60,069 bases of DNA from a virus (IMGVR_UViG_3300047557_001236:1-60069), one strand, 5' to 3'. Counted from the first letter of the stretch, positions 1 to 60,069 are shown. Notes: generated by a model from the sequence alone, not told the origin. Translations and numbers: made by a program.

Positions 1-40
1 ATTTAAGAAGAACCCTTGCAGAGTTAGAAAGAGCGGCTAA

Positions 41-1879
41 GTGAACACGCTTACCATCGACTTCGAAACCTATTACGCTACGGACTTCTCGTTGACTAAG
101 TTAACGACAGAGGAATACATCCGTGACGATCGGTTTGAAGTTGTCGGAGTTGCGATCAAAGAAAACGACTCACCCACCAAGTGGTTTAGTGGAACGCACA
201 AAGAAATACAGCATTGGCTAACACAGTTTGACTGGGACAACAGTTTTGCATTAGCCCACAATGCTATGTTTGATGCCGCCATTTTGAATTGGATATTTGG
301 GATAAAACCAAAAGCTTGGTTCGATACTTTATCTATGGCTCGTGCAACAGATGGTTTAGAAGCGGGTAATAGTCTTGCAAAACTTGCCGTGAGATACGGA
401 CTAGGGGTTAAAGGCACAGAAGTTGTTGATGCCAAGGGTAAACGACGGGTGGACTTTAATCCGATTGGATTACTCAAGTATGGCGAATACTGCAAAAATG
501 ATGTCAATATTACTTATGACCTCTTTAACCTACTACTGCCACGGTTTAGCCTTCACGAATTAAAGTTAATTGATTTGACGCTACGGATGTTTTATGACCC
601 GTTGCTGTTTCTAAATACTCCCCTTCTTGAGCAACATTTGATGCAAGTTAAAGCTCGTAAAGATAAATTACTTGCTGCTTGCGTAGCAAATAAAGACACT
701 CTTATGTCTAATATAAAACTAGGGGAACTACTAATATCTATGGGGGTTGAGCCACCCATGAAAATATCCCCTGCTACGGGAAAGGAAACGTATGCCTTTG
801 CCAAAAATGATGAAGGATTTAAAGCACTCGCTGAACACCCTGATGAACGAGTTCAGGCTATCGTTGCCGCTAGACTGGGTACTAAATCCACCCTTGAAGA
901 AACAAGAACGGATCGTTTTATATCTATTTCTAAGCGGGGGCGCATGCCTGTACCTCTTAGGTATTATGCTGCTCATACTGGTCGTTGGGGTGGTGATGAC
1001 AAACTAAACCTTCAAAACCTTCCAAGAAAATCATTACTCAAAGAAGCAATTGTTGCGCCGCAAGGACATGTGTTGATTGATGCCGACTCTAGCCAAATTG
1101 AAGCTAGAATCGTAGCATGGTTATCAGGTCAGAACGACCTAGTCAAAGCCTTTGAGGAAAAAGAAGATGTATACAAAATTATGGCGTCCTCCATATATAA
1201 CAAGACGCAAAAAGAAATCACGCCTGAAGAGCGGTTCGTGGGTAAGACAACAATCCTCGGTGCGGGTTATGGCATGGGCTCTACCAAGTTTGCATTACAA
1301 CTCAAAACTTTTGGGGTGGAAATCGACGATGCGGAGGCGGCTCGGATTATACAAGTCTACCGAGACACATACCCTCGGATCCCTAAACTTTGGAAAGAAG
1401 CTAATAGTGCCCTTAACGCCCTTATTGAAAAAAAGGCTGCGCCTGTTGGGTGTCAAACCCAAGCACTATGCCTTACGGAATCAGGTTTTTTATTGCCAAG
1501 TGGGCTCTACTTAAATTACAGAGACTTACAGCCTGCAGAGGATGGGTTTACTTATTATTCAAGAAATGGTCGCATAAAAATTTATGGTGGTAAAGTCGTT
1601 GAAAACTTGTGTCAAGCACTAGCCCGTTGTATTATTGGTGAACAAATGCTACGCATTTCAAAGCGGTATCGTGTAGCATTAACGGTGCATGATGCCGTAA
1701 TGGCAGTAGTGCCTAAAGAACAAGTAAAAGACGGTTTGTTGTATATCAATGAGTGTATGCGTTGGCGACCCTCCTGGGCTACCACTTTACCTCTTGCTTG
1801 TGAATTAGGTATCGGCAGAAGTTATGGCGATTGCAGTAACAAGCAAAGTATTGAAGAGTGGAATGTTAATGGAGAATGA
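41..1879 (+). CDS. polA: Family A DNA polymerase with 3'-5' exonuclease domain
   Basis: Exo I TIDFET, Exo II AHNAMFD; HTGRW..NLQNLP; motif A DSSQIEAR; motif B RFVGKTTILGAGYG; motif C VHDA. Confidence 0.95.
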   Translation: MNTLTIDFETYYATDFSLTKLTTEEYIRDDRFEVVGVAIKENDSPTKWFSGTHKEIQHWLTQFDWDNSFALAHNAMFDAAILNWIFGIKPKAWFDTLSMARATDGLEAGNSLAKLAVRYGLGVKGTEVVDAKGKRRVDFNPIGLLKYGEYCKNDVNITYDLFNLLLPRFSLHELKLIDLTLRMFYDPLLFLNTPLLEQHLMQVKARKDKLLAACVANKDTLMSNIKLGELLISMGVEPPMKISPATGKETYAFAKNDEGFKALAEHPDERVQAIVAARLGTKSTLEETRTDRFISISKRGRMPVPLRYYAAHTGRWGGDDKLNLQNLPRKSLLKEAIVAPQGHVLIDADSSQIEARIVAWLSGQNDLVKAFEEKEDVYKIMASSIYNKTQKEITPEERFVGKTTILGAGYGMGSTKFALQLKTFGVEIDDAEAARIIQVYRDTYPRIPKLWKEANSALNALIEKKAAPVGCQTQALCLTESGFLLPSGLYLNYRDLQPAEDGFTYYSRNGRIKIYGGKVVENLCQALARCIIGEQMLRISKRYRVALTVHDAVMAVVPKEQVKDGLLYINECMRWRPSWATTLPLACELGIGRSYGDCSNKQSIEEWNVNGE

Positions 1880-2063
1880 CAAAGTGGAATACTCAACTTT
1901 TTACCTACACGCAGTAAAAGAAATTAAATCAGCACATGATGCGTTGGTGGCTAATGATTATCAAAAAGCGTATGACCACTGCTTGAATGCTCAAGTAGAA
2001 ATTAAATTAATGGGTGGCGCAATCCGCACATGGATACCAGTAAATGATACGGAAACCGTTTGA
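1869..2063 (+). CDS. Hypothetical protein
   Basis: ORF tiles between polA and the next gene; ATG 1869 overlapping the polA end is the likely start. Confidence 0.6.
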   Translation: MENDKVEYSTFYLHAVKEIKSAHDALVANDYQKAYDHCLNAQVEIKLMGGAIRTWIPVNDTETV

Positions 2064-2466
2064 ACAAGACTTATTTGATGCGTATGATGAGCCTGCAAAA
2101 AAGGCAATCGCTACATATATTGAAAGCGTATCTGACGTGCTAGTTTATGCCAATCCCGATCAGTATGGAGTTGACTTGTTATTAGTCAAAGACGATGAAG
2201 TATTGGGTGCGGCAGAAGTAGAAGTAAGGCAGTGGTTTGAATGTGGATTTAGCACTATTCATGTATTACAGAGAAAGCAAAAGTATTTTAATAACCGGAC
2301 ATTGTTTTTTGCTTTATCAAAAGACTTGAAGAATGCTCATTGGATTGAAACTCACAAAATTGATAAGTTTCCTTTGGTTGAAGTTAGTAATTACAAAGTT
2401 GCAAACGGAGAAATGTTTTTTGATGTGCCCATTGGGGAATTTACACGGATTGAACTAAATGCCTAA
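2044..2466 (+). CDS. Hypothetical protein, possible PD-(D/E)XK-fold nuclease
   Basis: PDQYGVDLL...AEVEVR resembles a D...ExK-type catalytic arrangement; overlaps both neighbours. Confidence 0.5.
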   Translation: MIRKPFEQDLFDAYDEPAKKAIATYIESVSDVLVYANPDQYGVDLLLVKDDEVLGAAEVEVRQWFECGFSTIHVLQRKQKYFNNRTLFFALSKDLKNAHWIETHKIDKFPLVEVSNYKVANGEMFFDVPIGEFTRIELNA

Positions 2467-3133
2467 CTTTACTTGGTCGTACTCATCGCTCAGTATGTTT
2501 CAGCAATGCCCCAAAAAGTATTATCACTTACGGGTTGCAAAAGACATAGTTGAGCCTGAGAGCGAGCACTTGACATACGGCAAAATGGTTCATGAAGCAG
2601 CCGAAAAACATATCAAAGATGGGGAACCAATACCAGAAAAGTTCTCATTCCTTACACCAGTATTGGATATTCTTAAAGCTATCCCGGGTCAGAAACATTG
2701 TGAATACAAAATGGGTTTGACCGAGCAGTTGGAGCCATGTGGCTTCTTTGATAAAAATGTGTGGTTCAGAGGCGTAGCCGACCTGATTATTATTAACGAT
2801 AACTTAGCTCACATCGTCGACTACAAGACTGGCAAAAGTAGTGAGTATGCCGACACTAAACAGCTTGAACTTATGGCGCTGTGCGTATTCAAGCACTTCC
2901 CCATAGTTGAGCGAGTCAAGGCGGGCTTAGCGTTTGTGGTTTGCGAAGACTTTGTTAAATCAAACTATGACAAATACAGTGCGCCTGAGAAGTGGCTTGT
3001 TTGGATTCAAGAAATAGATCGGTTAGCTGCGGCACATGATAGCGGTGTATGGAACGCTAAACCAAACTTCACATGTCGCAAGCACTGTCCAGTAAAAGAA
3101 TGTGAGCATAACGGCAAGGGAAATTACAAATGA
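2459..3133 (+). CDS. Cas4/RecB-like PD-(D/E)XK exonuclease
   Basis: SYSSL..F.QCP, G..VH, RGVADL...IVDYKTG, QL; C-terminal CxxxCPxxxC completes a 4-Cys (Fe-S type) staple. Confidence 0.85.
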   Translation: MPNFTWSYSSLSMFQQCPKKYYHLRVAKDIVEPESEHLTYGKMVHEAAEKHIKDGEPIPEKFSFLTPVLDILKAIPGQKHCEYKMGLTEQLEPCGFFDKNVWFRGVADLIIINDNLAHIVDYKTGKSSEYADTKQLELMALCVFKHFPIVERVKAGLAFVVCEDFVKSNYDKYSAPEKWLVWIQEIDRLAAAHDSGVWNAKPNFTCRKHCPVKECEHNGKGNYK

Positions 3134-3318
3134 ATGAAGAAGATTTACGAGATTGTTTTGCGATGTTTGCGTTGTGTGGGATTTTATCTTGCGATTATTC
3201 AGTTGATGAAGACCCCGCAGTTTTGGCATACAAATATGCAGATGAGATGTTAAAAGCCCGTAGTAAAAGAGAACCCGAAATTGGGATTGTTGCAGTTAAA
3301 TCAAGGAGAAGAAAATGA
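3130..3318 (+). CDS. Hypothetical protein
   Basis: ATGA-coupled to neighbours; LRDCFAM...AY..AD.ML..R pattern seen in small phage proteins. Confidence 0.7.
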   Translation: MNEEDLRDCFAMFALCGILSCDYSVDEDPAVLAYKYADEMLKARSKREPEIGIVAVKSRRRK

Positions 3319-3446
3319 AAAAAGTGCTATTTGTTGCAGCAGTTTTATTTGCAGTAAATGCGTATGCATGTCAAATTGTCACCATCATTCAAGACGGCAG
3401 AATTGTCAACTGTACGATATGCGGAAACGTCATAAATTGCAATTGA
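3315..3446 (+). CDS. Small secreted 4-Cys peptide, 43 aa (not in ORF track)
   Basis: SD AAGGAG; ATGA overlap; MKKVLFVAAVLFAVNAYA-CQIVTIIQDGRIVNCTICGNVINCN with Sec-type signal and AxA site. Confidence 0.7.
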   Translation: MKKVLFVAAVLFAVNAYACQIVTIIQDGRIVNCTICGNVINCN

Positions 3447-3689
3447 TTGAGGTACTTGACGAAGCCTTGCAACTATTACCAAAACCCAAATATTACATAC
3501 CTAAATTTGAGGATCATTACTTTGAATTTGTACCTAATTTACGACGAAAACAAAGAACTTATGCGCAAGGTTTCAAGACGAGAAGAAGCCGACCAAATCG
3601 TAAGTATGAGAACTGGGTGGACGTACAAACTATTACGTTGCAAGAAGAAACCGATTGATTTATCACAACTAGGAGAAGCATTAATATGA
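3447..3689 (+). CDS. Hypothetical protein (true start may be a TTG near 3522)
   Basis: Fills the gap and ATGA-overlaps the next gene. Confidence 0.5.
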   Translation: MRYLTKPCNYYQNPNITYLNLRIITLNLYLIYDENKELMRKVSRREEADQIVSMRTGWTYKLLRCKKKPIDLSQLGEALI

Positions 3690-3883
3690 AAATTAAGACC
3701 AAATTAGTAAAAGAACTACCCGATGGTTCAGCAATCATCATGGTCGATGCCGACACAGAAGCAAGAGAAATGCTTATTGCTCATGGCTTCGTTGATCTTG
3801 TCAAAAAAGTTGTCAAAGAATCCAAAACATATATCAACAAAAAAGAAGTAGCCAAACTAACTGCAAAGAAAACTAAAAAATGA
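3686..3883 (+). CDS. Hypothetical protein
   Basis: SD AGGAG; ATGA coupling at both ends. Confidence 0.65.
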   Translation: MKIKTKLVKELPDGSAIIMVDADTEAREMLIAHGFVDLVKKVVKESKTYINKKEVAKLTAKKTKK

Positions 3884-4425
3884 ACTTCACGTCTGATTGG
3901 GTTACGCCCAATATACCTAACTTAAAAAAGTGTATGGATGTACTAGGTGACGAGCGTCATAAGTTTTTAGAAATAGGCTGTTTTGAAGGTCGGGCTACAT
4001 GTTGGTTCTTGCAAAATGGTTTAACTGACAACGGTTTTATGGTTTGTATTGATACGTTTAAGCCATATTGGTATGAGGGCAGTGATTTGTTAGAAGTTTT
4101 TAATACCAATATACGAGAAGTTAAAAAGAAAAACCAAGTAATTTCAACATTTGCTATGGATTCTAAAAAAGCACTGGCACAGCTAATTCAACAAAAACAA
4201 AATTATGACTTTATTTATATTGATGGCGACCACTCTGCCGAAGGTGTAATGACGGACGCAACCATGGCTTGGCAACTATTACGTAGCGGTGGCGTTATGT
4301 TGTTTGACGATTACGAGTACGAGGCCGAGCCTACTAAATGCGGGATTGACGGATTTTTGATGGGGTTTGTGGGCAAGTACGATCTGTTATTGAAGAACTA
4401 TCAATTGGCGGTAGTAAAAAAATGA
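3880..4425 (+). CDS. Class I SAM-dependent methyltransferase (Methyltransf_24-like)
   Basis: FLEIGCFEG motif I; YDFIYIDGDH; LLRSGGVMLFDDY. Confidence 0.85.
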   Translation: MNFTSDWVTPNIPNLKKCMDVLGDERHKFLEIGCFEGRATCWFLQNGLTDNGFMVCIDTFKPYWYEGSDLLEVFNTNIREVKKKNQVISTFAMDSKKALAQLIQQKQNYDFIYIDGDHSAEGVMTDATMAWQLLRSGGVMLFDDYEYEAEPTKCGIDGFLMGFVGKYDLLLKNYQLAVVKK

Positions 4426-4832
4426 AGTTTGACCCCAAAAAAGAACCAATGTGGTTAAGTGACGAGATTGGTATCCGATTGTTTAACTGGTGCTTGTGTA
4501 TTGATGAGAAAGCCTATGTCAAAGCCTTATCCCAGTTAGCTAAAGAGGGTAAACATTTGACCCCTAATTGGCCTGACGATGGTGCGAGGTGCCAATTTGT
4601 AATGTGTAATGGAGAGGCAACCGATTGCGTTGTAATGCTTGTTGAAAAGGAAGACCCGATTGAAAACGCAGTTTTGTTGGTGCATGAAGCTGTGCATATT
4701 TGGCAGATGTTTTGTCAAAGCATAGGGGAAAGAAGCCCAAGCGATGAGTTCATGGCATACACCATACAGAACATTACCCATCGGCTATACCACGCTTATC
4801 AGATGGCGCTAGAACACAGGGAGAAGAAATGA
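4422..4832 (+). CDS. Hypothetical protein with zincin HExxH motif
   Basis: LLVHEAVHIWQ followed by DEFMAY. Confidence 0.6.
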   Translation: MKFDPKKEPMWLSDEIGIRLFNWCLCIDEKAYVKALSQLAKEGKHLTPNWPDDGARCQFVMCNGEATDCVVMLVEKEDPIENAVLLVHEAVHIWQMFCQSIGERSPSDEFMAYTIQNITHRLYHAYQMALEHREKK

Positions 4833-5002
4833 ACGCATACGAATTAGCAGATTATTTAGAAAAAGATTTTCAAATTCAAGAAGCAGTAATTGATATGTTA
4901 TGCCAACAAGCAGACCTTATAAAACAAGCGTCTCAATTTATTCAAGAACAAGGATTGGAAAGACAATGGATTATTTGGTCACAGAAAGCAAGTGAGAAAT
5001 GA
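4829..5002 (+). CDS. Hypothetical protein, 57 aa (not in ORF track)
   Basis: MNAYELADYL...QKASEK; ATGA overlaps at both ends. Confidence 0.65.
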   Translation: MNAYELADYLEKDFQIQEAVIDMLCQQADLIKQASQFIQEQGLERQWIIWSQKASEK

Positions 5003-5136
5003 AAAAAGCAATTAGCTTATTGTTGGCAATTACATTACCCATTTGGGTGCTGCCAGTCTTTATCGTTGGCGTAATAAGTGTTGGGATTTATGAAGCATAT
5101 CTAAAAATCGACAACTTTTTGTGGGGCAAGAAATGA
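4999..5136 (+). CDS. Small membrane protein, 45 aa (not in ORF track)
   Basis: MKKAISLLLAITLPIWVLPVFIVGVISVGIY...; ATGA overlaps at both ends. Confidence 0.6.
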   Translation: MKKAISLLLAITLPIWVLPVFIVGVISVGIYEAYLKIDNFLWGKK

Positions 5137-5360
5137 ACAATGAACCAGTAGCATGGATGCACAAAGAAAGTGGACAAGTATTTGCTGGCTTGGGTAGTCC
5201 AATGAAGCCAAATGACTTTATTCCACTCTACACCACACCACAAATAAAAGAGTTAAGTGATGAGGAAATACAAAATATTTGGTATGAACATGAAAAATGG
5301 CTGGCTACTGTGCCATTGTCTTTTGCTAGAGCAATACTAAAAAAAGCGAGTGAGAAATGA
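5133..5360 (+). CDS. Hypothetical protein
   Basis: MNNEPVAW...PLYT.P..KELSDEEI...FARAILKKASEK; ATGA-coupled start at 5133. Confidence 0.7.
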   Translation: MNNEPVAWMHKESGQVFAGLGSPMKPNDFIPLYTTPQIKELSDEEIQNIWYEHEKWLATVPLSFARAILKKASEK

Positions 5361-6103
5361 CTGCACCCGCCGTAGTTATAACACCCACAACAGGTCTGCC
5401 ATTCTTGGCGGATGCTATGCGGTCTACTAACAACCAGCCATGCGAGCACTGGATCGTGATTGATGGCGAGGAGCATGCCCAGAAGGTGGCGGACATTCTA
5501 ACCGCTGGAGATTACGTCAATAAGAAGATTATCTTGTTGCCTGAAAATACGGGAAAACCACACGAACACTGGAGCAAAAAAGAGGGAGTTAAGTTCTTTG
5601 GCAACCGAGTGTATGCTGGTATATCCAATCTAGTCAATGCAGAGCATGTATTGTTCTTAGATGAAGATAATTGGTTTGAGCCTAACCATGTAGAAACGAT
5701 GCTACAAATGTTCAGGATGCCAAATCGAGAGCATGAGTGGTGCTATAGCCTACGCAAGTGCGTCAATCAGCAAGGCGAGTTTGTATGCAACGACGATTGC
5801 GATAGCCTCGGTATATTTGCTAGCTGGCGTAATATCAACCTAGTCGACATGAACTGCTATTGTTTTAAGACTGAGTTTTTAATGAAGATTAATAGCACAC
5901 TACAGACCGATTACTATTGGACTGACCGACTGCTTTCAAGGGTAGCGGTATCTACGGCAAAAGACTTTGATAGCTACGGATGCACAGGACTATATACGGT
6001 GAACTATCGAGTGCGCCCCGATGCAGAACATTTTTTTAAAGAAGGCAATGAGTTTATGAATAAGTTGTATAACGGCAATTTTCCATGGAGAGCTAAATGT
6101 TAG
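5357..6103 (+). CDS. GT-A fold glycosyltransferase (GT2-like)
   Basis: VVITPT, IVIDG, LFLDEDNW DxD motif. Confidence 0.8.
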   Translation: MTAPAVVITPTTGLPFLADAMRSTNNQPCEHWIVIDGEEHAQKVADILTAGDYVNKKIILLPENTGKPHEHWSKKEGVKFFGNRVYAGISNLVNAEHVLFLDEDNWFEPNHVETMLQMFRMPNREHEWCYSLRKCVNQQGEFVCNDDCDSLGIFASWRNINLVDMNCYCFKTEFLMKINSTLQTDYYWTDRLLSRVAVSTAKDFDSYGCTGLYTVNYRVRPDAEHFFKEGNEFMNKLYNGNFPWRAKC

Positions 6104-6873
6104 AGAACGTACCAGCAGTAGAGACAAAGAAACCAGCCATTTTATTTGTGGCAACGCCGATGTATGGCGGTCTATGTAACGGTGGATACACCATGGGAAT
6201 CCTTAATTGCACCCAAGTATTTATGCAACACGGTATCAAGATGTATTACTCGTACATGCAGAACGAGTCTTTAATTACCCGTGCTAGGAATGGATTGGCT
6301 TATGACTTTTTAAGTACGCCGGATGCAACACACCTAATGTTCATTGATGCAGACATTAGCTTCAAGCCAGAAGATATTGTTCGCATGATCCACGCAGACA
6401 AGGATATTATTTGTGGTTTATACCCCAAAAAAGAAATTAACTGGCAGTTAGTGGCAGAAGCCGTCAAAAAAGGTGTGGACTATAAAGATTTACCTAACTA
6501 CACAGGATCGTTCGTAGTGAATTTAGTGGGTGGTGCTACTGAAAGCACAGGGAATATCAACGAACCCATGGAGATTGATAACGGCGGTACAGGCTTTATG
6601 TTGATTAAACGAGAAGTATTTGAAGCCCTCAAGCCCAAAGTCCCAACCTACACCAACGACATGATCCTGATTATTGATAAAAACCCTGTAAAGAAGATCA
6701 TCCATGAGTTTTTTGCTACAAGTATCGACGAACAATCCAACCGTTTGCTTTCTGAGGATTATCACTTTTGCAAACTGGCTAGACAAAATGGCTTTAAAGT
6801 ATATGCGGCACCTTGGGCTACGTTAGTTCATAGCGGTACGTATAACTTTGCTGGTTCTTTACCGAGGGCATGA
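6097..6873 (+). CDS. GT-A fold glycosyltransferase-like protein
   Basis: VATPMYGG, SLITRARN, LMFIDADI DxD, GTGFMLIKREVF, SEDY.FC, H.G. Confidence 0.8.
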   Translation: MLENVPAVETKKPAILFVATPMYGGLCNGGYTMGILNCTQVFMQHGIKMYYSYMQNESLITRARNGLAYDFLSTPDATHLMFIDADISFKPEDIVRMIHADKDIICGLYPKKEINWQLVAEAVKKGVDYKDLPNYTGSFVVNLVGGATESTGNINEPMEIDNGGTGFMLIKREVFEALKPKVPTYTNDMILIIDKNPVKKIIHEFFATSIDEQSNRLLSEDYHFCKLARQNGFKVYAAPWATLVHSGTYNFAGSLPRA

Positions 6874-7607
6874 TGCTACCTAACTGCGAACTTATAAACT
6901 GCTTTGGTACGCAATACTTGGTATTTAAAGGTAATGACTTAATCTCTAACGCAGTAAGGCAAAAAGGATACGAGATTGAAGTCTATGCTATATCTCATAA
7001 ACTTTTGGAGAAACACCAAGATGGGGTAATTCTAGATATTGGAGCAAATCTTGGTACATTTTCAGTTCCTTTAGCCAAAAACAACCCTCGCTTTACATTT
7101 CATGCCTTTGAACCCCAGAGGATTGTCTATTACCAGCTCTGTGCCAATACTTTTATAAACGGGCTGGATAACCTTCACTGCCATAATTTTGGGCTTTCTG
7201 ATAAGCGAGATCGGTTTGAAGTAGTAGTACCCGACTATGCAACGGAGACCAATATCGGTGCGTTTAGTATTGATGATGAAACCCGTAAAAACGATTATGA
7301 GTGCAAGACCGAGGGCATGAAAGAAACCACAGTGATATTTCCGTTAGATGATGGGCAACATGCAAATGTGCGTCTTATTAAAGTCGACGTTGAAGGACAC
7401 GAACTTGAGGTGCTAAAGGGCGCCAAAAATACAATCAAGCACAACAACTATCCGCCTATTATTTTTGAAGCCTGGAACTGGAAGCCGTGGTTTGAGCCAA
7501 AACGTAAAGATTTGTTTCAGTTTTTGCAAGACATGGGATACCAGATTACCGAAGGGGGTAATAACAACCTTGCGCAACATCCTAAATTTGGGGAGATGCT
7601 TAAATGA
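6870..7607 (+). CDS. FkbM-family methyltransferase
   Basis: LDIGANLG, AFEP, IKVDVEGHELEVLKGA. Confidence 0.9.
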   Translation: MMLPNCELINCFGTQYLVFKGNDLISNAVRQKGYEIEVYAISHKLLEKHQDGVILDIGANLGTFSVPLAKNNPRFTFHAFEPQRIVYYQLCANTFINGLDNLHCHNFGLSDKRDRFEVVVPDYATETNIGAFSIDDETRKNDYECKTEGMKETTVIFPLDDGQHANVRLIKVDVEGHELEVLKGAKNTIKHNNYPPIIFEAWNWKPWFEPKRKDLFQFLQDMGYQITEGGNNNLAQHPKFGEMLK

Positions 7608-7822
7608 TGGAGCCGATTCCGTTTGGTGGTTGGATTGATGTAGATTCACAGACTAAAAGCAAAGAGCAAGTCGAAAAGATACTTAAAGATATGCTTGGTA
7701 ATGACCCACAAAGCGACATAAAATACGTCATATTAGCTGATGGGTCAGTTTATTTTTTTCGTAAAGAAGGAGATCGTTATGCCATATGTGAACAAACCCC
7801 GCCCTTACAAGAAGGAATATGA
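7604..7822 (+). CDS. Hypothetical protein
   Basis: ATGA-coupled ORF. Confidence 0.55.
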   Translation: MMEPIPFGGWIDVDSQTKSKEQVEKILKDMLGNDPQSDIKYVILADGSVYFFRKEGDRYAICEQTPPLQEGI

Positions 7823-8072
7823 ACAATATGATGGTACGCCGGCGGTCAAAAAGAAACGTGCACAACGTAACAAAGCTCGTAGGATTATGGAGAAAGCTGG
7901 GCTTGTCCACAAAGGCGATGGTAAAGACGTTGACCACAAAACCCCGTTATCAAAAGGGGGAGCAACTACAAGATCTAATCTTAAAGTTAAATCAGCCAGC
8001 GATAATCGGTCGTTTAGCCGAAACTCAGATCACACAGTAAAAAAGAATAAACCCAAAAATGGAAATAATTGA
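7779..8072 (+). CDS. HNH endonuclease-like protein
   Basis: DVDHKTPLSKGG...SNL......N; SD AAGGAG before ATG 7779. Confidence 0.75.
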   Translation: MPYVNKPRPYKKEYEQYDGTPAVKKKRAQRNKARRIMEKAGLVHKGDGKDVDHKTPLSKGGATTRSNLKVKSASDNRSFSRNSDHTVKKNKPKNGNN

Positions 8073-9615
8073 TAACAAAGCAATTTTAATTACCACAAAA
8101 AGACCACATCTTGTAACTGAGTGTATTCCAAGAAGTCAGATAGTTGAGACTAATGGTGAGTTGCATAAAGTAGCGGTGCGGTGGGGTTTAGAAGAAGCAC
8201 AAGCATTATCTAAACTGAAAATTAAAAATGTGCCTTCTCCAATCCAACGGGACTATAAGTGGCCTGGTTTATTTAAACCAATGGATCATCAAAAAGAAAC
8301 AGCTAATTTTTTAACCCTTAATAAACGTGCCTTTTGCTTTAACGAGCAAGGTACTGGTAAAACCGCATCAGCTATTTGGGCGGCTGACTACCTAATGGAA
8401 ACCAAACGTGTATATCGTGCGTTAATTATTTGCCCTTTATCTATTATGCAGTCGGCTTGGCAGGCTGATTTATTTAAATTTGCCATGCATCGTAAAGTAG
8501 GTATTGCTTATGGTGATCGTGATAAAAGAAAAGCAGTTATTGAAAGTGATGCTCAATTTGTTATTATTAATTACGATGGCGTTGAAATCGTAGCCGACGA
8601 TATTGCAAAACAAAATTTTGACTTAATTATTGTCGATGAAGCAAACGCATATAAAACCATAACAACCAAGCGTTGGAAAACTCTTAACCGCATCCTGACC
8701 CCCCGAACTTGGCTATGGATGATGACGGGTACACCAGCAGCACAAAGCCCAACCGATGCGTTTGGCTTGGCAAAAATGGCAGTACCCGACAACGTTCCTA
8801 GGTTTTTCGGTGGATTTCGTGACCAAACTATGGTACAGATTACTAAGTTTAAATGGTTACCAAAACCCGACGCTGATAAAACTGTTTTTGATGCACTGCA
8901 ACCTGCAATCCGCTTTAGAAAAGAAGATTGCCTTGACCTACCGGAGGTGACATATGTTTTTCGGGACGCCCCCCTTACTGCGCAACAGAAGAAATACTAC
9001 AAAACCCTCAGAGACGAGTTCCTTATGGCAGCGGATGGGGAAGAAGTTAGTGCTGTTAATGCAGCGGTTAAGATTAATAAACTATTACAAATATCAGGAG
9101 GTGCTGTCTATTCTGATACCGGTGCTGTCGTTGAGTTTGATGTTAGTAATAGGTTACAAGTTATCACAGAGGTAATTGAAGAAGCAAGTCATAAGGTTCT
9201 TGTATTTGTGCCTTTCACTCATACAATAGAGTTGCTCAAAGACTATTTGAGAGGGGCAGGTATTAACTGTGAAATTATTAATGGGCAGGTTCCCGTAAAT
9301 AAGCGAACTGATATATTCAAGCGGTTTCAAGAAGAAAAAGATCCACGGGTGCTTTTAATTCAACCACAAGCAGCTGCACACGGAGTAACACTAACAGCTG
9401 CTGATACGATTATTTGGTACGCTCCAGTAACATCTATAGAAACCTACTTGCAAGCAAATGCACGTATTAATCGTCAAGGACAAAAAAATGCCATGACTAT
9501 TGTGCACATTAAGGGTAGTCCCGTAGAGACCAAACTATACAATATGCTGCAAAATAAGTTGGATGTGCATACAAAAATAATTGACTTGTACCGACAAGAA
9601 GTTGACGAAAAATAA
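8059..9615 (+). CDS. SNF2-family (SF2) helicase
   Basis: EQGTGKT, ICPLS, DEAN, MTGTP, HGVTL, QA.ARI.R.GQ. Confidence 0.92.
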   Translation: MEIIDNKAILITTKRPHLVTECIPRSQIVETNGELHKVAVRWGLEEAQALSKLKIKNVPSPIQRDYKWPGLFKPMDHQKETANFLTLNKRAFCFNEQGTGKTASAIWAADYLMETKRVYRALIICPLSIMQSAWQADLFKFAMHRKVGIAYGDRDKRKAVIESDAQFVIINYDGVEIVADDIAKQNFDLIIVDEANAYKTITTKRWKTLNRILTPRTWLWMMTGTPAAQSPTDAFGLAKMAVPDNVPRFFGGFRDQTMVQITKFKWLPKPDADKTVFDALQPAIRFRKEDCLDLPEVTYVFRDAPLTAQQKKYYKTLRDEFLMAADGEEVSAVNAAVKINKLLQISGGAVYSDTGAVVEFDVSNRLQVITEVIEEASHKVLVFVPFTHTIELLKDYLRGAGINCEIINGQVPVNKRTDIFKRFQEEKDPRVLLIQPQAAAHGVTLTAADTIIWYAPVTSIETYLQANARINRQGQKNAMTIVHIKGSPVETKLYNMLQNKLDVHTKIIDLYRQEVDEK

Positions 9616-9644
9616 TTGACATAGTAAAGTTGTAGTTGTAGTAT
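9616..9644 (+). promoter_or_regulatory. Sigma70-type promoter
   Basis: TTGACA (9616)-17 bp-TAGTAT (9639) in the gap before 9686. Confidence 0.75.
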
Positions 9645-9685
9645 TAATAAACGGGCTAAGACCCGATATAAATAAGGAAACTAAA

Positions 9686-10105
9686 ATGAACGATGCCGAA
9701 GCGGTAGTACAACCTGTCGTCGACGTTGACGAGTTAGTCAAGATCTATATCAAGATACGTGATGCTCGTGACCAAATCCGACGTGAACTAGAAGAAAAAG
9801 AAGCTGACCTCAATGAGCAGCTTGCCATTATTGAACAAGGATTACTTGAAGCATGCAAAGCAACTAATGCCGACAGCATTAAGACTAAACATGGGCTTGC
9901 CATGCGCTCAATCAAATCTCGTTACTGGACTAGTGACTGGGAGAGATTTTACGAATTTTTACACGAGCATGAAGCACCTGACTTGCTCGAGAAACGCATT
10001 CATCAATCCAATATGAAGCAGTTTTTGGAAGAGAATCCGGATTTGCATCCCGCCGGTTTAAATGTGGATCGCACATACGCAATTACTGTTAGGAGAAGCA
10101 AATGA
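9686..10105 (+). CDS. Hypothetical replication-module protein (coiled coil)
   Basis: SD AAGGA; located between the helicase and the SSB-like gene. Confidence 0.7.
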   Translation: MNDAEAVVQPVVDVDELVKIYIKIRDARDQIRRELEEKEADLNEQLAIIEQGLLEACKATNADSIKTKHGLAMRSIKSRYWTSDWERFYEFLHEHEAPDLLEKRIHQSNMKQFLEENPDLHPAGLNVDRTYAITVRRSK

Positions 10106-10998
10106 GTAACGTCGCCTTATTTAATAACCAAATGCCCGACTACCTTAAGGAAGTCGAACTTGATGATGTAACCAAAGCCCTATCGGGTGGCGGTTCGCAA
10201 GTTAAGCGTATTGCGCTTGGCAATAACAAATTTGTGCTTAAAGTTGATGGTACTGAAGTATCCAAGACCAACACGGATAAGCTAGAAGTTGTTATTGTTA
10301 ACGCTTCTAAACATATCTCAAGAACATTTTATGCGAAAGCATGGGATCCTAAAGCCGATGCAGCACCGCCTGATTGCTGGTCTAACGATGGTGAGAAACC
10401 CGACCCATCTGTGAAGAGCCCACAGAGTGCAACTTGTATGGGATGCCCTCAAGATATTAATGGTTCTGGGCAGGGTAATACCAAAGCATGCCGTAAAAAT
10501 CGTCGTATTGCAGTAGCACTAGCAGGTGATTTAGGGGGTGACGTCTATCAAATGACGCTTCAATCCAAGTCAATCTTCTATGACATGAAAGACCCTGGTG
10601 ATTTAGATCATATGCCGTTTAATCAGTACGCTAAATATGTTGGCTCACAAGGCTACAATTTAAATAGCTTAGTTACTGAAATGCGGTTTGATGAAGATTC
10701 AACTGTTGGCAAACTGTTCTTTAGACCAGTGCGTTTCTTAGAGCGTCATGAATGGGATCAAGCTAAAAAACTTGGCGAAACCCCAGCTGCTAAGAACGCA
10801 ATCACAATGACTGTAGCACAGGCAGATGGACTAAAACCTAAACTAGCTGCACCAGCAAAAGCTGAAGTTGGTAGCGTATTTGTAGAGGCTGAGGCTGTTC
10901 CTGAACCCAAAAAACGGGAAGAGAAAAAAGAAACACCTACTCCAAAACGAGACTTAAAAGCAGTTATGAGCGGATGGTCTACTGACGACGAAGCATGA
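10102..10998 (+). CDS. Putative ssDNA-binding/annealing protein
   Basis: Replication context, Cys cluster PDCWS...CxxCP...C, acidic tip WSTDDEA; function inferred. Confidence 0.5.
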   Translation: MSNVALFNNQMPDYLKEVELDDVTKALSGGGSQVKRIALGNNKFVLKVDGTEVSKTNTDKLEVVIVNASKHISRTFYAKAWDPKADAAPPDCWSNDGEKPDPSVKSPQSATCMGCPQDINGSGQGNTKACRKNRRIAVALAGDLGGDVYQMTLQSKSIFYDMKDPGDLDHMPFNQYAKYVGSQGYNLNSLVTEMRFDEDSTVGKLFFRPVRFLERHEWDQAKKLGETPAAKNAITMTVAQADGLKPKLAAPAKAEVGSVFVEAEAVPEPKKREEKKETPTPKRDLKAVMSGWSTDDEA

Positions 10999-11222
10999 GT
11001 TTAAGAGGTTATAGTTTACGTCTTGTTGATGCAATAAAAGCTGCGAACCCTCGGCATCCCGGGGTTCGTCTTGGCAAATATTGCATTGCTAAAGGTATAC
11101 CGGTAAACCAAATGGCGAAACGCTTTGGTGTATCTCGAATGACGATGTACACCTGGTTTACTGGTACTGGAGTGCCACGCAAAGATAAGATCAAACTAAT
11201 TGAAGAACTATTAAGTAGTTAA
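10995..11222 (+). CDS. Cro/XRE-like HTH protein
   Basis: VNQMAKRFGVSRMTMYTWFTG helix-turn-helix pattern. Confidence 0.8.
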   Translation: MSLRGYSLRLVDAIKAANPRHPGVRLGKYCIAKGIPVNQMAKRFGVSRMTMYTWFTGTGVPRKDKIKLIEELLSS

Positions 11223-11230
11223 CGTCTACG

Positions 11231-11300
11231 GGGGCAGCTAGCTCGACGGAGCGAACTGGGATATTGCCGAATCCCTTGCTGCCCTTATTTTTTCGGTGTT
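11231..11300 (+). promoter_or_regulatory. Candidate structured RNA leader (three-way junction) upstream of primase-helicase
   Basis: GGGCAGC/GCTGCCC closing stem, GCTC-GACG-GAGC and GGGAT-N8-ATCCC hairpins, T-rich tract, then SD GAGGA. Confidence 0.5.
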
Positions 11301-11308
11301 GAGGAACT

Positions 11309-14137
11309 ATGGCAACAACAGATTTGTTATCAGCAGTATTAGCACCCGAGGGGGAGGGATGGTACTGCATAGTAGGACTACGACAAGACGGCTCAAAACC
11401 ACCTAAACAATCTTTTCATCAGACCTTAGCTGAAATAGATACAAAAGTTAGCGAGTTGGTGGATGATAAGTACGATGTGTATTTTGCATGCTCTAAGTTT
11501 ATAGATCCACAAAATGGCAGGATCCAACCCAACGCAAACATAATCAAAGCATTTTGGCTTGACGTTGATTGTGGTGAGGGTAAACCCTATGCAAATCAAA
11601 TTGATGGTTTATATGCCCTCAAAGCATTTTGCAAAAAGATTAAGATGCCGTTACCGACTGTGGTTAATTCCGGTCGAGGCGTGCATGCTTACTGGAGATT
11701 AACTTCTGTAATAGACCGAGCACAATGGAAGCCCGTAGCCGAGCGCATTAAAGCTCTGTGCGAAGAACATGAGTTTGCGGCTGACCCATCACGGACCGCA
11801 GATAACGCATCTATTTTACGTGTACCAGAAACTTTTAATTTCAAGGACGAGCCGCCGTTACATGTAACAATTTTGGGTATCCAACCTGAAGTTGATTACG
11901 AGCTTATTAAGCAAACCATCGGCGTATTAGTTGCACCTGACTGGGTGCCTAGGCAATATAGCGAGTCGGCTTTATCACTTTTAGGTAATAAGCAAAGCAG
12001 GTTTAAGACCATCATCATGAAGACCATGAATGGTCAGGGCTGCGCTCAAATAGAAAATATTGCAGTAAATCAAGATACTATTGAAGAACCATTATGGAGA
12101 GCAGGGCTGTCAATAGCGGCAGTCTGCGTAGACCGAGATGAAGCTATTCACAAAATTTCAGAGGGGCACCCCGAATATACGCCAGAGAACACTGAACGCA
12201 AGGCTAATAAGACAAATGGCCCTTACACTTGCCAGACATTCGAAAAGCTCAACCCTAGCGGATGCGAAGGATGTCAGCACAAGGGAAAGATCTCATCGCC
12301 CGTGCAACTTGGATCGGAGATTGCAGCTGCGGAAGATAATATCATTGTCGAAAAAACAGAGACTGGTCAAGAAGAGACTTTTGAAATACCACCGTATCCG
12401 TATCCGTATTTTAGAGGTAAAAATGGCGGCGTCTACATCGAAATAAAAGAAGACGAAGATACGGTTGATGCTAGAAATATATACGAGCACGACCTATATA
12501 TAGTTAAGCGCTTACACGACCCAGCCAAAGGCGAGTCAATTTGGTTAAGGTTGCATTTACCAAGAGACGGAGTCAAAGAATTTGCAATGCCGACATCGGA
12601 TGTAATGACGATTGAGCGGCTACGGGAAAGGCTTGGCTTTCATGGCGTTATAGCGCCCAAGAAACAGATGGATGCAATTATGAGTTATGTAATTGCGTCG
12701 GCTAAAAACTTACAACATTCCATGGAGTTAGAAGTTATGCGTAATCAATTTGGTTGGACTGACAAAGATAAAAAATTCATTATAGGAGAACAAGAGGTGT
12801 CTGCAGAAAAAGTAGCTTATAGTCCCCCATCCGTAGCCACTGGTTCATTGGCCGACCATTTAAAACCTGCTGGTAGTTTTGAAGCTTGGCAAAAAATTAC
12901 TAAAGTTTATGACACACCAGGTTTTGAGCCGCATGCGTTTGGCTTTTTTACTGCTTTTGGCGCTCCGCTACTTAAGCACCTCAAACTTAAAGGTGCCATC
13001 ATTAACTTGGTAAACAATACTTCCGGTACAGGTAAGTCAACTATCCTTAAGATGTGCAATAGCGTCTGGGGGCATCCTGAAGAACTAATGCTTCAATGGA
13101 AAGACACCATGAACTCTATGATTCACCGTCTTGGGGTTATGAATAATTTACCCGTGACTATTGACGAAGTTACCAAAATGAGCGGCGATCACTTTTCAGA
13201 CCTGCTTTATGCTGCATCGCAAGGTAGGGGCAAGAACCGCATGAAACAGCATGAGAACGTCGAACGTGCAAATGCCACCAAGTGGGGCACCATTGTATTG
13301 ACCAGCTCAAATGCATCGTTTTATGACAAGCTAGCTACCCTTAAAGCTACTCCTGATGGCGAGTTTATGCGTCTGTTGGAGTACAAAATTGAACTAACCG
13401 GTAATTTATCTAAGCAAGAAGCCGAAGAGATATTTAATGCGCTATATGACAACTATGGACACGCAGGCGTTAAGTATGCCCAATACTTAGTAAGTGACTT
13501 AGAAGGCGCTATGGACCTCGTAATGCAGGTTCAGCAGCGTTTAGATAAGGCAGTTGACATGAGCAACCGTGAGCGATTCTGGTCAGCTGTGGCGGCTTGC
13601 AACATAGCTGGTGCTTTAATTGCTAAAGATTTAGGGATTATTGACTTTGACATTCTTAGGGTTTACGAGTGGATTGTTAAAGAACTCAAAGTCATGCGGC
13701 ATGAAATTAAGGCGCCTACCGTTGGCACTATAGATGCAATTAGTGAGTTTATTAACGAACACCGTGGCTCTGTATTAGTTATCAATGACGAGGTCGACAA
13801 CCGTACGGGTATGGAGCAACTGCCAATTGTAGAACCAAGATTAGACAAGTTATACATCCGTATCGAGCCTGATACTAAAGAGATGTACATTAACGCTAAG
13901 CAATTCAGAAAGTATTGCACCGACAATCAGATTACTTTAAAAGACGTCCTTGCCGCATTGCAGGCAGATAAGGCATACCTAGGTATTAAGAAAAAACGCA
14001 TCTCCAAGGGTACTAAGATTAAGTCTGGAGCTATAGATTGCTTTGCTTTTGACCTGTCGGCTAAGTGTTTTGAAGAGGAGCACTTGATTGATATAACGGC
14101 TGAAGATGCTGATACACGGGCTCAACTTTCAAGTTAA
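11309..14137 (+). CDS. Primase-helicase (AEP-type primase + DUF927-like + P-loop helicase)
   Basis: WLDVD and SGRGVHAYW primase motifs, Cys cluster, QFGW, Walker A SGTGKST, Walker B VTIDE. Confidence 0.85.
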   Translation: MATTDLLSAVLAPEGEGWYCIVGLRQDGSKPPKQSFHQTLAEIDTKVSELVDDKYDVYFACSKFIDPQNGRIQPNANIIKAFWLDVDCGEGKPYANQIDGLYALKAFCKKIKMPLPTVVNSGRGVHAYWRLTSVIDRAQWKPVAERIKALCEEHEFAADPSRTADNASILRVPETFNFKDEPPLHVTILGIQPEVDYELIKQTIGVLVAPDWVPRQYSESALSLLGNKQSRFKTIIMKTMNGQGCAQIENIAVNQDTIEEPLWRAGLSIAAVCVDRDEAIHKISEGHPEYTPENTERKANKTNGPYTCQTFEKLNPSGCEGCQHKGKISSPVQLGSEIAAAEDNIIVEKTETGQEETFEIPPYPYPYFRGKNGGVYIEIKEDEDTVDARNIYEHDLYIVKRLHDPAKGESIWLRLHLPRDGVKEFAMPTSDVMTIERLRERLGFHGVIAPKKQMDAIMSYVIASAKNLQHSMELEVMRNQFGWTDKDKKFIIGEQEVSAEKVAYSPPSVATGSLADHLKPAGSFEAWQKITKVYDTPGFEPHAFGFFTAFGAPLLKHLKLKGAIINLVNNTSGTGKSTILKMCNSVWGHPEELMLQWKDTMNSMIHRLGVMNNLPVTIDEVTKMSGDHFSDLLYAASQGRGKNRMKQHENVERANATKWGTIVLTSSNASFYDKLATLKATPDGEFMRLLEYKIELTGNLSKQEAEEIFNALYDNYGHAGVKYAQYLVSDLEGAMDLVMQVQQRLDKAVDMSNRERFWSAVAACNIAGALIAKDLGIIDFDILRVYEWIVKELKVMRHEIKAPTVGTIDAISEFINEHRGSVLVINDEVDNRTGMEQLPIVEPRLDKLYIRIEPDTKEMYINAKQFRKYCTDNQITLKDVLAALQADKAYLGIKKKRISKGTKIKSGAIDCFAFDLSAKCFEEEHLIDITAEDADTRAQLSS

Positions 14138-14303
14138 TTGGAAAAATTTTGTGGTCGGGTCGTCTTTTTTTATTCCTTGTTTGGATACAGATGAGGCTTT
14201 AAATCAAGTACTTAGGACTACAAAACGCCTTGGATATACCGTAAAAACCCGCACTGTTGTGGAAAAGGGGATCAATGGCTTGCGAGTATGGCGGATTAAG
14301 TAG
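14106..14303 (+). CDS. Small hypothetical protein
   Basis: VGSSFFIP...GLRVWR pattern of small phage proteins; last gene before the terminator. Confidence 0.7.
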   Translation: MLIHGLNFQVNWKNFVVGSSFFIPCLDTDEALNQVLRTTKRLGYTVKTRTVVEKGINGLRVWRIK

Positions 14304-14363
14304 TATTATGTAGTCGTAGCCGATGGCTACTTCATTTGTTTCCTTGTTGATTACAACACTTTA

Positions 14364-14388
14364 CCCCCGCTACGGCGGGGGCTTTTTT
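14364..14388 (+). terminator. Intrinsic terminator at the convergence of the two arms
   Basis: CCCCCGC-TACG-GCGGGGG then TTTTTT (UNCG loop). Confidence 0.9.
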
Positions 14389-17300
14389 AGTCGTTTGGAT
14401 CGCCGTAGTCGTTTAGTTCTGATAGCTGCCCAATAAGTTTTTTATTAAGTGGCATACCACCATTAGCCTCAGCTAAAGCTCTTTGCTTGTACCGAGACGT
14501 TACAGAACGGCTTAAGTTTTTGCCATTTATGGCAGCCCCAGGATTAGCTGCATTAAAGTTGCTAATTTTATCAAGGGTTTCTTCAACTAAATCAGAATCT
14601 CCATTATCTATACCCATAAAAAACGCATCTAGCAAAGCCTGCCTGCGATTTAATATCTTTTGCTCAATGGTCTTCATCTCAATATTAGATTTTTGACGTT
14701 GAGCTAAACGCTCTGGGGTAAAGCCTAATAATTGAACGCCGGCTTCATATCCAGTAACGTCGCCTAAAAGCTCATTACCTTTTAATGTAGTGGCACGACC
14801 TTCACTTGCAAGGCGAATACTCTTTAGAGCATTTTTAAGAAATGCTGGTGAGCCAGTTTCAAAAGCCCTTTCAATATGTCCACTGTTATATTGTTTAACG
14901 GCTTCAAGCCCATTAATAGCTAACCCAGCTGAAGGACCTAAGAAGTTAAATACCATGTCTTTAAACGTAGCAACTTCATCTGGGCTATATCTAATATCCC
15001 TAAACCACATGTCATTTAAGCTTAAGCGGCTAGCAAGGTCTCCGCCAAGCACTTGGGATGCTACACCACGGGATATTGAATCACCAACAAAACCACCAAA
15101 GGTTTCATTGCACCAGTTTTTAAACCAGTTTTCAAAGTCCCACTCCTCTTCGTCATCGCCAAATACTGATTGCAGGGCATTAGCTACACCAGCTACAGCC
15201 CACCATAAGGGTAAACCTCCAGCCCCCGCAAACACTGCGGTCATACCTAAAGTGCCAAATAGTCTATTACGAGCTTCTATTTGCACGTCTGCAATAAATT
15301 GATCTACAGCCGCATCAAGTTCTGTTTCTGTAAGTGGGGGTAAATCAGGTGTATTTTGCCTACGATCTTGCCTAATCATGTCGGCTATATCTTTATACAT
15401 GTTAAGCCTAGGATCATCTGGATCTAATCTTTGTATTTCTTTTCGTTGGGCAGTAGTAAGAACGCTTCTTTGCCATTCATATACACTTCTTGCCAACAAA
15501 TAAGTCATCTGCTGAGCAAACTGTTTAAATTGGAAAATAACTTTGGCATAAGCGGGTTGGAACCAACGAGGTTTGTTTAACGTTGAATAGTCAAACATAG
15601 CTTTATAGGTAAGCTCTTTAGTTACCTCAATTGCTTTATTAAAAGCAGCTTCGTCTGCATAACCATCTTTTTTAGCTTTTTCATAAGCCATGTCAAACAC
15701 GCTCATGCCTACAACTTCACGGTTAAATTTCTCAGCTCCATGGAACAAGCCGCTTAACCATTTCATAGCAGTGTGTGATTTGCCAGTGTACAAATTAGAC
15801 GGCGCTTCAGCCATGCCAACTATATCGTGAGACAAAGTAATATCAAATAGTCCATCGACTACAAGTTTGTCATATGCACGTTGTTGTAGTGGAGTTAATA
15901 CGCCGTCTTTGTTATTTAACGACGGGAATGCAACATTACCTTCTTTATCTCTGAATCCAGCACTGGCAAACTTTTTAGCCATTTCAGCCATTTTTGCTGC
16001 TGTTTTTGTGTTGCCATATCTTGCACCTACTACTGGCATACCGACTGCCACAACACCTAGCATATTGACTAATGCCGACGCAGGTGAAGTCATATACCAA
16101 ATAAATGAGGCATTTGATAAAAATGCGGGTAAACCCCCAGTATCGGTTGGGTTCATTATGTATTTAAGGCGTTTTTCTAGTTCGGCTACGTACTCTTGGT
16201 CAATCTTGCCTTCTCTGCCGCCTTTAAATTTAGTAACAGCTTCTTTAGCAGTAGCTAAATCATCAAACATACCACGGCTAAATTTGTACCTAGAATGCTG
16301 ATACGACATGTGAAAAGCCGAAGACGTAAACGCACGAAGCATATCAAGTTCCATACCAGGTGTGCCTTTACGACGTATAAACATTTTACGTACGCTTTGG
16401 TCTGGTAGGGTAAGGAAATACAGCTGCTCAAGGTTTTCCTCGATATTATTTTTAAGTGCTTCATTAGACTCGCCTTTGCCAGACCGAACAATATTCTTTA
16501 GCTCTTCTAAAAAAGTAAAGTCACGCATGTTTTCGTTAACCAGATCTTGAATTTGGTTACGAGGTTTAACCTCATTGTCTAAAAGTTTGCGCCCTAAGCT
16601 TTTTTCTAGTTCAGCTTTACGCTTTGCTATGAATCTATTGCGTTGACCGGCGCTTTCAAACATATAAAATTCTTTTTGGTTGCCCTCTAAAAACTGCACT
16701 GAGAAACGACCAAAGCGGCGAATTGGAAAGTACACATCTATTTTGTGTTTAGCAAAGTATTCTTTTACTTTACTTATATCTTCTAAGGCGTCTTGATATG
16801 CTTTTGCGCTTACTCCAGTTGGATCTTGAAGTAACAAGTCGTTATAGTGGGTATCAGCAAGCGTGCCTTTTCTACCAATATCAGTTGGGCTTTGACTAAG
16901 AAGTTTGGTTTCTTTATCGTATTCAGCTTTTTGTCTTATTTTGTCACCAACAGTTCTGTATTGAGCACGTTTATTTTCAGTAATACTTTCAACATAGTCG
17001 GCTAAGCTGTCTTTATAAAAATCACGTACTTGTCTATAAATGGCACGTCCTTCGTCATCAAGTTTTTTCCATGCAGCATCAACTTCAGCCCTATACGTTG
17101 GTCCCTTATCGGGATCTTTATTAATTGAATACCTTGCACCTAGTTTAGATATATAAGCTGGGCGATCATCTAACGTAACGTCAATCATTAATTTGTTAAG
17201 CAACATGGCTAGCTCAGGATGATCTTTTTGCCAGTTTTGCCATTTCAATGCAATCTTCCTTACTTTTTCAAGGCGTTGATTACGATCGTCCAGCATACCT

Positions 17301-20300
17301 TCTACTTTTTCAATAAAAGTTCTGAACTGAGGAATGCGGTTACCAGCCAAATCATTTAGCTGCCGCAGAGTAAACCCACCCAAATAATACTGACGAGCCG
17401 TGTCATTTACACTTTCAAGGAAGCCTTGCATACCATCTTTAACCATGCTCCACTCAGGGCGACCCATTAACCGCTTATCTATAGTCTTTAAGAAGTTAGG
17501 ATTAAATGGTCGATTGCCTTTTAAAGTACTTTGACCTCGAACTCTAAATGCTTTTAAATCTGCCGTTGTAGCCGGAGGAGCTTGTAGGATTATGTTGGCA
17601 TTTGCAAGGGTATAGCCCAGCACGTTATCCATACCAAATAGCTTGACGATAAAGCTAGTGAACTTATCCCACAGGCTCTTTTGAGTACCTTCATATTTGA
17701 TATCACGTAAAAACTCTTGGAAGTTTTCATTTGAAAATGCTTCCGACACAAACTCTTCAATATCTTTGAAACCGTAAGTTGAGCTCTTCTCTCTTAAAGT
17801 TTGCTTATCTGATTCAGATAAAGCTTCAAATTTATTTTTAGCGTACTCATACAAATTCTTTAGTTCTACTACAGCATCCTGCTGTTCTTTACTAAGTTTG
17901 TTAAAGTTGTCTGGATCAAGAGCGTAGCTTGTGCCCGCATGTGTTGTCTCATGTAGTAATACATATGTGCTTAACCCACCACGTTTTGGATTAAGGCTAA
18001 TAGTATTTTCGCCTCTACCGTAATAGTAAACACCAGCAGCATCTATATTGCCAACAGCTTTACGGTATGCCTCAAGTGTAGAGTTTAGTTGGCCAATAAC
18101 GGGGGGTATGGCATCATTTGCAAAAGATAATCGTTTTGACGCAAGATCTTCTAAACCCTTTAAATTATTGCGAAACACTTCTTCTCTGTCTAAAGGCTGG
18201 TCAAACATGTAATGCTTAATAAAGCCTTCACCCCATTCAAACAACTGTAAATGGTTTAGAAGAGTCCGTTTAGCTTTGTATGCACCAGCATCAATAGTCT
18301 TTTCAGCATAAGCAAGTTCATTACCAATATCTACTTTGGTTTGTAAGTTAAGACTTAAAAGTCGTTTAGCATAGTTAGATATGAACTTGACGTAGTCAGA
18401 AGCAGGACCTTTAAGTGTTTTGTATGCACCGGATACAGAGGACTCAGTTAGTAATTTAAGCGCTCCATTCAAATCATTAGCTTCTAAACGAGCTAAAACC
18501 GCAGGGTGTATTGGGTAAAACAACTTAGGATCAGGCGTATCAACTTTGCTTGGCGGCATGTATTGAGCAAGCCCAGCGTTAAATACAAAGCCTTCTGCTT
18601 TACCAGTCGGCGCACGGGATATAGTTTGAATGTATTTGCGAGCTACGCCACCTTCTTTTTTAAGCTTATCAGCTCGCTCGACTGCAGCATCGGCTCTAGA
18701 TACCATTCTTTGGTATGCAGCAACAGTAGCATCAAAACGTCTAAGTTCTCTAGCAGGTAAGTTTTCTTCAACCCACTTTCTAAATAGCTCAGCCTGTTGT
18801 TTATTTTGATCTTTGTGTATTACGCCAGAATAGCTTGTATCTTCTACACCTAAATCAAACGCTGCCGAGCGCATTGCTAAGCTGTATGTCGGATAGCCAT
18901 TTTTACCACCAAAGTAAGCATAGGCTGCTTTTTGCTCTGGAGTTCTTGTACTTGCTTGAGTGTTATCTAACTCTACCAGTGCTCTTTGTATTTGTTGCGC
19001 AAGATATGGCTCTAGTTTATTAAGCTCTTCTGTAATTTCAAAAGGCAATACCGTCTCTTCTATACCAATGCGAGAGCGTTCGTATTTGTTAAGTGCGTCT
19101 TTTAGTTGTTTACTAAAGTCGTTGATACCTCTAACAGTGTTTAAATTAGGGGCAGACGTTAACGATGCTAATGCTTCTGACTGCGATTTAACATCCATAC
19201 CTGCAAAACGCTGCGATAGTGCAGAAGTAAATACTTCTCGTTCTTTGGGCGCAATACTTAAACTATCAAAAAATTGATTTAGGTAAGCTAAACGATTGTT
19301 TAACTCAGCTCCAGTTAGTGGTGCACTGACATCAGGACCTTTTGGTGGCTCTGGGGGAGGACCTATTGGACGCCCTTTTTCATCTCTTTTTACGTAGCGA
19401 GCTACCTCTTGACTAGTCTTAAACCCAAGAAACTCGGACACATCATCAAGCATGTTTCTTACTTTATCTTTAAAAGCTACTGCTTGAGCAGGATTACCTG
19501 TGCTTGGTTTTAGGCTATTAAAGAACGCAGTTAGAGGCTTTAGTGGGCTATCTGGCGTACCAATTAGCATCATCTTTGCCCGCTCACCCTCTGGTATCGG
19601 CGTTATACCTTCAACATCAGGAACATATCCTGGAGGAGCTTCTAGTTGAAACTCGTCTGCTTTCCCTTCTATCCTACGTTGAGTGCTTTCGCCTGGTGGC
19701 TCTCCAAAGTCAAAGCCAGGTTGGCTGGGCGCACCAAAAGATTTAAATTTTTGTTCGGCTTGAAGTTCTTTAATTACTTCTTCTATTTCTTCAATGCGTG
19801 GATCATTTGGGTCAAATGCAGCTATTTTTGCTTGCTGCCCCCTTAACTCATTTAATTGATCGTCGAATTTCTTTTTTCGTACTCCAGCATCTGTAGTAGA
19901 TCCAGTAGTTCCGCCCAAGCCCGTTTCGAGAGATTCTCCAGTTCCGGTGTCAGTTGTACCTTTTCCGAGTCCTTTTTGGTCAAGTAGCGAAACGCCAGGC
20001 TCACCTCCTCCGGTGTCAGCTTCAGTACTGTATTCTCTTGCTTCATCTATCGCACTCCTTCCAGTCTCCTCCGCTACTTCTAATTGCCGTTGACGTCGTC
20101 TTTCTAGATAAGCACCAGCTCCTGCCCCCGCTACTCCAAATACTCCGCCACCAACTGCGCCACGTACGGATGACTCAATAATACGATTAAATTCTTTACT
20201 ACCCCAAAGTTCAGGGTTTTCTTGTACAAATTTTTCTGCCGTAATACTAATTGCTTCTTGAGCACCTTCAGTTAAACCTTCAGTAGCGGCACCACCAACA

Positions 20301-21106
20301 GTAGCGCCAACAGCTTTTCTAGCTACCCCTGGTGCCATACCAGAGCGCTCTAGTAATTTTTCTACTACACCTGCTTTTGCAGACGGCCCTAGTTGTTTAA
20401 GAATTGCAACAGGTAACACAGAATCCAACGCAGCCGACACCGACCCAGCTAATACAGCAGCAGCTGGCTCCATTTGTCCTGTTTCTTCATAAATATTTTG
20501 AAACACTTCTGGTGCATTAAGTGCGTAAGAACCTAAGAAAGTACCACCAATCTGCCCACGACCAACGCCTTGAGCAGTTTTCATAGCTGCATATCTTGCT
20601 CCAGCTTCAGTAGCTTCTCGCTCGGCTAACTTTTTAGCGGCTGCACTAGCAGCCATACGTCCACCAGCTACTCCAAACCCTGCACCTGGGACAAGCGCAG
20701 TTGCCATACCTGGAACTTGTTCGGCTACAGTTTCTAAAGCAAACGGTATGTAATCACCAATACCTTTAACGTCTTCTAAAGTTTTATACCTAGCACCATA
20801 TTTTTGCTCAATCTCACGCTGAGTTTGTGCAGCTTCTTCCATTTGCTTAGCCGCATATTCTTCAGCGCCAATGGCTTTGGCTGCCATGGCTGGTAATACA
20901 TCACCAAGTAAAGATCCTGTTTGTTTTGCACCACGAACAAGTGCACGCCCTGTCATACTCATGAGCCCTGTGTCTTTAGTAGGCTCTGGTTCCGTCGGCT
21001 TTAATTGTGCCTGAACAGCAGCATATGCTTGAGCATCAGTTAAATCGGTAGGTGAATCTACCTCAAACTTGCCTTGACCAGGTACATCAATCTCGTATTT
21101 AGGCAT
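14387..21106 (-). CDS. Large polyvalent/ejected internal virion protein with zincin and PLxRFG-like domains
   Basis: 2239 aa; LLHETTH...EEFVSEAF; YFPIRRFG; Gly/Ala-rich hydrophobic segments; last gene of the virion arm. Confidence 0.75.
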   Translation of the reverse strand: MPKYEIDVPGQGKFEVDSPTDLTDAQAYAAVQAQLKPTEPEPTKDTGLMSMTGRALVRGAKQTGSLLGDVLPAMAAKAIGAEEYAAKQMEEAAQTQREIEQKYGARYKTLEDVKGIGDYIPFALETVAEQVPGMATALVPGAGFGVAGGRMAASAAAKKLAEREATEAGARYAAMKTAQGVGRGQIGGTFLGSYALNAPEVFQNIYEETGQMEPAAAVLAGSVSAALDSVLPVAILKQLGPSAKAGVVEKLLERSGMAPGVARKAVGATVGGAATEGLTEGAQEAISITAEKFVQENPELWGSKEFNRIIESSVRGAVGGGVFGVAGAGAGAYLERRRQRQLEVAEETGRSAIDEAREYSTEADTGGGEPGVSLLDQKGLGKGTTDTGTGESLETGLGGTTGSTTDAGVRKKKFDDQLNELRGQQAKIAAFDPNDPRIEEIEEVIKELQAEQKFKSFGAPSQPGFDFGEPPGESTQRRIEGKADEFQLEAPPGYVPDVEGITPIPEGERAKMMLIGTPDSPLKPLTAFFNSLKPSTGNPAQAVAFKDKVRNMLDDVSEFLGFKTSQEVARYVKRDEKGRPIGPPPEPPKGPDVSAPLTGAELNNRLAYLNQFFDSLSIAPKEREVFTSALSQRFAGMDVKSQSEALASLTSAPNLNTVRGINDFSKQLKDALNKYERSRIGIEETVLPFEITEELNKLEPYLAQQIQRALVELDNTQASTRTPEQKAAYAYFGGKNGYPTYSLAMRSAAFDLGVEDTSYSGVIHKDQNKQQAELFRKWVEENLPARELRRFDATVAAYQRMVSRADAAVERADKLKKEGGVARKYIQTISRAPTGKAEGFVFNAGLAQYMPPSKVDTPDPKLFYPIHPAVLARLEANDLNGALKLLTESSVSGAYKTLKGPASDYVKFISNYAKRLLSLNLQTKVDIGNELAYAEKTIDAGAYKAKRTLLNHLQLFEWGEGFIKHYMFDQPLDREEVFRNNLKGLEDLASKRLSFANDAIPPVIGQLNSTLEAYRKAVGNIDAAGVYYYGRGENTISLNPKRGGLSTYVLLHETTHAGTSYALDPDNFNKLSKEQQDAVVELKNLYEYAKNKFEALSESDKQTLREKSSTYGFKDIEEFVSEAFSNENFQEFLRDIKYEGTQKSLWDKFTSFIVKLFGMDNVLGYTLANANIILQAPPATTADLKAFRVRGQSTLKGNRPFNPNFLKTIDKRLMGRPEWSMVKDGMQGFLESVNDTARQYYLGGFTLRQLNDLAGNRIPQFRTFIEKVEGMLDDRNQRLEKVRKIALKWQNWQKDHPELAMLLNKLMIDVTLDDRPAYISKLGARYSINKDPDKGPTYRAEVDAAWKKLDDEGRAIYRQVRDFYKDSLADYVESITENKRAQYRTVGDKIRQKAEYDKETKLLSQSPTDIGRKGTLADTHYNDLLLQDPTGVSAKAYQDALEDISKVKEYFAKHKIDVYFPIRRFGRFSVQFLEGNQKEFYMFESAGQRNRFIAKRKAELEKSLGRKLLDNEVKPRNQIQDLVNENMRDFTFLEELKNIVRSGKGESNEALKNNIEENLEQLYFLTLPDQSVRKMFIRRKGTPGMELDMLRAFTSSAFHMSYQHSRYKFSRGMFDDLATAKEAVTKFKGGREGKIDQEYVAELEKRLKYIMNPTDTGGLPAFLSNASFIWYMTSPASALVNMLGVVAVGMPVVGARYGNTKTAAKMAEMAKKFASAGFRDKEGNVAFPSLNNKDGVLTPLQQRAYDKLVVDGLFDITLSHDIVGMAEAPSNLYTGKSHTAMKWLSGLFHGAEKFNREVVGMSVFDMAYEKAKKDGYADEAAFNKAIEVTKELTYKAMFDYSTLNKPRWFQPAYAKVIFQFKQFAQQMTYLLARSVYEWQRSVLTTAQRKEIQRLDPDDPRLNMYKDIADMIRQDRRQNTPDLPPLTETELDAAVDQFIADVQIEARNRLFGTLGMTAVFAGAGGLPLWWAVAGVANALQSVFGDDEEEWDFENWFKNWCNETFGGFVGDSISRGVASQVLGGDLASRLSLNDMWFRDIRYSPDEVATFKDMVFNFLGPSAGLAINGLEAVKQYNSGHIERAFETGSPAFLKNALKSIRLASEGRATTLKGNELLGDVTGYEAGVQLLGFTPERLAQRQKSNIEMKTIEQKILNRRQALLDAFFMGIDNGDSDLVEETLDKISNFNAANPGAAINGKNLSRSVTSRYKQRALAEANGGMPLNKKLIGQLSELNDYGDPND

Positions 21107-21107
21107 C

Positions 21108-21914
21108 TTAGCCTACTTTTTTAACTGTTACGCCTTGTGGTATTGCAGCAGGTGTATTTTGAGGCGTCATACCAATAGCTCCTAAATATTCTGCAACTTT
21201 AGCATTACGTATTTCCTGAAGTTTTTGTATATCTTCTGGTTTCTTACTAAACATTAACTGTGGATAGGCTTGAGATATAAAAGTATCGGCTTTAACGTAG
21301 GCGTTGAGTCTAGCTGTGTCATCCTGAGAAGTAAGCGACCTTCTAAATTTCTCAAATGCGGCTGGATCAGTTTTAAATGCTTCATACTGACGCTCAAAGT
21401 CACTAGCTCTAGAAGCTTGAATACCAGCAACCTTGAGGGCATTTTGCATTTCAGCCACTCTAAGCTGACGATTTTCATAACTATCAAATGCTTTTTGAGC
21501 GGCGTCTCTATCACCACGAGCTTCGGCACGACGAGCTTTTTCAAGATCAACTTGCATCTTCTTAGCTTCAAGCTCCATAGCATCTTGAGTTTTACGGGCT
21601 GCCTCAACACCAGTTGCATATTCACCAAGACCAGCTGCAGCTGCCTGCATAATGCCACCAGGCGCAGGAGTAGAAGCAAATTTGAGGAACCCTTTAGCCA
21701 TAGCCATACGCTCATCACGGCTTAATCTTTCCCCGCTTTTACCTAAGCGCTCACTAATAAATTTTTCAAAGTCAGCACCAAGCTCACCTTTGGGCCCCAT
21801 TTCTTTTTGTTCTGCTAAAAAGTCGGCTGCAGTTTTTGCTTTAGTAATTGGAGATCTTGCTCCCGCAGAACTGTCATATCTCTTCTTTTGGTGCAGGTGG
21901 TTTAGCTGCTGCAA
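21108..21914 (-). CDS. Internal virion protein; probably the C-terminal part of 21874..23520
   Basis: Coiled-coil ORF with TTG start and no clear SD; overlaps the upstream ORF in +1 frame. Confidence 0.6.
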   Translation of the reverse strand: MQQLNHLHQKKRYDSSAGARSPITKAKTAADFLAEQKEMGPKGELGADFEKFISERLGKSGERLSRDERMAMAKGFLKFASTPAPGGIMQAAAAGLGEYATGVEAARKTQDAMELEAKKMQVDLEKARRAEARGDRDAAQKAFDSYENRQLRVAEMQNALKVAGIQASRASDFERQYEAFKTDPAAFEKFRRSLTSQDDTARLNAYVKADTFISQAYPQLMFSKKPEDIQKLQEIRNAKVAEYLGAIGMTPQNTPAAIPQGVTVKKVG

Positions 21915-23520
21915 CCGGAGCTGGGGCAGGTGCTGGAGATACTTTGTCTCTAAGCATTGGATTTGAAGCTAACATGCGTTCAGCCGCAACTGGAGAAGCA
22001 TCTTTTAAGAAGTTATATTGGTCAATATCTTTTTGTAACTGTAGTTGTTCTATGCGTAGCCGATCCATGGTTTGATCTCCACCACCAAACTCAGGGTTTA
22101 TCATACCTAAGCCGCCATCTGAAAAAGCAACAATACCACCACCTGCCATACCTTGTGATTCAAATGCTGGTCCACCAGCCATAGCAATACCTGATACACG
22201 AGCTTTTTCTTGCTGCATTTTTTCAGCTAATGCTTCTTGGAATATCTGACGCTCACCAGGAGTTAATGCTGGATCACGTAATCGAGCCTGTAGTTGCTCG
22301 ACAGTAAGGTCATCAGCCATGGCCTCAAGTTTTGGCTCAGATATTAACGTGCCATATTTATATCCAGGGGCTGCGCTAGCAATGCCACCTTCACGGTATT
22401 CTTTAATTGCACCGCCACCTGCTTTACCAAATAACGATGCGCCAGCACCAAGTAAGCCAATCGCTTGTTGAGTAGTAGTCGGCTGCGCCTGATAAAGCTG
22501 GGTTGTTTGAGATTGCAACGGTAAACCACGCAACATATTAGACATAAATCCTAACTGCATGAGCGGATACTGTTGTTGAATAGCGTAGTTTTGAACAGCT
22601 TGATTAATAATATCTTGCTGGCGTTGTTGCTGCAAGGCACCCATTTGCTGTTGAGACCTTAAGCGATCTAAATCAGTTGCTTGTTGAGCAGTTCCTAATT
22701 GACCTAACGTACCAGCAGCTTGTCCAGCTTGACCTAAACCTTGCAAGCTAGCTTGAAGTCCTTGTAAACCAAGTCCAGCGCCAAACTGTTGAGCTTGTTG
22801 AGCTTGTTGAAATGCTTGTTGTGTGCCAGCTGCTTGAATATTCTGTAACTGTTGATTGAGATTACGCTGGGCTTCAGACTCAACAATAGCTTGACGACTA
22901 CCACCAAACGCCCCAGCGCCGACTGCTTGAGCTTTTTGAGCTTGTAGTTGTTTAGCATAATCACGAGTAGCTTCAAACTTTTGGCGGTCAACCGCATTCT
23001 GCATATAGGGTGACATGAAAGCACCCATAGCCTCTGGGCTAGTAGCTAATGAATAATAATCAGCTCCGGTACCAGCAGCTTGTCCAGCAATACCTAACGA
23101 ACCAAGACCTGAAGCTGCAGCAAGACCAGTAGCAGGTGCAAATTGACCGGGTTGTTGTAAGTTAGCTACACCTTTAAATGCTTGTTCTTGTTGTGGACTA
23201 AATGGTGCTACATAAGCAGTAGGGTCTGTGCTGTATGGGGTATATGGTTTAAATCCAGTAATTTGTCCATCTGATGTTTCAAAAAGTTGCTTTTGTGTGG
23301 CCCCCAACATGGACTGTACATATGGCCTAGCATACTCTGGAATGTTAGTGTTATACGCAGTAGTTTGAGTAGGGGCTGGAGCAGGAGCGCCACCACCACC
23401 GCCGCCTTTACCACCACCGCCGCCACAAATGTATCCACCGCCTAGTTTGCGCTGAGTAACGCTATCGCCTAGGGGTTCGCCAAAGGCTTCTAATTCTCTA
23501 CGAGACCAATTCAGTTTCAT
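21874..23520 (-). CDS. Internal virion / DNA transfer (ejection) protein
   Basis: Q/A/G-rich; leader followed by GGGGGKGGGGG; directly downstream of the GNAT gene, as P22 gene 7 follows gene 14. Confidence 0.65.
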   Translation of the reverse strand: MKLNWSRRELEAFGEPLGDSVTQRKLGGGYICGGGGGKGGGGGGAPAPAPTQTTAYNTNIPEYARPYVQSMLGATQKQLFETSDGQITGFKPYTPYSTDPTAYVAPFSPQQEQAFKGVANLQQPGQFAPATGLAAASGLGSLGIAGQAAGTGADYYSLATSPEAMGAFMSPYMQNAVDRQKFEATRDYAKQLQAQKAQAVGAGAFGGSRQAIVESEAQRNLNQQLQNIQAAGTQQAFQQAQQAQQFGAGLGLQGLQASLQGLGQAGQAAGTLGQLGTAQQATDLDRLRSQQQMGALQQQRQQDIINQAVQNYAIQQQYPLMQLGFMSNMLRGLPLQSQTTQLYQAQPTTTQQAIGLLGAGASLFGKAGGGAIKEYREGGIASAAPGYKYGTLISEPKLEAMADDLTVEQLQARLRDPALTPGERQIFQEALAEKMQQEKARVSGIAMAGGPAFESQGMAGGGIVAFSDGGLGMINPEFGGGDQTMDRLRIEQLQLQKDIDQYNFLKDASPVAAERMLASNPMLRDKVSPAPAPAPVAAAKPPAPKEEI

Positions 23521-23950
23521 GTTTTACCCGCTCCCTAATCCAGCGACAATCAGCCTTATTCATTTCAAATACTACTAAATCACCACCATCGCAGTGCATA
23601 CCAGGGAATCGTATAGCTTCTTTAAACCCTAGTTTTTTATCGTACTCCATAGCTTTGGTATTAAGGCTATTTACAATACCAAACACTTTTTCTAACCCTA
23701 AATAATTAAAAGGATAATCAAATGCACCAAAAAGTAAGCCTTTGGGTGTATAGCCTCCTTTTAAATTAACCATGTGCATTTGGCAAGTCTTTCCTATAAA
23801 GGCTGTGTAGCCAATAACCCATTCAATCTGATTATCCTGCCCAACCCAAAATAATGCTTGAAAATCTGCACAAGGTTGCACACCCGCATGCTCAAGTAAA
23901 TAGGCTTGTGCAATGGCTTTAGCTTCATTAGATTGAGCACTTTGTAACAT
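23498..23950 (-). CDS. GNAT-fold acetyltransferase-like virion morphogenesis protein
   Basis: FDYPF..LG...V...N.KA.....KLGF..A GNAT pattern. Confidence 0.75.
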   Translation of the reverse strand: MLQSAQSNEAKAIAQAYLLEHAGVQPCADFQALFWVGQDNQIEWVIGYTAFIGKTCQMHMVNLKGGYTPKGLLFGAFDYPFNYLGLEKVFGIVNSLNTKAMEYDKKLGFKEAIRFPGMHCDGGDLVVFEMNKADCRWIRERVKHETELVS

Positions 23951-25663
23951 CTATGCTGGTAAGTATTTTTCGGCTTTAACTGCGGGGGCTTGTTTCTTTT
24001 TACCCGTCCTTGCAGCACGAATCTTATCCATCATCTTGTACAACTTACGAGCACCAGCATCGGTAGATCCATTACCCAAATGGCTAACTACATCTGCTGG
24101 AACAACAAATTCACCGTCGGCCAAACGAGCTGGTTGCTTACGTCCAATCGTTGCTGGAATATGGTCAGACATACCATCACCAGGGCCTTTAAGTAGACGA
24201 CCACCATCTGAATAATCACCTAAGTGAGCAACGCCACCTTTAGCAGCTGTGTCTGACATATCACCACCAAGAGCTTTAATACCTGTTTTTGGCATCTGCG
24301 CCATAGGAATACCAAAGCGACCCATTAATTTTTTACGGCGTAATTCAGCGGCGTCTAAAGCACTTAAACCTTTTGTAGAGGGATCTGTGTCTCTATATGT
24401 ACCAGCGTCACCTTTGGGTAAATACTGCGCAACATTACCTCCTTTATTCATACCCATAGGTTGTAAACCAGTAATTGGATTAACTGGGGTGTCATAGTCA
24501 GACGCTACAACTTCCATGCTGGCAGGGCGTTGCGTAGGTGTAGCGTAGTAAGTTTTATCAATCATTCCTTGTGGATACATGCCGGGCTGTTGTCCCATCA
24601 TAGACATACGTTCTACTGGGCCACTAGGTTGCCCACCTGCGGCTAGCTTCATAATTCCACCTTCTGCTGCATATCTATAGTCTTTATACGTAGGTGTATA
24701 AACGTTAGGTACAGCAGTATACGGTTGGAAATTGGGTGATAAAGTATATAAACCCATAGGATTTTGTTCAACTGGAACGCCTGGCATAGTCGGCGTTGTA
24801 GAAGCTGGACCCATCAAAAATGGGGTTGCCGCTGCAATAGCTTGCATGGGACGTTGTTTTACTACGTCGTAAACGTTAGTGCCAAATGTTGTTGGGCTAA
24901 ATCCCTGTGGACCAAAACCAATACCACGCTTTAAATTTTCAAAAGACATAGGGCTGGCACCGGTGGCAGCTGGAACTCTCTGAGCAAATTCTTGAGAAAA
25001 AGTAGCATACTGTTCAGGAGTTATTGCGCCTTTACTCAACAAACTAGCTGCTTGAGCAGGACTTGATATTGAAGGTATGCTTGGAGCTACGTTAGACATT
25101 GCTTGGGCTGCAGCATTAATAGACGCTGGTGTGGTTTGAGCTGCGGACAATACTTCTGGCATCGCCGAAGGTATATTTTTCATTGCTTCAGCAGCGGCAT
25201 TAATAGATGCAGGTGTGGTTTGAGCTGCTGATGTTACTGTTGGAAGTCCGGAAGTTACGGCTTGTTGTTGAACCGCTTGAGAAGCACCTTCAGCGGCAGC
25301 TTGAGTTGCACCAGCTTCAGATAGTCCTTGGAGTAGACCTGATCCACCATATGCACCAATACCGGACATTATGCCTTGCACTAAACTACCACCTGTGGCT
25401 AGAGTTAAACCACCAGCTACGGCAGCTCCAATAAATGGATTCATTGTTATAGCACCAGCAGCGACACCCGCTACTGTCGGCAAAATACCTTCTAAAAATC
25501 CGGCTTCGGGTAAACCCGTATCTGGGTTAATTGTTAAGGATCCACCATGCCGCAAAGCCAAAGCTTGAAGCCCTTTGACTTCACCTTTGGTCATGTGAAC
25601 AAGTTCGGTATCGTTATTTCTACCTTTGGATTTTAAATAGTGTGCTGTATGGTGTAATCCCAT
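23951..25663 (-). CDS. Internal virion protein
   Basis: SD GAGGTG before ATG 25663; GRNNDTELVH..INPDTGLPE; C-terminal GPGDGMSDHIPA..LADGEFVVPADVV. Confidence 0.7.
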   Translation of the reverse strand: MGLHHTAHYLKSKGRNNDTELVHMTKGEVKGLQALALRHGGSLTINPDTGLPEAGFLEGILPTVAGVAAGAITMNPFIGAAVAGGLTLATGGSLVQGIMSGIGAYGGSGLLQGLSEAGATQAAAEGASQAVQQQAVTSGLPTVTSAAQTTPASINAAAEAMKNIPSAMPEVLSAAQTTPASINAAAQAMSNVAPSIPSISSPAQAASLLSKGAITPEQYATFSQEFAQRVPAATGASPMSFENLKRGIGFGPQGFSPTTFGTNVYDVVKQRPMQAIAAATPFLMGPASTTPTMPGVPVEQNPMGLYTLSPNFQPYTAVPNVYTPTYKDYRYAAEGGIMKLAAGGQPSGPVERMSMMGQQPGMYPQGMIDKTYYATPTQRPASMEVVASDYDTPVNPITGLQPMGMNKGGNVAQYLPKGDAGTYRDTDPSTKGLSALDAAELRRKKLMGRFGIPMAQMPKTGIKALGGDMSDTAAKGGVAHLGDYSDGGRLLKGPGDGMSDHIPATIGRKQPARLADGEFVVPADVVSHLGNGSTDAGARKLYKMMDKIRAARTGKKKQAPAVKAEKYLPA

Positions 25664-25703
25664 AATCACCTCATAAGGTTGATTTGTTTGAAGTTTATCA
25701 TTG

Positions 25704-26396
25704 TTAAGCGCTTGTGGGTAGTCTAGAAACAAACGTTATTGAGCCAATTACAGATGGAACTGCTGGTCTAGCATAAGGGTCTCCTCCAGCTACTGTCCAA
25801 GCATCGTCGTGGTAAATGTATATGCCTTCTACTGGGCCGACTGAATCATAAGCCTTTTCTGTAGCCCAATATAGTTCAATTTCATCACCTGCATTAACTG
25901 CAAAAGTTACTTCTGAATAAGCAGTTAAATATGACGGGACGCCAGCGCTTTTCCGTGCTGGAATACTAAATATAGTCGCTGAATTAATTACGTCTGAATT
26001 GTTTACTTTTAACCAAAATGTGGCGTTATGAATATCATTATCCGTATTAATTAGCTGAGCGCTGTACCTAATTGTGTATATACCAGACACACCAGCCGTT
26101 GCAGAACCAGGAGCGTTTAGGGTAAACCCTGATCCAGAATCTAAAGTGTCAAAATTTACGACTGTTGGAGTATCGTCTCCTGTAGCATACTGATCGGTAG
26201 AGTCTGAGGCTGCTATATGCGGGAAACTAAGGTATCCACCACCATTGGTATCTCCTAGCCCAAAACTAAAATTATCAATTTGATTGAAATAAAGGCGTAG
26301 GGCATTATTTAACTGGTCTTGATACAGCTGAGCGTAGGCAACTGGGGCAATTAATAAATTAGGAGCTTTAGGTGGTCTTATTGGTATATAAGCCAT
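25704..26396 (-). CDS. Virion structural protein
   Basis: N-terminal helix LRLYFNQID plus beta-rich C-terminal domain; tail operon context. Confidence 0.6.
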   Translation of the reverse strand: MAYIPIRPPKAPNLLIAPVAYAQLYQDQLNNALRLYFNQIDNFSFGLGDTNGGGYLSFPHIAASDSTDQYATGDDTPTVVNFDTLDSGSGFTLNAPGSATAGVSGIYTIRYSAQLINTDNDIHNATFWLKVNNSDVINSATIFSIPARKSAGVPSYLTAYSEVTFAVNAGDEIELYWATEKAYDSVGPVEGIYIYHDDAWTVAGGDPYARPAVPSVIGSITFVSRLPTSA

Positions 26397-28600
26397 TATC
26401 TACGTCCATCATTACGAATATCGATACGGGGACTTCCAAGCTGCCAAGCAACACCTAAAGAATCAGACTGAATCCTAAATGCCATTTGTCGTCCACGCAA
26501 ACGTGTATACACCTGACCATCAAACTCTTGTACCGTATACACAGGAACATTTGTAAAGTTGTCAGCGCTTTCAACTGTTGGATTGTCTGCTGTTCCGTAA
26601 GGCGTACCAGAGTTACGTCTTGGTTTTACCTGCATGGTTACATAAGGTTTATTAGTGTTTGACCCATTAAAGTTAATGTCTGGCAATATGCGCCACACAA
26701 AACCAAAATTATGGCCGTCACCAATATCAAAGTCAGATGATTGAATGTACGACACAATTGGCACTGGAGCATCTCCAGAAACATCATCTACTGCAGACTC
26801 ATGGAATAAAATTCTATTGTTGTAATCAGCAGCCATTGGGAACTCACGAATACCAGAATCTAGCCACGCAGTTCTGGCTAAAGATCCGTAATACCATACT
26901 CGCTCTAGGTAATTGTAAATAACGTACTTATCAACCGTATTGCTGTTTTGCGAACAGTAGAACCACCAAACTTCGTTATATCCTTCGTTGCCTCCAGCAA
27001 ACACTTGGAATGATTGTGTTTTATTAATGTCTTCAAAAATGTATTGACGTAGTGCGCATGGTAACGTTTCTACACGTCCAGAGTAAACATAAAACTTATC
27101 AACGCCCATCCAATAAGTTACGTTGTTAACCGTAATCATGGAGTTTGGAGACATTACAGAAATGTTATCCATCAATATTTGAAACCCCCAAACATAAGGA
27201 GGCCCAAGATATTGCATGGAATATATGGCCGAATCTGTCCAAACTAAAATCTCTTGACGGGTCGGTTTGGCACCCATAATAAATGAACCGTTAGAAAGCC
27301 TAAACTCACCAGATTGATTGGTGGCTGCAGGAACCCATTCGTATGGATTTTCTTGGTCTGACCAACGAACCAGCATGGGATCAAAAGTAGTACCAGCAGT
27401 TACTGGATCATAAGGGTTTGCACCAAAAGCAATAATAAAACGTTGGATTGCTGAGGATACAATTTGAAACGTTGCCGTTGGAACCCTAGTTCCATCGTAA
27501 CCAGCCGCTGTTGATTGTGTTGCTAAAGACTGCGCTCTTGTCCCTAATCCACCAGGCGTAGCGTTTGGATAAACTTGATTGGCTGGTATCCAGTAGAAAA
27601 TTGATCCCCCACGGGGCGCTATAAAAAGTTGTTGCCCAAAATTGTCATTTGTCCAAAGTCTTAATTGCTGTCCAATACCAACGCTGGCTGCATCACCCCA
27701 TCCTCGAGTACCAGTTTGTGTATAAGCAATTACATTACCGCCACCAGTAGTGGTTGCATTAGCAGTAGCCTGAACCGTAATTGTGTATGCGTTAGCATTT
27801 GCCACGGTTGGATAAAACAATGTATTTAAGAAAACGCTTGCAACCCCGCCAGTAGCAGCCGCATTGGAGAAAATAACTGCTTGCCCGTTAGTCAAACCAT
27901 GGGCTGTTTGAGTAACTGTAACCACATTACTTCCGTTTGTGGTTGCAAATGGATCAGTTAGGCTTGTTGCTATCCCATCGACAGGCCAAGGCCCAGCACC
28001 CCAGCCGTTACCAAACGTATAAATATTTGATCCTATTGGTTGTTGATATGAGGCAATAATTGTATTTCCACCGCCAGTTGCGTTAGCATTAGCGGTTGCT
28101 GAAACTACGATTGTGTAAGCACTCAAGTTAACAATTGATGCAACCTCGTATTCTCGATTAAGAATAGTATTTGTTATATTGCTTGTGCTAATAGTATTAG
28201 CACCAGAAAAGGTTACATAATCGCCAATACTTGGGCTATATTGTGTATCAATTACTGTTACAACGTTTGATCCATTTGAGATGGTAAACACATTATTTAA
28301 TGCTGGGCTGGATACATACACCACAGGAGTAATGTCGTTATAGGTTCCGCCCTGCTCAATGTAGTATTTTATGTTTGTGCCAACGCCCAAATAATTGGCA
28401 CCACTTAATGCAACCCAATTCCATAGAGATCTGCAAACACCCAAAAACTGGGCTGTAGCCATACGAGTCCAACCACCAATTTTTTCTGGAAATCCAGAAC
28501 GAAAGCGTATTTTGTCACCGTCATACCAGCCACCCTCATTAGAGTAGTCAGTACCCTCTCGGTTTAAACCTGGTCTAAATTGTAGTTTTTGTAATGGCAT
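26396..28600 (-). CDS. Tail nozzle / head-closure protein (P22 gp10/T7 gp12-like position)
   Basis: 734 aa beta-rich; VRWSDQEN..W; lies immediately upstream of ejected proteins. Confidence 0.65.
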   Translation of the reverse strand: MPLQKLQFRPGLNREGTDYSNEGGWYDGDKIRFRSGFPEKIGGWTRMATAQFLGVCRSLWNWVALSGANYLGVGTNIKYYIEQGGTYNDITPVVYVSSPALNNVFTISNGSNVVTVIDTQYSPSIGDYVTFSGANTISTSNITNTILNREYEVASIVNLSAYTIVVSATANANATGGGNTIIASYQQPIGSNIYTFGNGWGAGPWPVDGIATSLTDPFATTNGSNVVTVTQTAHGLTNGQAVIFSNAAATGGVASVFLNTLFYPTVANANAYTITVQATANATTTGGGNVIAYTQTGTRGWGDAASVGIGQQLRLWTNDNFGQQLFIAPRGGSIFYWIPANQVYPNATPGGLGTRAQSLATQSTAAGYDGTRVPTATFQIVSSAIQRFIIAFGANPYDPVTAGTTFDPMLVRWSDQENPYEWVPAATNQSGEFRLSNGSFIMGAKPTRQEILVWTDSAIYSMQYLGPPYVWGFQILMDNISVMSPNSMITVNNVTYWMGVDKFYVYSGRVETLPCALRQYIFEDINKTQSFQVFAGGNEGYNEVWWFYCSQNSNTVDKYVIYNYLERVWYYGSLARTAWLDSGIREFPMAADYNNRILFHESAVDDVSGDAPVPIVSYIQSSDFDIGDGHNFGFVWRILPDINFNGSNTNKPYVTMQVKPRRNSGTPYGTADNPTVESADNFTNVPVYTVQEFDGQVYTRLRGRQMAFRIQSDSLGVAWQLGSPRIDIRNDGRR

Positions 28601-28606
28601 ACTGGT

Positions 28607-29200
28607 TTACCCTAATACTGATTTAGCCTTTGCAATAGCTGCTTTTCGAGCATCCAACCCAAGCAGCCCACCATTAATTCTTTTTGTCATTGTCTCAATA
28701 TCATTCTTGTCTGCCAAGTCATTGAGATTATGTTTATTCCAAAACCATCCTGCACTTAGAGCCGCATATTTAGGATCCAATAACTTATCAGGATCACTGA
28801 CAAGATCCACACCCAAACCGGATCCGCATCGCTCATAGTTTTCCTTTCCTGTGAGCTGCTTAATGCCACGCCCACGATACTTCCAACCATCCCCAGTTTC
28901 TTCTGGGCCGTTACCCATCCGACCACCATAAACTTTATTGGCAATCTTTTCTGGCTGGCGGGCGTATTTGTTAGCCTCTTCTTCCGTTGGGAATCGGCTC
29001 GGCCAAGTAGCCATAAGCGCACGGGCGCTGTAATTTAGATTTTCTTGGAGCAGTTTAAATCCACCAGACTCATGCATACACTGCCCAATAAAACACGCTT
29101 GACGTTGAGGCGTATCAATATTGTACTTATCAAAAGTCTCTTTGAGTGGTTCTAGCCACTTACCATCAATACCGAGAGCAAGTAACTGCGACTCAAGCAT
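28607..29200 (-). CDS. Glycoside hydrolase family 19 endolysin
   Basis: FIGQCMHES, ENLNYS, YRGRGIKQLTGKENY, AGWFW, TKRINGG. Confidence 0.92.
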   Translation of the reverse strand: MLESQLLALGIDGKWLEPLKETFDKYNIDTPQRQACFIGQCMHESGGFKLLQENLNYSARALMATWPSRFPTEEEANKYARQPEKIANKVYGGRMGNGPEETGDGWKYRGRGIKQLTGKENYERCGSGLGVDLVSDPDKLLDPKYAALSAGWFWNKHNLNDLADKNDIETMTKRINGGLLGLDARKAAIAKAKSVLG

Positions 29201-29603
29201 TCTTCTTTTCCTTTGACTTCATATCCATGATTTTTTCAAGGGTACGTCCACCAAAGTAAAAGCTCATTATTAACATGCCCCACTGGCCAAGCAACTCAAC
29301 ATATTTTTCATTGGCATTAGACCCAAATGCTGACATCATGGCAAATACAAAGTAAGCGCCAAGAATAAATATCAGGGTCATAGGGCGAATGTTTTTAGAC
29401 AACCAAGAGTCCGAAGTCATATCGGATTGTTGGCGTTTGGTTAGTTCTTGAGCCTCAATGTTATCGGCATTGAGTTCGGCAAGCCTGCCTTCTTGTTGCA
29501 TCTTAAGAAGTTCTTGCTGGGCTTTAGCCTTGGCTTCTGGGTCGGGGATAAACTTGTCTAAGACCTTCATCCCTACATCAAACAAAGCAGTTAATGGAAA
29601 CAT
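29193..29603 (-). CDS. Holin (3TM, gene-transfer-agent type)
   Basis: LDKFIPDP, SDSWLSKNIRP, TM segments, FYFGGR; adjacent to endolysin; SD GGAGG. Confidence 0.8.
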   Translation of the reverse strand: MFPLTALFDVGMKVLDKFIPDPEAKAKAQQELLKMQQEGRLAELNADNIEAQELTKRQQSDMTSDSWLSKNIRPMTLIFILGAYFVFAMMSAFGSNANEKYVELLGQWGMLIMSFYFGGRTLEKIMDMKSKEKKNA

Positions 29604-29604
29604 A

Positions 29605-29955
29605 TTACCTCCCAATTGCGGTTTGATTTTCACCTTTGTGAACCAACACCTTATCTTTATCAACTGCGACAGATACTGGGTCACGATCAGCCATACGGTC
29701 TAAGCGCTCAATAAGCTGCTTCATGATCTCAAACTCAGGCTTCTCTTGCTTAGGTGTTGCACCAGCCACACCATTCATCATCGAGATAAGGGCTGTTAAA
29801 GAAGCACCAAGTAGCCCCATCACCGCAGCCATTTTGGATTCTTCAAGGACAATAGAAGCGCCCACACCCATCGCCACAATAAGGGTGATGTAGATTAAAC
29901 CGTGCCGACCAATTGCTTTGCCAGCAACTTCTTTCGCTGACTCATGCTCATTCAT
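29605..29955 (-). CDS. Two-TM membrane protein of the lysis cassette
   Basis: Two hydrophobic helices. Confidence 0.6.
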   Translation of the reverse strand: MNEHESAKEVAGKAIGRHGLIYITLIVAMGVGASIVLEESKMAAVMGLLGASLTALISMMNGVAGATPKQEKPEFEIMKQLIERLDRMADRDPVSVAVDKDKVLVHKGENQTAIGR

Positions 29956-30161
29956 AGCGTGCTCCCACCAAACGACATATTAGCAACAACAATAGATACA
30001 TGTTGCTCAGGCTCTTCTAAGCTATGACCACAGTCACTACACATTTTGGCAGCAAGTTCCGCCTCAGAAACATCGTACCCGCAATTAGGACAATAAATTT
30101 CAATCGTATGGCGTGGTTTAAATTCACCGCCATTCATAGAGTCTTGGATTTCTTTAATCAT
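29952..30161 (-). CDS. Zinc-ribbon protein
   Basis: CPNCG...CSDCG. Confidence 0.65.
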   Translation of the reverse strand: MIKEIQDSMNGGEFKPRHTIEIYCPNCGYDVSEAELAAKMCSDCGHSLEEPEQHVSIVVANMSFGGSTL

Positions 30162-30165
30162 AATT

Positions 30166-31287
30166 TTAAGTTTTAATAATAAAGTTGATGCCTAAATATG
30201 GTGGCAAGTTTGCATTTGTACCACTAGATCCAGCAGAAGCAACGGTTGTGGCAACAGAAACGCCTGTGGTTGCTGAATTAACCCCTACAGTTGCCATACC
30301 ATATGATCTAATATCAGCACGAACGTTAATTCCACCGCCAGCGTAATTACCAAGGAAGTTATTACCATTAGATGAGTGTGTATGGCCTGGGTCTGTAACA
30401 GATGAGGTTGCTGTATGTGTATGACTTACAACAATAGCATCTTTGCTACCGCCTGTTGTACCAATACTTGCAGCAATTGTTCCACTGCCAATTGGCATCC
30501 GATCACGGTAGTCTGGTAGGTTAAAAGTTGTAAGTCCATCACCACTACCAAATGTGGTTCCTATAATTGCAAATAATGCAGCATAGGTTGATCTTGATAC
30601 TGGAGTGCCATCGCACAATAAATATCCAGTTGGAGCAGATCCTGTTGGCCACATTAATAAAGAACCAGTAACGATTGAGTTCTGGTTTACAAACGCAGTT
30701 GTAGCGATTTGTGTGGTGTTTGTTCCAGCCGCTGCTGTTGGTGCAGTCGGCGTTCCAGTAAATGCAGGTGATACAGATGAAATTGCACCAGAAAATGTAG
30801 CTGTTGTTCCAGATAGGGCACCAGTTACAGATGCGTTGCCTGAAGTTGATAAGTCTCCAGATACAGTAAAACTACCAGCAGATCCTGTTAATCCGTTATA
30901 AAAATTTACACCGTCACAATAAACAAGGCAGGTTGCTCCGTTTGGAATTACTACACCAGTTCCAGAAGAGCCAATAATTCTAATTCCATAACCACCAGCC
31001 GTATTGTTTGTAACGGTATATAGCTTTTTAACAAGCGGTGGAATCACATTACGAATTGCGTTATTTGATCCATTTACAACTAAAACAGCACTTCTGGCTT
31101 CGTCTGTAATGCCATTAAAGCTGGTTAATGTGTAATTGGCATCCGTCATAGTAATTGACGTAACACCAGTAATTGCCTGCTCAACCAATGTACCTAGGTT
31201 TGTATTTGTAGTTTGCCCCCAAATACCAGACTGATCGCCATCACCAATCAGCGCTAACTTTAAACTGGTTGAATATGTTGTTGCCAT
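30166..31287 (-). CDS. Tail fibre protein with tail-collar domain
   Basis: G...MW....PTGYLLCDG..VSR.TYAALFAIIGT.FG.GDG.TTFNLPD; NLPPY..INFIIK. Confidence 0.88.
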   Translation of the reverse strand: MATTYSTSLKLALIGDGDQSGIWGQTTNTNLGTLVEQAITGVTSITMTDANYTLTSFNGITDEARSAVLVVNGSNNAIRNVIPPLVKKLYTVTNNTAGGYGIRIIGSSGTGVVIPNGATCLVYCDGVNFYNGLTGSAGSFTVSGDLSTSGNASVTGALSGTTATFSGAISSVSPAFTGTPTAPTAAAGTNTTQIATTAFVNQNSIVTGSLLMWPTGSAPTGYLLCDGTPVSRSTYAALFAIIGTTFGSGDGLTTFNLPDYRDRMPIGSGTIAASIGTTGGSKDAIVVSHTHTATSSVTDPGHTHSSNGNNFLGNYAGGGINVRADIRSYGMATVGVNSATTGVSVATTVASAGSSGTNANLPPYLGINFIIKT

Positions 31288-31296
31288 AATTTATCC

Positions 31297-32280
31297 TTAA
31301 TCATCAAAGCCCGAAGGCACTAATACTTTTGTCCAATTCGGTGACTGACTTGGAGTAATTTCACCCCAACCAGGCGTTTGACTTGGACTAATTTCGCTCC
31401 ATCCAGCCACTTGGCTGGGGCTTATTTCGCTCCATCCAGCCACTTGGCTAGGACTAATATCCGCCCATCCAGCAATTTGGGCATCATCTACCAATCCCCA
31501 AACGTTTACGACATTAAGTTTAACAACAGCCTTAACACCTGTCACTAGGACAGTAGCCGACCCAGAAATCGCTACATCGCCAATCCTACCAACTGCAAAA
31601 GTACCCGTTACAAAGACTTCTGCGCCACCCGATACATCTACGTTTCCAAGCCTGCCAACGGCGTAAACGCCAGTTAAATCAACAATTACATCGCCTATAA
31701 CCGTAACCGAGCCTGTAACCCCAATTGCAGCTACCCCAGTTACCGTAACCACCGCACCAGCTTGGACGTCTACATTGCCAATGCGCCCTACCGCATATAC
31801 CCCAGTTAAATCTACAATCGCATCAGCATTTACAGTTACATCGCCAACTCGACCTACGGCAAATACGCCAGTAGTATCTACAGTGGCATCGCCAGTAATT
31901 TGTGCATTGCCAACCCTAGCAACCGCATAAACGCCTGTTAAATTAGTTACTGCGTTTGCTTGGGCGTCTACATCGCCAACCCGACCTACTGCATAAACAC
32001 CCGTGAAGTCTGCAGTACTATCCGCTTCGACGGTTACGGTACCAACTAATACGGGTGCTTTAATACCTGTTAATGCTACATTTGCTTGTGCTACAACTGA
32101 TACTGTTCCTACTTGACCAACGGCATTAACACTAGTGACATCTATATTTTGGTCAGTATTTACGTTAACTGTGCCTACAACACCGACAGCAGTTACGCCA
32201 GTAAGATTAACTAGCGCATCAACTGCGACCTGCCCTGAATCCGCAAACGGGGCGCCAGCATAGGGAAAACCCGCAAACAT
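31297..32280 (-). CDS. Beta-repeat structural protein
   Basis: About 22-aa LTGV.AVG.VG.V.V repeats plus C-terminal 11-aa Trp repeats. Confidence 0.7.
   Translation of the reverse strand: MFAGFPYAGAPFADSGQVAVDALVNLTGVTAVGVVGTVNVNTDQNIDVTSVNAVGQVGTVSVVAQANVALTGIKAPVLVGTVTVEADSTADFTGVYAVGRVGDVDAQANAVTNLTGVYAVARVGNAQITGDATVDTTGVFAVGRVGDVTVNADAIVDLTGVYAVGRIGNVDVQAGAVVTVTGVAAIGVTGSVTVIGDVIVDLTGVYAVGRLGNVDVSGGAEVFVTGTFAVGRIGDVAISGSATVLVTGVKAVVKLNVVNVWGLVDDAQIAGWADISPSQVAGWSEISPSQVAGWSEISPSQTPGWGEITPSQSPNWTKVLVPSGFDD
31333..31500 (-). repeat. 33-bp coding tandem repeat, about 5 copies
   Basis: WGLVDDAQIAG WADISPSQVAG WSEISPSQVAG WSEISPSQTPG WGEITPSQSPN W. Confidence 0.85.
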
Positions 32281-32558
32281 TATCTATTCTCTGCAAAAAT
32301 ATTTACAAACACAGTACCATCTTCTAAAGCCTCAATTTCATGCCACTCATTTGCCAAAAGGTTCACTGGTTTGGTATCTTTTGTCATGACTAACTCTTTG
32401 TTTTCTTTACGAATAATGCAAGATCCAGCATTGCACATGGTTGCATGGCTATACAAATGTTCATGCCTTGGTAAACCCTGTCCTTTATTGGCATGAAACA
32501 CTGCAACGGTTACGCCGTTATATGTAAACGCATGCTTATGCGGAACTTGAATAATCAT
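32280..32558 (-). CDS. Cupin-fold protein
   Basis: LPRHEH.YSH...G and WHEIEALEDGT. Confidence 0.8.
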   Translation of the reverse strand: MIIQVPHKHAFTYNGVTVAVFHANKGQGLPRHEHLYSHATMCNAGSCIIRKENKELVMTKDTKPVNLLANEWHEIEALEDGTVFVNIFAENR

Positions 32559-32854
32559 AAGTCTTGGGTACCAACGTTTTCCATTTGTTTCACTGGCTCT
32601 GCAGGTAACGGCACCACTAATGAAGCTATGACATTTGCATTAGGTATGCCAGCTTTTAGTCTTTCCATTCTTTCAATAACCCAAGACGGATATTGAGACA
32701 TAATTCTTTGCTCTAGTTCTTCGCCAGTAATATAGTTACCATCCTCTCCGATAGGTACGTCAATACCCCAAATGCCAACTATTTCACCGTTGTGCCGATA
32801 GGCTACAGTAATAGATCCTGTTTTTTCGTCAAAAGAAGTAATTTGGTATTCCAT
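32555..32854 (-). CDS. Hypothetical protein
   Basis: SD GGAG; tiles the operon. Confidence 0.65.
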   Translation of the reverse strand: MEYQITSFDEKTGSITVAYRHNGEIVGIWGIDVPIGEDGNYITGEELEQRIMSQYPSWVIERMERLKAGIPNANVIASLVVPLPAEPVKQMENVGTQDL

Positions 32855-32866
32855 ATTTAAGCTCCG

Positions 32867-33745
32867 TTAAGATATACCGCCATTGCGAGTTCCAAAGGCT
32901 AACCAAGTTATGTTTGAATTTCCAGTTACAGCAGCGCCACCAGCTCCTCCAAATCCTGGGCTTCCTGATGGAGCGGTTTGCCCTGCAGATCCCCAGCCTC
33001 CTCCGTTGCCTCCAGGAGAAGCTCCACCACCACCAGCACCGCCCGCACCGCCAGCAGCGGCAAATGTTCCAGCGCCGCCAGGGCTTCCTGGTCTATCTCC
33101 ACCGCCAGCTGCACCGCCAGCGGAGTTTGTTCGACCCGTTCTTCCACCACCGCCACCGCCACCGCCGTTTGTAAAACAACCGTCAAAATCACCCTGACCA
33201 CCACCGCCACCACCGCCGCCACCAGCAATGGTGCCGTTATTGGTAATAGTTATTGCAACCGACACTGCAAGGGCTGTACCACCCCCGCCTCCTGCTGTTG
33301 CAAAAGGGGGATTGTAACCACCGCCTCTTCCAGCAGCACCACCCATTCCATTAATGAAGCCGTTGTTGATTAAAAATACTCCAGCTGGGAAAGAGCCGTT
33401 AACAGTCAATCCTGGCGTCCCAGTTGAGTTTGATGAAACAACGATTCCATTTGCTATGGTTGCCTCAACAATATCTGCAGTGTTCCATCCAGCATTTATG
33501 GCAAGGGTTCTTAAATTTGCATTAGTTGTATCGGCAGAAATAGTAAAACTAAATGTTTTTGTTTTGCCATAAAAATTTGTCGGCACAATTATGGTGGATT
33601 GTGGTGTAGTTACGTTAGCCAAAGCTCTAACGTTCGTATCGTTAAGTGATACTTGTGCAGTAGCACTTTGTCCTAACTCGATATTAATTGATTCCCCTGT
33701 TACGGATCCCCCTAAACTAATTGGGCCAGATGCATTTAGTGTCAT
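32867..33745 (-). CDS. Glycine-rich tail fibre/adhesin-like protein
   Basis: SGPISL..SIN.ELG N-terminus and long polyglycine runs. Confidence 0.7.
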   Translation of the reverse strand: MTLNASGPISLGGSVTGESINIELGQSATAQVSLNDTNVRALANVTTPQSTIIVPTNFYGKTKTFSFTISADTTNANLRTLAINAGWNTADIVEATIANGIVVSSNSTGTPGLTVNGSFPAGVFLINNGFINGMGGAAGRGGGYNPPFATAGGGGGTALAVSVAITITNNGTIAGGGGGGGGGQGDFDGCFTNGGGGGGGGRTGRTNSAGGAAGGGDRPGSPGGAGTFAAAGGAGGAGGGGASPGGNGGGWGSAGQTAPSGSPGFGGAGGAAVTGNSNITWLAFGTRNGGIS

Positions 33746-33760
33746 TTATGCCACCCATTA

Positions 33761-34417
33761 TTATTTATTTAGCGATGCTTTAATTTCTTTTATTTCTAAA
33801 GACATCTCCTTAATGGCTTCAATTAAAAGAGGCACTAATTTTTCGTATCTTACCGTTAAATATTGGCTATCGATTGGAGCAGGAGCTACAACCTCTGGCA
33901 TAACTTTTTCAACTTGTTGAGCAGACACTCCGACCTCTTTTTTAGGTTCGTAACCAAGCGCTTGAGCTGTTTCGTTAGCTTGATAATAGAACCCATCAAG
34001 TGTCATTAATTTTTCAAGAGCGTTTTCAATATTACCTAGTTTTGTTTTTAGTCGCTCGTCTGAAAAATAAGCAGTAATGTTATTAGTTGCTCTAATTTCA
34101 CCAGTTGTCCCAGAAGAAGAGGTTCCAACGCCTAAAGTTCTTACGTTATCTGTTAATACCCAAACATTTCCATTTGATCCAATAAAAGAACCTCTGTTTC
34201 CATATGGCGATGGCAGTCCAATATTTTCTACGGTCGTTACTGTATAAGATCCATTAGATGCATTTGAGTCTCCACCATTTAAAGTGCCTAAAGTAAATGC
34301 TCCTTGTTGTGGAACTTTAATAGCTTCCCAAACGGTACCGTCCCACCGCCAAGAATATCCATTATTGGTGTATATATCACCAGTAGATGGACTAGAAGGA
34401 AACAGTATTGCAGCCAT
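33761..34417 (-). CDS. Tail fibre protein with intramolecular chaperone (peptidase S74) domain
   Basis: FPSSP..G..Y...W.WDG..W N-terminus; SDERLK...GVSAQ.V..VMPE.V...LLIEAIKE. Confidence 0.85.
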   Translation of the reverse strand: MAAILFPSSPSTGDIYTNNGYSWRWDGTVWEAIKVPQQGAFTLGTLNGGDSNASNGSYTVTTVENIGLPSPYGNRGSFIGSNGNVWVLTDNVRTLGVGTSSSGTTGEIRATNNITAYFSDERLKTKLGNIENALEKLMTLDGFYYQANETAQALGYEPKKEVGVSAQQVEKVMPEVVAPAPIDSQYLTVRYEKLVPLLIEAIKEMSLEIKEIKASLNK

Positions 34418-34418
34418 A

Positions 34419-35222
34419 TTATGACCAGTTTCCGATAGTAATATTGGTTACGCCGCTGGTTCCGCTCATTGGGGAAATCTTAAAGTAAGAACCTACACCA
34501 ACTACTGCGGCGGCGGCAACACCCAATGAAACTTGAGGAATAACTGTTCCAGTCACAGTAATGTTAATTGTTCCTCTAATCCAAGCGTAACCAACAGTAT
34601 TGACTGATGCGGTTGCTAAGGTTGTGTTGGCTGCCGTATTGTATGTAGATTGCGTGGCTGTAGCAGTTGCTAATGTGGCAGTTCCCTTTTGTGCAATTGA
34701 CCACCAACGTTGTGTATAAGTTGCTGTTCCAGCTAAAGCAAATCCAAACGAACCAGATGACGCAGACATTGAAGATAACGAATAAAAACACTCAAATTGA
34801 TAGTTTCCAACTGGTAGAGTAATTGCGCCGTTAGCAGTGTTATTAAATAACCGTTGTGCAGCAGTTTGCGATGTAAGAGTGTATGTTGAATTTAAAACCA
34901 GCAAAGATTCAGCGGGCAAAGCGCCTCTTGCACTAGCTGCAAAGTCACCATAAAACACAGTGCCGTCATATTCGACAGCGCCAGCAGCGGGGGTGGTTAG
35001 GTTGGTTCCAGATGCAAGCTGCAAAGGCGGAACAGTTGTCGTTCCAGCAACTCCATTTAAAGCAGTTCCGTATGGCAAAGATGTCCATGCGGTTGTGCCA
35101 TCACCAATCTTTATTTTTTTGGTATCTGTTTCTAAAGCCCATTCTCCAGCCGCCAAAGTAGGATTGGCTGAAGTCCAGTTTGCTGCCGTATCTCGGCGTA
35201 CTTGTATAGTTACTGCTGGCAT
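34419..35222 (-). CDS. Fibre protein with Mtd-like N-terminal domain
   Basis: IQVRRDTAANW...NPTLAAGE...ETDT.K.KIGDG..AW..LPY. Confidence 0.8.
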   Translation of the reverse strand: MPAVTIQVRRDTAANWTSANPTLAAGEWALETDTKKIKIGDGTTAWTSLPYGTALNGVAGTTTVPPLQLASGTNLTTPAAGAVEYDGTVFYGDFAASARGALPAESLLVLNSTYTLTSQTAAQRLFNNTANGAITLPVGNYQFECFYSLSSMSASSGSFGFALAGTATYTQRWWSIAQKGTATLATATATQSTYNTAANTTLATASVNTVGYAWIRGTINITVTGTVIPQVSLGVAAAAVVGVGSYFKISPMSGTSGVTNITIGNWS

Positions 35223-38200
35223 TATGTTGCACTCCCACCGTTAATTATTGAAATAGAGTTCCAATCTGTTATGTTTGCGGAACCGCCGTCAAATATAAAT
35301 TCTGCTTTTGTACTACCGCTAAAGTTGACCCATCTAGTATTGGATCCATCATTGTAATAAATATAATCAACACCAATATCGCTATCCCACCATAAACCTC
35401 CAGCAGCTACGGTTGGCGGTGTGGTAGTTGTGTCAACAGATACTGATGCTGTAACCGAAGCCCAAGTTTGGTCGCCACGCAGATAGGTGGAGCTGTTGGC
35501 AGTTCCAGTAGCAAGTCGGGCTGTCGCTATAGTACCAGATGAAATATTGGATGCATTAATATCTGTTAAGGTTGCGCCATTACCAGAGAAAGCACCACTA
35601 AAAGTAGTGGCTGTTATCGTGTTGGCACTGAAATTACCCCCAGCATCACGAGCCACAATAGTGGAAGCACCATTGGCAGAAGCAGCAGTAGTCCTGGCAT
35701 TGTCTATAGTCCCCGTAGTAATTGCAGAAGCGTTGATAGCGGTAATAGCAGAGCCGTTACCTGAGAAAGAATCAGCGGTTATAGCTCCAGCAGCGAAAGC
35801 ACCACCTGCGTCACGAAGAACAATAGTGCTAGAACCGTTAGAAGAATTAGCAGTGGTGTAGGCATTTCCAATTACTCCTGTGCTGATGTTAGAAGCATTG
35901 ATAGCTGTAATTGTTGCACCGTTACCTACAAAAGAAACTGCATTAACTGTATTAGCTTCAAAGCTACCACTTGAGTCCCTTAGAACAATCGTACTTGCAC
36001 TGTTAGAAGTATTGGCGGTTGTGCGAGCGTTCGCAATAGTTCCGCTTGAAATGTTGCTGGCGTTTATTGCGCTAATACTTGAGCCATCGCCGTTAAACGT
36101 TGCGGAAATAATGTTTGCGCCAAAACTGCCGTTTGCATCACGAAGCACTAAAGTGTTTGCACTGTTTGCCGTGTTGCCTGTGGTACGAGCATTTGCTATT
36201 GTTCCGCTGGTGATGTTGGATGCATTAATGTCGGTTAGAGATATAGCGTTACCAGTAATATTGGTAAAGTTACCATTTGTAGCACTAACGTTTGTAAAGG
36301 TCGCCGTGTTTGCTGTATTGCCACCGATTACGACATTATCTAAAGATCCACCAGTAATAGTTACTGCATTGGCATTCTGAGTTGACATAGTGCCAAGCCC
36401 AGTAATATCAGTGTTAGCAATCTGTTGCCAGCTTGGAGCTGCTGAGTTAGCTCCATCACCTTGTTGCTGTAAATATTTCTTGGTTGTTGTGATATTGCCA
36501 GGCAGTTTTGCAAGGCTATTTGTTGCGTCTGAATACAGTATGTCGCCAAGGACATAAGTACCAAAACCAGTACCACCATTAGTTGCGGCTAGATTTCCAG
36601 ACACTGCTGCACTTTGATTAAGTGCCAAGGCGTTCCACTCTATCTGTGTACCACTAGCATTGACTACCAACGGTTTATAAGCGGTGCCAAGAGGTAGCTT
36701 GCTCCATGTGTCTGTTGCTGAGCCATATAACAAATCACCAACGGCAACTGTATTAGCTCCAGTACCTCCATTGGTTGCACCTACCGTACCTGTTAAAGCA
36801 ATAGTCTGACCAGATACATTAATGGGGGCTGTGCCAGTGTAAGTAACAGAACCGCTAAACTGGGTATAGGTTAGGTTTGTATAACCAATAATAATGTTGC
36901 CAGGCGTAGTTAGTACATGAGAGTCACCAGCATTAATGTTGCCACTTTGAGTAAAGAAATAATCGCCTTCACCCAAGCCATTTGTGTCGGTTGGGCTAAA
37001 GTAATCAGCATCGGCAGCACGAGTTAATACCCATTGTGCAGAACCATTACCAGGGTTAGAAACTTCATAAACACCGTTTTCAGCTGGGTTTGTTTGCAGC
37101 CGAACCATAACTCGGTTGGTGTTAGCTAAAGATACCCCATCAACAACTAAAGCTACGTTAGCACCAGCATTAGTTAGTGTAGCGCCTACACCAGAATTAG
37201 CACGGGTAGCATAGGTTAAAGAAGATCCATTAGTAATGCCTGTATATTGCGCCCCACCAAAGTTGGTGGACAGTGTTAAGGCCGTTGAGTTTGGCGTTGA
37301 AAAAACAAAGTAAGCGGTATTAGCTGATAAGCCGTTACCAGCCGTTGAGGTCAGCCAAATTTGATCGTTTACAGATAATCCATGTGCTACAGACGTTACG
37401 ACTGTGTTTGGTGAAATGGTGTCTGTAATGTTAAATGTCGTACCGCCCTGAGCATAGGTGGCATTAAGGTTGCCAGTGGTCTCTACCAATACTGGCTCGT
37501 GGATATGAAGTCCCGCAGACGTAGAATTATCTACATACTCTTTTGTAACTAATTGGTTTGCTTGGGTAATTAAAGATACGTTTGAGCTGGCATAGGCAGC
37601 GGTTGTGAAATTTGCGTTGTTTGCCGCTACGTTTGCCGTAATAGATACGTTATTAGAAAAAGAAGCGTTTTGGTTTGTGTCTAATGTAACAACAATATTT
37701 GGGGTATTAATTCCACCAGTATGAACAATAACATTACCAGTGTTGCCTGTACCAACAACCAAGTTTGCAGAATTGACGCCATCACCAATTACATATAAAT
37801 AACCATCATTTGCTTTATGCAGCGGAAAATCTATCGAACTATAGCCTGAGCTACCAATACCAAGGTCAATGTAATTCTTAGTGTCATCACCCGTATCGTT
37901 CGTAGCCACATAATCAGTAGATGCGCCAGACCCACCAGACAAGTTTTGCTGGTTCATCTGAATAAAATTATTTATGGTGCCGAATGCCTGATATGTAGTG
38001 TTTGCAAGAGTATTACCTTCAGTGCCATCAATAGACACTGTAATAACACCATTTACTAACTTAAGATCGCCGTTAGTTTCTTGATAAATAGCCTGTTCTG
38101 CTGGCTGGGTAATAAATACTTCTAAATCACTACTGGTACTAAAATTAACTAATGCATTTGCGTTAGATGAAGAATAGACAAAGTCCCTAGACAAAGTGCT

Positions 38201-38404
38201 TGGGGATGTAAATGTGCCATATCCCACCTCCCACTCGCCATCATTTGGAGATGTCGTGTTGTGGATAGTGTAGTAAACAACTGACCCATTAGGTATGCAG
38301 GAATTAAACGTGCGATAGCCAGTATACGCACCAGCTAACGTAATCGATCCTGTGCCACTAGAGTTACTGAGTTCCTTAACTCGGTCTTGCAGTATTAAAG
38401 CCAT
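35222..38404 (-). CDS. Long tail fibre protein
   Basis: MALILQDRVKE...WEVG.G N-terminus; Asn/Thr/Gly-rich with internal repeats. Confidence 0.8.
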   Translation of the reverse strand: MALILQDRVKELSNSSGTGSITLAGAYTGYRTFNSCIPNGSVVYYTIHNTTSPNDGEWEVGYGTFTSPSTLSRDFVYSSSNANALVNFSTSSDLEVFITQPAEQAIYQETNGDLKLVNGVITVSIDGTEGNTLANTTYQAFGTINNFIQMNQQNLSGGSGASTDYVATNDTGDDTKNYIDLGIGSSGYSSIDFPLHKANDGYLYVIGDGVNSANLVVGTGNTGNVIVHTGGINTPNIVVTLDTNQNASFSNNVSITANVAANNANFTTAAYASSNVSLITQANQLVTKEYVDNSTSAGLHIHEPVLVETTGNLNATYAQGGTTFNITDTISPNTVVTSVAHGLSVNDQIWLTSTAGNGLSANTAYFVFSTPNSTALTLSTNFGGAQYTGITNGSSLTYATRANSGVGATLTNAGANVALVVDGVSLANTNRVMVRLQTNPAENGVYEVSNPGNGSAQWVLTRAADADYFSPTDTNGLGEGDYFFTQSGNINAGDSHVLTTPGNIIIGYTNLTYTQFSGSVTYTGTAPINVSGQTIALTGTVGATNGGTGANTVAVGDLLYGSATDTWSKLPLGTAYKPLVVNASGTQIEWNALALNQSAAVSGNLAATNGGTGFGTYVLGDILYSDATNSLAKLPGNITTTKKYLQQQGDGANSAAPSWQQIANTDITGLGTMSTQNANAVTITGGSLDNVVIGGNTANTATFTNVSATNGNFTNITGNAISLTDINASNITSGTIANARTTGNTANSANTLVLRDANGSFGANIISATFNGDGSSISAINASNISSGTIANARTTANTSNSASTIVLRDSSGSFEANTVNAVSFVGNGATITAINASNISTGVIGNAYTTANSSNGSSTIVLRDAGGAFAAGAITADSFSGNGSAITAINASAITTGTIDNARTTAASANGASTIVARDAGGNFSANTITATTFSGAFSGNGATLTDINASNISSGTIATARLATGTANSSTYLRGDQTWASVTASVSVDTTTTPPTVAAGGLWWDSDIGVDYIYYNDGSNTRWVNFSGSTKAEFIFDGGSANITDWNSISIINGGSAT
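35490..36240 (-). repeat. About 52-aa coding repeat, 4 copies plus a partial fifth
   Basis: INAS(N/A)I(S/T).G.I.NA.TT....N...T.V.RD..G.F.A....A..F.G.G recurring. Confidence 0.8.
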
Positions 38405-38417
38405 TCGGCTCCCCTAA

Positions 38418-38849
38418 TTAGGTAGCGGTCAAGCGAATAATTGCGCTGCTTGCGTCTGCCGTTGGGAAGTTAACTGCAAAAGTACCGTTAGTAGAGGTCT
38501 TGTCACCACCAAACGCCAATACACAAACAGCTGCATTTGATAAGCTGTTGTTGTATATCAAGGCACCGTTTGCGGTAATTGTTGCGTTAGCCCAAGAAGT
38601 ATTTGAAAACGAAATAAATGCTACGTTTCCAGAGTTGGTTGGGGTTACGCTAACCGTTAAGGTGTTTCCGCCAGCGCTGTAGTTTCCGGTTGAAGGCACT
38701 TCGTTGCTGGTGGTATATGCGGTTGTATTCTCATTAAGCGTAGCAGAGCTGGTATACAGCGCTAACTTAAACGTATCTGCTGAAAAATTATGCTGCCCTT
38801 CCAAAAGTTGCACCTTGAAAGAGGTAGCCATTGCTTGTGTAATTGCCAT
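38418..38849 (-). CDS. Virion structural protein
   Basis: FKLALYT, Y.AGG..L, ITA.GALIYN, FGGDK pattern; tail context. Confidence 0.7.
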   Translation of the reverse strand: MAITQAMATSFKVQLLEGQHNFSADTFKLALYTSSATLNENTTAYTTSNEVPSTGNYSAGGNTLTVSVTPTNSGNVAFISFSNTSWANATITANGALIYNNSLSNAAVCVLAFGGDKTSTNGTFAVNFPTADASSAIIRLTAT

Positions 38850-38863
38850 TTATTGCTCCTAAA

Positions 38864-39772
38864 TTATCTAACAGGCCCAGGGACAGGTAGCCTGAGTTGT
38901 CCATCACGGTATGCGCTTCTACGATCTTTACCATCACCCAAGTCTTTAAGCAATGCTAAGGATTCTTGATACTTCTGCTCGTAATAGGCAACCATGTCTT
39001 GTTCTCCCTTTTGGAAGATCACGGCTTCACGCAACGAGCCATACAGTAAAACTGTTTCAAAATTATCGCCCAACCAAGATGTGCCGGTTGGGTTATTAAT
39101 GGTGGATACTGGTATTGAAAATCCAGCTCCAGTATTACCAATGTTTGATGTTGCAGCACTTAATACATCGCCAACCACATAGAAAGATCCACCATCTTTA
39201 AGGGTTACAGTTGTTACTGCGCCCGCTGCAACCACAATATCAGCTATTGCATACTGTCCAGAGCCGCCAGTTAGCGGGACGTTTCTATATGAACCGTTTG
39301 TGTATCCAGATCCACCAGAAACAGTTCCAAGACCACCAATCACACCCTGCACAATTGAGACTGGATAGTAATAGTAGTGCAACTCAGTCTGATAATTCCC
39401 GTCAGGTGTTGGGCCTATTAGATAGGTGTATGGACTAAATTGGGAATAGTATTTAGGGGTTCCAGAATCGGTTGTTGGGTTTGGATATGACTGACGAATA
39501 AAGTTAACGTCTTTATCAATCAAATACTCATAGTTGCCAGACCCATCAATAACTGCCAAAGAAAAAGACGCAAGATAATCGTTTGGTAGCGCTAGATATG
39601 GGTCTCCGTTGGTAAAGTTACCGATAACATTTTTACGGATAGCAGGGATCTGAACGGCGTTATATACACGCTCTTCGCATTGTTGAACGAATACAGGAAT
39701 ATTCTGAACAAAAGATTGTTCATCCGATTCCGCATAGTTCTGAATGGCGTTATATAACTGTAAATAATTCAT
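38864..39772 (-). CDS. Head-tail adaptor/tail tube-like protein with inserted beta domain
   Basis: YLALP.D, G.PKYY, GPTPD..Y, LLYG.L.EA. Confidence 0.65.
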   Translation of the reverse strand: MNYLQLYNAIQNYAESDEQSFVQNIPVFVQQCEERVYNAVQIPAIRKNVIGNFTNGDPYLALPNDYLASFSLAVIDGSGNYEYLIDKDVNFIRQSYPNPTTDSGTPKYYSQFSPYTYLIGPTPDGNYQTELHYYYYPVSIVQGVIGGLGTVSGGSGYTNGSYRNVPLTGGSGQYAIADIVVAAGAVTTVTLKDGGSFYVVGDVLSAATSNIGNTGAGFSIPVSTINNPTGTSWLGDNFETVLLYGSLREAVIFQKGEQDMVAYYEQKYQESLALLKDLGDGKDRRSAYRDGQLRLPVPGPVR

Positions 39773-40038
39773 TAGCCCATTTTCCCGCTGATCTTACGTC
39801 CTTTGGTAGCTGCGCCATAACCACGCATTACACCAACACCGTATGGGTTCTCAGGAGCATAGTCGCCTTTACTAACCCCAGCAACCGATGGGTTCATTTT
39901 GTTTATGCGCTCTGCGCCAGTTTCGGTTTTTTGATATGTATCAACGTTAGTCTTTTTTGCATCCATCGTATGTGGGGCAGCATAGACCTCAGCTGGGCCT
40001 ACTTCTTTGCCGCCTTTTTTCATTGAATATTTAGCCAT
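39772..40038 (-). CDS. Small basic protein
   Basis: MKKGG; C-terminal MRGYGAATKG. Confidence 0.7.
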   Translation of the reverse strand: MAKYSMKKGGKEVGPAEVYAAPHTMDAKKTNVDTYQKTETGAERINKMNPSVAGVSKGDYAPENPYGVGVMRGYGAATKGRKISGKMG

Positions 40039-40220
40039 TATCGACCTCTTTGGTTAGCAATACGAGCCATATTACGGCCCATAGACTTCATGTTCTTATT
40101 TAAAGAACTCTTGTTAATTTTTGGTCCTTTATCAATATGTTTAGGACCATCGTTTGGGTATACCTTTGCATCGGTTCTACCTTTTTTAGCTACGCCATCT
40201 GCGTCTTTTTTATATCCCAT
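40038..40220 (-). CDS. Small basic protein
   Basis: SD AGGAG; ADGVAKKGRT. Confidence 0.7.
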   Translation of the reverse strand: MGYKKDADGVAKKGRTDAKVYPNDGPKHIDKGPKINKSSLNKNMKSMGRNMARIANQRGR

Positions 40221-40229
40221 TTTTAACTC

Positions 40230-40655
40230 CTAAGTTGTAGTTACTGTTACATTACCAACTAATACTGCTGGTGCCAAGTCATTTGGGGTTAACCCTGCAT
40301 CATTTGCCCTTGCACCACCTACAGGATTCCAACCCCACTGGATAATCCTACTACCTAACTCTGGACTACCAAACCCATCTGGCCCAACACCCGTAATATT
40401 TATCTGCAGTCCACTTTGTCCAGAAACCTGATAACTAACATCTGGACGAGGTTCCCGTACAGCTTGTGGATCGTTGACCGGATATAAACCCAATTGTAAT
40501 TGTGGATGATCTGGATCCCAACATGTTTTGCAAACTTTGACCCGGTACGGCTTAGTCTTAAGAGTCTGAATCCGTAACTCTTTAAGCTTGTACCGTTGTG
40601 CGCATCTATCGCACTCGGCAATCGCATATTTTCCAGAGGCATACTTATTTGGCAT
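40230..40655 (-). CDS. Zinc-binding hypothetical protein
   Basis: CDRC...CKTCWD.DHPQ. Confidence 0.7.
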   Translation of the reverse strand: MPNKYASGKYAIAECDRCAQRYKLKELRIQTLKTKPYRVKVCKTCWDPDHPQLQLGLYPVNDPQAVREPRPDVSYQVSGQSGLQINITGVGPDGFGSPELGSRIIQWGWNPVGGARANDAGLTPNDLAPAVLVGNVTVTTT

Positions 40656-40661
40656 AGCATA

Positions 40662-41597
40662 TTAACGGTAATAAAACATATTGCGTGGGACAACCCGTAG
40701 CGCTGCTTTTTCCCGGTCTTCTTGCTCGGCTAACGTCCACTGCTGTTCATAGTCGGCTTTGAGCATCATAATTCTATTAGGATCAACCCCAGGCATTTTG
40801 ACACTTAAGTGATAGGCCAATCCTGCAACCATGCAGGGGATAAAACGAAATGGAATGTCTTGAGTACGAATGCCAGACCCAGCATCTTGAATACGGCGCA
40901 TACGATAATACACAAAAGTGTACTGATTACCAGGCGGATTTGGAGTTGGCCAAACATTAATACAAGGCAAATTATTTACAAAAACATTAGCCCCATTTGA
41001 ATGTGTAGTAGCCGTAGTGCCGTTTTGACCCCGCCACGCATTCAAAATTTGATTGCCTACAATATTTTGATATCCAATTGTTTCATTCCCAACATTAATA
41101 AATCCTTGAGTTGGTAGATTTGACGCATTAGTTAGTGTAATGGTTGTCTGATCTGTAGAAGTTATAGCTGCCGCCAAGGTGGTCTGTGGGATGTTTGCTA
41201 CGTTCCCAGACTGACGATTAATGAATACCTGAATAGGGCGTCCAGTGGCGTTTTTATTAGGTATTGTTAAGTAAGTAGATTCACTAATACGATTAATATT
41301 AATATCAATTTGATTTGTGCCTTGCCCATTATTAGTACGGACAACCGTATCTAATAGGTCAATCGTATCTACCGGAATAGGATAAATAGCCTGCCCAGTG
41401 TTCATTACAATCTGGCCCTGCTCAACAGTCCAAAGATTAATACCCCGGTTTGCCCACTCAATCGTTAGAAGATTTAAGCTACGACGAGCGGTACGAAAGT
41501 CATATCCAGAACGAGACTCAAGATTGCAACGTTCAAACGCCTCCTCAATGAGGTCATTCATATCCAAGTTGAAGGTACTTGTTCCTGTAGTGGACAT
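40662..41597 (-). CDS. Head-tail adaptor / tail tubular protein-like
   Basis: LIEEAFER, ARRSLN...EWANRG, GRP, VWPTP, AGLAY. Confidence 0.65.
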   Translation of the reverse strand: MSTTGTSTFNLDMNDLIEEAFERCNLESRSGYDFRTARRSLNLLTIEWANRGINLWTVEQGQIVMNTGQAIYPIPVDTIDLLDTVVRTNNGQGTNQIDININRISESTYLTIPNKNATGRPIQVFINRQSGNVANIPQTTLAAAITSTDQTTITLTNASNLPTQGFINVGNETIGYQNIVGNQILNAWRGQNGTTATTHSNGANVFVNNLPCINVWPTPNPPGNQYTFVYYRMRRIQDAGSGIRTQDIPFRFIPCMVAGLAYHLSVKMPGVDPNRIMMLKADYEQQWTLAEQEDREKAALRVVPRNMFYYR

Positions 41598-41845
41598 TAT
41601 TTAACCTTTCGGTATGACTTTACCTTTTGCTTTATTTTTTGGGGTTGTGACACGAACTGTTTTCCCTGAGCTTTTCCGGCTCGTTTTGCTCGAGTCGTTG
41701 CTGCGTACTCGGCGGGGCTTAGCGCTTGTATCGCTCTTTTTGGTAGATACCGCTCGCCTGTTTCGGACGACTTTTTTCCCGACTTGGTCGTCCACTCTTG
41801 CTTCGTCCAAGCTTTGAGGCTGCGTTGGGATTTTGCCAAAGCCAT
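41597..41845 (-). CDS. Small basic protein
   Basis: Lys/Arg-rich; WTKQEW.TKSGK...ERYLP. Confidence 0.7.
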   Translation of the reverse strand: MALAKSQRSLKAWTKQEWTTKSGKKSSETGERYLPKRAIQALSPAEYAATTRAKRAGKAQGKQFVSQPQKIKQKVKSYRKVK

Positions 41846-41872
41846 TAAATAATCTCCAGAACCAAGTTATCT

Positions 41873-42136
41873 TCACTTTTTCTTTAGCTTCGACAAAGTC
41901 TGAGCTAACCTCGCACGTTGTCCCATTTTACCGGGCTTCTTAGCCGCAGCAGCTAGTTTTTTAGCAGGGATCTTCTCGCCCTTCTTAACACCCATGGCTT
42001 GTTTTAAAGCACCAGGTTTTTTAATAGCAGACTGAATCCAATTAACCTTGCCACCTTTTTTAAAAACGCCTTTACCTTTTAGGATGTCAGCACGAGTAAC
42101 CTTGCCATCACCAGTTAAATCAGGAAAATCAGCCAC
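41873..42136 (-). CDS. Small basic protein with EF-hand-like loop
   Basis: GTG 42136 after SD GGAGG; DLTGDGKVTRAD; FKKGG. Confidence 0.7.
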   Translation of the reverse strand: MADFPDLTGDGKVTRADILKGKGVFKKGGKVNWIQSAIKKPGALKQAMGVKKGEKIPAKKLAAAAKKPGKMGQRARLAQTLSKLKKK

Positions 42137-42416
42137 GATAACCTCCACCTTTTTCTTTGTAACGTTTTGCTAAGAGCTGCGCTTTACGAGCAGACCATTG
42201 ACCCGCCGCAGTACCTTGTACAGCAGATGCTTTAATACTCTCAAATAAAGCCTTGCGCATACCAGGCTTCGTATAGTTACCAGCTTTATTAACGCTAGAA
42301 GTTTTACCACCTTCTTTGTACATATCGACTTCATCAGGATTATCCCTACGACGAATAACCTTACCTTTAGGCATTTTGGATGGGTTTATGGCGCCCATGC
42401 CACGACTGGCTCTCAT
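42129..42416 (-). CDS. Small basic protein
   Basis: YKEGG; GQWSARKAQ...YK.KGGGY. Confidence 0.7.
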   Translation of the reverse strand: MRASRGMGAINPSKMPKGKVIRRRDNPDEVDMYKEGGKTSSVNKAGNYTKPGMRKALFESIKASAVQGTAAGQWSARKAQLLAKRYKEKGGGYRG

Positions 42417-42673
42417 ACGATTTTGCCCCGAGTTTTACCACGCATCGCACAACCATCTGCACGGGATGAAGCTGTGCCGCCTTTTTTCATCGGTCTTACT
42501 CCACGAGTAGCTTCTCTTCGAGCTTCTTTTTCTGCTTCGTCTCCAGCATCACTTGCAGCATACGCAGCTTTTCTAGGATTTAAAGGCCAGTTTGTTTTAT
42601 CTGACTCGTATTCCTTTTTTGCCTTTTCTTCAGCAGCTTTTCGTATTGCTTTTGGGTATTCTGTATCAGCCAT
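42413..42673 (-). CDS. Small basic protein with RADG..RGKT tail
   Basis: MKKGGTASSRADGCAMRGKTRGKIV. Confidence 0.7.
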   Translation of the reverse strand: MADTEYPKAIRKAAEEKAKKEYESDKTNWPLNPRKAAYAASDAGDEAEKEARREATRGVRPMKKGGTASSRADGCAMRGKTRGKIV

Positions 42674-42675
42674 AA

Positions 42676-43134
42676 TCAAGCCCTCGTTTTTCCTCGTATG
42701 CAGCATCCATCAGCTCTTTGGGATGCAGTTCTCACTTTGCCACCAGCTTTATAGTTCTTCGTGATGTCACGGTTTGATTTAGGCATAGCACCGCCACCAC
42801 GAGTCACAGGTTCACCAAACCGTTTATAAGTCCGCTCATCTTTAGCGGTAACACGATGCTCTTCAGCCATTTTGCTTAATTTAGCTCTAGCTTCTTCTGC
42901 CCCACTTAAATCCAAAGTGCCTTGTCCAGCTTTAGCAGCTTTATTACGCTCTCTGGTTGTTTGCTTAGCTTCTTCGGCTTTAGTTTCAGCTTCTCGCAAA
43001 ATAGCACGCTCCTTAGCCTTTTCTTTAGCTTTCTGAACTTCTTCAGCGCTTTCAGTAGGCAATTCAGATAAAGCCCGCATTACCTTTTTAGGCTGCTCGG
43101 GTTCATCAAAATCAAAGGAGCCTTGTGTAGCCAT
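42676..43134 (-). CDS. Small basic protein with RADG..RGKT tail
   Basis: YKAGGKVRTASQRADGCCIRGKTRA. Confidence 0.7.
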   Translation of the reverse strand: MATQGSFDFDEPEQPKKVMRALSELPTESAEEVQKAKEKAKERAILREAETKAEEAKQTTRERNKAAKAGQGTLDLSGAEEARAKLSKMAEEHRVTAKDERTYKRFGEPVTRGGGAMPKSNRDITKNYKAGGKVRTASQRADGCCIRGKTRA

Positions 43135-43635
43135 TTAGCAAGCCTTTTTGCCTTTAGCCATGCCGCCATAAGACATTTTGATTTGTTTAGCTTTGGTTTT
43201 GCCTTTCACAGCAACACCATCAGCAGACTTATGTCCAGCAGACAAACCGCCAGAAGCCATCTTTTTGCCATGCATACGCTTCTCATGACCCTTAACAGCT
43301 TTGGCTGCTACCTTTTTCATCATGGGCTTATCTTTTGCAATATCCGAATGTTTCATTACTCCACCTTCCTTTTTGCCAACATACTTGGTTACGCTCTCGT
43401 TAGGGACATTAAGCTTGTAACCAAACTTACTACCAAAACGAGTCCTTGGTTTATTAATTTGATTCTGACCGCCGTACGTATATCCAGTGCTACCGCCAGT
43501 ACCAAACCGTTTGCCTTTATCGGCAGTTAAAAATTCCTCGCCAACAGAACGAGGCACTCCTACTCTTTTAGCAAATGCAGGGTTTTTAGCCACTGCTGCC
43601 ATAAAATTATGTTGTTTTTTACTTACGCTTGGCAC
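43135..43635 (-). CDS. Small basic protein (likely GTG start at 43635)
   Basis: PSVSKKQHNFMAAVA; four xxxGG motifs; ADGVAVKGKTKAK. Confidence 0.7.
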   Translation of the reverse strand: MPSVSKKQHNFMAAVAKNPAFAKRVGVPRSVGEEFLTADKGKRFGTGGSTGYTYGGQNQINKPRTRFGSKFGYKLNVPNESVTKYVGKKEGGVMKHSDIAKDKPMMKKVAAKAVKGHEKRMHGKKMASGGLSAGHKSADGVAVKGKTKAKQIKMSYGGMAKGKKAC

Positions 43636-43810
43636 GTTTAATCCACTCTTGAACTGTATCCGTTTCATAAATTCGGATACCTGTCCAAACAATCGTAAAT
43701 AAAGCAGCGATAGCGGGCAAAATTTCCACAAGGGCTCCTATTACAGTTATTACAGACAGCCCATCTAGGATGTGCTTTGTCCCTTCACTAAAATGCTCTT
43801 TCATACTCAT
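43619..43810 (-). CDS. Small two-TM membrane protein (holin-like topology)
   Basis: Two hydrophobic segments and basic C-terminus. Confidence 0.6.
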   Translation of the reverse strand: MSMKEHFSEGTKHILDGLSVITVIGALVEILPAIAALFTIVWTGIRIYETDTVQEWIKRAKRK

Positions 43811-44127
43811 ACCATCTTACCTTTGGTTTTTCCTCGCACTTCGCATCCACCACCTCGAACCTTACCACCTTCAGCGCAATTCCAAGCCCGTAAAGACTTA
43901 TTAATGCGAGAGTTTGGATCATTAGCAGTTTTAGCAGAAGTTAGTTTCTTTTTCATACCCTTCATACGGGCGCAGAACGAATCACGGCGGGGGCCGCCTT
44001 CGGGTTGTGGGGCTTTTAGCCCCGGTTTGCCTGGGTTAGCACGGTTGTAAGAAGCCCTGCCCTTAGCGTTCAAACCACCACTTGGGTTTTTACCTTCTTT
44101 GCGTTGCCATGCTGGAGTCTTAGCCAT
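43807..44127 (-). CDS. Small basic protein with RGKT tail
   Basis: GGLNAKGR.SYN...SFCARM...LRAWNC + AEGGKVRGGGCEVRGKTKGKMV. Confidence 0.75.
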   Translation of the reverse strand: MAKTPAWQRKEGKNPSGGLNAKGRASYNRANPGKPGLKAPQPEGGPRRDSFCARMKGMKKKLTSAKTANDPNSRINKSLRAWNCAEGGKVRGGGCEVRGKTKGKMV

Positions 44128-44605
44128 AAAACACCGTTGCAGTTACAGATGGCCCGCAGCCTACAAACATGCCATTTTTTAAATAAATACCTTCGCCTGG
44201 AATTAGAACAGGTAGTCCTACCGTGCTATAAGTATCAAGTTGTAAATTAATTTTGCTATAAGCAGAAACATTACCTGATGTAGAAATCGAATTTGCTGCA
44301 GTTACAGTAAAAGTATCGGGGTCTACAAGGGTAATTGCATACACGCCATCTCTTGAATTACCAGTAGTAAAGTCAAGAAAAACACGCTGCCCGTTAGTAA
44401 AACCATGTGCAGTAATTGTGCAAGTAATCGTGTTGGTTGTTTGGCTATAAGTTCCAGACTTCACTACAGTTGGATCACAAACCGCAATGTTACGCAACGA
44501 TGACGTAGCGCTTGTCACTGTGATGCACTTTAACCGCACAGGTTGCTGAGTTACAACGGTTCCTGTGCTGGATACACGGGTAGATTTAACGTCATATTGC
44601 ATCAT
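44120..44605 (-). CDS. Virion protein, paralog B
   Basis: MQYDV...RLK...HG.TNG...LIPGEGI...VFYG. Confidence 0.75.
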   Translation of the reverse strand: MMQYDVKSTRVSSTGTVVTQQPVRLKCITVTSATSSLRNIAVCDPTVVKSGTYSQTTNTITCTITAHGFTNGQRVFLDFTTGNSRDGVYAITLVDPDTFTVTAANSISTSGNVSAYSKINLQLDTYSTVGLPVLIPGEGIYLKNGMFVGCGPSVTATVFYG

Positions 44606-44614
44606 GGTCTATTC

Positions 44615-45103
44615 CTATCCGTAGAAAATAGTCATGGTTACGGTAGTAGACGGTAACAAGCAAAATAACCCTTCTGTTGCAAGAATACCCTCACCAGGAA
44701 TCAACGTATAAAACGAAGTCCCACTTGAGCAGTCTAGCTCAGTAAGAATCTTGGGGTATAGAGTTACGTCGCCACTAGTCGTTAAACTTGCTGTAGTTAC
44801 AGTAAATGTATTAGTCGTTACGTTTGCTACAGTATAAGAGTCGTCCACCGCTGTACCGCTAGTAAAGTTAAGTCCTACTACATCACCATTTGACAAACCA
44901 TGGTTAGCAATAGTCACAGTACAGGTTGTTGAACCTGGAATATCGTAGGTTCCAGTTAAAGCGCCAGCGGTGTCTACCACACACGAATTAAATGTAGTAG
45001 ACGTAGATGGCGATATAACAATACCTTTTAAGCGGGTTCGCCCGTTATACGCAAGCGATGAGCTTGTTGCATGGTACGACAGAACGTCTGTTTGCATACC
45101 CAT
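44615..45103 (-). CDS. Virion protein, paralog A
   Basis: MQTDV...RLK...HGL.NG...LIPGEGI...IFYG. Confidence 0.75.
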   Translation of the reverse strand: MGMQTDVLSYHATSSSLAYNGRTRLKGIVISPSTSTTFNSCVVDTAGALTGTYDIPGSTTCTVTIANHGLSNGDVVGLNFTSGTAVDDSYTVANVTTNTFTVTTASLTTSGDVTLYPKILTELDCSSGTSFYTLIPGEGILATEGLFCLLPSTTVTMTIFYG

Positions 45104-45115
45104 AGGGGTCTCCTA

Positions 45116-45604
45116 TTAGACGTTTTCTGCGCCAGTATCAGCTACGAAATAACGAATAATTCCAGAGCAGTTACCAGAAGCTACACCGTTAGCTGCGGTA
45201 GTTACAACAACCAAGTTGGTTGCATTAGCTACGTTACCAACAGAAGCGCCAGCGCCAGAAGTGCCAATAGTAAAGTTAGCACGGGAAGCGGTAGAGCCAC
45301 CATCTAATAAGCCTTTAGCTACAGGAGTTCCAAGAGTTGTGCTTTGTCCTGGGCCAACTCCGACTAATGGGGTAAACCCTAAGTCAACAGCGCCAGTACC
45401 AGTTTCGGTAATGGTAACGTCAGTAACGATAGCGCCAGCTGGGAGGATCAAAGCCTCGGTGCCATCAGAATTGGTTACGTTTGCGCTTGCTGCGCAGTTA
45501 GAGATAAAAAACTGAGCTGCCATAACCATGGAGCCAGCAGTTGCAGTACGGGTTTGATCTCCACCAGTGGAGCGCCATACGCTAGAGGTAGTTGCTAAAG
45601 TCAT
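45116..45604 (-). CDS. Virion structural protein (minor capsid/decoration-like)
   Basis: LPAGAIVTDV beta-rich; SD AAGGA. Confidence 0.65.
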   Translation of the reverse strand: MTLATTSSVWRSTGGDQTRTATAGSMVMAAQFFISNCAASANVTNSDGTEALILPAGAIVTDVTITETGTGAVDLGFTPLVGVGPGQSTTLGTPVAKGLLDGGSTASRANFTIGTSGAGASVGNVANATNLVVVTTAANGVASGNCSGIIRYFVADTGAENV

Positions 45605-45612
45605 GTTAATTG

Positions 45613-45688
45613 TCCTTCGTACAAAGATCCGCCTGTCAATTGTGTACGCATCTGCTGGGGCAGTTTGACAGACTCATCACCCAGATGT
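45613..45688 (-). ncRNA. Multi-pseudoknot structured RNA; possibly the Mu-gpT-DE motif
   Basis: Interleaved stems CATCTG/CAGATG, GTCTGTCAA/TTGACAGGC, CGTACA/TGTACG; downstream of the capsid gene; candidate promoter TTGCAG-16-TAATAT at 45720-45693. Confidence 0.6.
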
Positions 45689-45763
45689 GTAGATATTACT
45701 ACTTTTTTAAGGTTCTGCAACTTCTTTTTGATATAAATACAATAAATACATACAGGAGCCCCT

Positions 45764-45910
45764 ATGAGCGCATGGTTAATTATTGTCACGGGTTTGATAT
45801 ACGCCTATATTGCTATTGAACAGGGTATCAAAGGTAACGTGCCCATGGCGGTCGTATATAGCGGCTATGCCTTTTCTAATGTCGGGTTATATATTCTGGC
45901 AACAAAATGA
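45764..45910 (+). CDS. Small two-TM membrane protein, 48 aa (not in ORF track)
   Basis: SD AGGAG; MSAWLIIVTGLIYAYIAIEQG.KGN...; ATGA overlap with 45907. Confidence 0.7.
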   Translation: MSAWLIIVTGLIYAYIAIEQGIKGNVPMAVVYSGYAFSNVGLYILATK

Positions 45911-46569
45911 ATAAGATCGAAGTCGACCTAAAAGCTTTGCCATCAGATGTTAGGGCTTGGGTCGAGTTTGAAGTTATGGCTAGTAACGCCCATGATATTG
46001 CCGTACACCTCCAACGCAAAAAGCAAGTACGTATGGACGGGATTATGGTGTCGGGGTTCTTTTGCAGCCACACAGATAGACTGTTTGTGGCTGGGCTATC
46101 CAAGGATTGGATACCCATTATGGTCCATGAAACCTGCCATCGTGACCAGTATACCGAGCAAGCCAAGGTCTGGAACGCAACCGTAAAAATTGATGGTGAA
46201 GATCAGGATCCTTTAACCGTTATGCACGACTGGTTAGAACACAAAATTGAACTTGGCCCATATAAAACAAAGCAAATGCTTGTTGGCGCTATGAATGTAG
46301 AACTAGATTGTGAACGCAGGGCGGCTAAGAAAATAGATGAGTTTTACCTACCGATTAATCTCAAAGAATACATACAAAAAGCTAATGCTTATGTGTACTT
46401 TTACTTAGCAATGCAACACACTCGGGAGTGGTACCCTAAGGGTAAAGCCCCATTTTCACTGCCAGAAGTATGGACTAAGATGCCTGCTGACTTTGATAAC
46501 GACTATACAAAGTTACCTAAAAAAATCAAGAACTTAATTTTGAGACATTCATACAATATGCGAGTTTGA
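45907..46569 (+). CDS. Zincin-like metalloprotein
   Basis: IMVHETCH...ELDCE. Confidence 0.65.
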   Translation: MNKIEVDLKALPSDVRAWVEFEVMASNAHDIAVHLQRKKQVRMDGIMVSGFFCSHTDRLFVAGLSKDWIPIMVHETCHRDQYTEQAKVWNATVKIDGEDQDPLTVMHDWLEHKIELGPYKTKQMLVGAMNVELDCERRAAKKIDEFYLPINLKEYIQKANAYVYFYLAMQHTREWYPKGKAPFSLPEVWTKMPADFDNDYTKLPKKIKNLILRHSYNMRV

Positions 46570-46937
46570 TGCCTTACAAGGATCTAAAGGACCCAAAACG
46601 AAAAGAAACATACAAACGATACTACGCAAAACACGGATACAAAGTAAAAGCTGCTACTGCCAAACGCCGCAAAGAAGCACGGGAAAAATGGCAAGATTAT
46701 AAGAAAACTTTGTATTGTGTAGAGTGTGGGCAAAAGCACCCTGCAACTTTAGATTTTCACCACGTTATCAAAGATGATAAAAAAGTAGTCACGGATTTAA
46801 TTAGAAACGGACAGCTCAAACGAGCCATGGAAGAAGTCCAAAAATGTGTTGTTTTATGCGCAAACTGCCACCGCATTCATCACTGGGAAGAAATAAGAGC
46901 TAAAAGAAAAGCTAAAAAAGCAGCAAGAAAGAAATAA
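46569..46937 (+). CDS. HNH endonuclease
   Basis: CVECG...LDFHH...CVVLCANCHRIHH. Confidence 0.88.
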   Translation: MPYKDLKDPKRKETYKRYYAKHGYKVKAATAKRRKEAREKWQDYKKTLYCVECGQKHPATLDFHHVIKDDKKVVTDLIRNGQLKRAMEEVQKCVVLCANCHRIHHWEEIRAKRKAKKAARKK

Positions 46938-46961
46938 AAAACCCCACCTGGTAAGGTGGGG
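46936..46961 (-). terminator. Intrinsic terminator after the major capsid gene
   Basis: Minus strand CCCCACCT-TACC-AGGTGGGG then TTTTTT. Confidence 0.85.
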
Positions 46962-46986
46962 CTTCTCGTTGGAACAAGGACCTTGT

Positions 46987-47895
46987 TTAGGCGCCTTGTG
47001 AACCAAACATACCGAGAGGATCGGACCAGCCGAAGCTATAACGCTCACGAGCCTTGTAACGTACGTTACCAGTATCGAAGTCACCGTCCATAGAATTCTG
47101 GAGCGGAACACGAACGAAATGCTTCATACCGTTAGGTACATCAGTGGTCAAGTACCAAGCATTGGTGTCGGTCAAGAAGTGGTTAATGGTATAACCCTCT
47201 GGAATCGAACCGTTGTTCTTGATTGCATTGATGTCGTTGTCGTTTGTACCAACACGGAGTTCGGTTTCTAGCAAACGAGTTGCAACGAACTGCAGTGCAG
47301 GTGGAACAATCAACTTACGTGGCTTAGCAGCGATCAACAGACCACGCTCATCAGTCCACAAGCTGATTTGAATAACGGCGGCTTCCAAAGAAGTCTCGTT
47401 AAGGTCAGCAGGGGTTGTTGGAACGTTGCTGTTAACACCACCAGATACGAGCGGATGGTTAGCGTTAAATAAAGAAACGCCGTCACCACCTGGGTATCCG
47501 TTGTCAAAGCCGTTGTTTAATACAGAAGCAGCACGGACTTGCTTGGTATAAGCCATGGAACGAGCGAGTGCCTTGGTATAACGAGCTGAGAGGCTGTCAT
47601 ACAAGTTATCTTCAATAGCTTCTTCAGTTAAGCTGAAGCCTTGAGCGATCGTTACGTGGGTATAGCGAGCTGTCCAAGCCTCTTGACCATTGTCATAAGC
47701 AATTGGTGCACCCTCGTTTTTCACGGGAGCAGCACTAAAACCTGATAACTTGGTCTCTTCTTCGAAGGAACGCTCAGAGGTCTCGGTTTCGTAGATCTCT
47801 TTGTGTTCTTCACCATATCTTGCATACTCTAAGCCAAACAAAGCGTTAAGGCCCGGTAGCAACTCTTTAAGTAGTTGTGCACGAGAAATAGCCAT
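46987..47895 (-). CDS. Major capsid protein (Mu gpT-like family)
   Basis: 302 aa after scaffold/decoration genes, biased codons, strong SD AAGGAG, followed by terminator; GGDG..LF...HP, KLIVPPAL. Confidence 0.85.
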   Translation of the reverse strand: MAISRAQLLKELLPGLNALFGLEYARYGEEHKEIYETETSERSFEEETKLSGFSAAPVKNEGAPIAYDNGQEAWTARYTHVTIAQGFSLTEEAIEDNLYDSLSARYTKALARSMAYTKQVRAASVLNNGFDNGYPGGDGVSLFNANHPLVSGGVNSNVPTTPADLNETSLEAAVIQISLWTDERGLLIAAKPRKLIVPPALQFVATRLLETELRVGTNDNDINAIKNNGSIPEGYTINHFLTDTNAWYLTTDVPNGMKHFVRVPLQNSMDGDFDTGNVRYKARERYSFGWSDPLGMFGSQGA

Positions 47896-47906
47896 TTATA
47901 TGCTCC

Positions 47907-48536
47907 TTAAGCTGTGTAATCGTTAGCCTCACCAGCAACTAAGTACTGATGATTGTTGAACTTAACTACAACTTCACGGAAAGTCGTAGCGCTTGCTGCA
48001 GTATCAGGTACTACGGCAATAACACGTAGTGGGAGAGCTGCTGCATTGCCTTGTGCATTAGTTGCATAGACAGATACACCAGAATCACCAGTGGTGTTAG
48101 AACCAGAACCTTGACGAACTGCAATGTTAGTACCAACGATGCTTTGGTTAACAGTAGTAACGGTAGCGTTACCGCTGAAAGTTACAGCAACTTTGAAAGC
48201 AGCCATAGGATCATCAACTACGTAAGCAATAGCGCTGGTAGCAGCAGCATTGCCAGGATAGTATTGAGCCTGAACGGTTTGACCTTGAGCGTTAACATAC
48301 TGAACACCAACAAAAACACCAACGGTGTTGTTTGCAGCGGCGGTAGTAGAGTCAACAGTTACGGTCGATTTTTCAATCTCGCCACCTGCAGCAATACGGA
48401 CGATGTCGCCGTTGTAGATTGGGGTGTTATAAGCAGAGTCGATAGGAATCTGACGAATAGCACCGGCATAGGGTAGTCCATCTACACGGTTAATCGGCTG
48501 TAAGCCGTAGGGAGCTGAAACGGTTGGATAAGCCAT
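47907..48536 (-). CDS. Capsid decoration/cement-like protein
   Basis: APYGLQP, IYNGD.V, GVFVG..Y, VVDDP; directly upstream of the capsid gene. Confidence 0.65.
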   Translation of the reverse strand: MAYPTVSAPYGLQPINRVDGLPYAGAIRQIPIDSAYNTPIYNGDIVRIAAGGEIEKSTVTVDSTTAAANNTVGVFVGVQYVNAQGQTVQAQYYPGNAAATSAIAYVVDDPMAAFKVAVTFSGNATVTTVNQSIVGTNIAVRQGSGSNTTGDSGVSVYATNAQGNAAALPLRVIAVVPDTAASATTFREVVVKFNNHQYLVAGEANDYTA

Positions 48537-48558
48537 TTATAAACTCCTAAATTAAAAA

Positions 48559-49008
48559 TTAAGAACCTTTTCCAAAGGAACTTGTAGTTTTCTGTTCATT
48601 AAACAGAGGCATACGAGTGTCGCTTTGGCGCATAAGAGTGTTCTCAACAGCTTCCATTTGAGCGTTAGATTGAGCGGAATAATATTTGTTCCGTTGCTCA
48701 ACAAACTCAACAGGAGTCTTGCAGAGTAACAACCCGCCAATCTCAATATTGTCTTTATATCGACTATTGGGATCGACTAGCATTTGAAATTTTGGTTGTT
48801 CTTCAATACGTACAGGTTCCCATCCTTCTCTGAGTTTGGCAGATAAGTTACGTGGGTCTGCTTGATTTAAAGATGCAACACGAATCCACCGGTAAGCATA
48901 ACCAGCCTGTTTGTCGGGTTCTGGTAATAACTCTGGAGGAGCCCAATGCGTGGGGCGCTCCACTGCGGTGCGTTTGTCTAATTCACGAGTCAGTCTGTTT
49001 TCAGCCAT
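48559..49008 (-). CDS. Conserved head-module protein
   Basis: W.PP..LP.P...GY.YRWIR...REGWEPV; SD GGAGG before ATG 49008. Confidence 0.7.
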   Translation of the reverse strand: MAENRLTRELDKRTAVERPTHWAPPELLPEPDKQAGYAYRWIRVASLNQADPRNLSAKLREGWEPVRIEEQPKFQMLVDPNSRYKDNIEIGGLLLCKTPVEFVEQRNKYYSAQSNAQMEAVENTLMRQSDTRMPLFNEQKTTSSFGKGS

Positions 49009-50002
49009 TTGAAGCCTCCAATTTACGTTGTTCACGGGCATAAATCTCTGGTGTTAGTCCTAATTTCTTAATTAGGGCCATCTGGGTCTGTTTTAGACGT
49101 ACCTGTTTGGAGGACGTCGACCTAGTCGCCGGAGCTACAACCGTTGCGGGCTTTGCTTTTGCTTGAGCTGTTTGTGGCTCTGCTTCTGGCTCTGCCTGAC
49201 TACTTTCTTCCTCGGTATCGAAATACTCTGGAAACTTTTTGCGCATTGTTTTGTCAATGTGCTTGAAGTACTTATCGGTGCCTACGATTGTTGGACCATA
49301 CTCATCAATAAGTTCTTCATGAATACCTACAGCAAAATTTGACATGGCTTTTTTGGAACCATACCAAGGATTTTCATCCAACCAAGCTTGTGTTTTGGCA
49401 TCAATCTTGGGAGCTTCTTGCTGCTTTTGTGTTATTTGTACATCATTTTCCTGCTCTTGTAAAGCAGATGGTTTGAAGTTCTTAGCTTGCTGTGCTTTGA
49501 AAGTAGCTTCTGAGACTTTGGCTTGAGCTTCTACAATCCGCTCCGTATCACCAGAATCTAATGCTTCTTTATATTCACGCTTAGCCATAGCTAGTTCAGC
49601 CTCGGCTGCGTTTTGCACAGTTTCGATATAAGTCTTTTCACCGGCGGTATATTGAGCACGAAGCTTTTTATTCTCGTCGGCTAGGCGTTGTGCAAGTGCA
49701 ATAGCTTCTTGTTGTTCACGCAAAGCTGCTTCTTTAGCACGACGCTCATCGTTCCAAACCTTCTTATATTGCTTGATACGCTCCTTCTGAGCTCTGGGAT
49801 CTAGCTCTTCTTGGTCTTCATCAGCAACTTCCAGCTTTTTAACAATTTCCTCTGGCATCGGCTTAACATTCCGATCTTCAGGGGGTGTGTCATCCTCGAT
49901 GATGTACTCAGGTTCATCCGCTGCAGCTTCCTGCTCTACGGGTTTACCCTTAGTTTCTTGCTCATCGGGAAACTTAAATTCTTCTTTTTCCATTTCAGGC
50001 AT
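49001..50002 (-). CDS. Capsid scaffolding protein
   Basis: Acidic coiled coil between portal and capsid; W...NPWYG; C-terminal KLGLT...YA. Confidence 0.7.
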   Translation of the reverse strand: MPEMEKEEFKFPDEQETKGKPVEQEAAADEPEYIIEDDTPPEDRNVKPMPEEIVKKLEVADEDQEELDPRAQKERIKQYKKVWNDERRAKEAALREQQEAIALAQRLADENKKLRAQYTAGEKTYIETVQNAAEAELAMAKREYKEALDSGDTERIVEAQAKVSEATFKAQQAKNFKPSALQEQENDVQITQKQQEAPKIDAKTQAWLDENPWYGSKKAMSNFAVGIHEELIDEYGPTIVGTDKYFKHIDKTMRKKFPEYFDTEEESSQAEPEAEPQTAQAKAKPATVVAPATRSTSSKQVRLKQTQMALIKKLGLTPEIYAREQRKLEASNG

Positions 50003-50013
50003 GATTTAGCTCC

Positions 50014-50472
50014 TTATATAAATTTACGGGTTATGCCACGTGGATCCTCAACAACGGCCTCTACCGAGTCGTCATTAATAATCCTGAACTCTTTGCCATG
50101 AATAACTAGGCGAGTTCCGGCATTCGGTCTTACTAAAACAAAATCTCCGGGCTTACACCAAGGTCCTGTTGGGAACCTAGATGGGTCCTTATAACAATCC
50201 GGACCAAGTTCAATTACGAAAAGAATCGTAGTAAGAATCTCGTCCTTCTTGATTAAGTCATCCGGTTTAAATAGCTCAGACCCCTCAAATTGCTTTTCCA
50301 CGTCGGGGATAGCGCATAGGATGCGATAGCCTTGTGGTTTAGGAAGCTGTCTGCCTCTTTGCTCAATGGGAATGTACTCATCGCTGTTGATCGATGGCAT
50401 CGGGTTTCCAAGAGCGTCTGTTATTACTATTTGCTTCTTATCGGGGTTTGTGCCGATGAAGGCTTCACTCAT
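50014..50472 (-). CDS. GroES-like co-chaperonin
   Basis: PQGYRIL...V..LGP...KPGDFVL....G.....G.E.RIINDDSVEAVV. Confidence 0.8.
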   Translation of the reverse strand: MSEAFIGTNPDKKQIVITDALGNPMPSINSDEYIPIEQRGRQLPKPQGYRILCAIPDVEKQFEGSELFKPDDLIKKDEILTTILFVIELGPDCYKDPSRFPTGPWCKPGDFVLVRPNAGTRLVIHGKEFRIINDDSVEAVVEDPRGITRKFI

Positions 50473-50659
50473 CAGATTTCTCCAATCTTTGTTTAAGGTC
50501 ACTTATTTCTGAAAGTGCAATCAGCAGACCTTTTATCTGACCGCACATGTGTTGGTACTCGTCGTAGTTTTTGGCTGCGCCGGCACCTAGACTCTCTTCC
50601 AGGGATTTGGCCTGTTCACCTAGCTTTTGGGCTAAGTGGTCGAGATATTTATCAATCAT
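50465..50659 (-). CDS. Hypothetical protein
   Basis: Y..Y...CG.I.GL small helical protein between portal and GroES-like gene. Confidence 0.7.
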   Translation of the reverse strand: MIDKYLDHLAQKLGEQAKSLEESLGAGAAKNYDEYQHMCGQIKGLLIALSEISDLKQRLEKSDE

Positions 50660-53142
50660 TTACGTTTCTCCGTAGCACGGGTGCGTGCCATTTGATCTCT
50701 AGACTTGGCAATATCTACACCAATCCTAGTTCCTTCAAGCTGCTGCTTAGCAACAAGATTTGCCTTGTCTTGCTCAGCTTTAGCTCCAATCTGTGCTCCA
50801 GCAATTCGCTCTTGCGACTTGATACGCTCTTCTTCAAGTCTAATCTGGTCGGCTTTAGCTGCGGCATCAACTGCAAGTTTTCTTTCTTTAATACCAACTT
50901 CTGCCTGCTTAATCTGAAGTTCTTGCTGTTGCATTTGAATAATCGGATCTTGCGCTGCTTGCTGTGCGGCTTGAGCAGCTGCTTCGTTTTGATTGCGCTG
51001 CAACAACATTTGTGCAGCTTGTGCTGCCAGTTGTGATACACGTACTTCAAGTTCTTCTGGCATAACCTTGTCATCATCCTCATCGTTTGGATGATATGGC
51101 AAGTCAATACCCATCTGAGCTTCCATCTGTTTGCGATACTCAAACGCAATATGCTCATTAATATGAGCCATCATTGCAGCCTGCATAGCTTGAGCGTTGG
51201 GGTTTTGTCCAACTAACTGCATAATCTTTGGATCTTGTATAGCAGCCATATGCGTTGCAATGTGTGCTGGATGATCTTGATATAAGAATGCTTTAACTGG
51301 CTTCATCATGAGAATGTTCTGATTCTCAGTGATGGGGTCCTCAGGCTTTTGGTCCTCAGGTAACTTAACTAGCTTCTGAGCATTTTTAATACCCAACACA
51401 TCAAGCATCTGGCGATGGAGTTGTGGGAGGTTATATATCTGTGGTGCACCTTGAGCTAGCTGCAATACAGCTTGGTATTGTGTAATCTTCTGAGCCATGG
51501 TTGCTGCGTTTGGGTCAGAGACTGGAATGACATCGACGTTGTCATAGTCACTCTTCTTAGCACGTGGGCTACCAACATCTGGTTCGTAAGTGTAGGTATC
51601 TGGAGTGTAATCCCTAATGATGTCTCGAAGTAACCGAAGCTCCTCTTTGAATGAATAGTGGATGCGGGCTTGTACAGCGGACATTACTTTCAATGTACGC
51701 TCCAGAATCGCTAATGTTGTTCCAACCGGTGCTTGCGCACTCATGTCGGAAATCTGAAGATCTGCTGCAGAAGCAAAGCGACGACCTTCTTCGATGATCT
51801 TATCCATCAGCCCAGCTAATACCATGCTAGGTTCTTTGTACGGTAATGGTAAGAAGTTATCCCGCATTGTTCCAGCGGGTACATCTACATCACGCCACTC
51901 TCCTGGTGCTATCGGCGTGTCATCTCCTTTGACTCGCATGCCCCGAGCTTTGAAGCCGCCTGGTAAGTTAGACAAGCTTCCTGCATCAACCAATTGCCGG
52001 AGGATTGAAGTACCAGATTTAGCAAACGCCCCGATGAGGTGAATAAGACCAAAGCAGTAGAAACCAAAACCGGGAATATAACCATAATGCACAAAATGCG
52101 AACGCTTCTTCTTATGCTCATCTTCTGGCCTCCAGTTACGACGAATGGCAAGAATAGTACCATTAGCCTTCTCGATGGTGACGATGTAGGGTAGTGCTAT
52201 ACCTGTCGGCTTACCATTTTTGTCTACATCTTCATATCCGTCTAAGTCCAGATCTACCTGCATTTCAAGGAGCTTGTAGCGATCATCTACTGACGCTCTA
52301 AAGCCCATCTTCTCTGCAATCTTCTTCTCTACTTCATCGAACGCATCAACAGGTTCTGGCAACTCGACATCACGATAGAAGCCTGCGTGTTGCAACTTCT
52401 TAACCTCATTAGGAGTCTTGCGCATAACATGCGTGACTCGTGGTGAACTAGCTAAATCAGTTGCACCATAAGGCACAACCAAATCTTCCGCCGGTACAAA
52501 CATTGACACTTGTCGCCCAAGACTTGGATCAAAATAAACTTTTTTGAACGCATTACCAGATAGTCCCAAGCCCCAGAGCATGCGCTCATGCTCAGGTCTA
52601 AACTCAGGCATTTTTTCTGTGAGTTGATAGTTCATGTCATCACCAACTCGTTCAGCAGCGTCTTTCTTTTCTTGGGTTTCTTTACCAATAATGACGGTCT
52701 TTACTGGACCCATGGCTGGGAATGTCTCCATAATGGTCTCTGCTTGAAAGCGCACTAGAGTCTCGGATAGTAGTGGGTGATACACACCACATGCGCCTTC
52801 CCATGGCTCAGCACGTTCTTCAATAGTCATACCTAATAGTTGTAGCCCATCTACGTATGTCTGCATCCAGTCTTTGCGGCTACTGATGTCTTCATCAAAG
52901 TCACCCGCTAACTCACTTGCCAGCATTTGTAACTTGTCTTCACTCATGTACTCGGCTAAGTTGGCATCAAAGTCCTTATCACTAGGCTCTTCCTCTTCGA
53001 TACGCAAGATGGGTTGCCCATCAATACCAATCTCAACGGCTTCTGGATCTTCGATCTCAATCTCGATCTCCGGACCTTCTTCAAGAATCGGCATTGCGCC
53101 TAACCCCATCGGGGCTTGTGATAGTGCTTTATCTATTGCCAT
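50656..53142 (-). CDS. Portal protein
   Basis: 828 aa directly after terL; helical with Gln-rich C-terminal barrel as in P22-like portals. Confidence 0.85.
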   Translation of the reverse strand: MAIDKALSQAPMGLGAMPILEEGPEIEIEIEDPEAVEIGIDGQPILRIEEEEPSDKDFDANLAEYMSEDKLQMLASELAGDFDEDISSRKDWMQTYVDGLQLLGMTIEERAEPWEGACGVYHPLLSETLVRFQAETIMETFPAMGPVKTVIIGKETQEKKDAAERVGDDMNYQLTEKMPEFRPEHERMLWGLGLSGNAFKKVYFDPSLGRQVSMFVPAEDLVVPYGATDLASSPRVTHVMRKTPNEVKKLQHAGFYRDVELPEPVDAFDEVEKKIAEKMGFRASVDDRYKLLEMQVDLDLDGYEDVDKNGKPTGIALPYIVTIEKANGTILAIRRNWRPEDEHKKKRSHFVHYGYIPGFGFYCFGLIHLIGAFAKSGTSILRQLVDAGSLSNLPGGFKARGMRVKGDDTPIAPGEWRDVDVPAGTMRDNFLPLPYKEPSMVLAGLMDKIIEEGRRFASAADLQISDMSAQAPVGTTLAILERTLKVMSAVQARIHYSFKEELRLLRDIIRDYTPDTYTYEPDVGSPRAKKSDYDNVDVIPVSDPNAATMAQKITQYQAVLQLAQGAPQIYNLPQLHRQMLDVLGIKNAQKLVKLPEDQKPEDPITENQNILMMKPVKAFLYQDHPAHIATHMAAIQDPKIMQLVGQNPNAQAMQAAMMAHINEHIAFEYRKQMEAQMGIDLPYHPNDEDDDKVMPEELEVRVSQLAAQAAQMLLQRNQNEAAAQAAQQAAQDPIIQMQQQELQIKQAEVGIKERKLAVDAAAKADQIRLEEERIKSQERIAGAQIGAKAEQDKANLVAKQQLEGTRIGVDIAKSRDQMARTRATEKRK

Positions 53143-53153
53143 ATACGCCTGCC

Positions 53154-54725
53154 TTATACGTTGTAGTAACCTTTGTTACGTCTGGATCTAAACTCTAGTG
53201 GCTCGTCTTCTTCATCGGAGTCTAGCGGTATAAACCCACCTCTTCTAAACCGCAGCATCGCTTGGGTCATCGAGTCAACCAAGTCATCATGGTCTCCGCT
53301 TGGAAACGACGCTACCTCTTCAACTAATTCTTCCGCCCACGAGGTATTTGGAACCCAAACCCTCCCACTTGCAAATATATCAGCAACTGCGTTCAAACGG
53401 GCAATTTTATCGTTACCTTTTGATGGAACGTATTCCTGAACAGGTATACCCATTTGTCTAAGTTCAAATACTAGTGGTGCCCCCGACGCTTTAGCTTCTA
53501 CTATTAGACAGTCTGGTTCCCACTCTTTATAGTGTTCCATCGCTTTCTGTTTTAGCTCTGGAAACTCCATCCGCTCTTTAAATGCATTGAGCAGAATTAT
53601 ATTCGGGACATCTATCCCTCTAGCGTTGGGTTGGTAGAACACTCCCCAAGTAGTACAAGCGCAGTAGTCTGACCGCTGAGTCTTCAAAAACGCCGTATCC
53701 CAAGACTGTATAGTGAACTCGCAAAACGGCGGCGTCTCATGCTCCCAGATATTCCACCATTCTCGTTTAATGATTGCGCTCACGTCCGAGGTCGGCGCTT
53801 GCATATATTGTGCCATCCACTTGGCATTGGGCAACTCGGTCTTTAGAGCAGTTAACTCCTTTAAACTCCAAAAGTCAGGCCACAGCGGCAAGCCATCGGG
53901 CAAAATTGCAGGAAACTCAATGACTTCCCACTTCTCACCACTGCGTTGTTCGGCGGCTTTTACTACTTGTGCAGTCAAATCCTTCTTTGACCACCGTGTC
54001 ATCACAATAATGATGGATCCCCCTGGTTGTAGACGCTGACGAGGGCCTGATGTATACCACTCATATACTTTGTCATAGACTTCTGGGTTGCTCTCGGCTA
54101 AGGTTGCCTCTTGTTCCGAGTGAGGGTCGTCAATAATGAGGATATCCGCACCTTTACCCGTGACAGCACCACCCACACCGATAGCAAAATAGTCTCCCCC
54201 CTTGTTTGTTGCCCACCGCCCAGCAGCTTTAGAGTCAGCCTGTAGTCCAACTCCAGGGAAGATAGTCTTATAAACGTCGGAGTCCACAAGATTACGGACT
54301 TTACGTCCGAAGCCAACTGCAAGCTCGGCTGTATGAGAAGTCTGAATAATCTTTTTCTGTGGATACTTACCCAAGAACCAAGCTGGTAACAAGTATGAAG
54401 CAAACTCAGACTTAGTATGACGAGGAGGCATGTTAATAATAAGTCGCTTACACTCTCCAGCCGCAACTCGCTCAAAGGCTGCTGCCATTTCATCGTGGTG
54501 GGCTCCTTCTATAAAGTTAGGCCAGACTTTTTTGACAAAAGCCATGAAATTATCTTGCGCATCCTCGGTATCCACCTTTTCTACGGTGTCACCAAGCTTC
54601 TCATACCAAACACGCAGGTCAGCTTCGCCTAAATTATCTAAGTTATCAGCTAAAAACTGTAATTCAGCCGGAGTTAAATCGACTTTTTCGACTTTTTGTA
54701 TATTTTGAGAAACAATTTGGCTCAT
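53154..54725 (-). CDS. terL: Terminase large subunit
   Basis: MPPRHTKS Walker A, GKGAD.LIIDDP, MTRW, QSWDTA, HDDLVDS nuclease motif. Confidence 0.95.
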   Translation of the reverse strand: MSQIVSQNIQKVEKVDLTPAELQFLADNLDNLGEADLRVWYEKLGDTVEKVDTEDAQDNFMAFVKKVWPNFIEGAHHDEMAAAFERVAAGECKRLIINMPPRHTKSEFASYLLPAWFLGKYPQKKIIQTSHTAELAVGFGRKVRNLVDSDVYKTIFPGVGLQADSKAAGRWATNKGGDYFAIGVGGAVTGKGADILIIDDPHSEQEATLAESNPEVYDKVYEWYTSGPRQRLQPGGSIIIVMTRWSKKDLTAQVVKAAEQRSGEKWEVIEFPAILPDGLPLWPDFWSLKELTALKTELPNAKWMAQYMQAPTSDVSAIIKREWWNIWEHETPPFCEFTIQSWDTAFLKTQRSDYCACTTWGVFYQPNARGIDVPNIILLNAFKERMEFPELKQKAMEHYKEWEPDCLIVEAKASGAPLVFELRQMGIPVQEYVPSKGNDKIARLNAVADIFASGRVWVPNTSWAEELVEEVASFPSGDHDDLVDSMTQAMLRFRRGGFIPLDSDEEDEPLEFRSRRNKGYYNV

Positions 54726-55342
54726 TTGACCTCTTTAACCTCAACGTCAACCGCTTCTTCTTTTGGTTTTAGCTGCGCTAGACGACTTTCTGTCTTACTT
54801 TTGTTCTCAATCTGTTGTTTTTGCATAAGTTGTGCAATTCTTTCCTTAATCGCAGCCTTCAACTCCTCGCTAGTGCGGTGCGTAATAGTGATTTCAGCAC
54901 GCTCAGTGAACAAATCTGATGCTTTTCCTAGTAATTCCAAGGCTTTGAGCGCTGTTTTGTTATCTTCGTCCTTGCTAATTTCCATCAATCTGTTGACTAC
55001 GATGGTCCGAACCTGAATTTTGTCTGCGACAACCTGCTTTTCGTACTCAGATATATAGTCACCCAGTTTTAATGCCACATTGACATTCTTTAACGCAACT
55101 TCGTTTGCGCCGGGTTTCTTATCTTTATCTTCTTGTGCTGGGTCTACCTGCATACGCTCGAACATTTCTTTAGCTTTTGCGTCTTCTTCAGGCGACACGC
55201 TAGTCTCGAGGCCGAGTTCTCGTAGCAGAAGTGCAGTGTTACCGGCGATCTTGGCTCGCTCAGTCATATTTTTGCCACCCTTACTATAGTGCGGGGCAAC
55301 AGGTATCGGTTTGTCGAGGTTTGGCTCAACGGGTATAGGCAT
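54722..55342 (-). CDS. terS: Putative terminase small subunit
   Basis: ATGA overlap with terL; ALKALELLGK...LF.E. Confidence 0.7.
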   Translation of the reverse strand: MPIPVEPNLDKPIPVAPHYSKGGKNMTERAKIAGNTALLLRELGLETSVSPEEDAKAKEMFERMQVDPAQEDKDKKPGANEVALKNVNVALKLGDYISEYEKQVVADKIQVRTIVVNRLMEISKDEDNKTALKALELLGKASDLFTERAEITITHRTSEELKAAIKERIAQLMQKQQIENKSKTESRLAQLKPKEEAVDVEVKEVK

Positions 55343-55390
55343 ACAACCTTCTTGTCAGGTATATATGTGCGGAGTTTAGCAGGAATTTGT

Positions 55391-55490
55391 AAAAAGAAAA
55401 GGGGTGTAGATTTGGCAGCTGTTTCGTGTAACGTGGAAAGCCGCAAAAACCGTTACTTGCTGCATCCTCTAGTGGCGGCTTAACCACCCC
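55391..55490 (-). ncRNA. Candidate pseudoknotted small RNA / late-operon leader
   Basis: Nested stems plus a 7-bp pseudoknot, followed on the minus strand by TTTTCTTTTT. Confidence 0.55.
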
Positions 55491-56001
55491 GCAAAATAAT
55501 ATACACCAAGGAGACGGGACTCCAAAATATTTGGTGGGGGGCCATTTCGCTATTAACGCAGCTGTACTTCCCATGGAAAAAAGTAGACCCCCCGGGGGGT
55601 GTAAGTTTAAATGAAAGTTTGGTTGCTGTATGTTTTAGGTTATGTATTACGTGAGAATAGGATAATTTAAAAGGGTGACAAAAAGTCGGGCTCATTTTTA
55701 AATTGCGTAATTGGTTGTGCAGATTATTGTGTATATATCGTTCTAGGTTCCATCAACTGTTATTTGGGGGGTCAGGTAGTGGTGGGGTGTGAACTTGCCA
55801 AAAATTTTATGGGCTATGCCTAGTTGTAATTAAATACTCCAATGCTAGTTATGTGGTCGAAATTTTTTTTGACCCTTTCGGCTCGGCTCGGCTTGTGTGC
55901 GGTTGTAGTCGTTTGCCTGTAAAAATCCTACACTATTACATTGGTTCAGGTAATATAAAGGTATGGGGTAATCAAGCCCTATATTATTTGCGAGGTGCAT
56001 T

Positions 56002-56187
56002 ATGACTAGAGGTATTTGGGTAGTTGAATGGATAAGTGGTAATGAAATGCTTACTAAGTTTTTTCATTATGAATCAGACGCTAGAAAGTTTTGCCAAGAT
56101 TTATATAACGAGTGCCTGATTGTTGGTGATGTGTTCCGAGATGATTACAGGGTTTATTCTGATCTCGCTGAGCAAGGTTTATTGTAG
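56002..56187 (+). CDS. Early hypothetical protein (acidic)
   Basis: SD GAGGTG before ATG. Confidence 0.65.
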   Translation: MTRGIWVVEWISGNEMLTKFFHYESDARKFCQDLYNECLIVGDVFRDDYRVYSDLAEQGLL

Positions 56188-56222
56188 TGCGGTTTGAGGG
56201 TTGCCGATTCAGCCCTCGCTTT

Positions 56223-56253
56223 GCACAATTCAAGGTCGTATCTTGGTTTGTGC
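56223..56253. repeat. 31-bp imperfect palindrome, copy 1
   Basis: GCACAATTCAAG-GTCGTAT-CTTGGTTTGTGC. Confidence 0.8.
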
Positions 56254-56273
56254 GTTTTTATGGAGATGTAATC

Positions 56274-57005
56274 ATGCCAAATAAGGCAAATACTAAAGTA
56301 GTAAACCCTTTTGAGGGTGTAGTGAATCAGGTTGTAAATCCCGATGGTTCTGTCGTTCCTGTGCAGTATGTGGCTAATCCTGCTGAGGTCTATAACTTAT
56401 CGGCTGAGGAGTTTGCCGATTTGACGGATTTAGCAGAGGATTGGTTCAATGGTTGCGACCTACTCGGCAAAGGTAAAACCTTGCGTTCTGATACCGCCAA
56501 GGCTATCAAGAAAATGCTTGGTGAGTTGCCTGAGTTTGCCAAGTATCACGCCTACCGCCAAGCATTTATCAATCAAATGCTTAGTTCGGGCAAAACCAAG
56601 AACGATACCTCGGCTGGTCAGATGTGGAACGAGTTGATCGATTTGGTGCGTGATATATGCAAACCCTTTGCTATACCCAAATCACCCAAGGCTAATGCTC
56701 AGCGTATGCAGTCAAAGCGAGATCAGGAACGCAAGGCGTTGGAATCGCTTAGTGATGATGAGTTGCTGTCGGCTTTGGCTAATTACACTGATAGCAAACA
56801 GTTCACCAAGTGCAATATGGTGCAGACTGTATTGACTCAGCGTGAAAAACTTAGGGTTAAAAATGACCCCAAGTTAATCAAGGCTCAAGAGGAATTGAAA
56901 GCCAAGCGGGATTCGATTATTGCAGATGTTCGCAAAATTAAATCTATGGATCACCTAGCCAAGATCCAATCATACATGGCTCAGTATGTTCCTAAAGTTG
57001 TCTAA
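56274..57005 (+). CDS. Early hypothetical protein
   Basis: SD GGAG before ATG 56274; followed by two terminators. Confidence 0.75.
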   Translation: MPNKANTKVVNPFEGVVNQVVNPDGSVVPVQYVANPAEVYNLSAEEFADLTDLAEDWFNGCDLLGKGKTLRSDTAKAIKKMLGELPEFAKYHAYRQAFINQMLSSGKTKNDTSAGQMWNELIDLVRDICKPFAIPKSPKANAQRMQSKRDQERKALESLSDDELLSALANYTDSKQFTKCNMVQTVLTQREKLRVKNDPKLIKAQEELKAKRDSIIADVRKIKSMDHLAKIQSYMAQYVPKVV

Positions 57006-57020
57006 TTAGTCAGTTTTACC

Positions 57021-57073
57021 AAGCCCTCGAAAGAGGGCTTTTTTTCGCCTAGCATTTTTGCTAGGCTTTTTTT
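57021..57073 (+). terminator. Two tandem intrinsic terminators
   Basis: AAGCCCTC-GAAA-GAGGGCTT+T tract and GCCTAGCA-TTTT-TGCTAGGC+T tract. Confidence 0.88.
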
Positions 57074-57175
57074 ATTTCTTCACCCTCTTTAGTTCCCTAT
57101 CTCAATAGGGAACGGTCATTGTAGCAACGCAATAGCCCTTTCTGACTTCGGGCTTTTTGACTTATGCTGGAGTCC

Positions 57176-57204
57176 AGCATAACAAAATTTATTTTGTTTG
57201 TCAA
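57176..57204 (-). promoter_or_regulatory. Leftward sigma70-type promoter overlapped by a 21-bp palindrome
   Basis: TTGACA-17-TATGCT with TG extension; TTATGCTGGA-G-TCCAGCATAA at 57162-57182. Confidence 0.6.
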
Positions 57205-57210
57205 GCGTGC

Positions 57211-57542
57211 ATTGTTCTAAAAAACCCCCCTATTGTTCTGTATTGTTCTATGCCCTTGGAACATTCCTAACCCCTTGATTTAACTAAGTTTTATTGCGTT
57301 TTTTGGGGTATTGTTCTATTGTTCTGTCAAACTACAAACGCCAACTTTTTTTAGCCCTTCGAGAGACCCCCTTCGCATAGTGCAGAGGTGTTCCAAAGAA
57401 AAATTTGCCCCCCTTAATATAATCTAATAGAACAATAGAACAATATACTAAAACTAACCGCAAAGCCAATACCAGCATGGTTTTCTATTGTTCTATCGCA
57501 CATAGAACATTATCGAACATTACGAACAATACACAGAACATT
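57211..57542. repeat. Iteron-like TTGTTCT/AGAACAA array (origin candidate)
   Basis: About 14 direct and inverted copies; perfect 17-bp inverted pair 57309-57325 / 57429-57445. Confidence 0.75.
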
Positions 57543-57601
57543 CAACCCACAAAGCCCATGCCTACACACGCACACACAAGTAAAATAAATCCTACAAACT
57601 C

Positions 57602-57630
57602 TTGACAAAGTAAGGTATTTGTGGTATACT
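57602..57630 (+). promoter_or_regulatory. Strong sigma70-type early promoter
   Basis: TTGACA-17-TATACT with extended -10 TG. Confidence 0.85.
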
Positions 57631-57676
57631 TAAAGAATGGGATATCGTCTAAATTTTTTGCAACCAAACCCAACCC

Positions 57677-57707
57677 GCACATTTCAAGTTCCCATCTTGA
57701 TTTGTGC
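57677..57707. repeat. 31-bp imperfect palindrome, copy 2
   Basis: GCACATTTCAAG-TTCCCAT-CTTGATTTGTGC. Confidence 0.8.
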
Positions 57708-57725
57708 AACACAAGGAGATGTTAT

Positions 57726-57992
57726 ATGTATCAAGCAAAGTTTCAAACCAACACCGCATACGATACGCACATACTATGCACCGTATGTCATTTCCCCAAA
57801 GTCACCCAAGGTCGCTACGACCACCTCAAAAGCATCAAACAACGCATTACTTGTCATGCCTGCGGTGAGAAGATTGCCGAGCAAGAATCCCGCAAAAAGC
57901 AAAGCCGAGTATTACCCATCAACAAAAGCACCCCGACTTACATCAGCGACCCTGAGATGCTCAAGCAACTAAACCCAAAGAGGACGACATGA
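57726..57992 (+). CDS. Zinc-finger hypothetical protein
   Basis: SD AAGGAG before ATG 57726; CTVC...CHACG. Confidence 0.75.
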   Translation: MYQAKFQTNTAYDTHILCTVCHFPKVTQGRYDHLKSIKQRITCHACGEKIAEQESRKKQSRVLPINKSTPTYISDPEMLKQLNPKRTT

Positions 57993-58354
57993 ACAGGCTA
58001 CTAACAACAGAAAAACTACGGCAAGAAGTAGACGAAATATGGACAAAAACCCAAGCCTATGAAAAAGGCTACCAAGAAGGAAAGGAATACCAAATGAGTG
58101 AACCAAGAGAACCAAGATTTGAAGATGATTTTGATTGCGATACCGACCCTCAAGAACCCATGCCACCCGCATGGTTTGAAACCACTATCGAGGACATTGC
58201 AATCATGAAGTCCCACATCTACGCACAAGAGTATGACCCACACGCAGGCAGGGTCGTGCAAAAGGGCAATTACGCAGAAATCAAGGAAGCATACAAGGCG
58301 GGCTTTCTTGATGGCTTTACCCACCGCCTAACACAACTTAACACAGGAGAATAA
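57989..58354 (+). CDS. Early hypothetical protein (acidic)
   Basis: SD GAGG; ATGA overlap. Confidence 0.65.
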   Translation: MNRLLTTEKLRQEVDEIWTKTQAYEKGYQEGKEYQMSEPREPRFEDDFDCDTDPQEPMPPAWFETTIEDIAIMKSHIYAQEYDPHAGRVVQKGNYAEIKEAYKAGFLDGFTHRLTQLNTGE

Positions 58355-58356
58355 GT

Positions 58357-58539
58357 ATGACTACCTTCACAACCGAAGACCGCATCAATGCGGAAAAAAC
58401 TCAAGAACTTCAAGCCGAGATACGCAATCTCAAGATCGAACTCAAGCACCAAAAAGAACGGGTCGAGAATTGGAAAGCGGCATACGACAAAGTCATGGAC
58501 TACAACAAGAAACTCCTCGCAAAGGGGTGTGACAAATGA
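58357..58539 (+). CDS. Early coiled-coil hypothetical protein
   Basis: SD AGGAG; MTTFTTEDR. Confidence 0.7.
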   Translation: MTTFTTEDRINAEKTQELQAEIRNLKIELKHQKERVENWKAAYDKVMDYNKKLLAKGCDK

Positions 58540-58625
58540 AGTCGTTTTTGCAGATAGGGTTATTCCTACTCATGATCGCCGTATGCGTAGTCTTGTGGTC
58601 AATCAAGTTGGAGTATGGGTTATGA
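58536..58625 (+). CDS. 29-aa single-TM peptide (not in ORF track)
   Basis: MKSFLQIGLFLLMIAVCVVLWSIKLEYGL; ATGA overlaps at both ends. Confidence 0.55.
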   Translation: MKSFLQIGLFLLMIAVCVVLWSIKLEYGL

Positions 58626-58807
58626 CTGAATACTACAAGGGACAACGCATTAGTGAGTTGTTGGGTGAGATTGACAGGCTGACCAAGATATTGGACACCT
58701 TCAAATTCGAGACCCTAAACCAAGCCGAGCAAGACCATGTGACCAAAGCGTTCTCGCAAATGGCAATCATGAAAGCCAAACTCACCGCATTACAGGGGGA
58801 GAAATGA
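58622..58807 (+). CDS. Early hypothetical protein
   Basis: SD GGAG; ATGA-coupled start MTEYYKG. Confidence 0.6.
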   Translation: MTEYYKGQRISELLGEIDRLTKILDTFKFETLNQAEQDHVTKAFSQMAIMKAKLTALQGEK

Positions 58808-59052
58808 ACTCTATGCGTTTAGCCAAGCGAAGGTATCAGATGGAAATGCTGTTAGTTGACGCACTACCAGATGAGCCACCGAGCCCTCAAACTATTCTCG
58901 AGAAAGCCGTGAGTAGGGCAATCGAGGACTTGCAACAGGCTCAAGCAAGGGGTATCAATCGCCGACACAAAGACATATTGATTTGGAAGGCGTGTTTTGA
59001 TTTACGACAAGCATTGGAGAAAGCAAATGAAACAAAGAAAAATAGTAGTTGA
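58804..59052 (+). CDS. Early hypothetical protein
   Basis: SD GGGGAG; ATGA overlap. Confidence 0.65.
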   Translation: MNSMRLAKRRYQMEMLLVDALPDEPPSPQTILEKAVSRAIEDLQQAQARGINRRHKDILIWKACFDLRQALEKANETKKNSS

Positions 59053-59287
59053 AGGCTTAGACATGACCACATATACAGGGACAGAAGACCCATACCATGT
59101 GGTAGGTAGAACTTATCGAACCACAAGCGAGGCATTTAGAGATGCAGAGTATGCGTGTGCCATAGAAAAGCACACCTCAGACTTTCGCCATGCAGTTAGA
59201 TGGTTCTCGGACTTTTTTGTAGCACTATCGTTGGGGAGTATAGCCATATCCCTGCCGATATTCCTTCTTTTATGGCTAACCAAGTAA
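59027..59287 (+). CDS. Early protein with C-terminal TM helix
   Basis: SD GGAG; RT..EAFRDA.YA.AIE; hydrophobic C-terminus. Confidence 0.65.
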   Translation: MKQRKIVVEGLDMTTYTGTEDPYHVVGRTYRTTSEAFRDAEYACAIEKHTSDFRHAVRWFSDFFVALSLGSIAISLPIFLLLWLTK

Positions 59288-59288
59288 T

Positions 59289-59319
59289 GCACAAATCAAG
59301 GCTTAGTCTTGAAATGTGT
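59289..59319. repeat. 31-bp imperfect palindrome, copy 3 (inverted relative to copy 2)
   Basis: GCACAAATCAAG-GCTTAGT-CTTGAAATGTGT. Confidence 0.8.
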
Positions 59320-59344
59320 TCTTTTAACTAACCAAGGAGTAATT

Positions 59345-59863
59345 ATGAATCAAGAAGCAAATGCAGTATTAGAAAAAGCGAAGTCTAACTTATCATCACC
59401 TGACTTCAAAACCATGTCCATCATGGAATCCACCAAGTGGTGTGTAGAGCGTGGTTATGACAAGCCTGCGGACATCTCAAGTATCACAGGCAAAAAAGCG
59501 GGGGTTATCAGCACCGCCTTGTGGAAGATCCGCAACCCCAAGAGGGTCAAGGTTCTAGCCCGTCGTGCCGCTAAGAAAAAAGCGGCGGCTAAGAAAGGTA
59601 GCCCTGCCGTTATGAAGACCAAGAAACCCAAGGTCAAGAACGGCTACTACGAAGATGGTATGGAGACCCCATTCCTTGATGCTTTGAACCGCAGAGGTGT
59701 TTTCCCTGAGTTTGTAAAACCAAAGAGTTTGGAACTAGCAACGGAGTGGCTTGGTGAAACCAAAACCACCACGATTCACAACGAACTCATTGCAGAAAAC
59801 CGCAGGCTCAAGGTTTTGGTCGAGCACTACGAGTCCTTACTTTTTGGTAAGGGAGGCAAGTGA
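59345..59863 (+). CDS. Early basic protein, possibly DNA-binding
   Basis: SD AAGGAG; HTH-like PADISSITGKKAGVISTALWK followed by Lys/Ala-rich tract. Confidence 0.65.
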   Translation: MNQEANAVLEKAKSNLSSPDFKTMSIMESTKWCVERGYDKPADISSITGKKAGVISTALWKIRNPKRVKVLARRAAKKKAAAKKGSPAVMKTKKPKVKNGYYEDGMETPFLDALNRRGVFPEFVKPKSLELATEWLGETKTTTIHNELIAENRRLKVLVEHYESLLFGKGGK

Positions 59864-60069
59864 TGTATAGATCCTCGATGTATAACTCAGCAAGATTGCC
59901 GAGTATCGCCAATTACGACATGGCTAAGAGGATCTACCAAGAGGCTCGACCCATTCGTGGGCGATACCCCGAGGAGAGACCGCTTGGTAAGAACCGCAGA
60001 TACTCATGGATGCAAATTCATGAACGGGTAAGAAGCATAGAGTCTGAAGGTAATCCCGTAGGCGAGTAT
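59863..60069 (+). CDS. Hypothetical protein, truncated by the window end
   Basis: SD GGAGG, TGATG overlap, open frame MYRSSMYNSARLP... to the end. Confidence 0.65.
   Translation, partial: MYRSSMYNSARLPSIANYDMAKRIYQEARPIRGRYPEERPLGKNRRYSWMQIHERVRSIESEGNPVGEY

Follow-up and report, generated by a model that had tools for sequence, protein, structure and literature searches.

In experiments, phages T5 and BF23 are restricted only when sites lie in the region transferred in the first step, a segment that amounts to 8% of the T5 genome. According to the account in PMC10644984, this segment is bounded distally by a long injection-stop region that is noncoding and rich in repeats, and the protector acts broadly and is described there as still unidentified. 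Murciavirus phages are restricted only if the motif falls in the first-injected region, and for T7-like phages the same source (PMC12455610) relates the proposal that an early product protects the rest, and describes a leading region that is variable in gene content. It also describes conjugative plasmids, whose leading region is depleted in restriction targets and lies beside early anti-defence genes. Avoidance of restriction sites across the whole genome is a classical phenomenon in phages (PMC6286503).

The DNA described here (the window) is a single 60-kb contig (60,069 bp) of an uncultured freshwater phage, open at both ends. Its layout is like that of HTVC023P and Pag-Yong1, and its terminase is at most 58% identical to that of any named phage. 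A zone from which restriction-type palindromes have been purged forms the start of the early (+) arm and runs off the end of the contig, while the 41-kb late arm (14387-55695) is on the opposite strand. The main features are as follows.

1..312, +: distal edge of the purge, up to the first site (AGCT, 313)
41..14303, +: replication arm, with a ramp of site observed/expected ratio (O/E) rising from 0.38 to about 0.9
41..1879, +: DNA polymerase PolA
2459..3133, +: PD-(D/E)XK nuclease
3880..4425, +: SAM methyltransferase-like gene
6870..7607, +: FkbM methyltransferase
8059..9615, +: SNF2 helicase
11309..14137, +: DUF927 primase-helicase
14387..21106, -: polyvalent virion/ejection protein of 2,239 aa, candidate for a co-injected protector
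21874..23520: DNA-ejection protein gene, near the gene of the polyvalent protein
53154..55342, -: terminase genes (large subunit 53154-54725; gene in small-subunit position 54722-55342), adjoining the cliff on its site-rich side
55540..55652, no strand: cliff, with the final site cluster (GGCC 55540, AGCT 55560, GTAC 55564, CCGG 55592, ACGT 55649)
55653..60069, no strand: in-window part of the purged zone, with 0 of about 71 expected sites, running past the contig end

The locus resembles T5 and BF23 in that sites are absent from the segment that would enter first and number 888 elsewhere, in the comparable fraction of the genome involved, and in its small orphan early genes. It differs in belonging to an unrelated phage, in the ramp that follows the zone, and in having a proximal TGTTCTA repeat cluster and no distal stop region. 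The graded recovery would suit the slow, progressive entry of T7-like phages, but neither a phage RNA polymerase nor an Ocr homolog was found here, and only the 25-kb + arm would be co-directional with entry. The sites are type II palindromes of 4-5 bp, unlike the type I bipartite motif of Murciavirus. As in plasmid leading regions, avoidance is sub-genomic and lies in DNA proposed to enter first, although this is a phage with double-stranded ejection and not single-strand transfer. The classical genome-wide pattern is also present, CGCG being missing and GGCC and CCGG low across the contig, but the main depletion is local. The avoidance is specific to palindromic words, exceeds what composition explains and varies between lineages, which is the pattern of host restriction-modification avoidance. 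The footprint is an evolutionary one involving at least nine site types together, rather than the outcome of a single-enzyme experiment.

A sharply bounded zone without restriction sites

ACGT, AGCT, CCGG, CGCG, GCGC, GGCC, GTAC, CCWGG and GCWGC are all absent from 55653-60069 (4,417 bp). The first-pass annotation had reported these absences, the position of each last site before the edge, and the persistence of GATC, TCGA, TGCA, CATG and CTAG (10, 16, 24, 21 and 10 copies), and recounting bore it out in every case. The 4-mers missing from the zone are exactly the seven palindromic ones, out of 256. Second-order Markov expectations are 6.9 for ACGT, 14.3 for AGCT, 7.0 for CCGG, 7.0 for CGCG, 10.0 for GCGC, 11.6 for GGCC and 14.1 for GTAC, a sum of 70.9 against an observed count of zero, so that composition is no explanation. 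TCGA and TGCA are kept despite having the same central CG or GC as purged palindromes. Outside the zone there are 888 sites of six palindromes (the seven minus CGCG) in 55,652 bp, a density that predicts 70.5 for the zone (Poisson P(0) = 2.5e-31). Each of the 51,236 other windows of 4,417 bp holds at least 34 sites (median 74), and the second-longest site-free gap of the contig is 578 bp. The longest gaps of ACGT, AGCT, GCGC, GTAC and GGCC all start within 55107-55649, whereas those of nine other palindromes are elsewhere in the contig and nothing unusual.

Two earlier statements need qualification. CGCG is indeed missing from the zone, but it has no copy in the whole 60 kb, where about 80 are expected, and is therefore no marker of the zone. 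AGCT had been called abundant in the late arm; the raw count of 324 is high, but it is close to the Markov expectation of 353. Outside the zone six of the seven purged sites are at or near expectation, and after Markov correction GGCC and CCGG are below expectation genome-wide.

Could the zone be a mosaic import from a phage that avoids these sites throughout its genome, or an assembly chimera? The leftmost 1.4 kb (56002-57005) has no homolog in relatives, as such an origin would allow. Against this, GC content is the same on both sides (0.435 in the zone vs 0.430 in the rest), the purge tails off as a ramp through the conserved genes for the polymerase and replication, and relatives with other genes and other site sets show it at the same place on the map. 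A contig assembled from the sequencing run also spans the edge (54903-56228) with 0 differences, which speaks against the chimeric join that the first-pass annotation had named as a refutation. We regard this origin as scarcely credible; the conclusion that the purge reflects neither chance, nor composition, nor a chimeric join is supported.

The purge in related genomes

Since the window ends with the contig, the far boundary of the zone lies outside it. The sharp edge at 55653 stands, but the 4.4 kb originally described is a partial view. In fuller relatives the zone is about 10-11 kb long, extending from just past the terminase genes to the start of the DNA polymerase, and it is there, not at the window end, that the far boundary can be placed. 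When each genome is scored with its own site set, G004 has a site-free gap of 10,957 bp, G001 has 3 sites in 11.2 kb, G005 about 4 in 11.2 kb and G002 about 9 in 9.7 kb. Outside these zones there is one site per about 60-85 bp, and nine other palindromes are flat.

Site sets were compared in five orthologous zone genes from 14 loci. AGCT occurs 0-2 times in 8 loci and 8-14 times in 6; GATC 0-1 times in 5 loci and 9-19 times in 5; CTAG 1-3 times in 4 loci and 12-23 times in 9. GTAC has 10 copies in one locus and 0-3 elsewhere, and ACGT, CCGG, CGCG, GCGC and GGCC have 0-3 in all 14. That different lineages purge different sites from the same orthologous genes argues for host restriction selection, and not for ancestry or composition; the reading of the purge as restriction-site avoidance is in this respect upheld. 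CGCG is rare more widely: each of the 50 loci in the clade at 65-85% polymerase identity has 0-5 copies.

The purge is also independent of gene content, because the upstream zones of six loci (L004-L006, L041, L046 and L050) are purged and yet have no nucleotide homology to the window zone. Nor is its edge fixed relative to the genes: a + strand ORF of about 212 aa lies outside the purge in G001 and G002, and its homolog lies inside it in G004. Two distant phages, the cultured Pag-Yong1 and the seawater phage 023Pt_psg01, have lost GTAC and CATG respectively over the whole genome and have no local zone. These sequence comparisons show that the zone is under strong and purely local selection to lose the sites that type II restriction enzymes of the hosts recognise.

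Cliff, ramp and the proposed direction of entry

O/E drops abruptly beside the terminase genes (the cliff) and recovers gradually along the early and replication arm (the ramp). On the late-arm side O/E is about 0.9 right up to the cliff (0.93 for that side). In the window it is 0 in the zone, 0.38 at 1-2 kb, 0.65 at 2-6 kb and about 0.9 beyond. In 4-kb bins from the edge, G001 gives 0.03, 0.03, 0.18, 0.51, 0.77 and then about 1, and G002 gives 0.05, 0.10, 0.37 and 0.87. The length over which sites recover past the zone differs for each enzyme; in the first 16 kb of G001, CCGG and GGCC together have 0 copies vs about 60 expected.

Such a profile fits a polar, time-ordered entry from a terminus at the cliff, as in T5 and T7-like phages, and we consider it likely that this phage has a linear genome with the zone as its leading end, which enters first and has been purged up to the point at which protection acts. 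The evidence on physical ends consists of assembled contigs, the terminus being placed from the sequence profile. The genome end would be near 55650, beside the terminase genes, with the cliff (55540..55652) as the presumed junction of the trailing and leading ends, and DNA would enter from that end, in the same direction as early transcription. The leading 10-11 kb or so (4.4 kb in this contig) would then be exposed as naked DNA in the cytoplasm until the first phage function takes effect, and any site within it would be lethal. A function expressed from the leading end, or arriving together with it, would block restriction, making later-entering DNA progressively safer, and such protection would allow the late arm to hold hundreds of the same sites. 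Protection would differ between enzymes: complete against cutters of AGCT, ACGT, GCGC and GTAC, partial for GGCC and CCGG, and none for CGCG. The late arm is transcribed against the proposed direction of entry, so transcription alone could not draw in the whole genome.

The genome layout is in line with the leading-end reading: the cliff is by the terminase genes, a promoter-like site points inwards, and ejection proteins are encoded. It is worth adding that terminal repeats or concatemers would produce a contig spanning the cliff, and so would a circularly permuted genome. The final site cluster contains a 14-bp G/C palindrome, ACCCCCCGGGGGGT, at 55587-55600.

A strict two-step transfer of the T5 type would give the distal edge a different meaning. 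The zone would be a long terminal direct repeat, collapsed in assemblies, which enters and halts at a cis-acting signal near the polymerase start until early proteins release the rest. In 4 of 5 genomes the purge does stop no more than a few hundred bp from the polymerase start, despite variation in zone length and content (in G005 stray sites begin at -2033 relative to that start), and the zone, at about 17% of the genome, compares in scale with the first-transferred segment of T5. Assembly breaks are also unusually frequent here: of 80 contig ends, 22 fall in the 1 kb upstream of the polymerase start and 3 in the 1 kb downstream of its end. The window itself begins 40 bp ahead of that start, within an ORF that ends by overlapping the polymerase gene at 41. 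The contig ends are, however, scattered across about 900 bp with no single point. The distal edge has no noncoding, repeat-rich region of the T5/BF23 kind, the stop of the upstream ORF overlapping the polymerase start both in the window and in locus L007. Nor does a single stop predict a ramp that is graded over a further 10-15 kb and specific to each enzyme. We therefore judge the strict two-step transfer to be unlikely, and think that gradual, T7-like entry kinetics fit the ramp better.

Candidates for the protector

If the zone is the leading end, what protects the DNA that follows? The 2,239-aa polyvalent protein, or other cargo ejected from the capsid with the DNA, might do so, the leading stretch being exposed beforehand. 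The protein matches phrog_10089, 'DarB-like antirestriction' (E 1.3e-89), and also phrog_4287; the match covers residues 980-1880 and overlaps a segment similar to an ejection protein (PDB 8vb2, 'tetrameric ejection protein', E 7e-6). A large polyvalent protein is annotated at the same position in Pag-Yong1. The protein of the window is comparable to P1 DarB as a giant virion protein, presumably delivered with the DNA. DarB, however, is a capsid-packaged giant protein with methyltransferase and helicase domains, neither of which was detected here, LPD39 being the only Pfam match. The Dar proteins protect against type I enzymes and are not known to act against type II. Moreover, full exposure of 10 kb followed by a ramp is not obviously explained by cargo that arrives with the DNA. 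Protection by capsid cargo thus seems improbable, even though Pfam, PHROG and two AlphaFold models assign an anti-restriction role to no early ORF.

Phage-directed modification (methylation, glycosylation or hypermodified bases) could in principle shield the bulk of the genome and leave the zone alone unmodified. The replication arm carries the SAM methyltransferase-like and FkbM methyltransferase genes and two weak glycosyltransferase-like genes, and some HTVC023P-type phages are described as having base-hypermodification genes beside PolA (PMC9599517). The glycosyltransferase matches are under the Pfam cut-offs, and no thymidylate-synthase-like or other hallmark of hypermodification was found. 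The genome-wide loss of CGCG and partial loss of GGCC and CCGG show that some enzymes still reach the bulk DNA. No mechanism is known by which a single uninterrupted block of 10 kb within a packaged genome would stay unmodified. We consider modification highly improbable.

Our tentative preference is for a product of the early genes, which we rank above the co-injected polyvalent protein. The features of the early zone are as follows.

56002..57005, +: first small transcription unit, with a 61-aa acidic ORF (56002-56187) and a 272-aa orphan ORF (56187-57005)
57021..57066, +: two tandem intrinsic-terminator-like hairpins, ending the first unit
57213..57509, no strand: TGTTCTA repeat cluster, forward copies followed by reverse copies
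57602..57630, +: sigma-70-type promoter-like site (TTGACA-17-TATACT with TG; 11/12 matches), directed towards the conserved early genes
57726..57992, +: conserved early protein containing CxxC...CxxC motifs, its C-terminus (...LKQLNPKRTT) invariant; homologs in 17/80 loci
57989..58354, +: conserved acidic early protein, pI 4.7
58622..58807, +: conserved coiled-coil early protein of about 61 aa, MTEYYKGQRISELL...KAKLTALQGEK
58997..59287, +: conserved small early protein with a membrane helix at the C-terminus
59345..59863, +: conserved early protein of DNA-binding type, with a helix-turn-helix domain, a lysine-rich stretch and a long C-terminal helix
59860..60069, +: first 70 aa of a protein of about 310-334 aa, cut by the contig end

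Searches of Pfam and PHROG with 10 window ORFs and 10 conserved zone genes of relatives gave nothing beyond an AAA ATPase, DUF2201 and a small endonuclease. No known anti-restriction family was thus matched by an early ORF, nor any homolog of T5 pre-early A1, A2 or dmp found, assuming that both databases hold models of them. For an Ocr-like DNA mimic as first gene Pfam gave no match; acidic ORFs are present at 56002-56187 and 57989-58354. As to a phage RNA polymerase, Pfam and PHROG gave no family match, only a weak one of 138 aa to a vRNAP PHROG.

The most widely conserved early gene among the relatives is that of the 310-334-aa protein starting at 59860. In the acidic protein at 57989-58354 the N-terminal part is acidic and varies, and the C-terminal part is a conserved helix-hairpin-helix domain; a structural search with its AlphaFold model gave no significant match. 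The protein at 59345-59863 is a candidate for a DNA-coating or regulatory role, its AlphaFold model giving weak HTH/sigma-like matches, none significant.

Nucleotide homology with the relatives begins at the TGTTCTA cluster, which contains an inverted repeat (57301-57334 / 57420-57453) and occupies an equivalent position in each of the 6 genomes examined. It is probably an operator or regulatory region heading the conserved early genes. Promoter-like sites as a class are not in excess in the region (7 vs 9.3 expected from shuffles). Upstream of the cluster, the first unit (56002-57005) has no Pfam or PHROG match and no relative among viral contigs, apart from weak similarity (E 0.003) to the relatives' ORF of about 212 aa, in the same position. 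Sub-threshold Rfam matches to sRNAs at 57021-57066 are most simply read as the two terminator-like hairpins that end this unit.

Absence of restriction-type palindromes from one end of the window

The first-pass annotation had described the last 4.4 kb of the window, from 55653 to its end at 60069 (4,417 bp), as free of ACGT, AGCT, CCGG, CGCG, GCGC, GGCC, GTAC, CCWGG and GCWGC. On recount its counts, and its coordinates for the missing and last sites, were all correct, and each of the nine is present in zero copies. A second-order Markov model predicts a total of 70.9 copies of the seven 4-bp palindromes within this zone. These seven are the only ones of the 256 possible 4-mers that are missing from it, and all other windows of equal length contain at least 34 sites (median 74). 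The absence of the sites is highly non-random. A blind scan for the largest gap of each palindrome also led to this region, with only ACGT, AGCT, GCGC, GTAC and GGCC standing out, and with gaps starting between 55107 and 55649.

Depletion of CpG or GpC dinucleotides is ruled out as the cause, because control palindromes with the same central dinucleotides are retained in the zone at close to expectation: TCGA, with a central CG (16 observed, 17.9 expected), and TGCA, with a central GC (24 observed, 28.9 expected). A general avoidance of hairpins or palindromes is likewise rejected, since nine palindromes show no depletion and lineages differ in the sites that they purge.

CGCG is a separate case, being absent from the entire 60 kb window (about 80–119 expected). 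Across the related loci L003–L082, it is absent from 34 of the 50 with a polymerase identity of 65–85%, and the remaining 16 have at most five copies. In the 30 more distant loci, of higher GC content, there are mostly 7–99 copies, with only 1–2 in five of them (L063–L065, L070 and L078).

An unbiased scan of 4- to 6-mers in the zone identified CCAG/CTGG, GCWGC and GTAAC/GTTAC as further depleted words. In each of the five zones compared, namely those of the window and of the larger relatives G001, G002, G004 and G005, there is strong depletion of the non-palindromic CCAG/CTGG; in the window zone it occurs 6 times, against 20 expected from the Markov model and 43 at the frequency seen elsewhere in the genome. 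GCWGC is low in the zones of the window, G001, G002 and G005, and in the window and G001 few words are more depleted than GTAAC/GTTAC. Further enzymes, beyond those recognising 4-bp palindromes, are hinted at by these words.

Genome organisation and status of the record

The full record of this tailed phage is a single contig of 60,069 bp, with two convergent arms.

From about 55.85 kb to the record end, resuming at 1 and ending at 14.3 kb, +: orphan early ORFs followed by the replication genes
41–1879, +: DNA polymerase A, followed (+) by a PD-(D/E)XK nuclease, methyltransferase-like genes, a SNF2 helicase and a DUF927 primase-helicase
From 55.7 to 14.4 kb, −: gene in the small-terminase position, large terminase, portal, capsid, tail genes, DNA-ejection protein and a 2,239-aa polyvalent protein

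The replication arm also contains, at 5357–7607 (+), an FkbM-type methyltransferase and two ORFs with weak glycosyltransferase-like matches that fall short of the Pfam cut-offs. In the late arm, seven diverged copies of a 48-nt unit, spaced by 66 or 132 nt, are found at 31573–32214 (−) within a 327-aa ORF beside the tail-fibre gene, and probably represent a recurring structural element in a spike or fibre protein. A tRNA search found none. The nearest named phages are distant, with a terminase identity of at most 58% (pelagiphages HTVC023P/027P, 023Pt_psg01, DSL-LC04 and the Planktothrix phage Pag-Yong1 group), and a search of named phages for near-identity to the zone gave no match. The sequencing runs containing the window are labelled as freshwater metagenome; Logan contigs, each with one depth figure, were compared for four of the 17 runs listed (X1, X2, X4 and X5).

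The record is an incomplete linear contig rather than a closed genome. At its right end, 59860–60069 encodes the N-terminal 70 residues of a protein that is about 310–334 aa long, kept in at least 19 relatives and cut by the record end; at its left end, the first 40 bp hold the end of an ORF, with a stop codon that overlaps the start of the polymerase gene. Between these two points the relatives have a further 6–7 kb. It codes, among others, for a MoxR-type AAA ATPase, a DUF2201 VWA/metallopeptidase, a small endonuclease and two proteins of about 338 aa that belong to no known family, and the entire window lacks all of these. A run contig from a close strain extends about 5 kb beyond 60069. 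For these reasons a closed-circle record (with a wrapped gap of 4,733 bp to the first site at 313, and a deletion) was rejected: the zone is cut by the contig end, and its far boundary must be read from relatives. The cliff itself is not a chimeric join, a possibility that the first-pass annotation had raised, as a contig from a run that is possibly the window's own source spans 54903–56228 with no differences.

The zone in related genomes

A polymerase scan of viral contigs gave 272 matches, from which 80 loci were retained (57–85% identity). The 26 loci with useful upstream flanks were looked at, and then five larger genomes or genome fragments in full: the window, G001 (66.5 kb, circular assembly), G002 (97% complete), G004 and G005. 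In all five, the seven palindromes drop abruptly soon after the terminase genes and stay low until the polymerase, and nine other palindromes are flat. When only the sites purged in the genome concerned are counted, the gap in G004 measures 10,957 bp, and there are 3 sites across 11.2 kb of G001, about 9 across 9.7 kb of G002 and about 4 across 11.2 kb of G005; beyond the zones a site occurs every 60–85 bp or so. Relative to where the polymerase begins, the distal edge falls between about −570 and +350 in four genomes out of the five, with stray sites from −2033 in G005. The zone accordingly measures about 10–11 kb, or some 17% of a 66-kb genome, of which the window shows the first 4.4 kb and the last 0.3 kb.

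The purged sets are not identical in all the genomes. The window zone purges AGCT and keeps GATC (10 observed, 14 expected); the zones of G001 and G002 purge GATC (1 of 30 and 0 of 31 expected) and keep AGCT (21 of 45 and 40 of 50 expected). Such differences are also found within orthologous genes, as seen in 14 of the 80 loci, selected because their upstream flanks were long or because they belonged to the purged clade.

Table. Palindromes in five orthologous zone genes, summed, in 14 loci
ACGT, CCGG, CGCG, GCGC, GGCC: purged in 14 of 14 loci (0–3 copies); kept in none
AGCT: purged in 8 loci (0–2 copies); kept in 6 (8–14 copies)
GATC: purged in 5 loci (0–1 copies); kept in 5 (9–19 copies)
CTAG: purged in 4 loci (1–3 copies); kept in 9 (12–23 copies)
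GTAC: purged in 13 loci (0–3 copies); kept in 1 (10 copies)

Furthermore, the upstream zones of six loci (L004–L006, L041, L046 and L050) are nearly site-free and have no nucleotide homology to the window zone, so that the purge is independent of gene content. Together, the sets that differ between genomes, the differences within orthologues and the independence from gene content separate selection from ancestry. The mosaic of site sets is what would be expected from differing host restriction repertoires; it would not result from horizontal import of a block, from an oddity of composition or from structural demands on the DNA. The proposal in the first-pass annotation that the zone reflects avoidance of restriction is, as a local effect, well supported by these lineage-specific sets.

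The named phages Pag-Yong1 (69% GC) and 023Pt_psg01 have no local zone, only a genome-wide loss of GTAC and CATG respectively (0 copies each). A SAM lyase is annotated in the Pag-Yong1 record about 1.5 kb from the head of the early arm.

Cliff, ramp and proposed direction of entry

Ratios of observed to expected sites (O/E) were Markov-corrected within each compartment. On the terminase side, O/E is about 0.9–1.1 all the way to the edge, with the last sites 4–341 bp from it. On the opposite side, it stays at about 0 for the length of the zone, and from there it rises again gradually on the + arm.

Table. O/E of sites on the + side of the edge
Window, by compartment: 0 in the zone, 0.38 (1–2 kb), 0.65 (2–6 kb), about 0.9 beyond
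G001, 4-kb bins from the edge: 0.03, 0.03, 0.18, 0.51, 0.77, 0.77, 0.71, 0.94
G002, 4-kb bins from the edge: 0.05, 0.10, 0.37, 0.87, 0.92

The length of the recovery depends on the site: in G001, CCGG and GGCC are absent from the first 16 kb (about 60 expected) and under-represented genome-wide, and CGCG never recovers. The edge is not simply the strand switch, because the purge excludes a + strand ORF of about 212 aa in G001 and G002 but takes in its G004 homologue.

A cliff beside a ramp on a circular map would be produced if the genome were linear, had one fixed end, at the cliff, and entered from that end, with the ramp arising as exposure to restriction declines during DNA entry. In lambda-type packaging, the capsid takes up the terminase-gene end first and releases the opposite end first; by this order, the zone would be the leading end. 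The suggestion of the first-pass annotation that this DNA enters first is a strong inference from the site distribution, which fits entry from the edge.

The contig ends of relatives were rejected as termini, as the window's edge does not coincide with the upstream ends found in close relatives. Among the 80 metagenomic loci, 22 have a contig end within 1 kb upstream of the polymerase start, compared to 3 within 1 kb downstream of the polymerase end. The positions are scattered, so this pile-up may be a mere assembly break at a variable spot; it could also be a coverage step or a terminus.

Comparison with known systems

According to the relevant passages of the BF23 paper PMC10644984, which cites the original T5 EcoRI work, T5-like phages resist type I and type II systems unless sites are present in the first-step-transfer region, a pre-early function is assumed to shield the remainder, and the mechanism is still unidentified. 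Similarly, passages of PMC12455610 describe restriction of Murciavirus as set by a type I motif in the first-injected region, and state that earlier bioinformatic surveys disregarded site position, that headful packagers should lack a leading-region effect, and that plasmid leading regions are also depleted in sites. The phage described here would work in a comparable way to T5- and T7-like systems, yet lacks several features of both. In contrast to T5, a noncoding stop region at the distal border and A1/A2-type genes are missing from it; and unlike T7 it has no Ocr-type gene and no phage RNA polymerase, and its late arm opposes the proposed direction of entry. A literature search, supplements aside, found no account of such a footprint in this lineage, nor of a multi-enzyme cliff and ramp.

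That restriction acts mainly on the DNA injected first is already known from experiments on T5-like phages and, more recently, on some T7-like phages; the present case is notable for how clean the signal is and for what can be read from sequence alone. One arm has lost nine or more site types, the set that is lost shifts between sister lineages, and recovery is gradual along the direction of early transcription, which would make this an unusually clean footprint of first-entry restriction in an uncultured lineage unrelated to those phages. We tentatively suggest, while considering it somewhat less probable than the contrary, that the clade carries in or with its leading 10–11 kb a broad type II shield, an independent counterpart of the T5 protector, and that cliff and ramp together form a record of terminus, entry polarity and enzyme-specific time to protection that can be read in uncultured phages. 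If the reading of the zone as the leading end is right, the sequence alone would reveal the leading end and entry direction of phages that have never been grown, together with non-headful packaging and part of the host restriction repertoire, and a short list of conserved early genes would be delimited in which to seek a broad anti-type-II function. Surveys that average site avoidance over whole genomes would miss a local signal of this kind, a point also made in a passage of PMC12455610.

Genes of the zone and candidate protectors

The zone has the following features.

55587–55600: 14-bp G/C palindrome at the cliff; the last site before the zone is ACGT at 55649
56187–57005, +: 272-aa orphan, forming with a 61-aa acidic ORF (+) the first small unit after the cliff
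57021–57066: two tandem terminators closing this unit
57213–57509: cluster of TGTTCTA repeats, forward copies then reverse copies, at the head of the conserved early genes
57602–57630: putative near-consensus sigma-70 promoter, 3′ of the cluster
Conserved early genes, in order: CxxC protein, acidic protein, 61-aa coiled-coil, small membrane-anchored protein, helix-turn-helix and lysine-rich protein

The TGTTCTA cluster is at the equivalent position in all six genomes examined (including G001–G005), and is probably an operator or other regulatory site. The only Rfam matches were two sub-threshold sRNAs, both on the tandem terminators, and the 272-aa ORF had no relative in the viral-contig search.

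The first-pass annotation placed an unrecognised anti-restriction function among the early ORFs. No known anti-restriction family was matched by the 10 ORFs of the window zone or by 10 conserved zone genes of relatives. A protein atlas gave the ORFs at 56187–57005 and 57989–58354 only low-scoring matches (below 0.9) to unnamed viral or bacterial clusters. AlphaFold was run for 57989–58354 (10-sequence alignment, mean pLDDT 73) and 59345–59863 (4 sequences, pLDDT 70); confidence is confined to small domains, and Foldseek found no match to either model in the PDB at E ≤0.001.

A second candidate is the 2,239-aa late protein (14387–21106, −). It matches the DarB-like polyvalent family phrog_10089 (E 1.3e-89) and Pfam LPD39, and its residues 1043–1206 match a solved tetrameric ejection protein; on the basis of these matches it is probably ejected together with the DNA. 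At the equivalent map position of Pag-Yong1, a large polyvalent protein is annotated. Methyltransferase and helicase domains, which are defining for DarB, were not found in a domain search of the 2,239-aa protein.

It is unlikely that the bulk of the DNA is instead shielded by phage-directed modification: there is no hypermodification hallmark, there are no hypermodification genes near PolA, and the genome-wide loss of CGCG shows continuing exposure of the bulk DNA to one enzyme or more.

The purged zones of some relatives contain up to four copies of a near-perfect palindrome of about 29 bp, GGACAAAGTGTCA..TGACACTWTGTCC, often right after a T-run. The window has none, with three mismatches allowed. 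Copies are found in L016 at 322–348, 5183–5209 and 8891–8917, and also in L013, L014, L019 and L085–L091.
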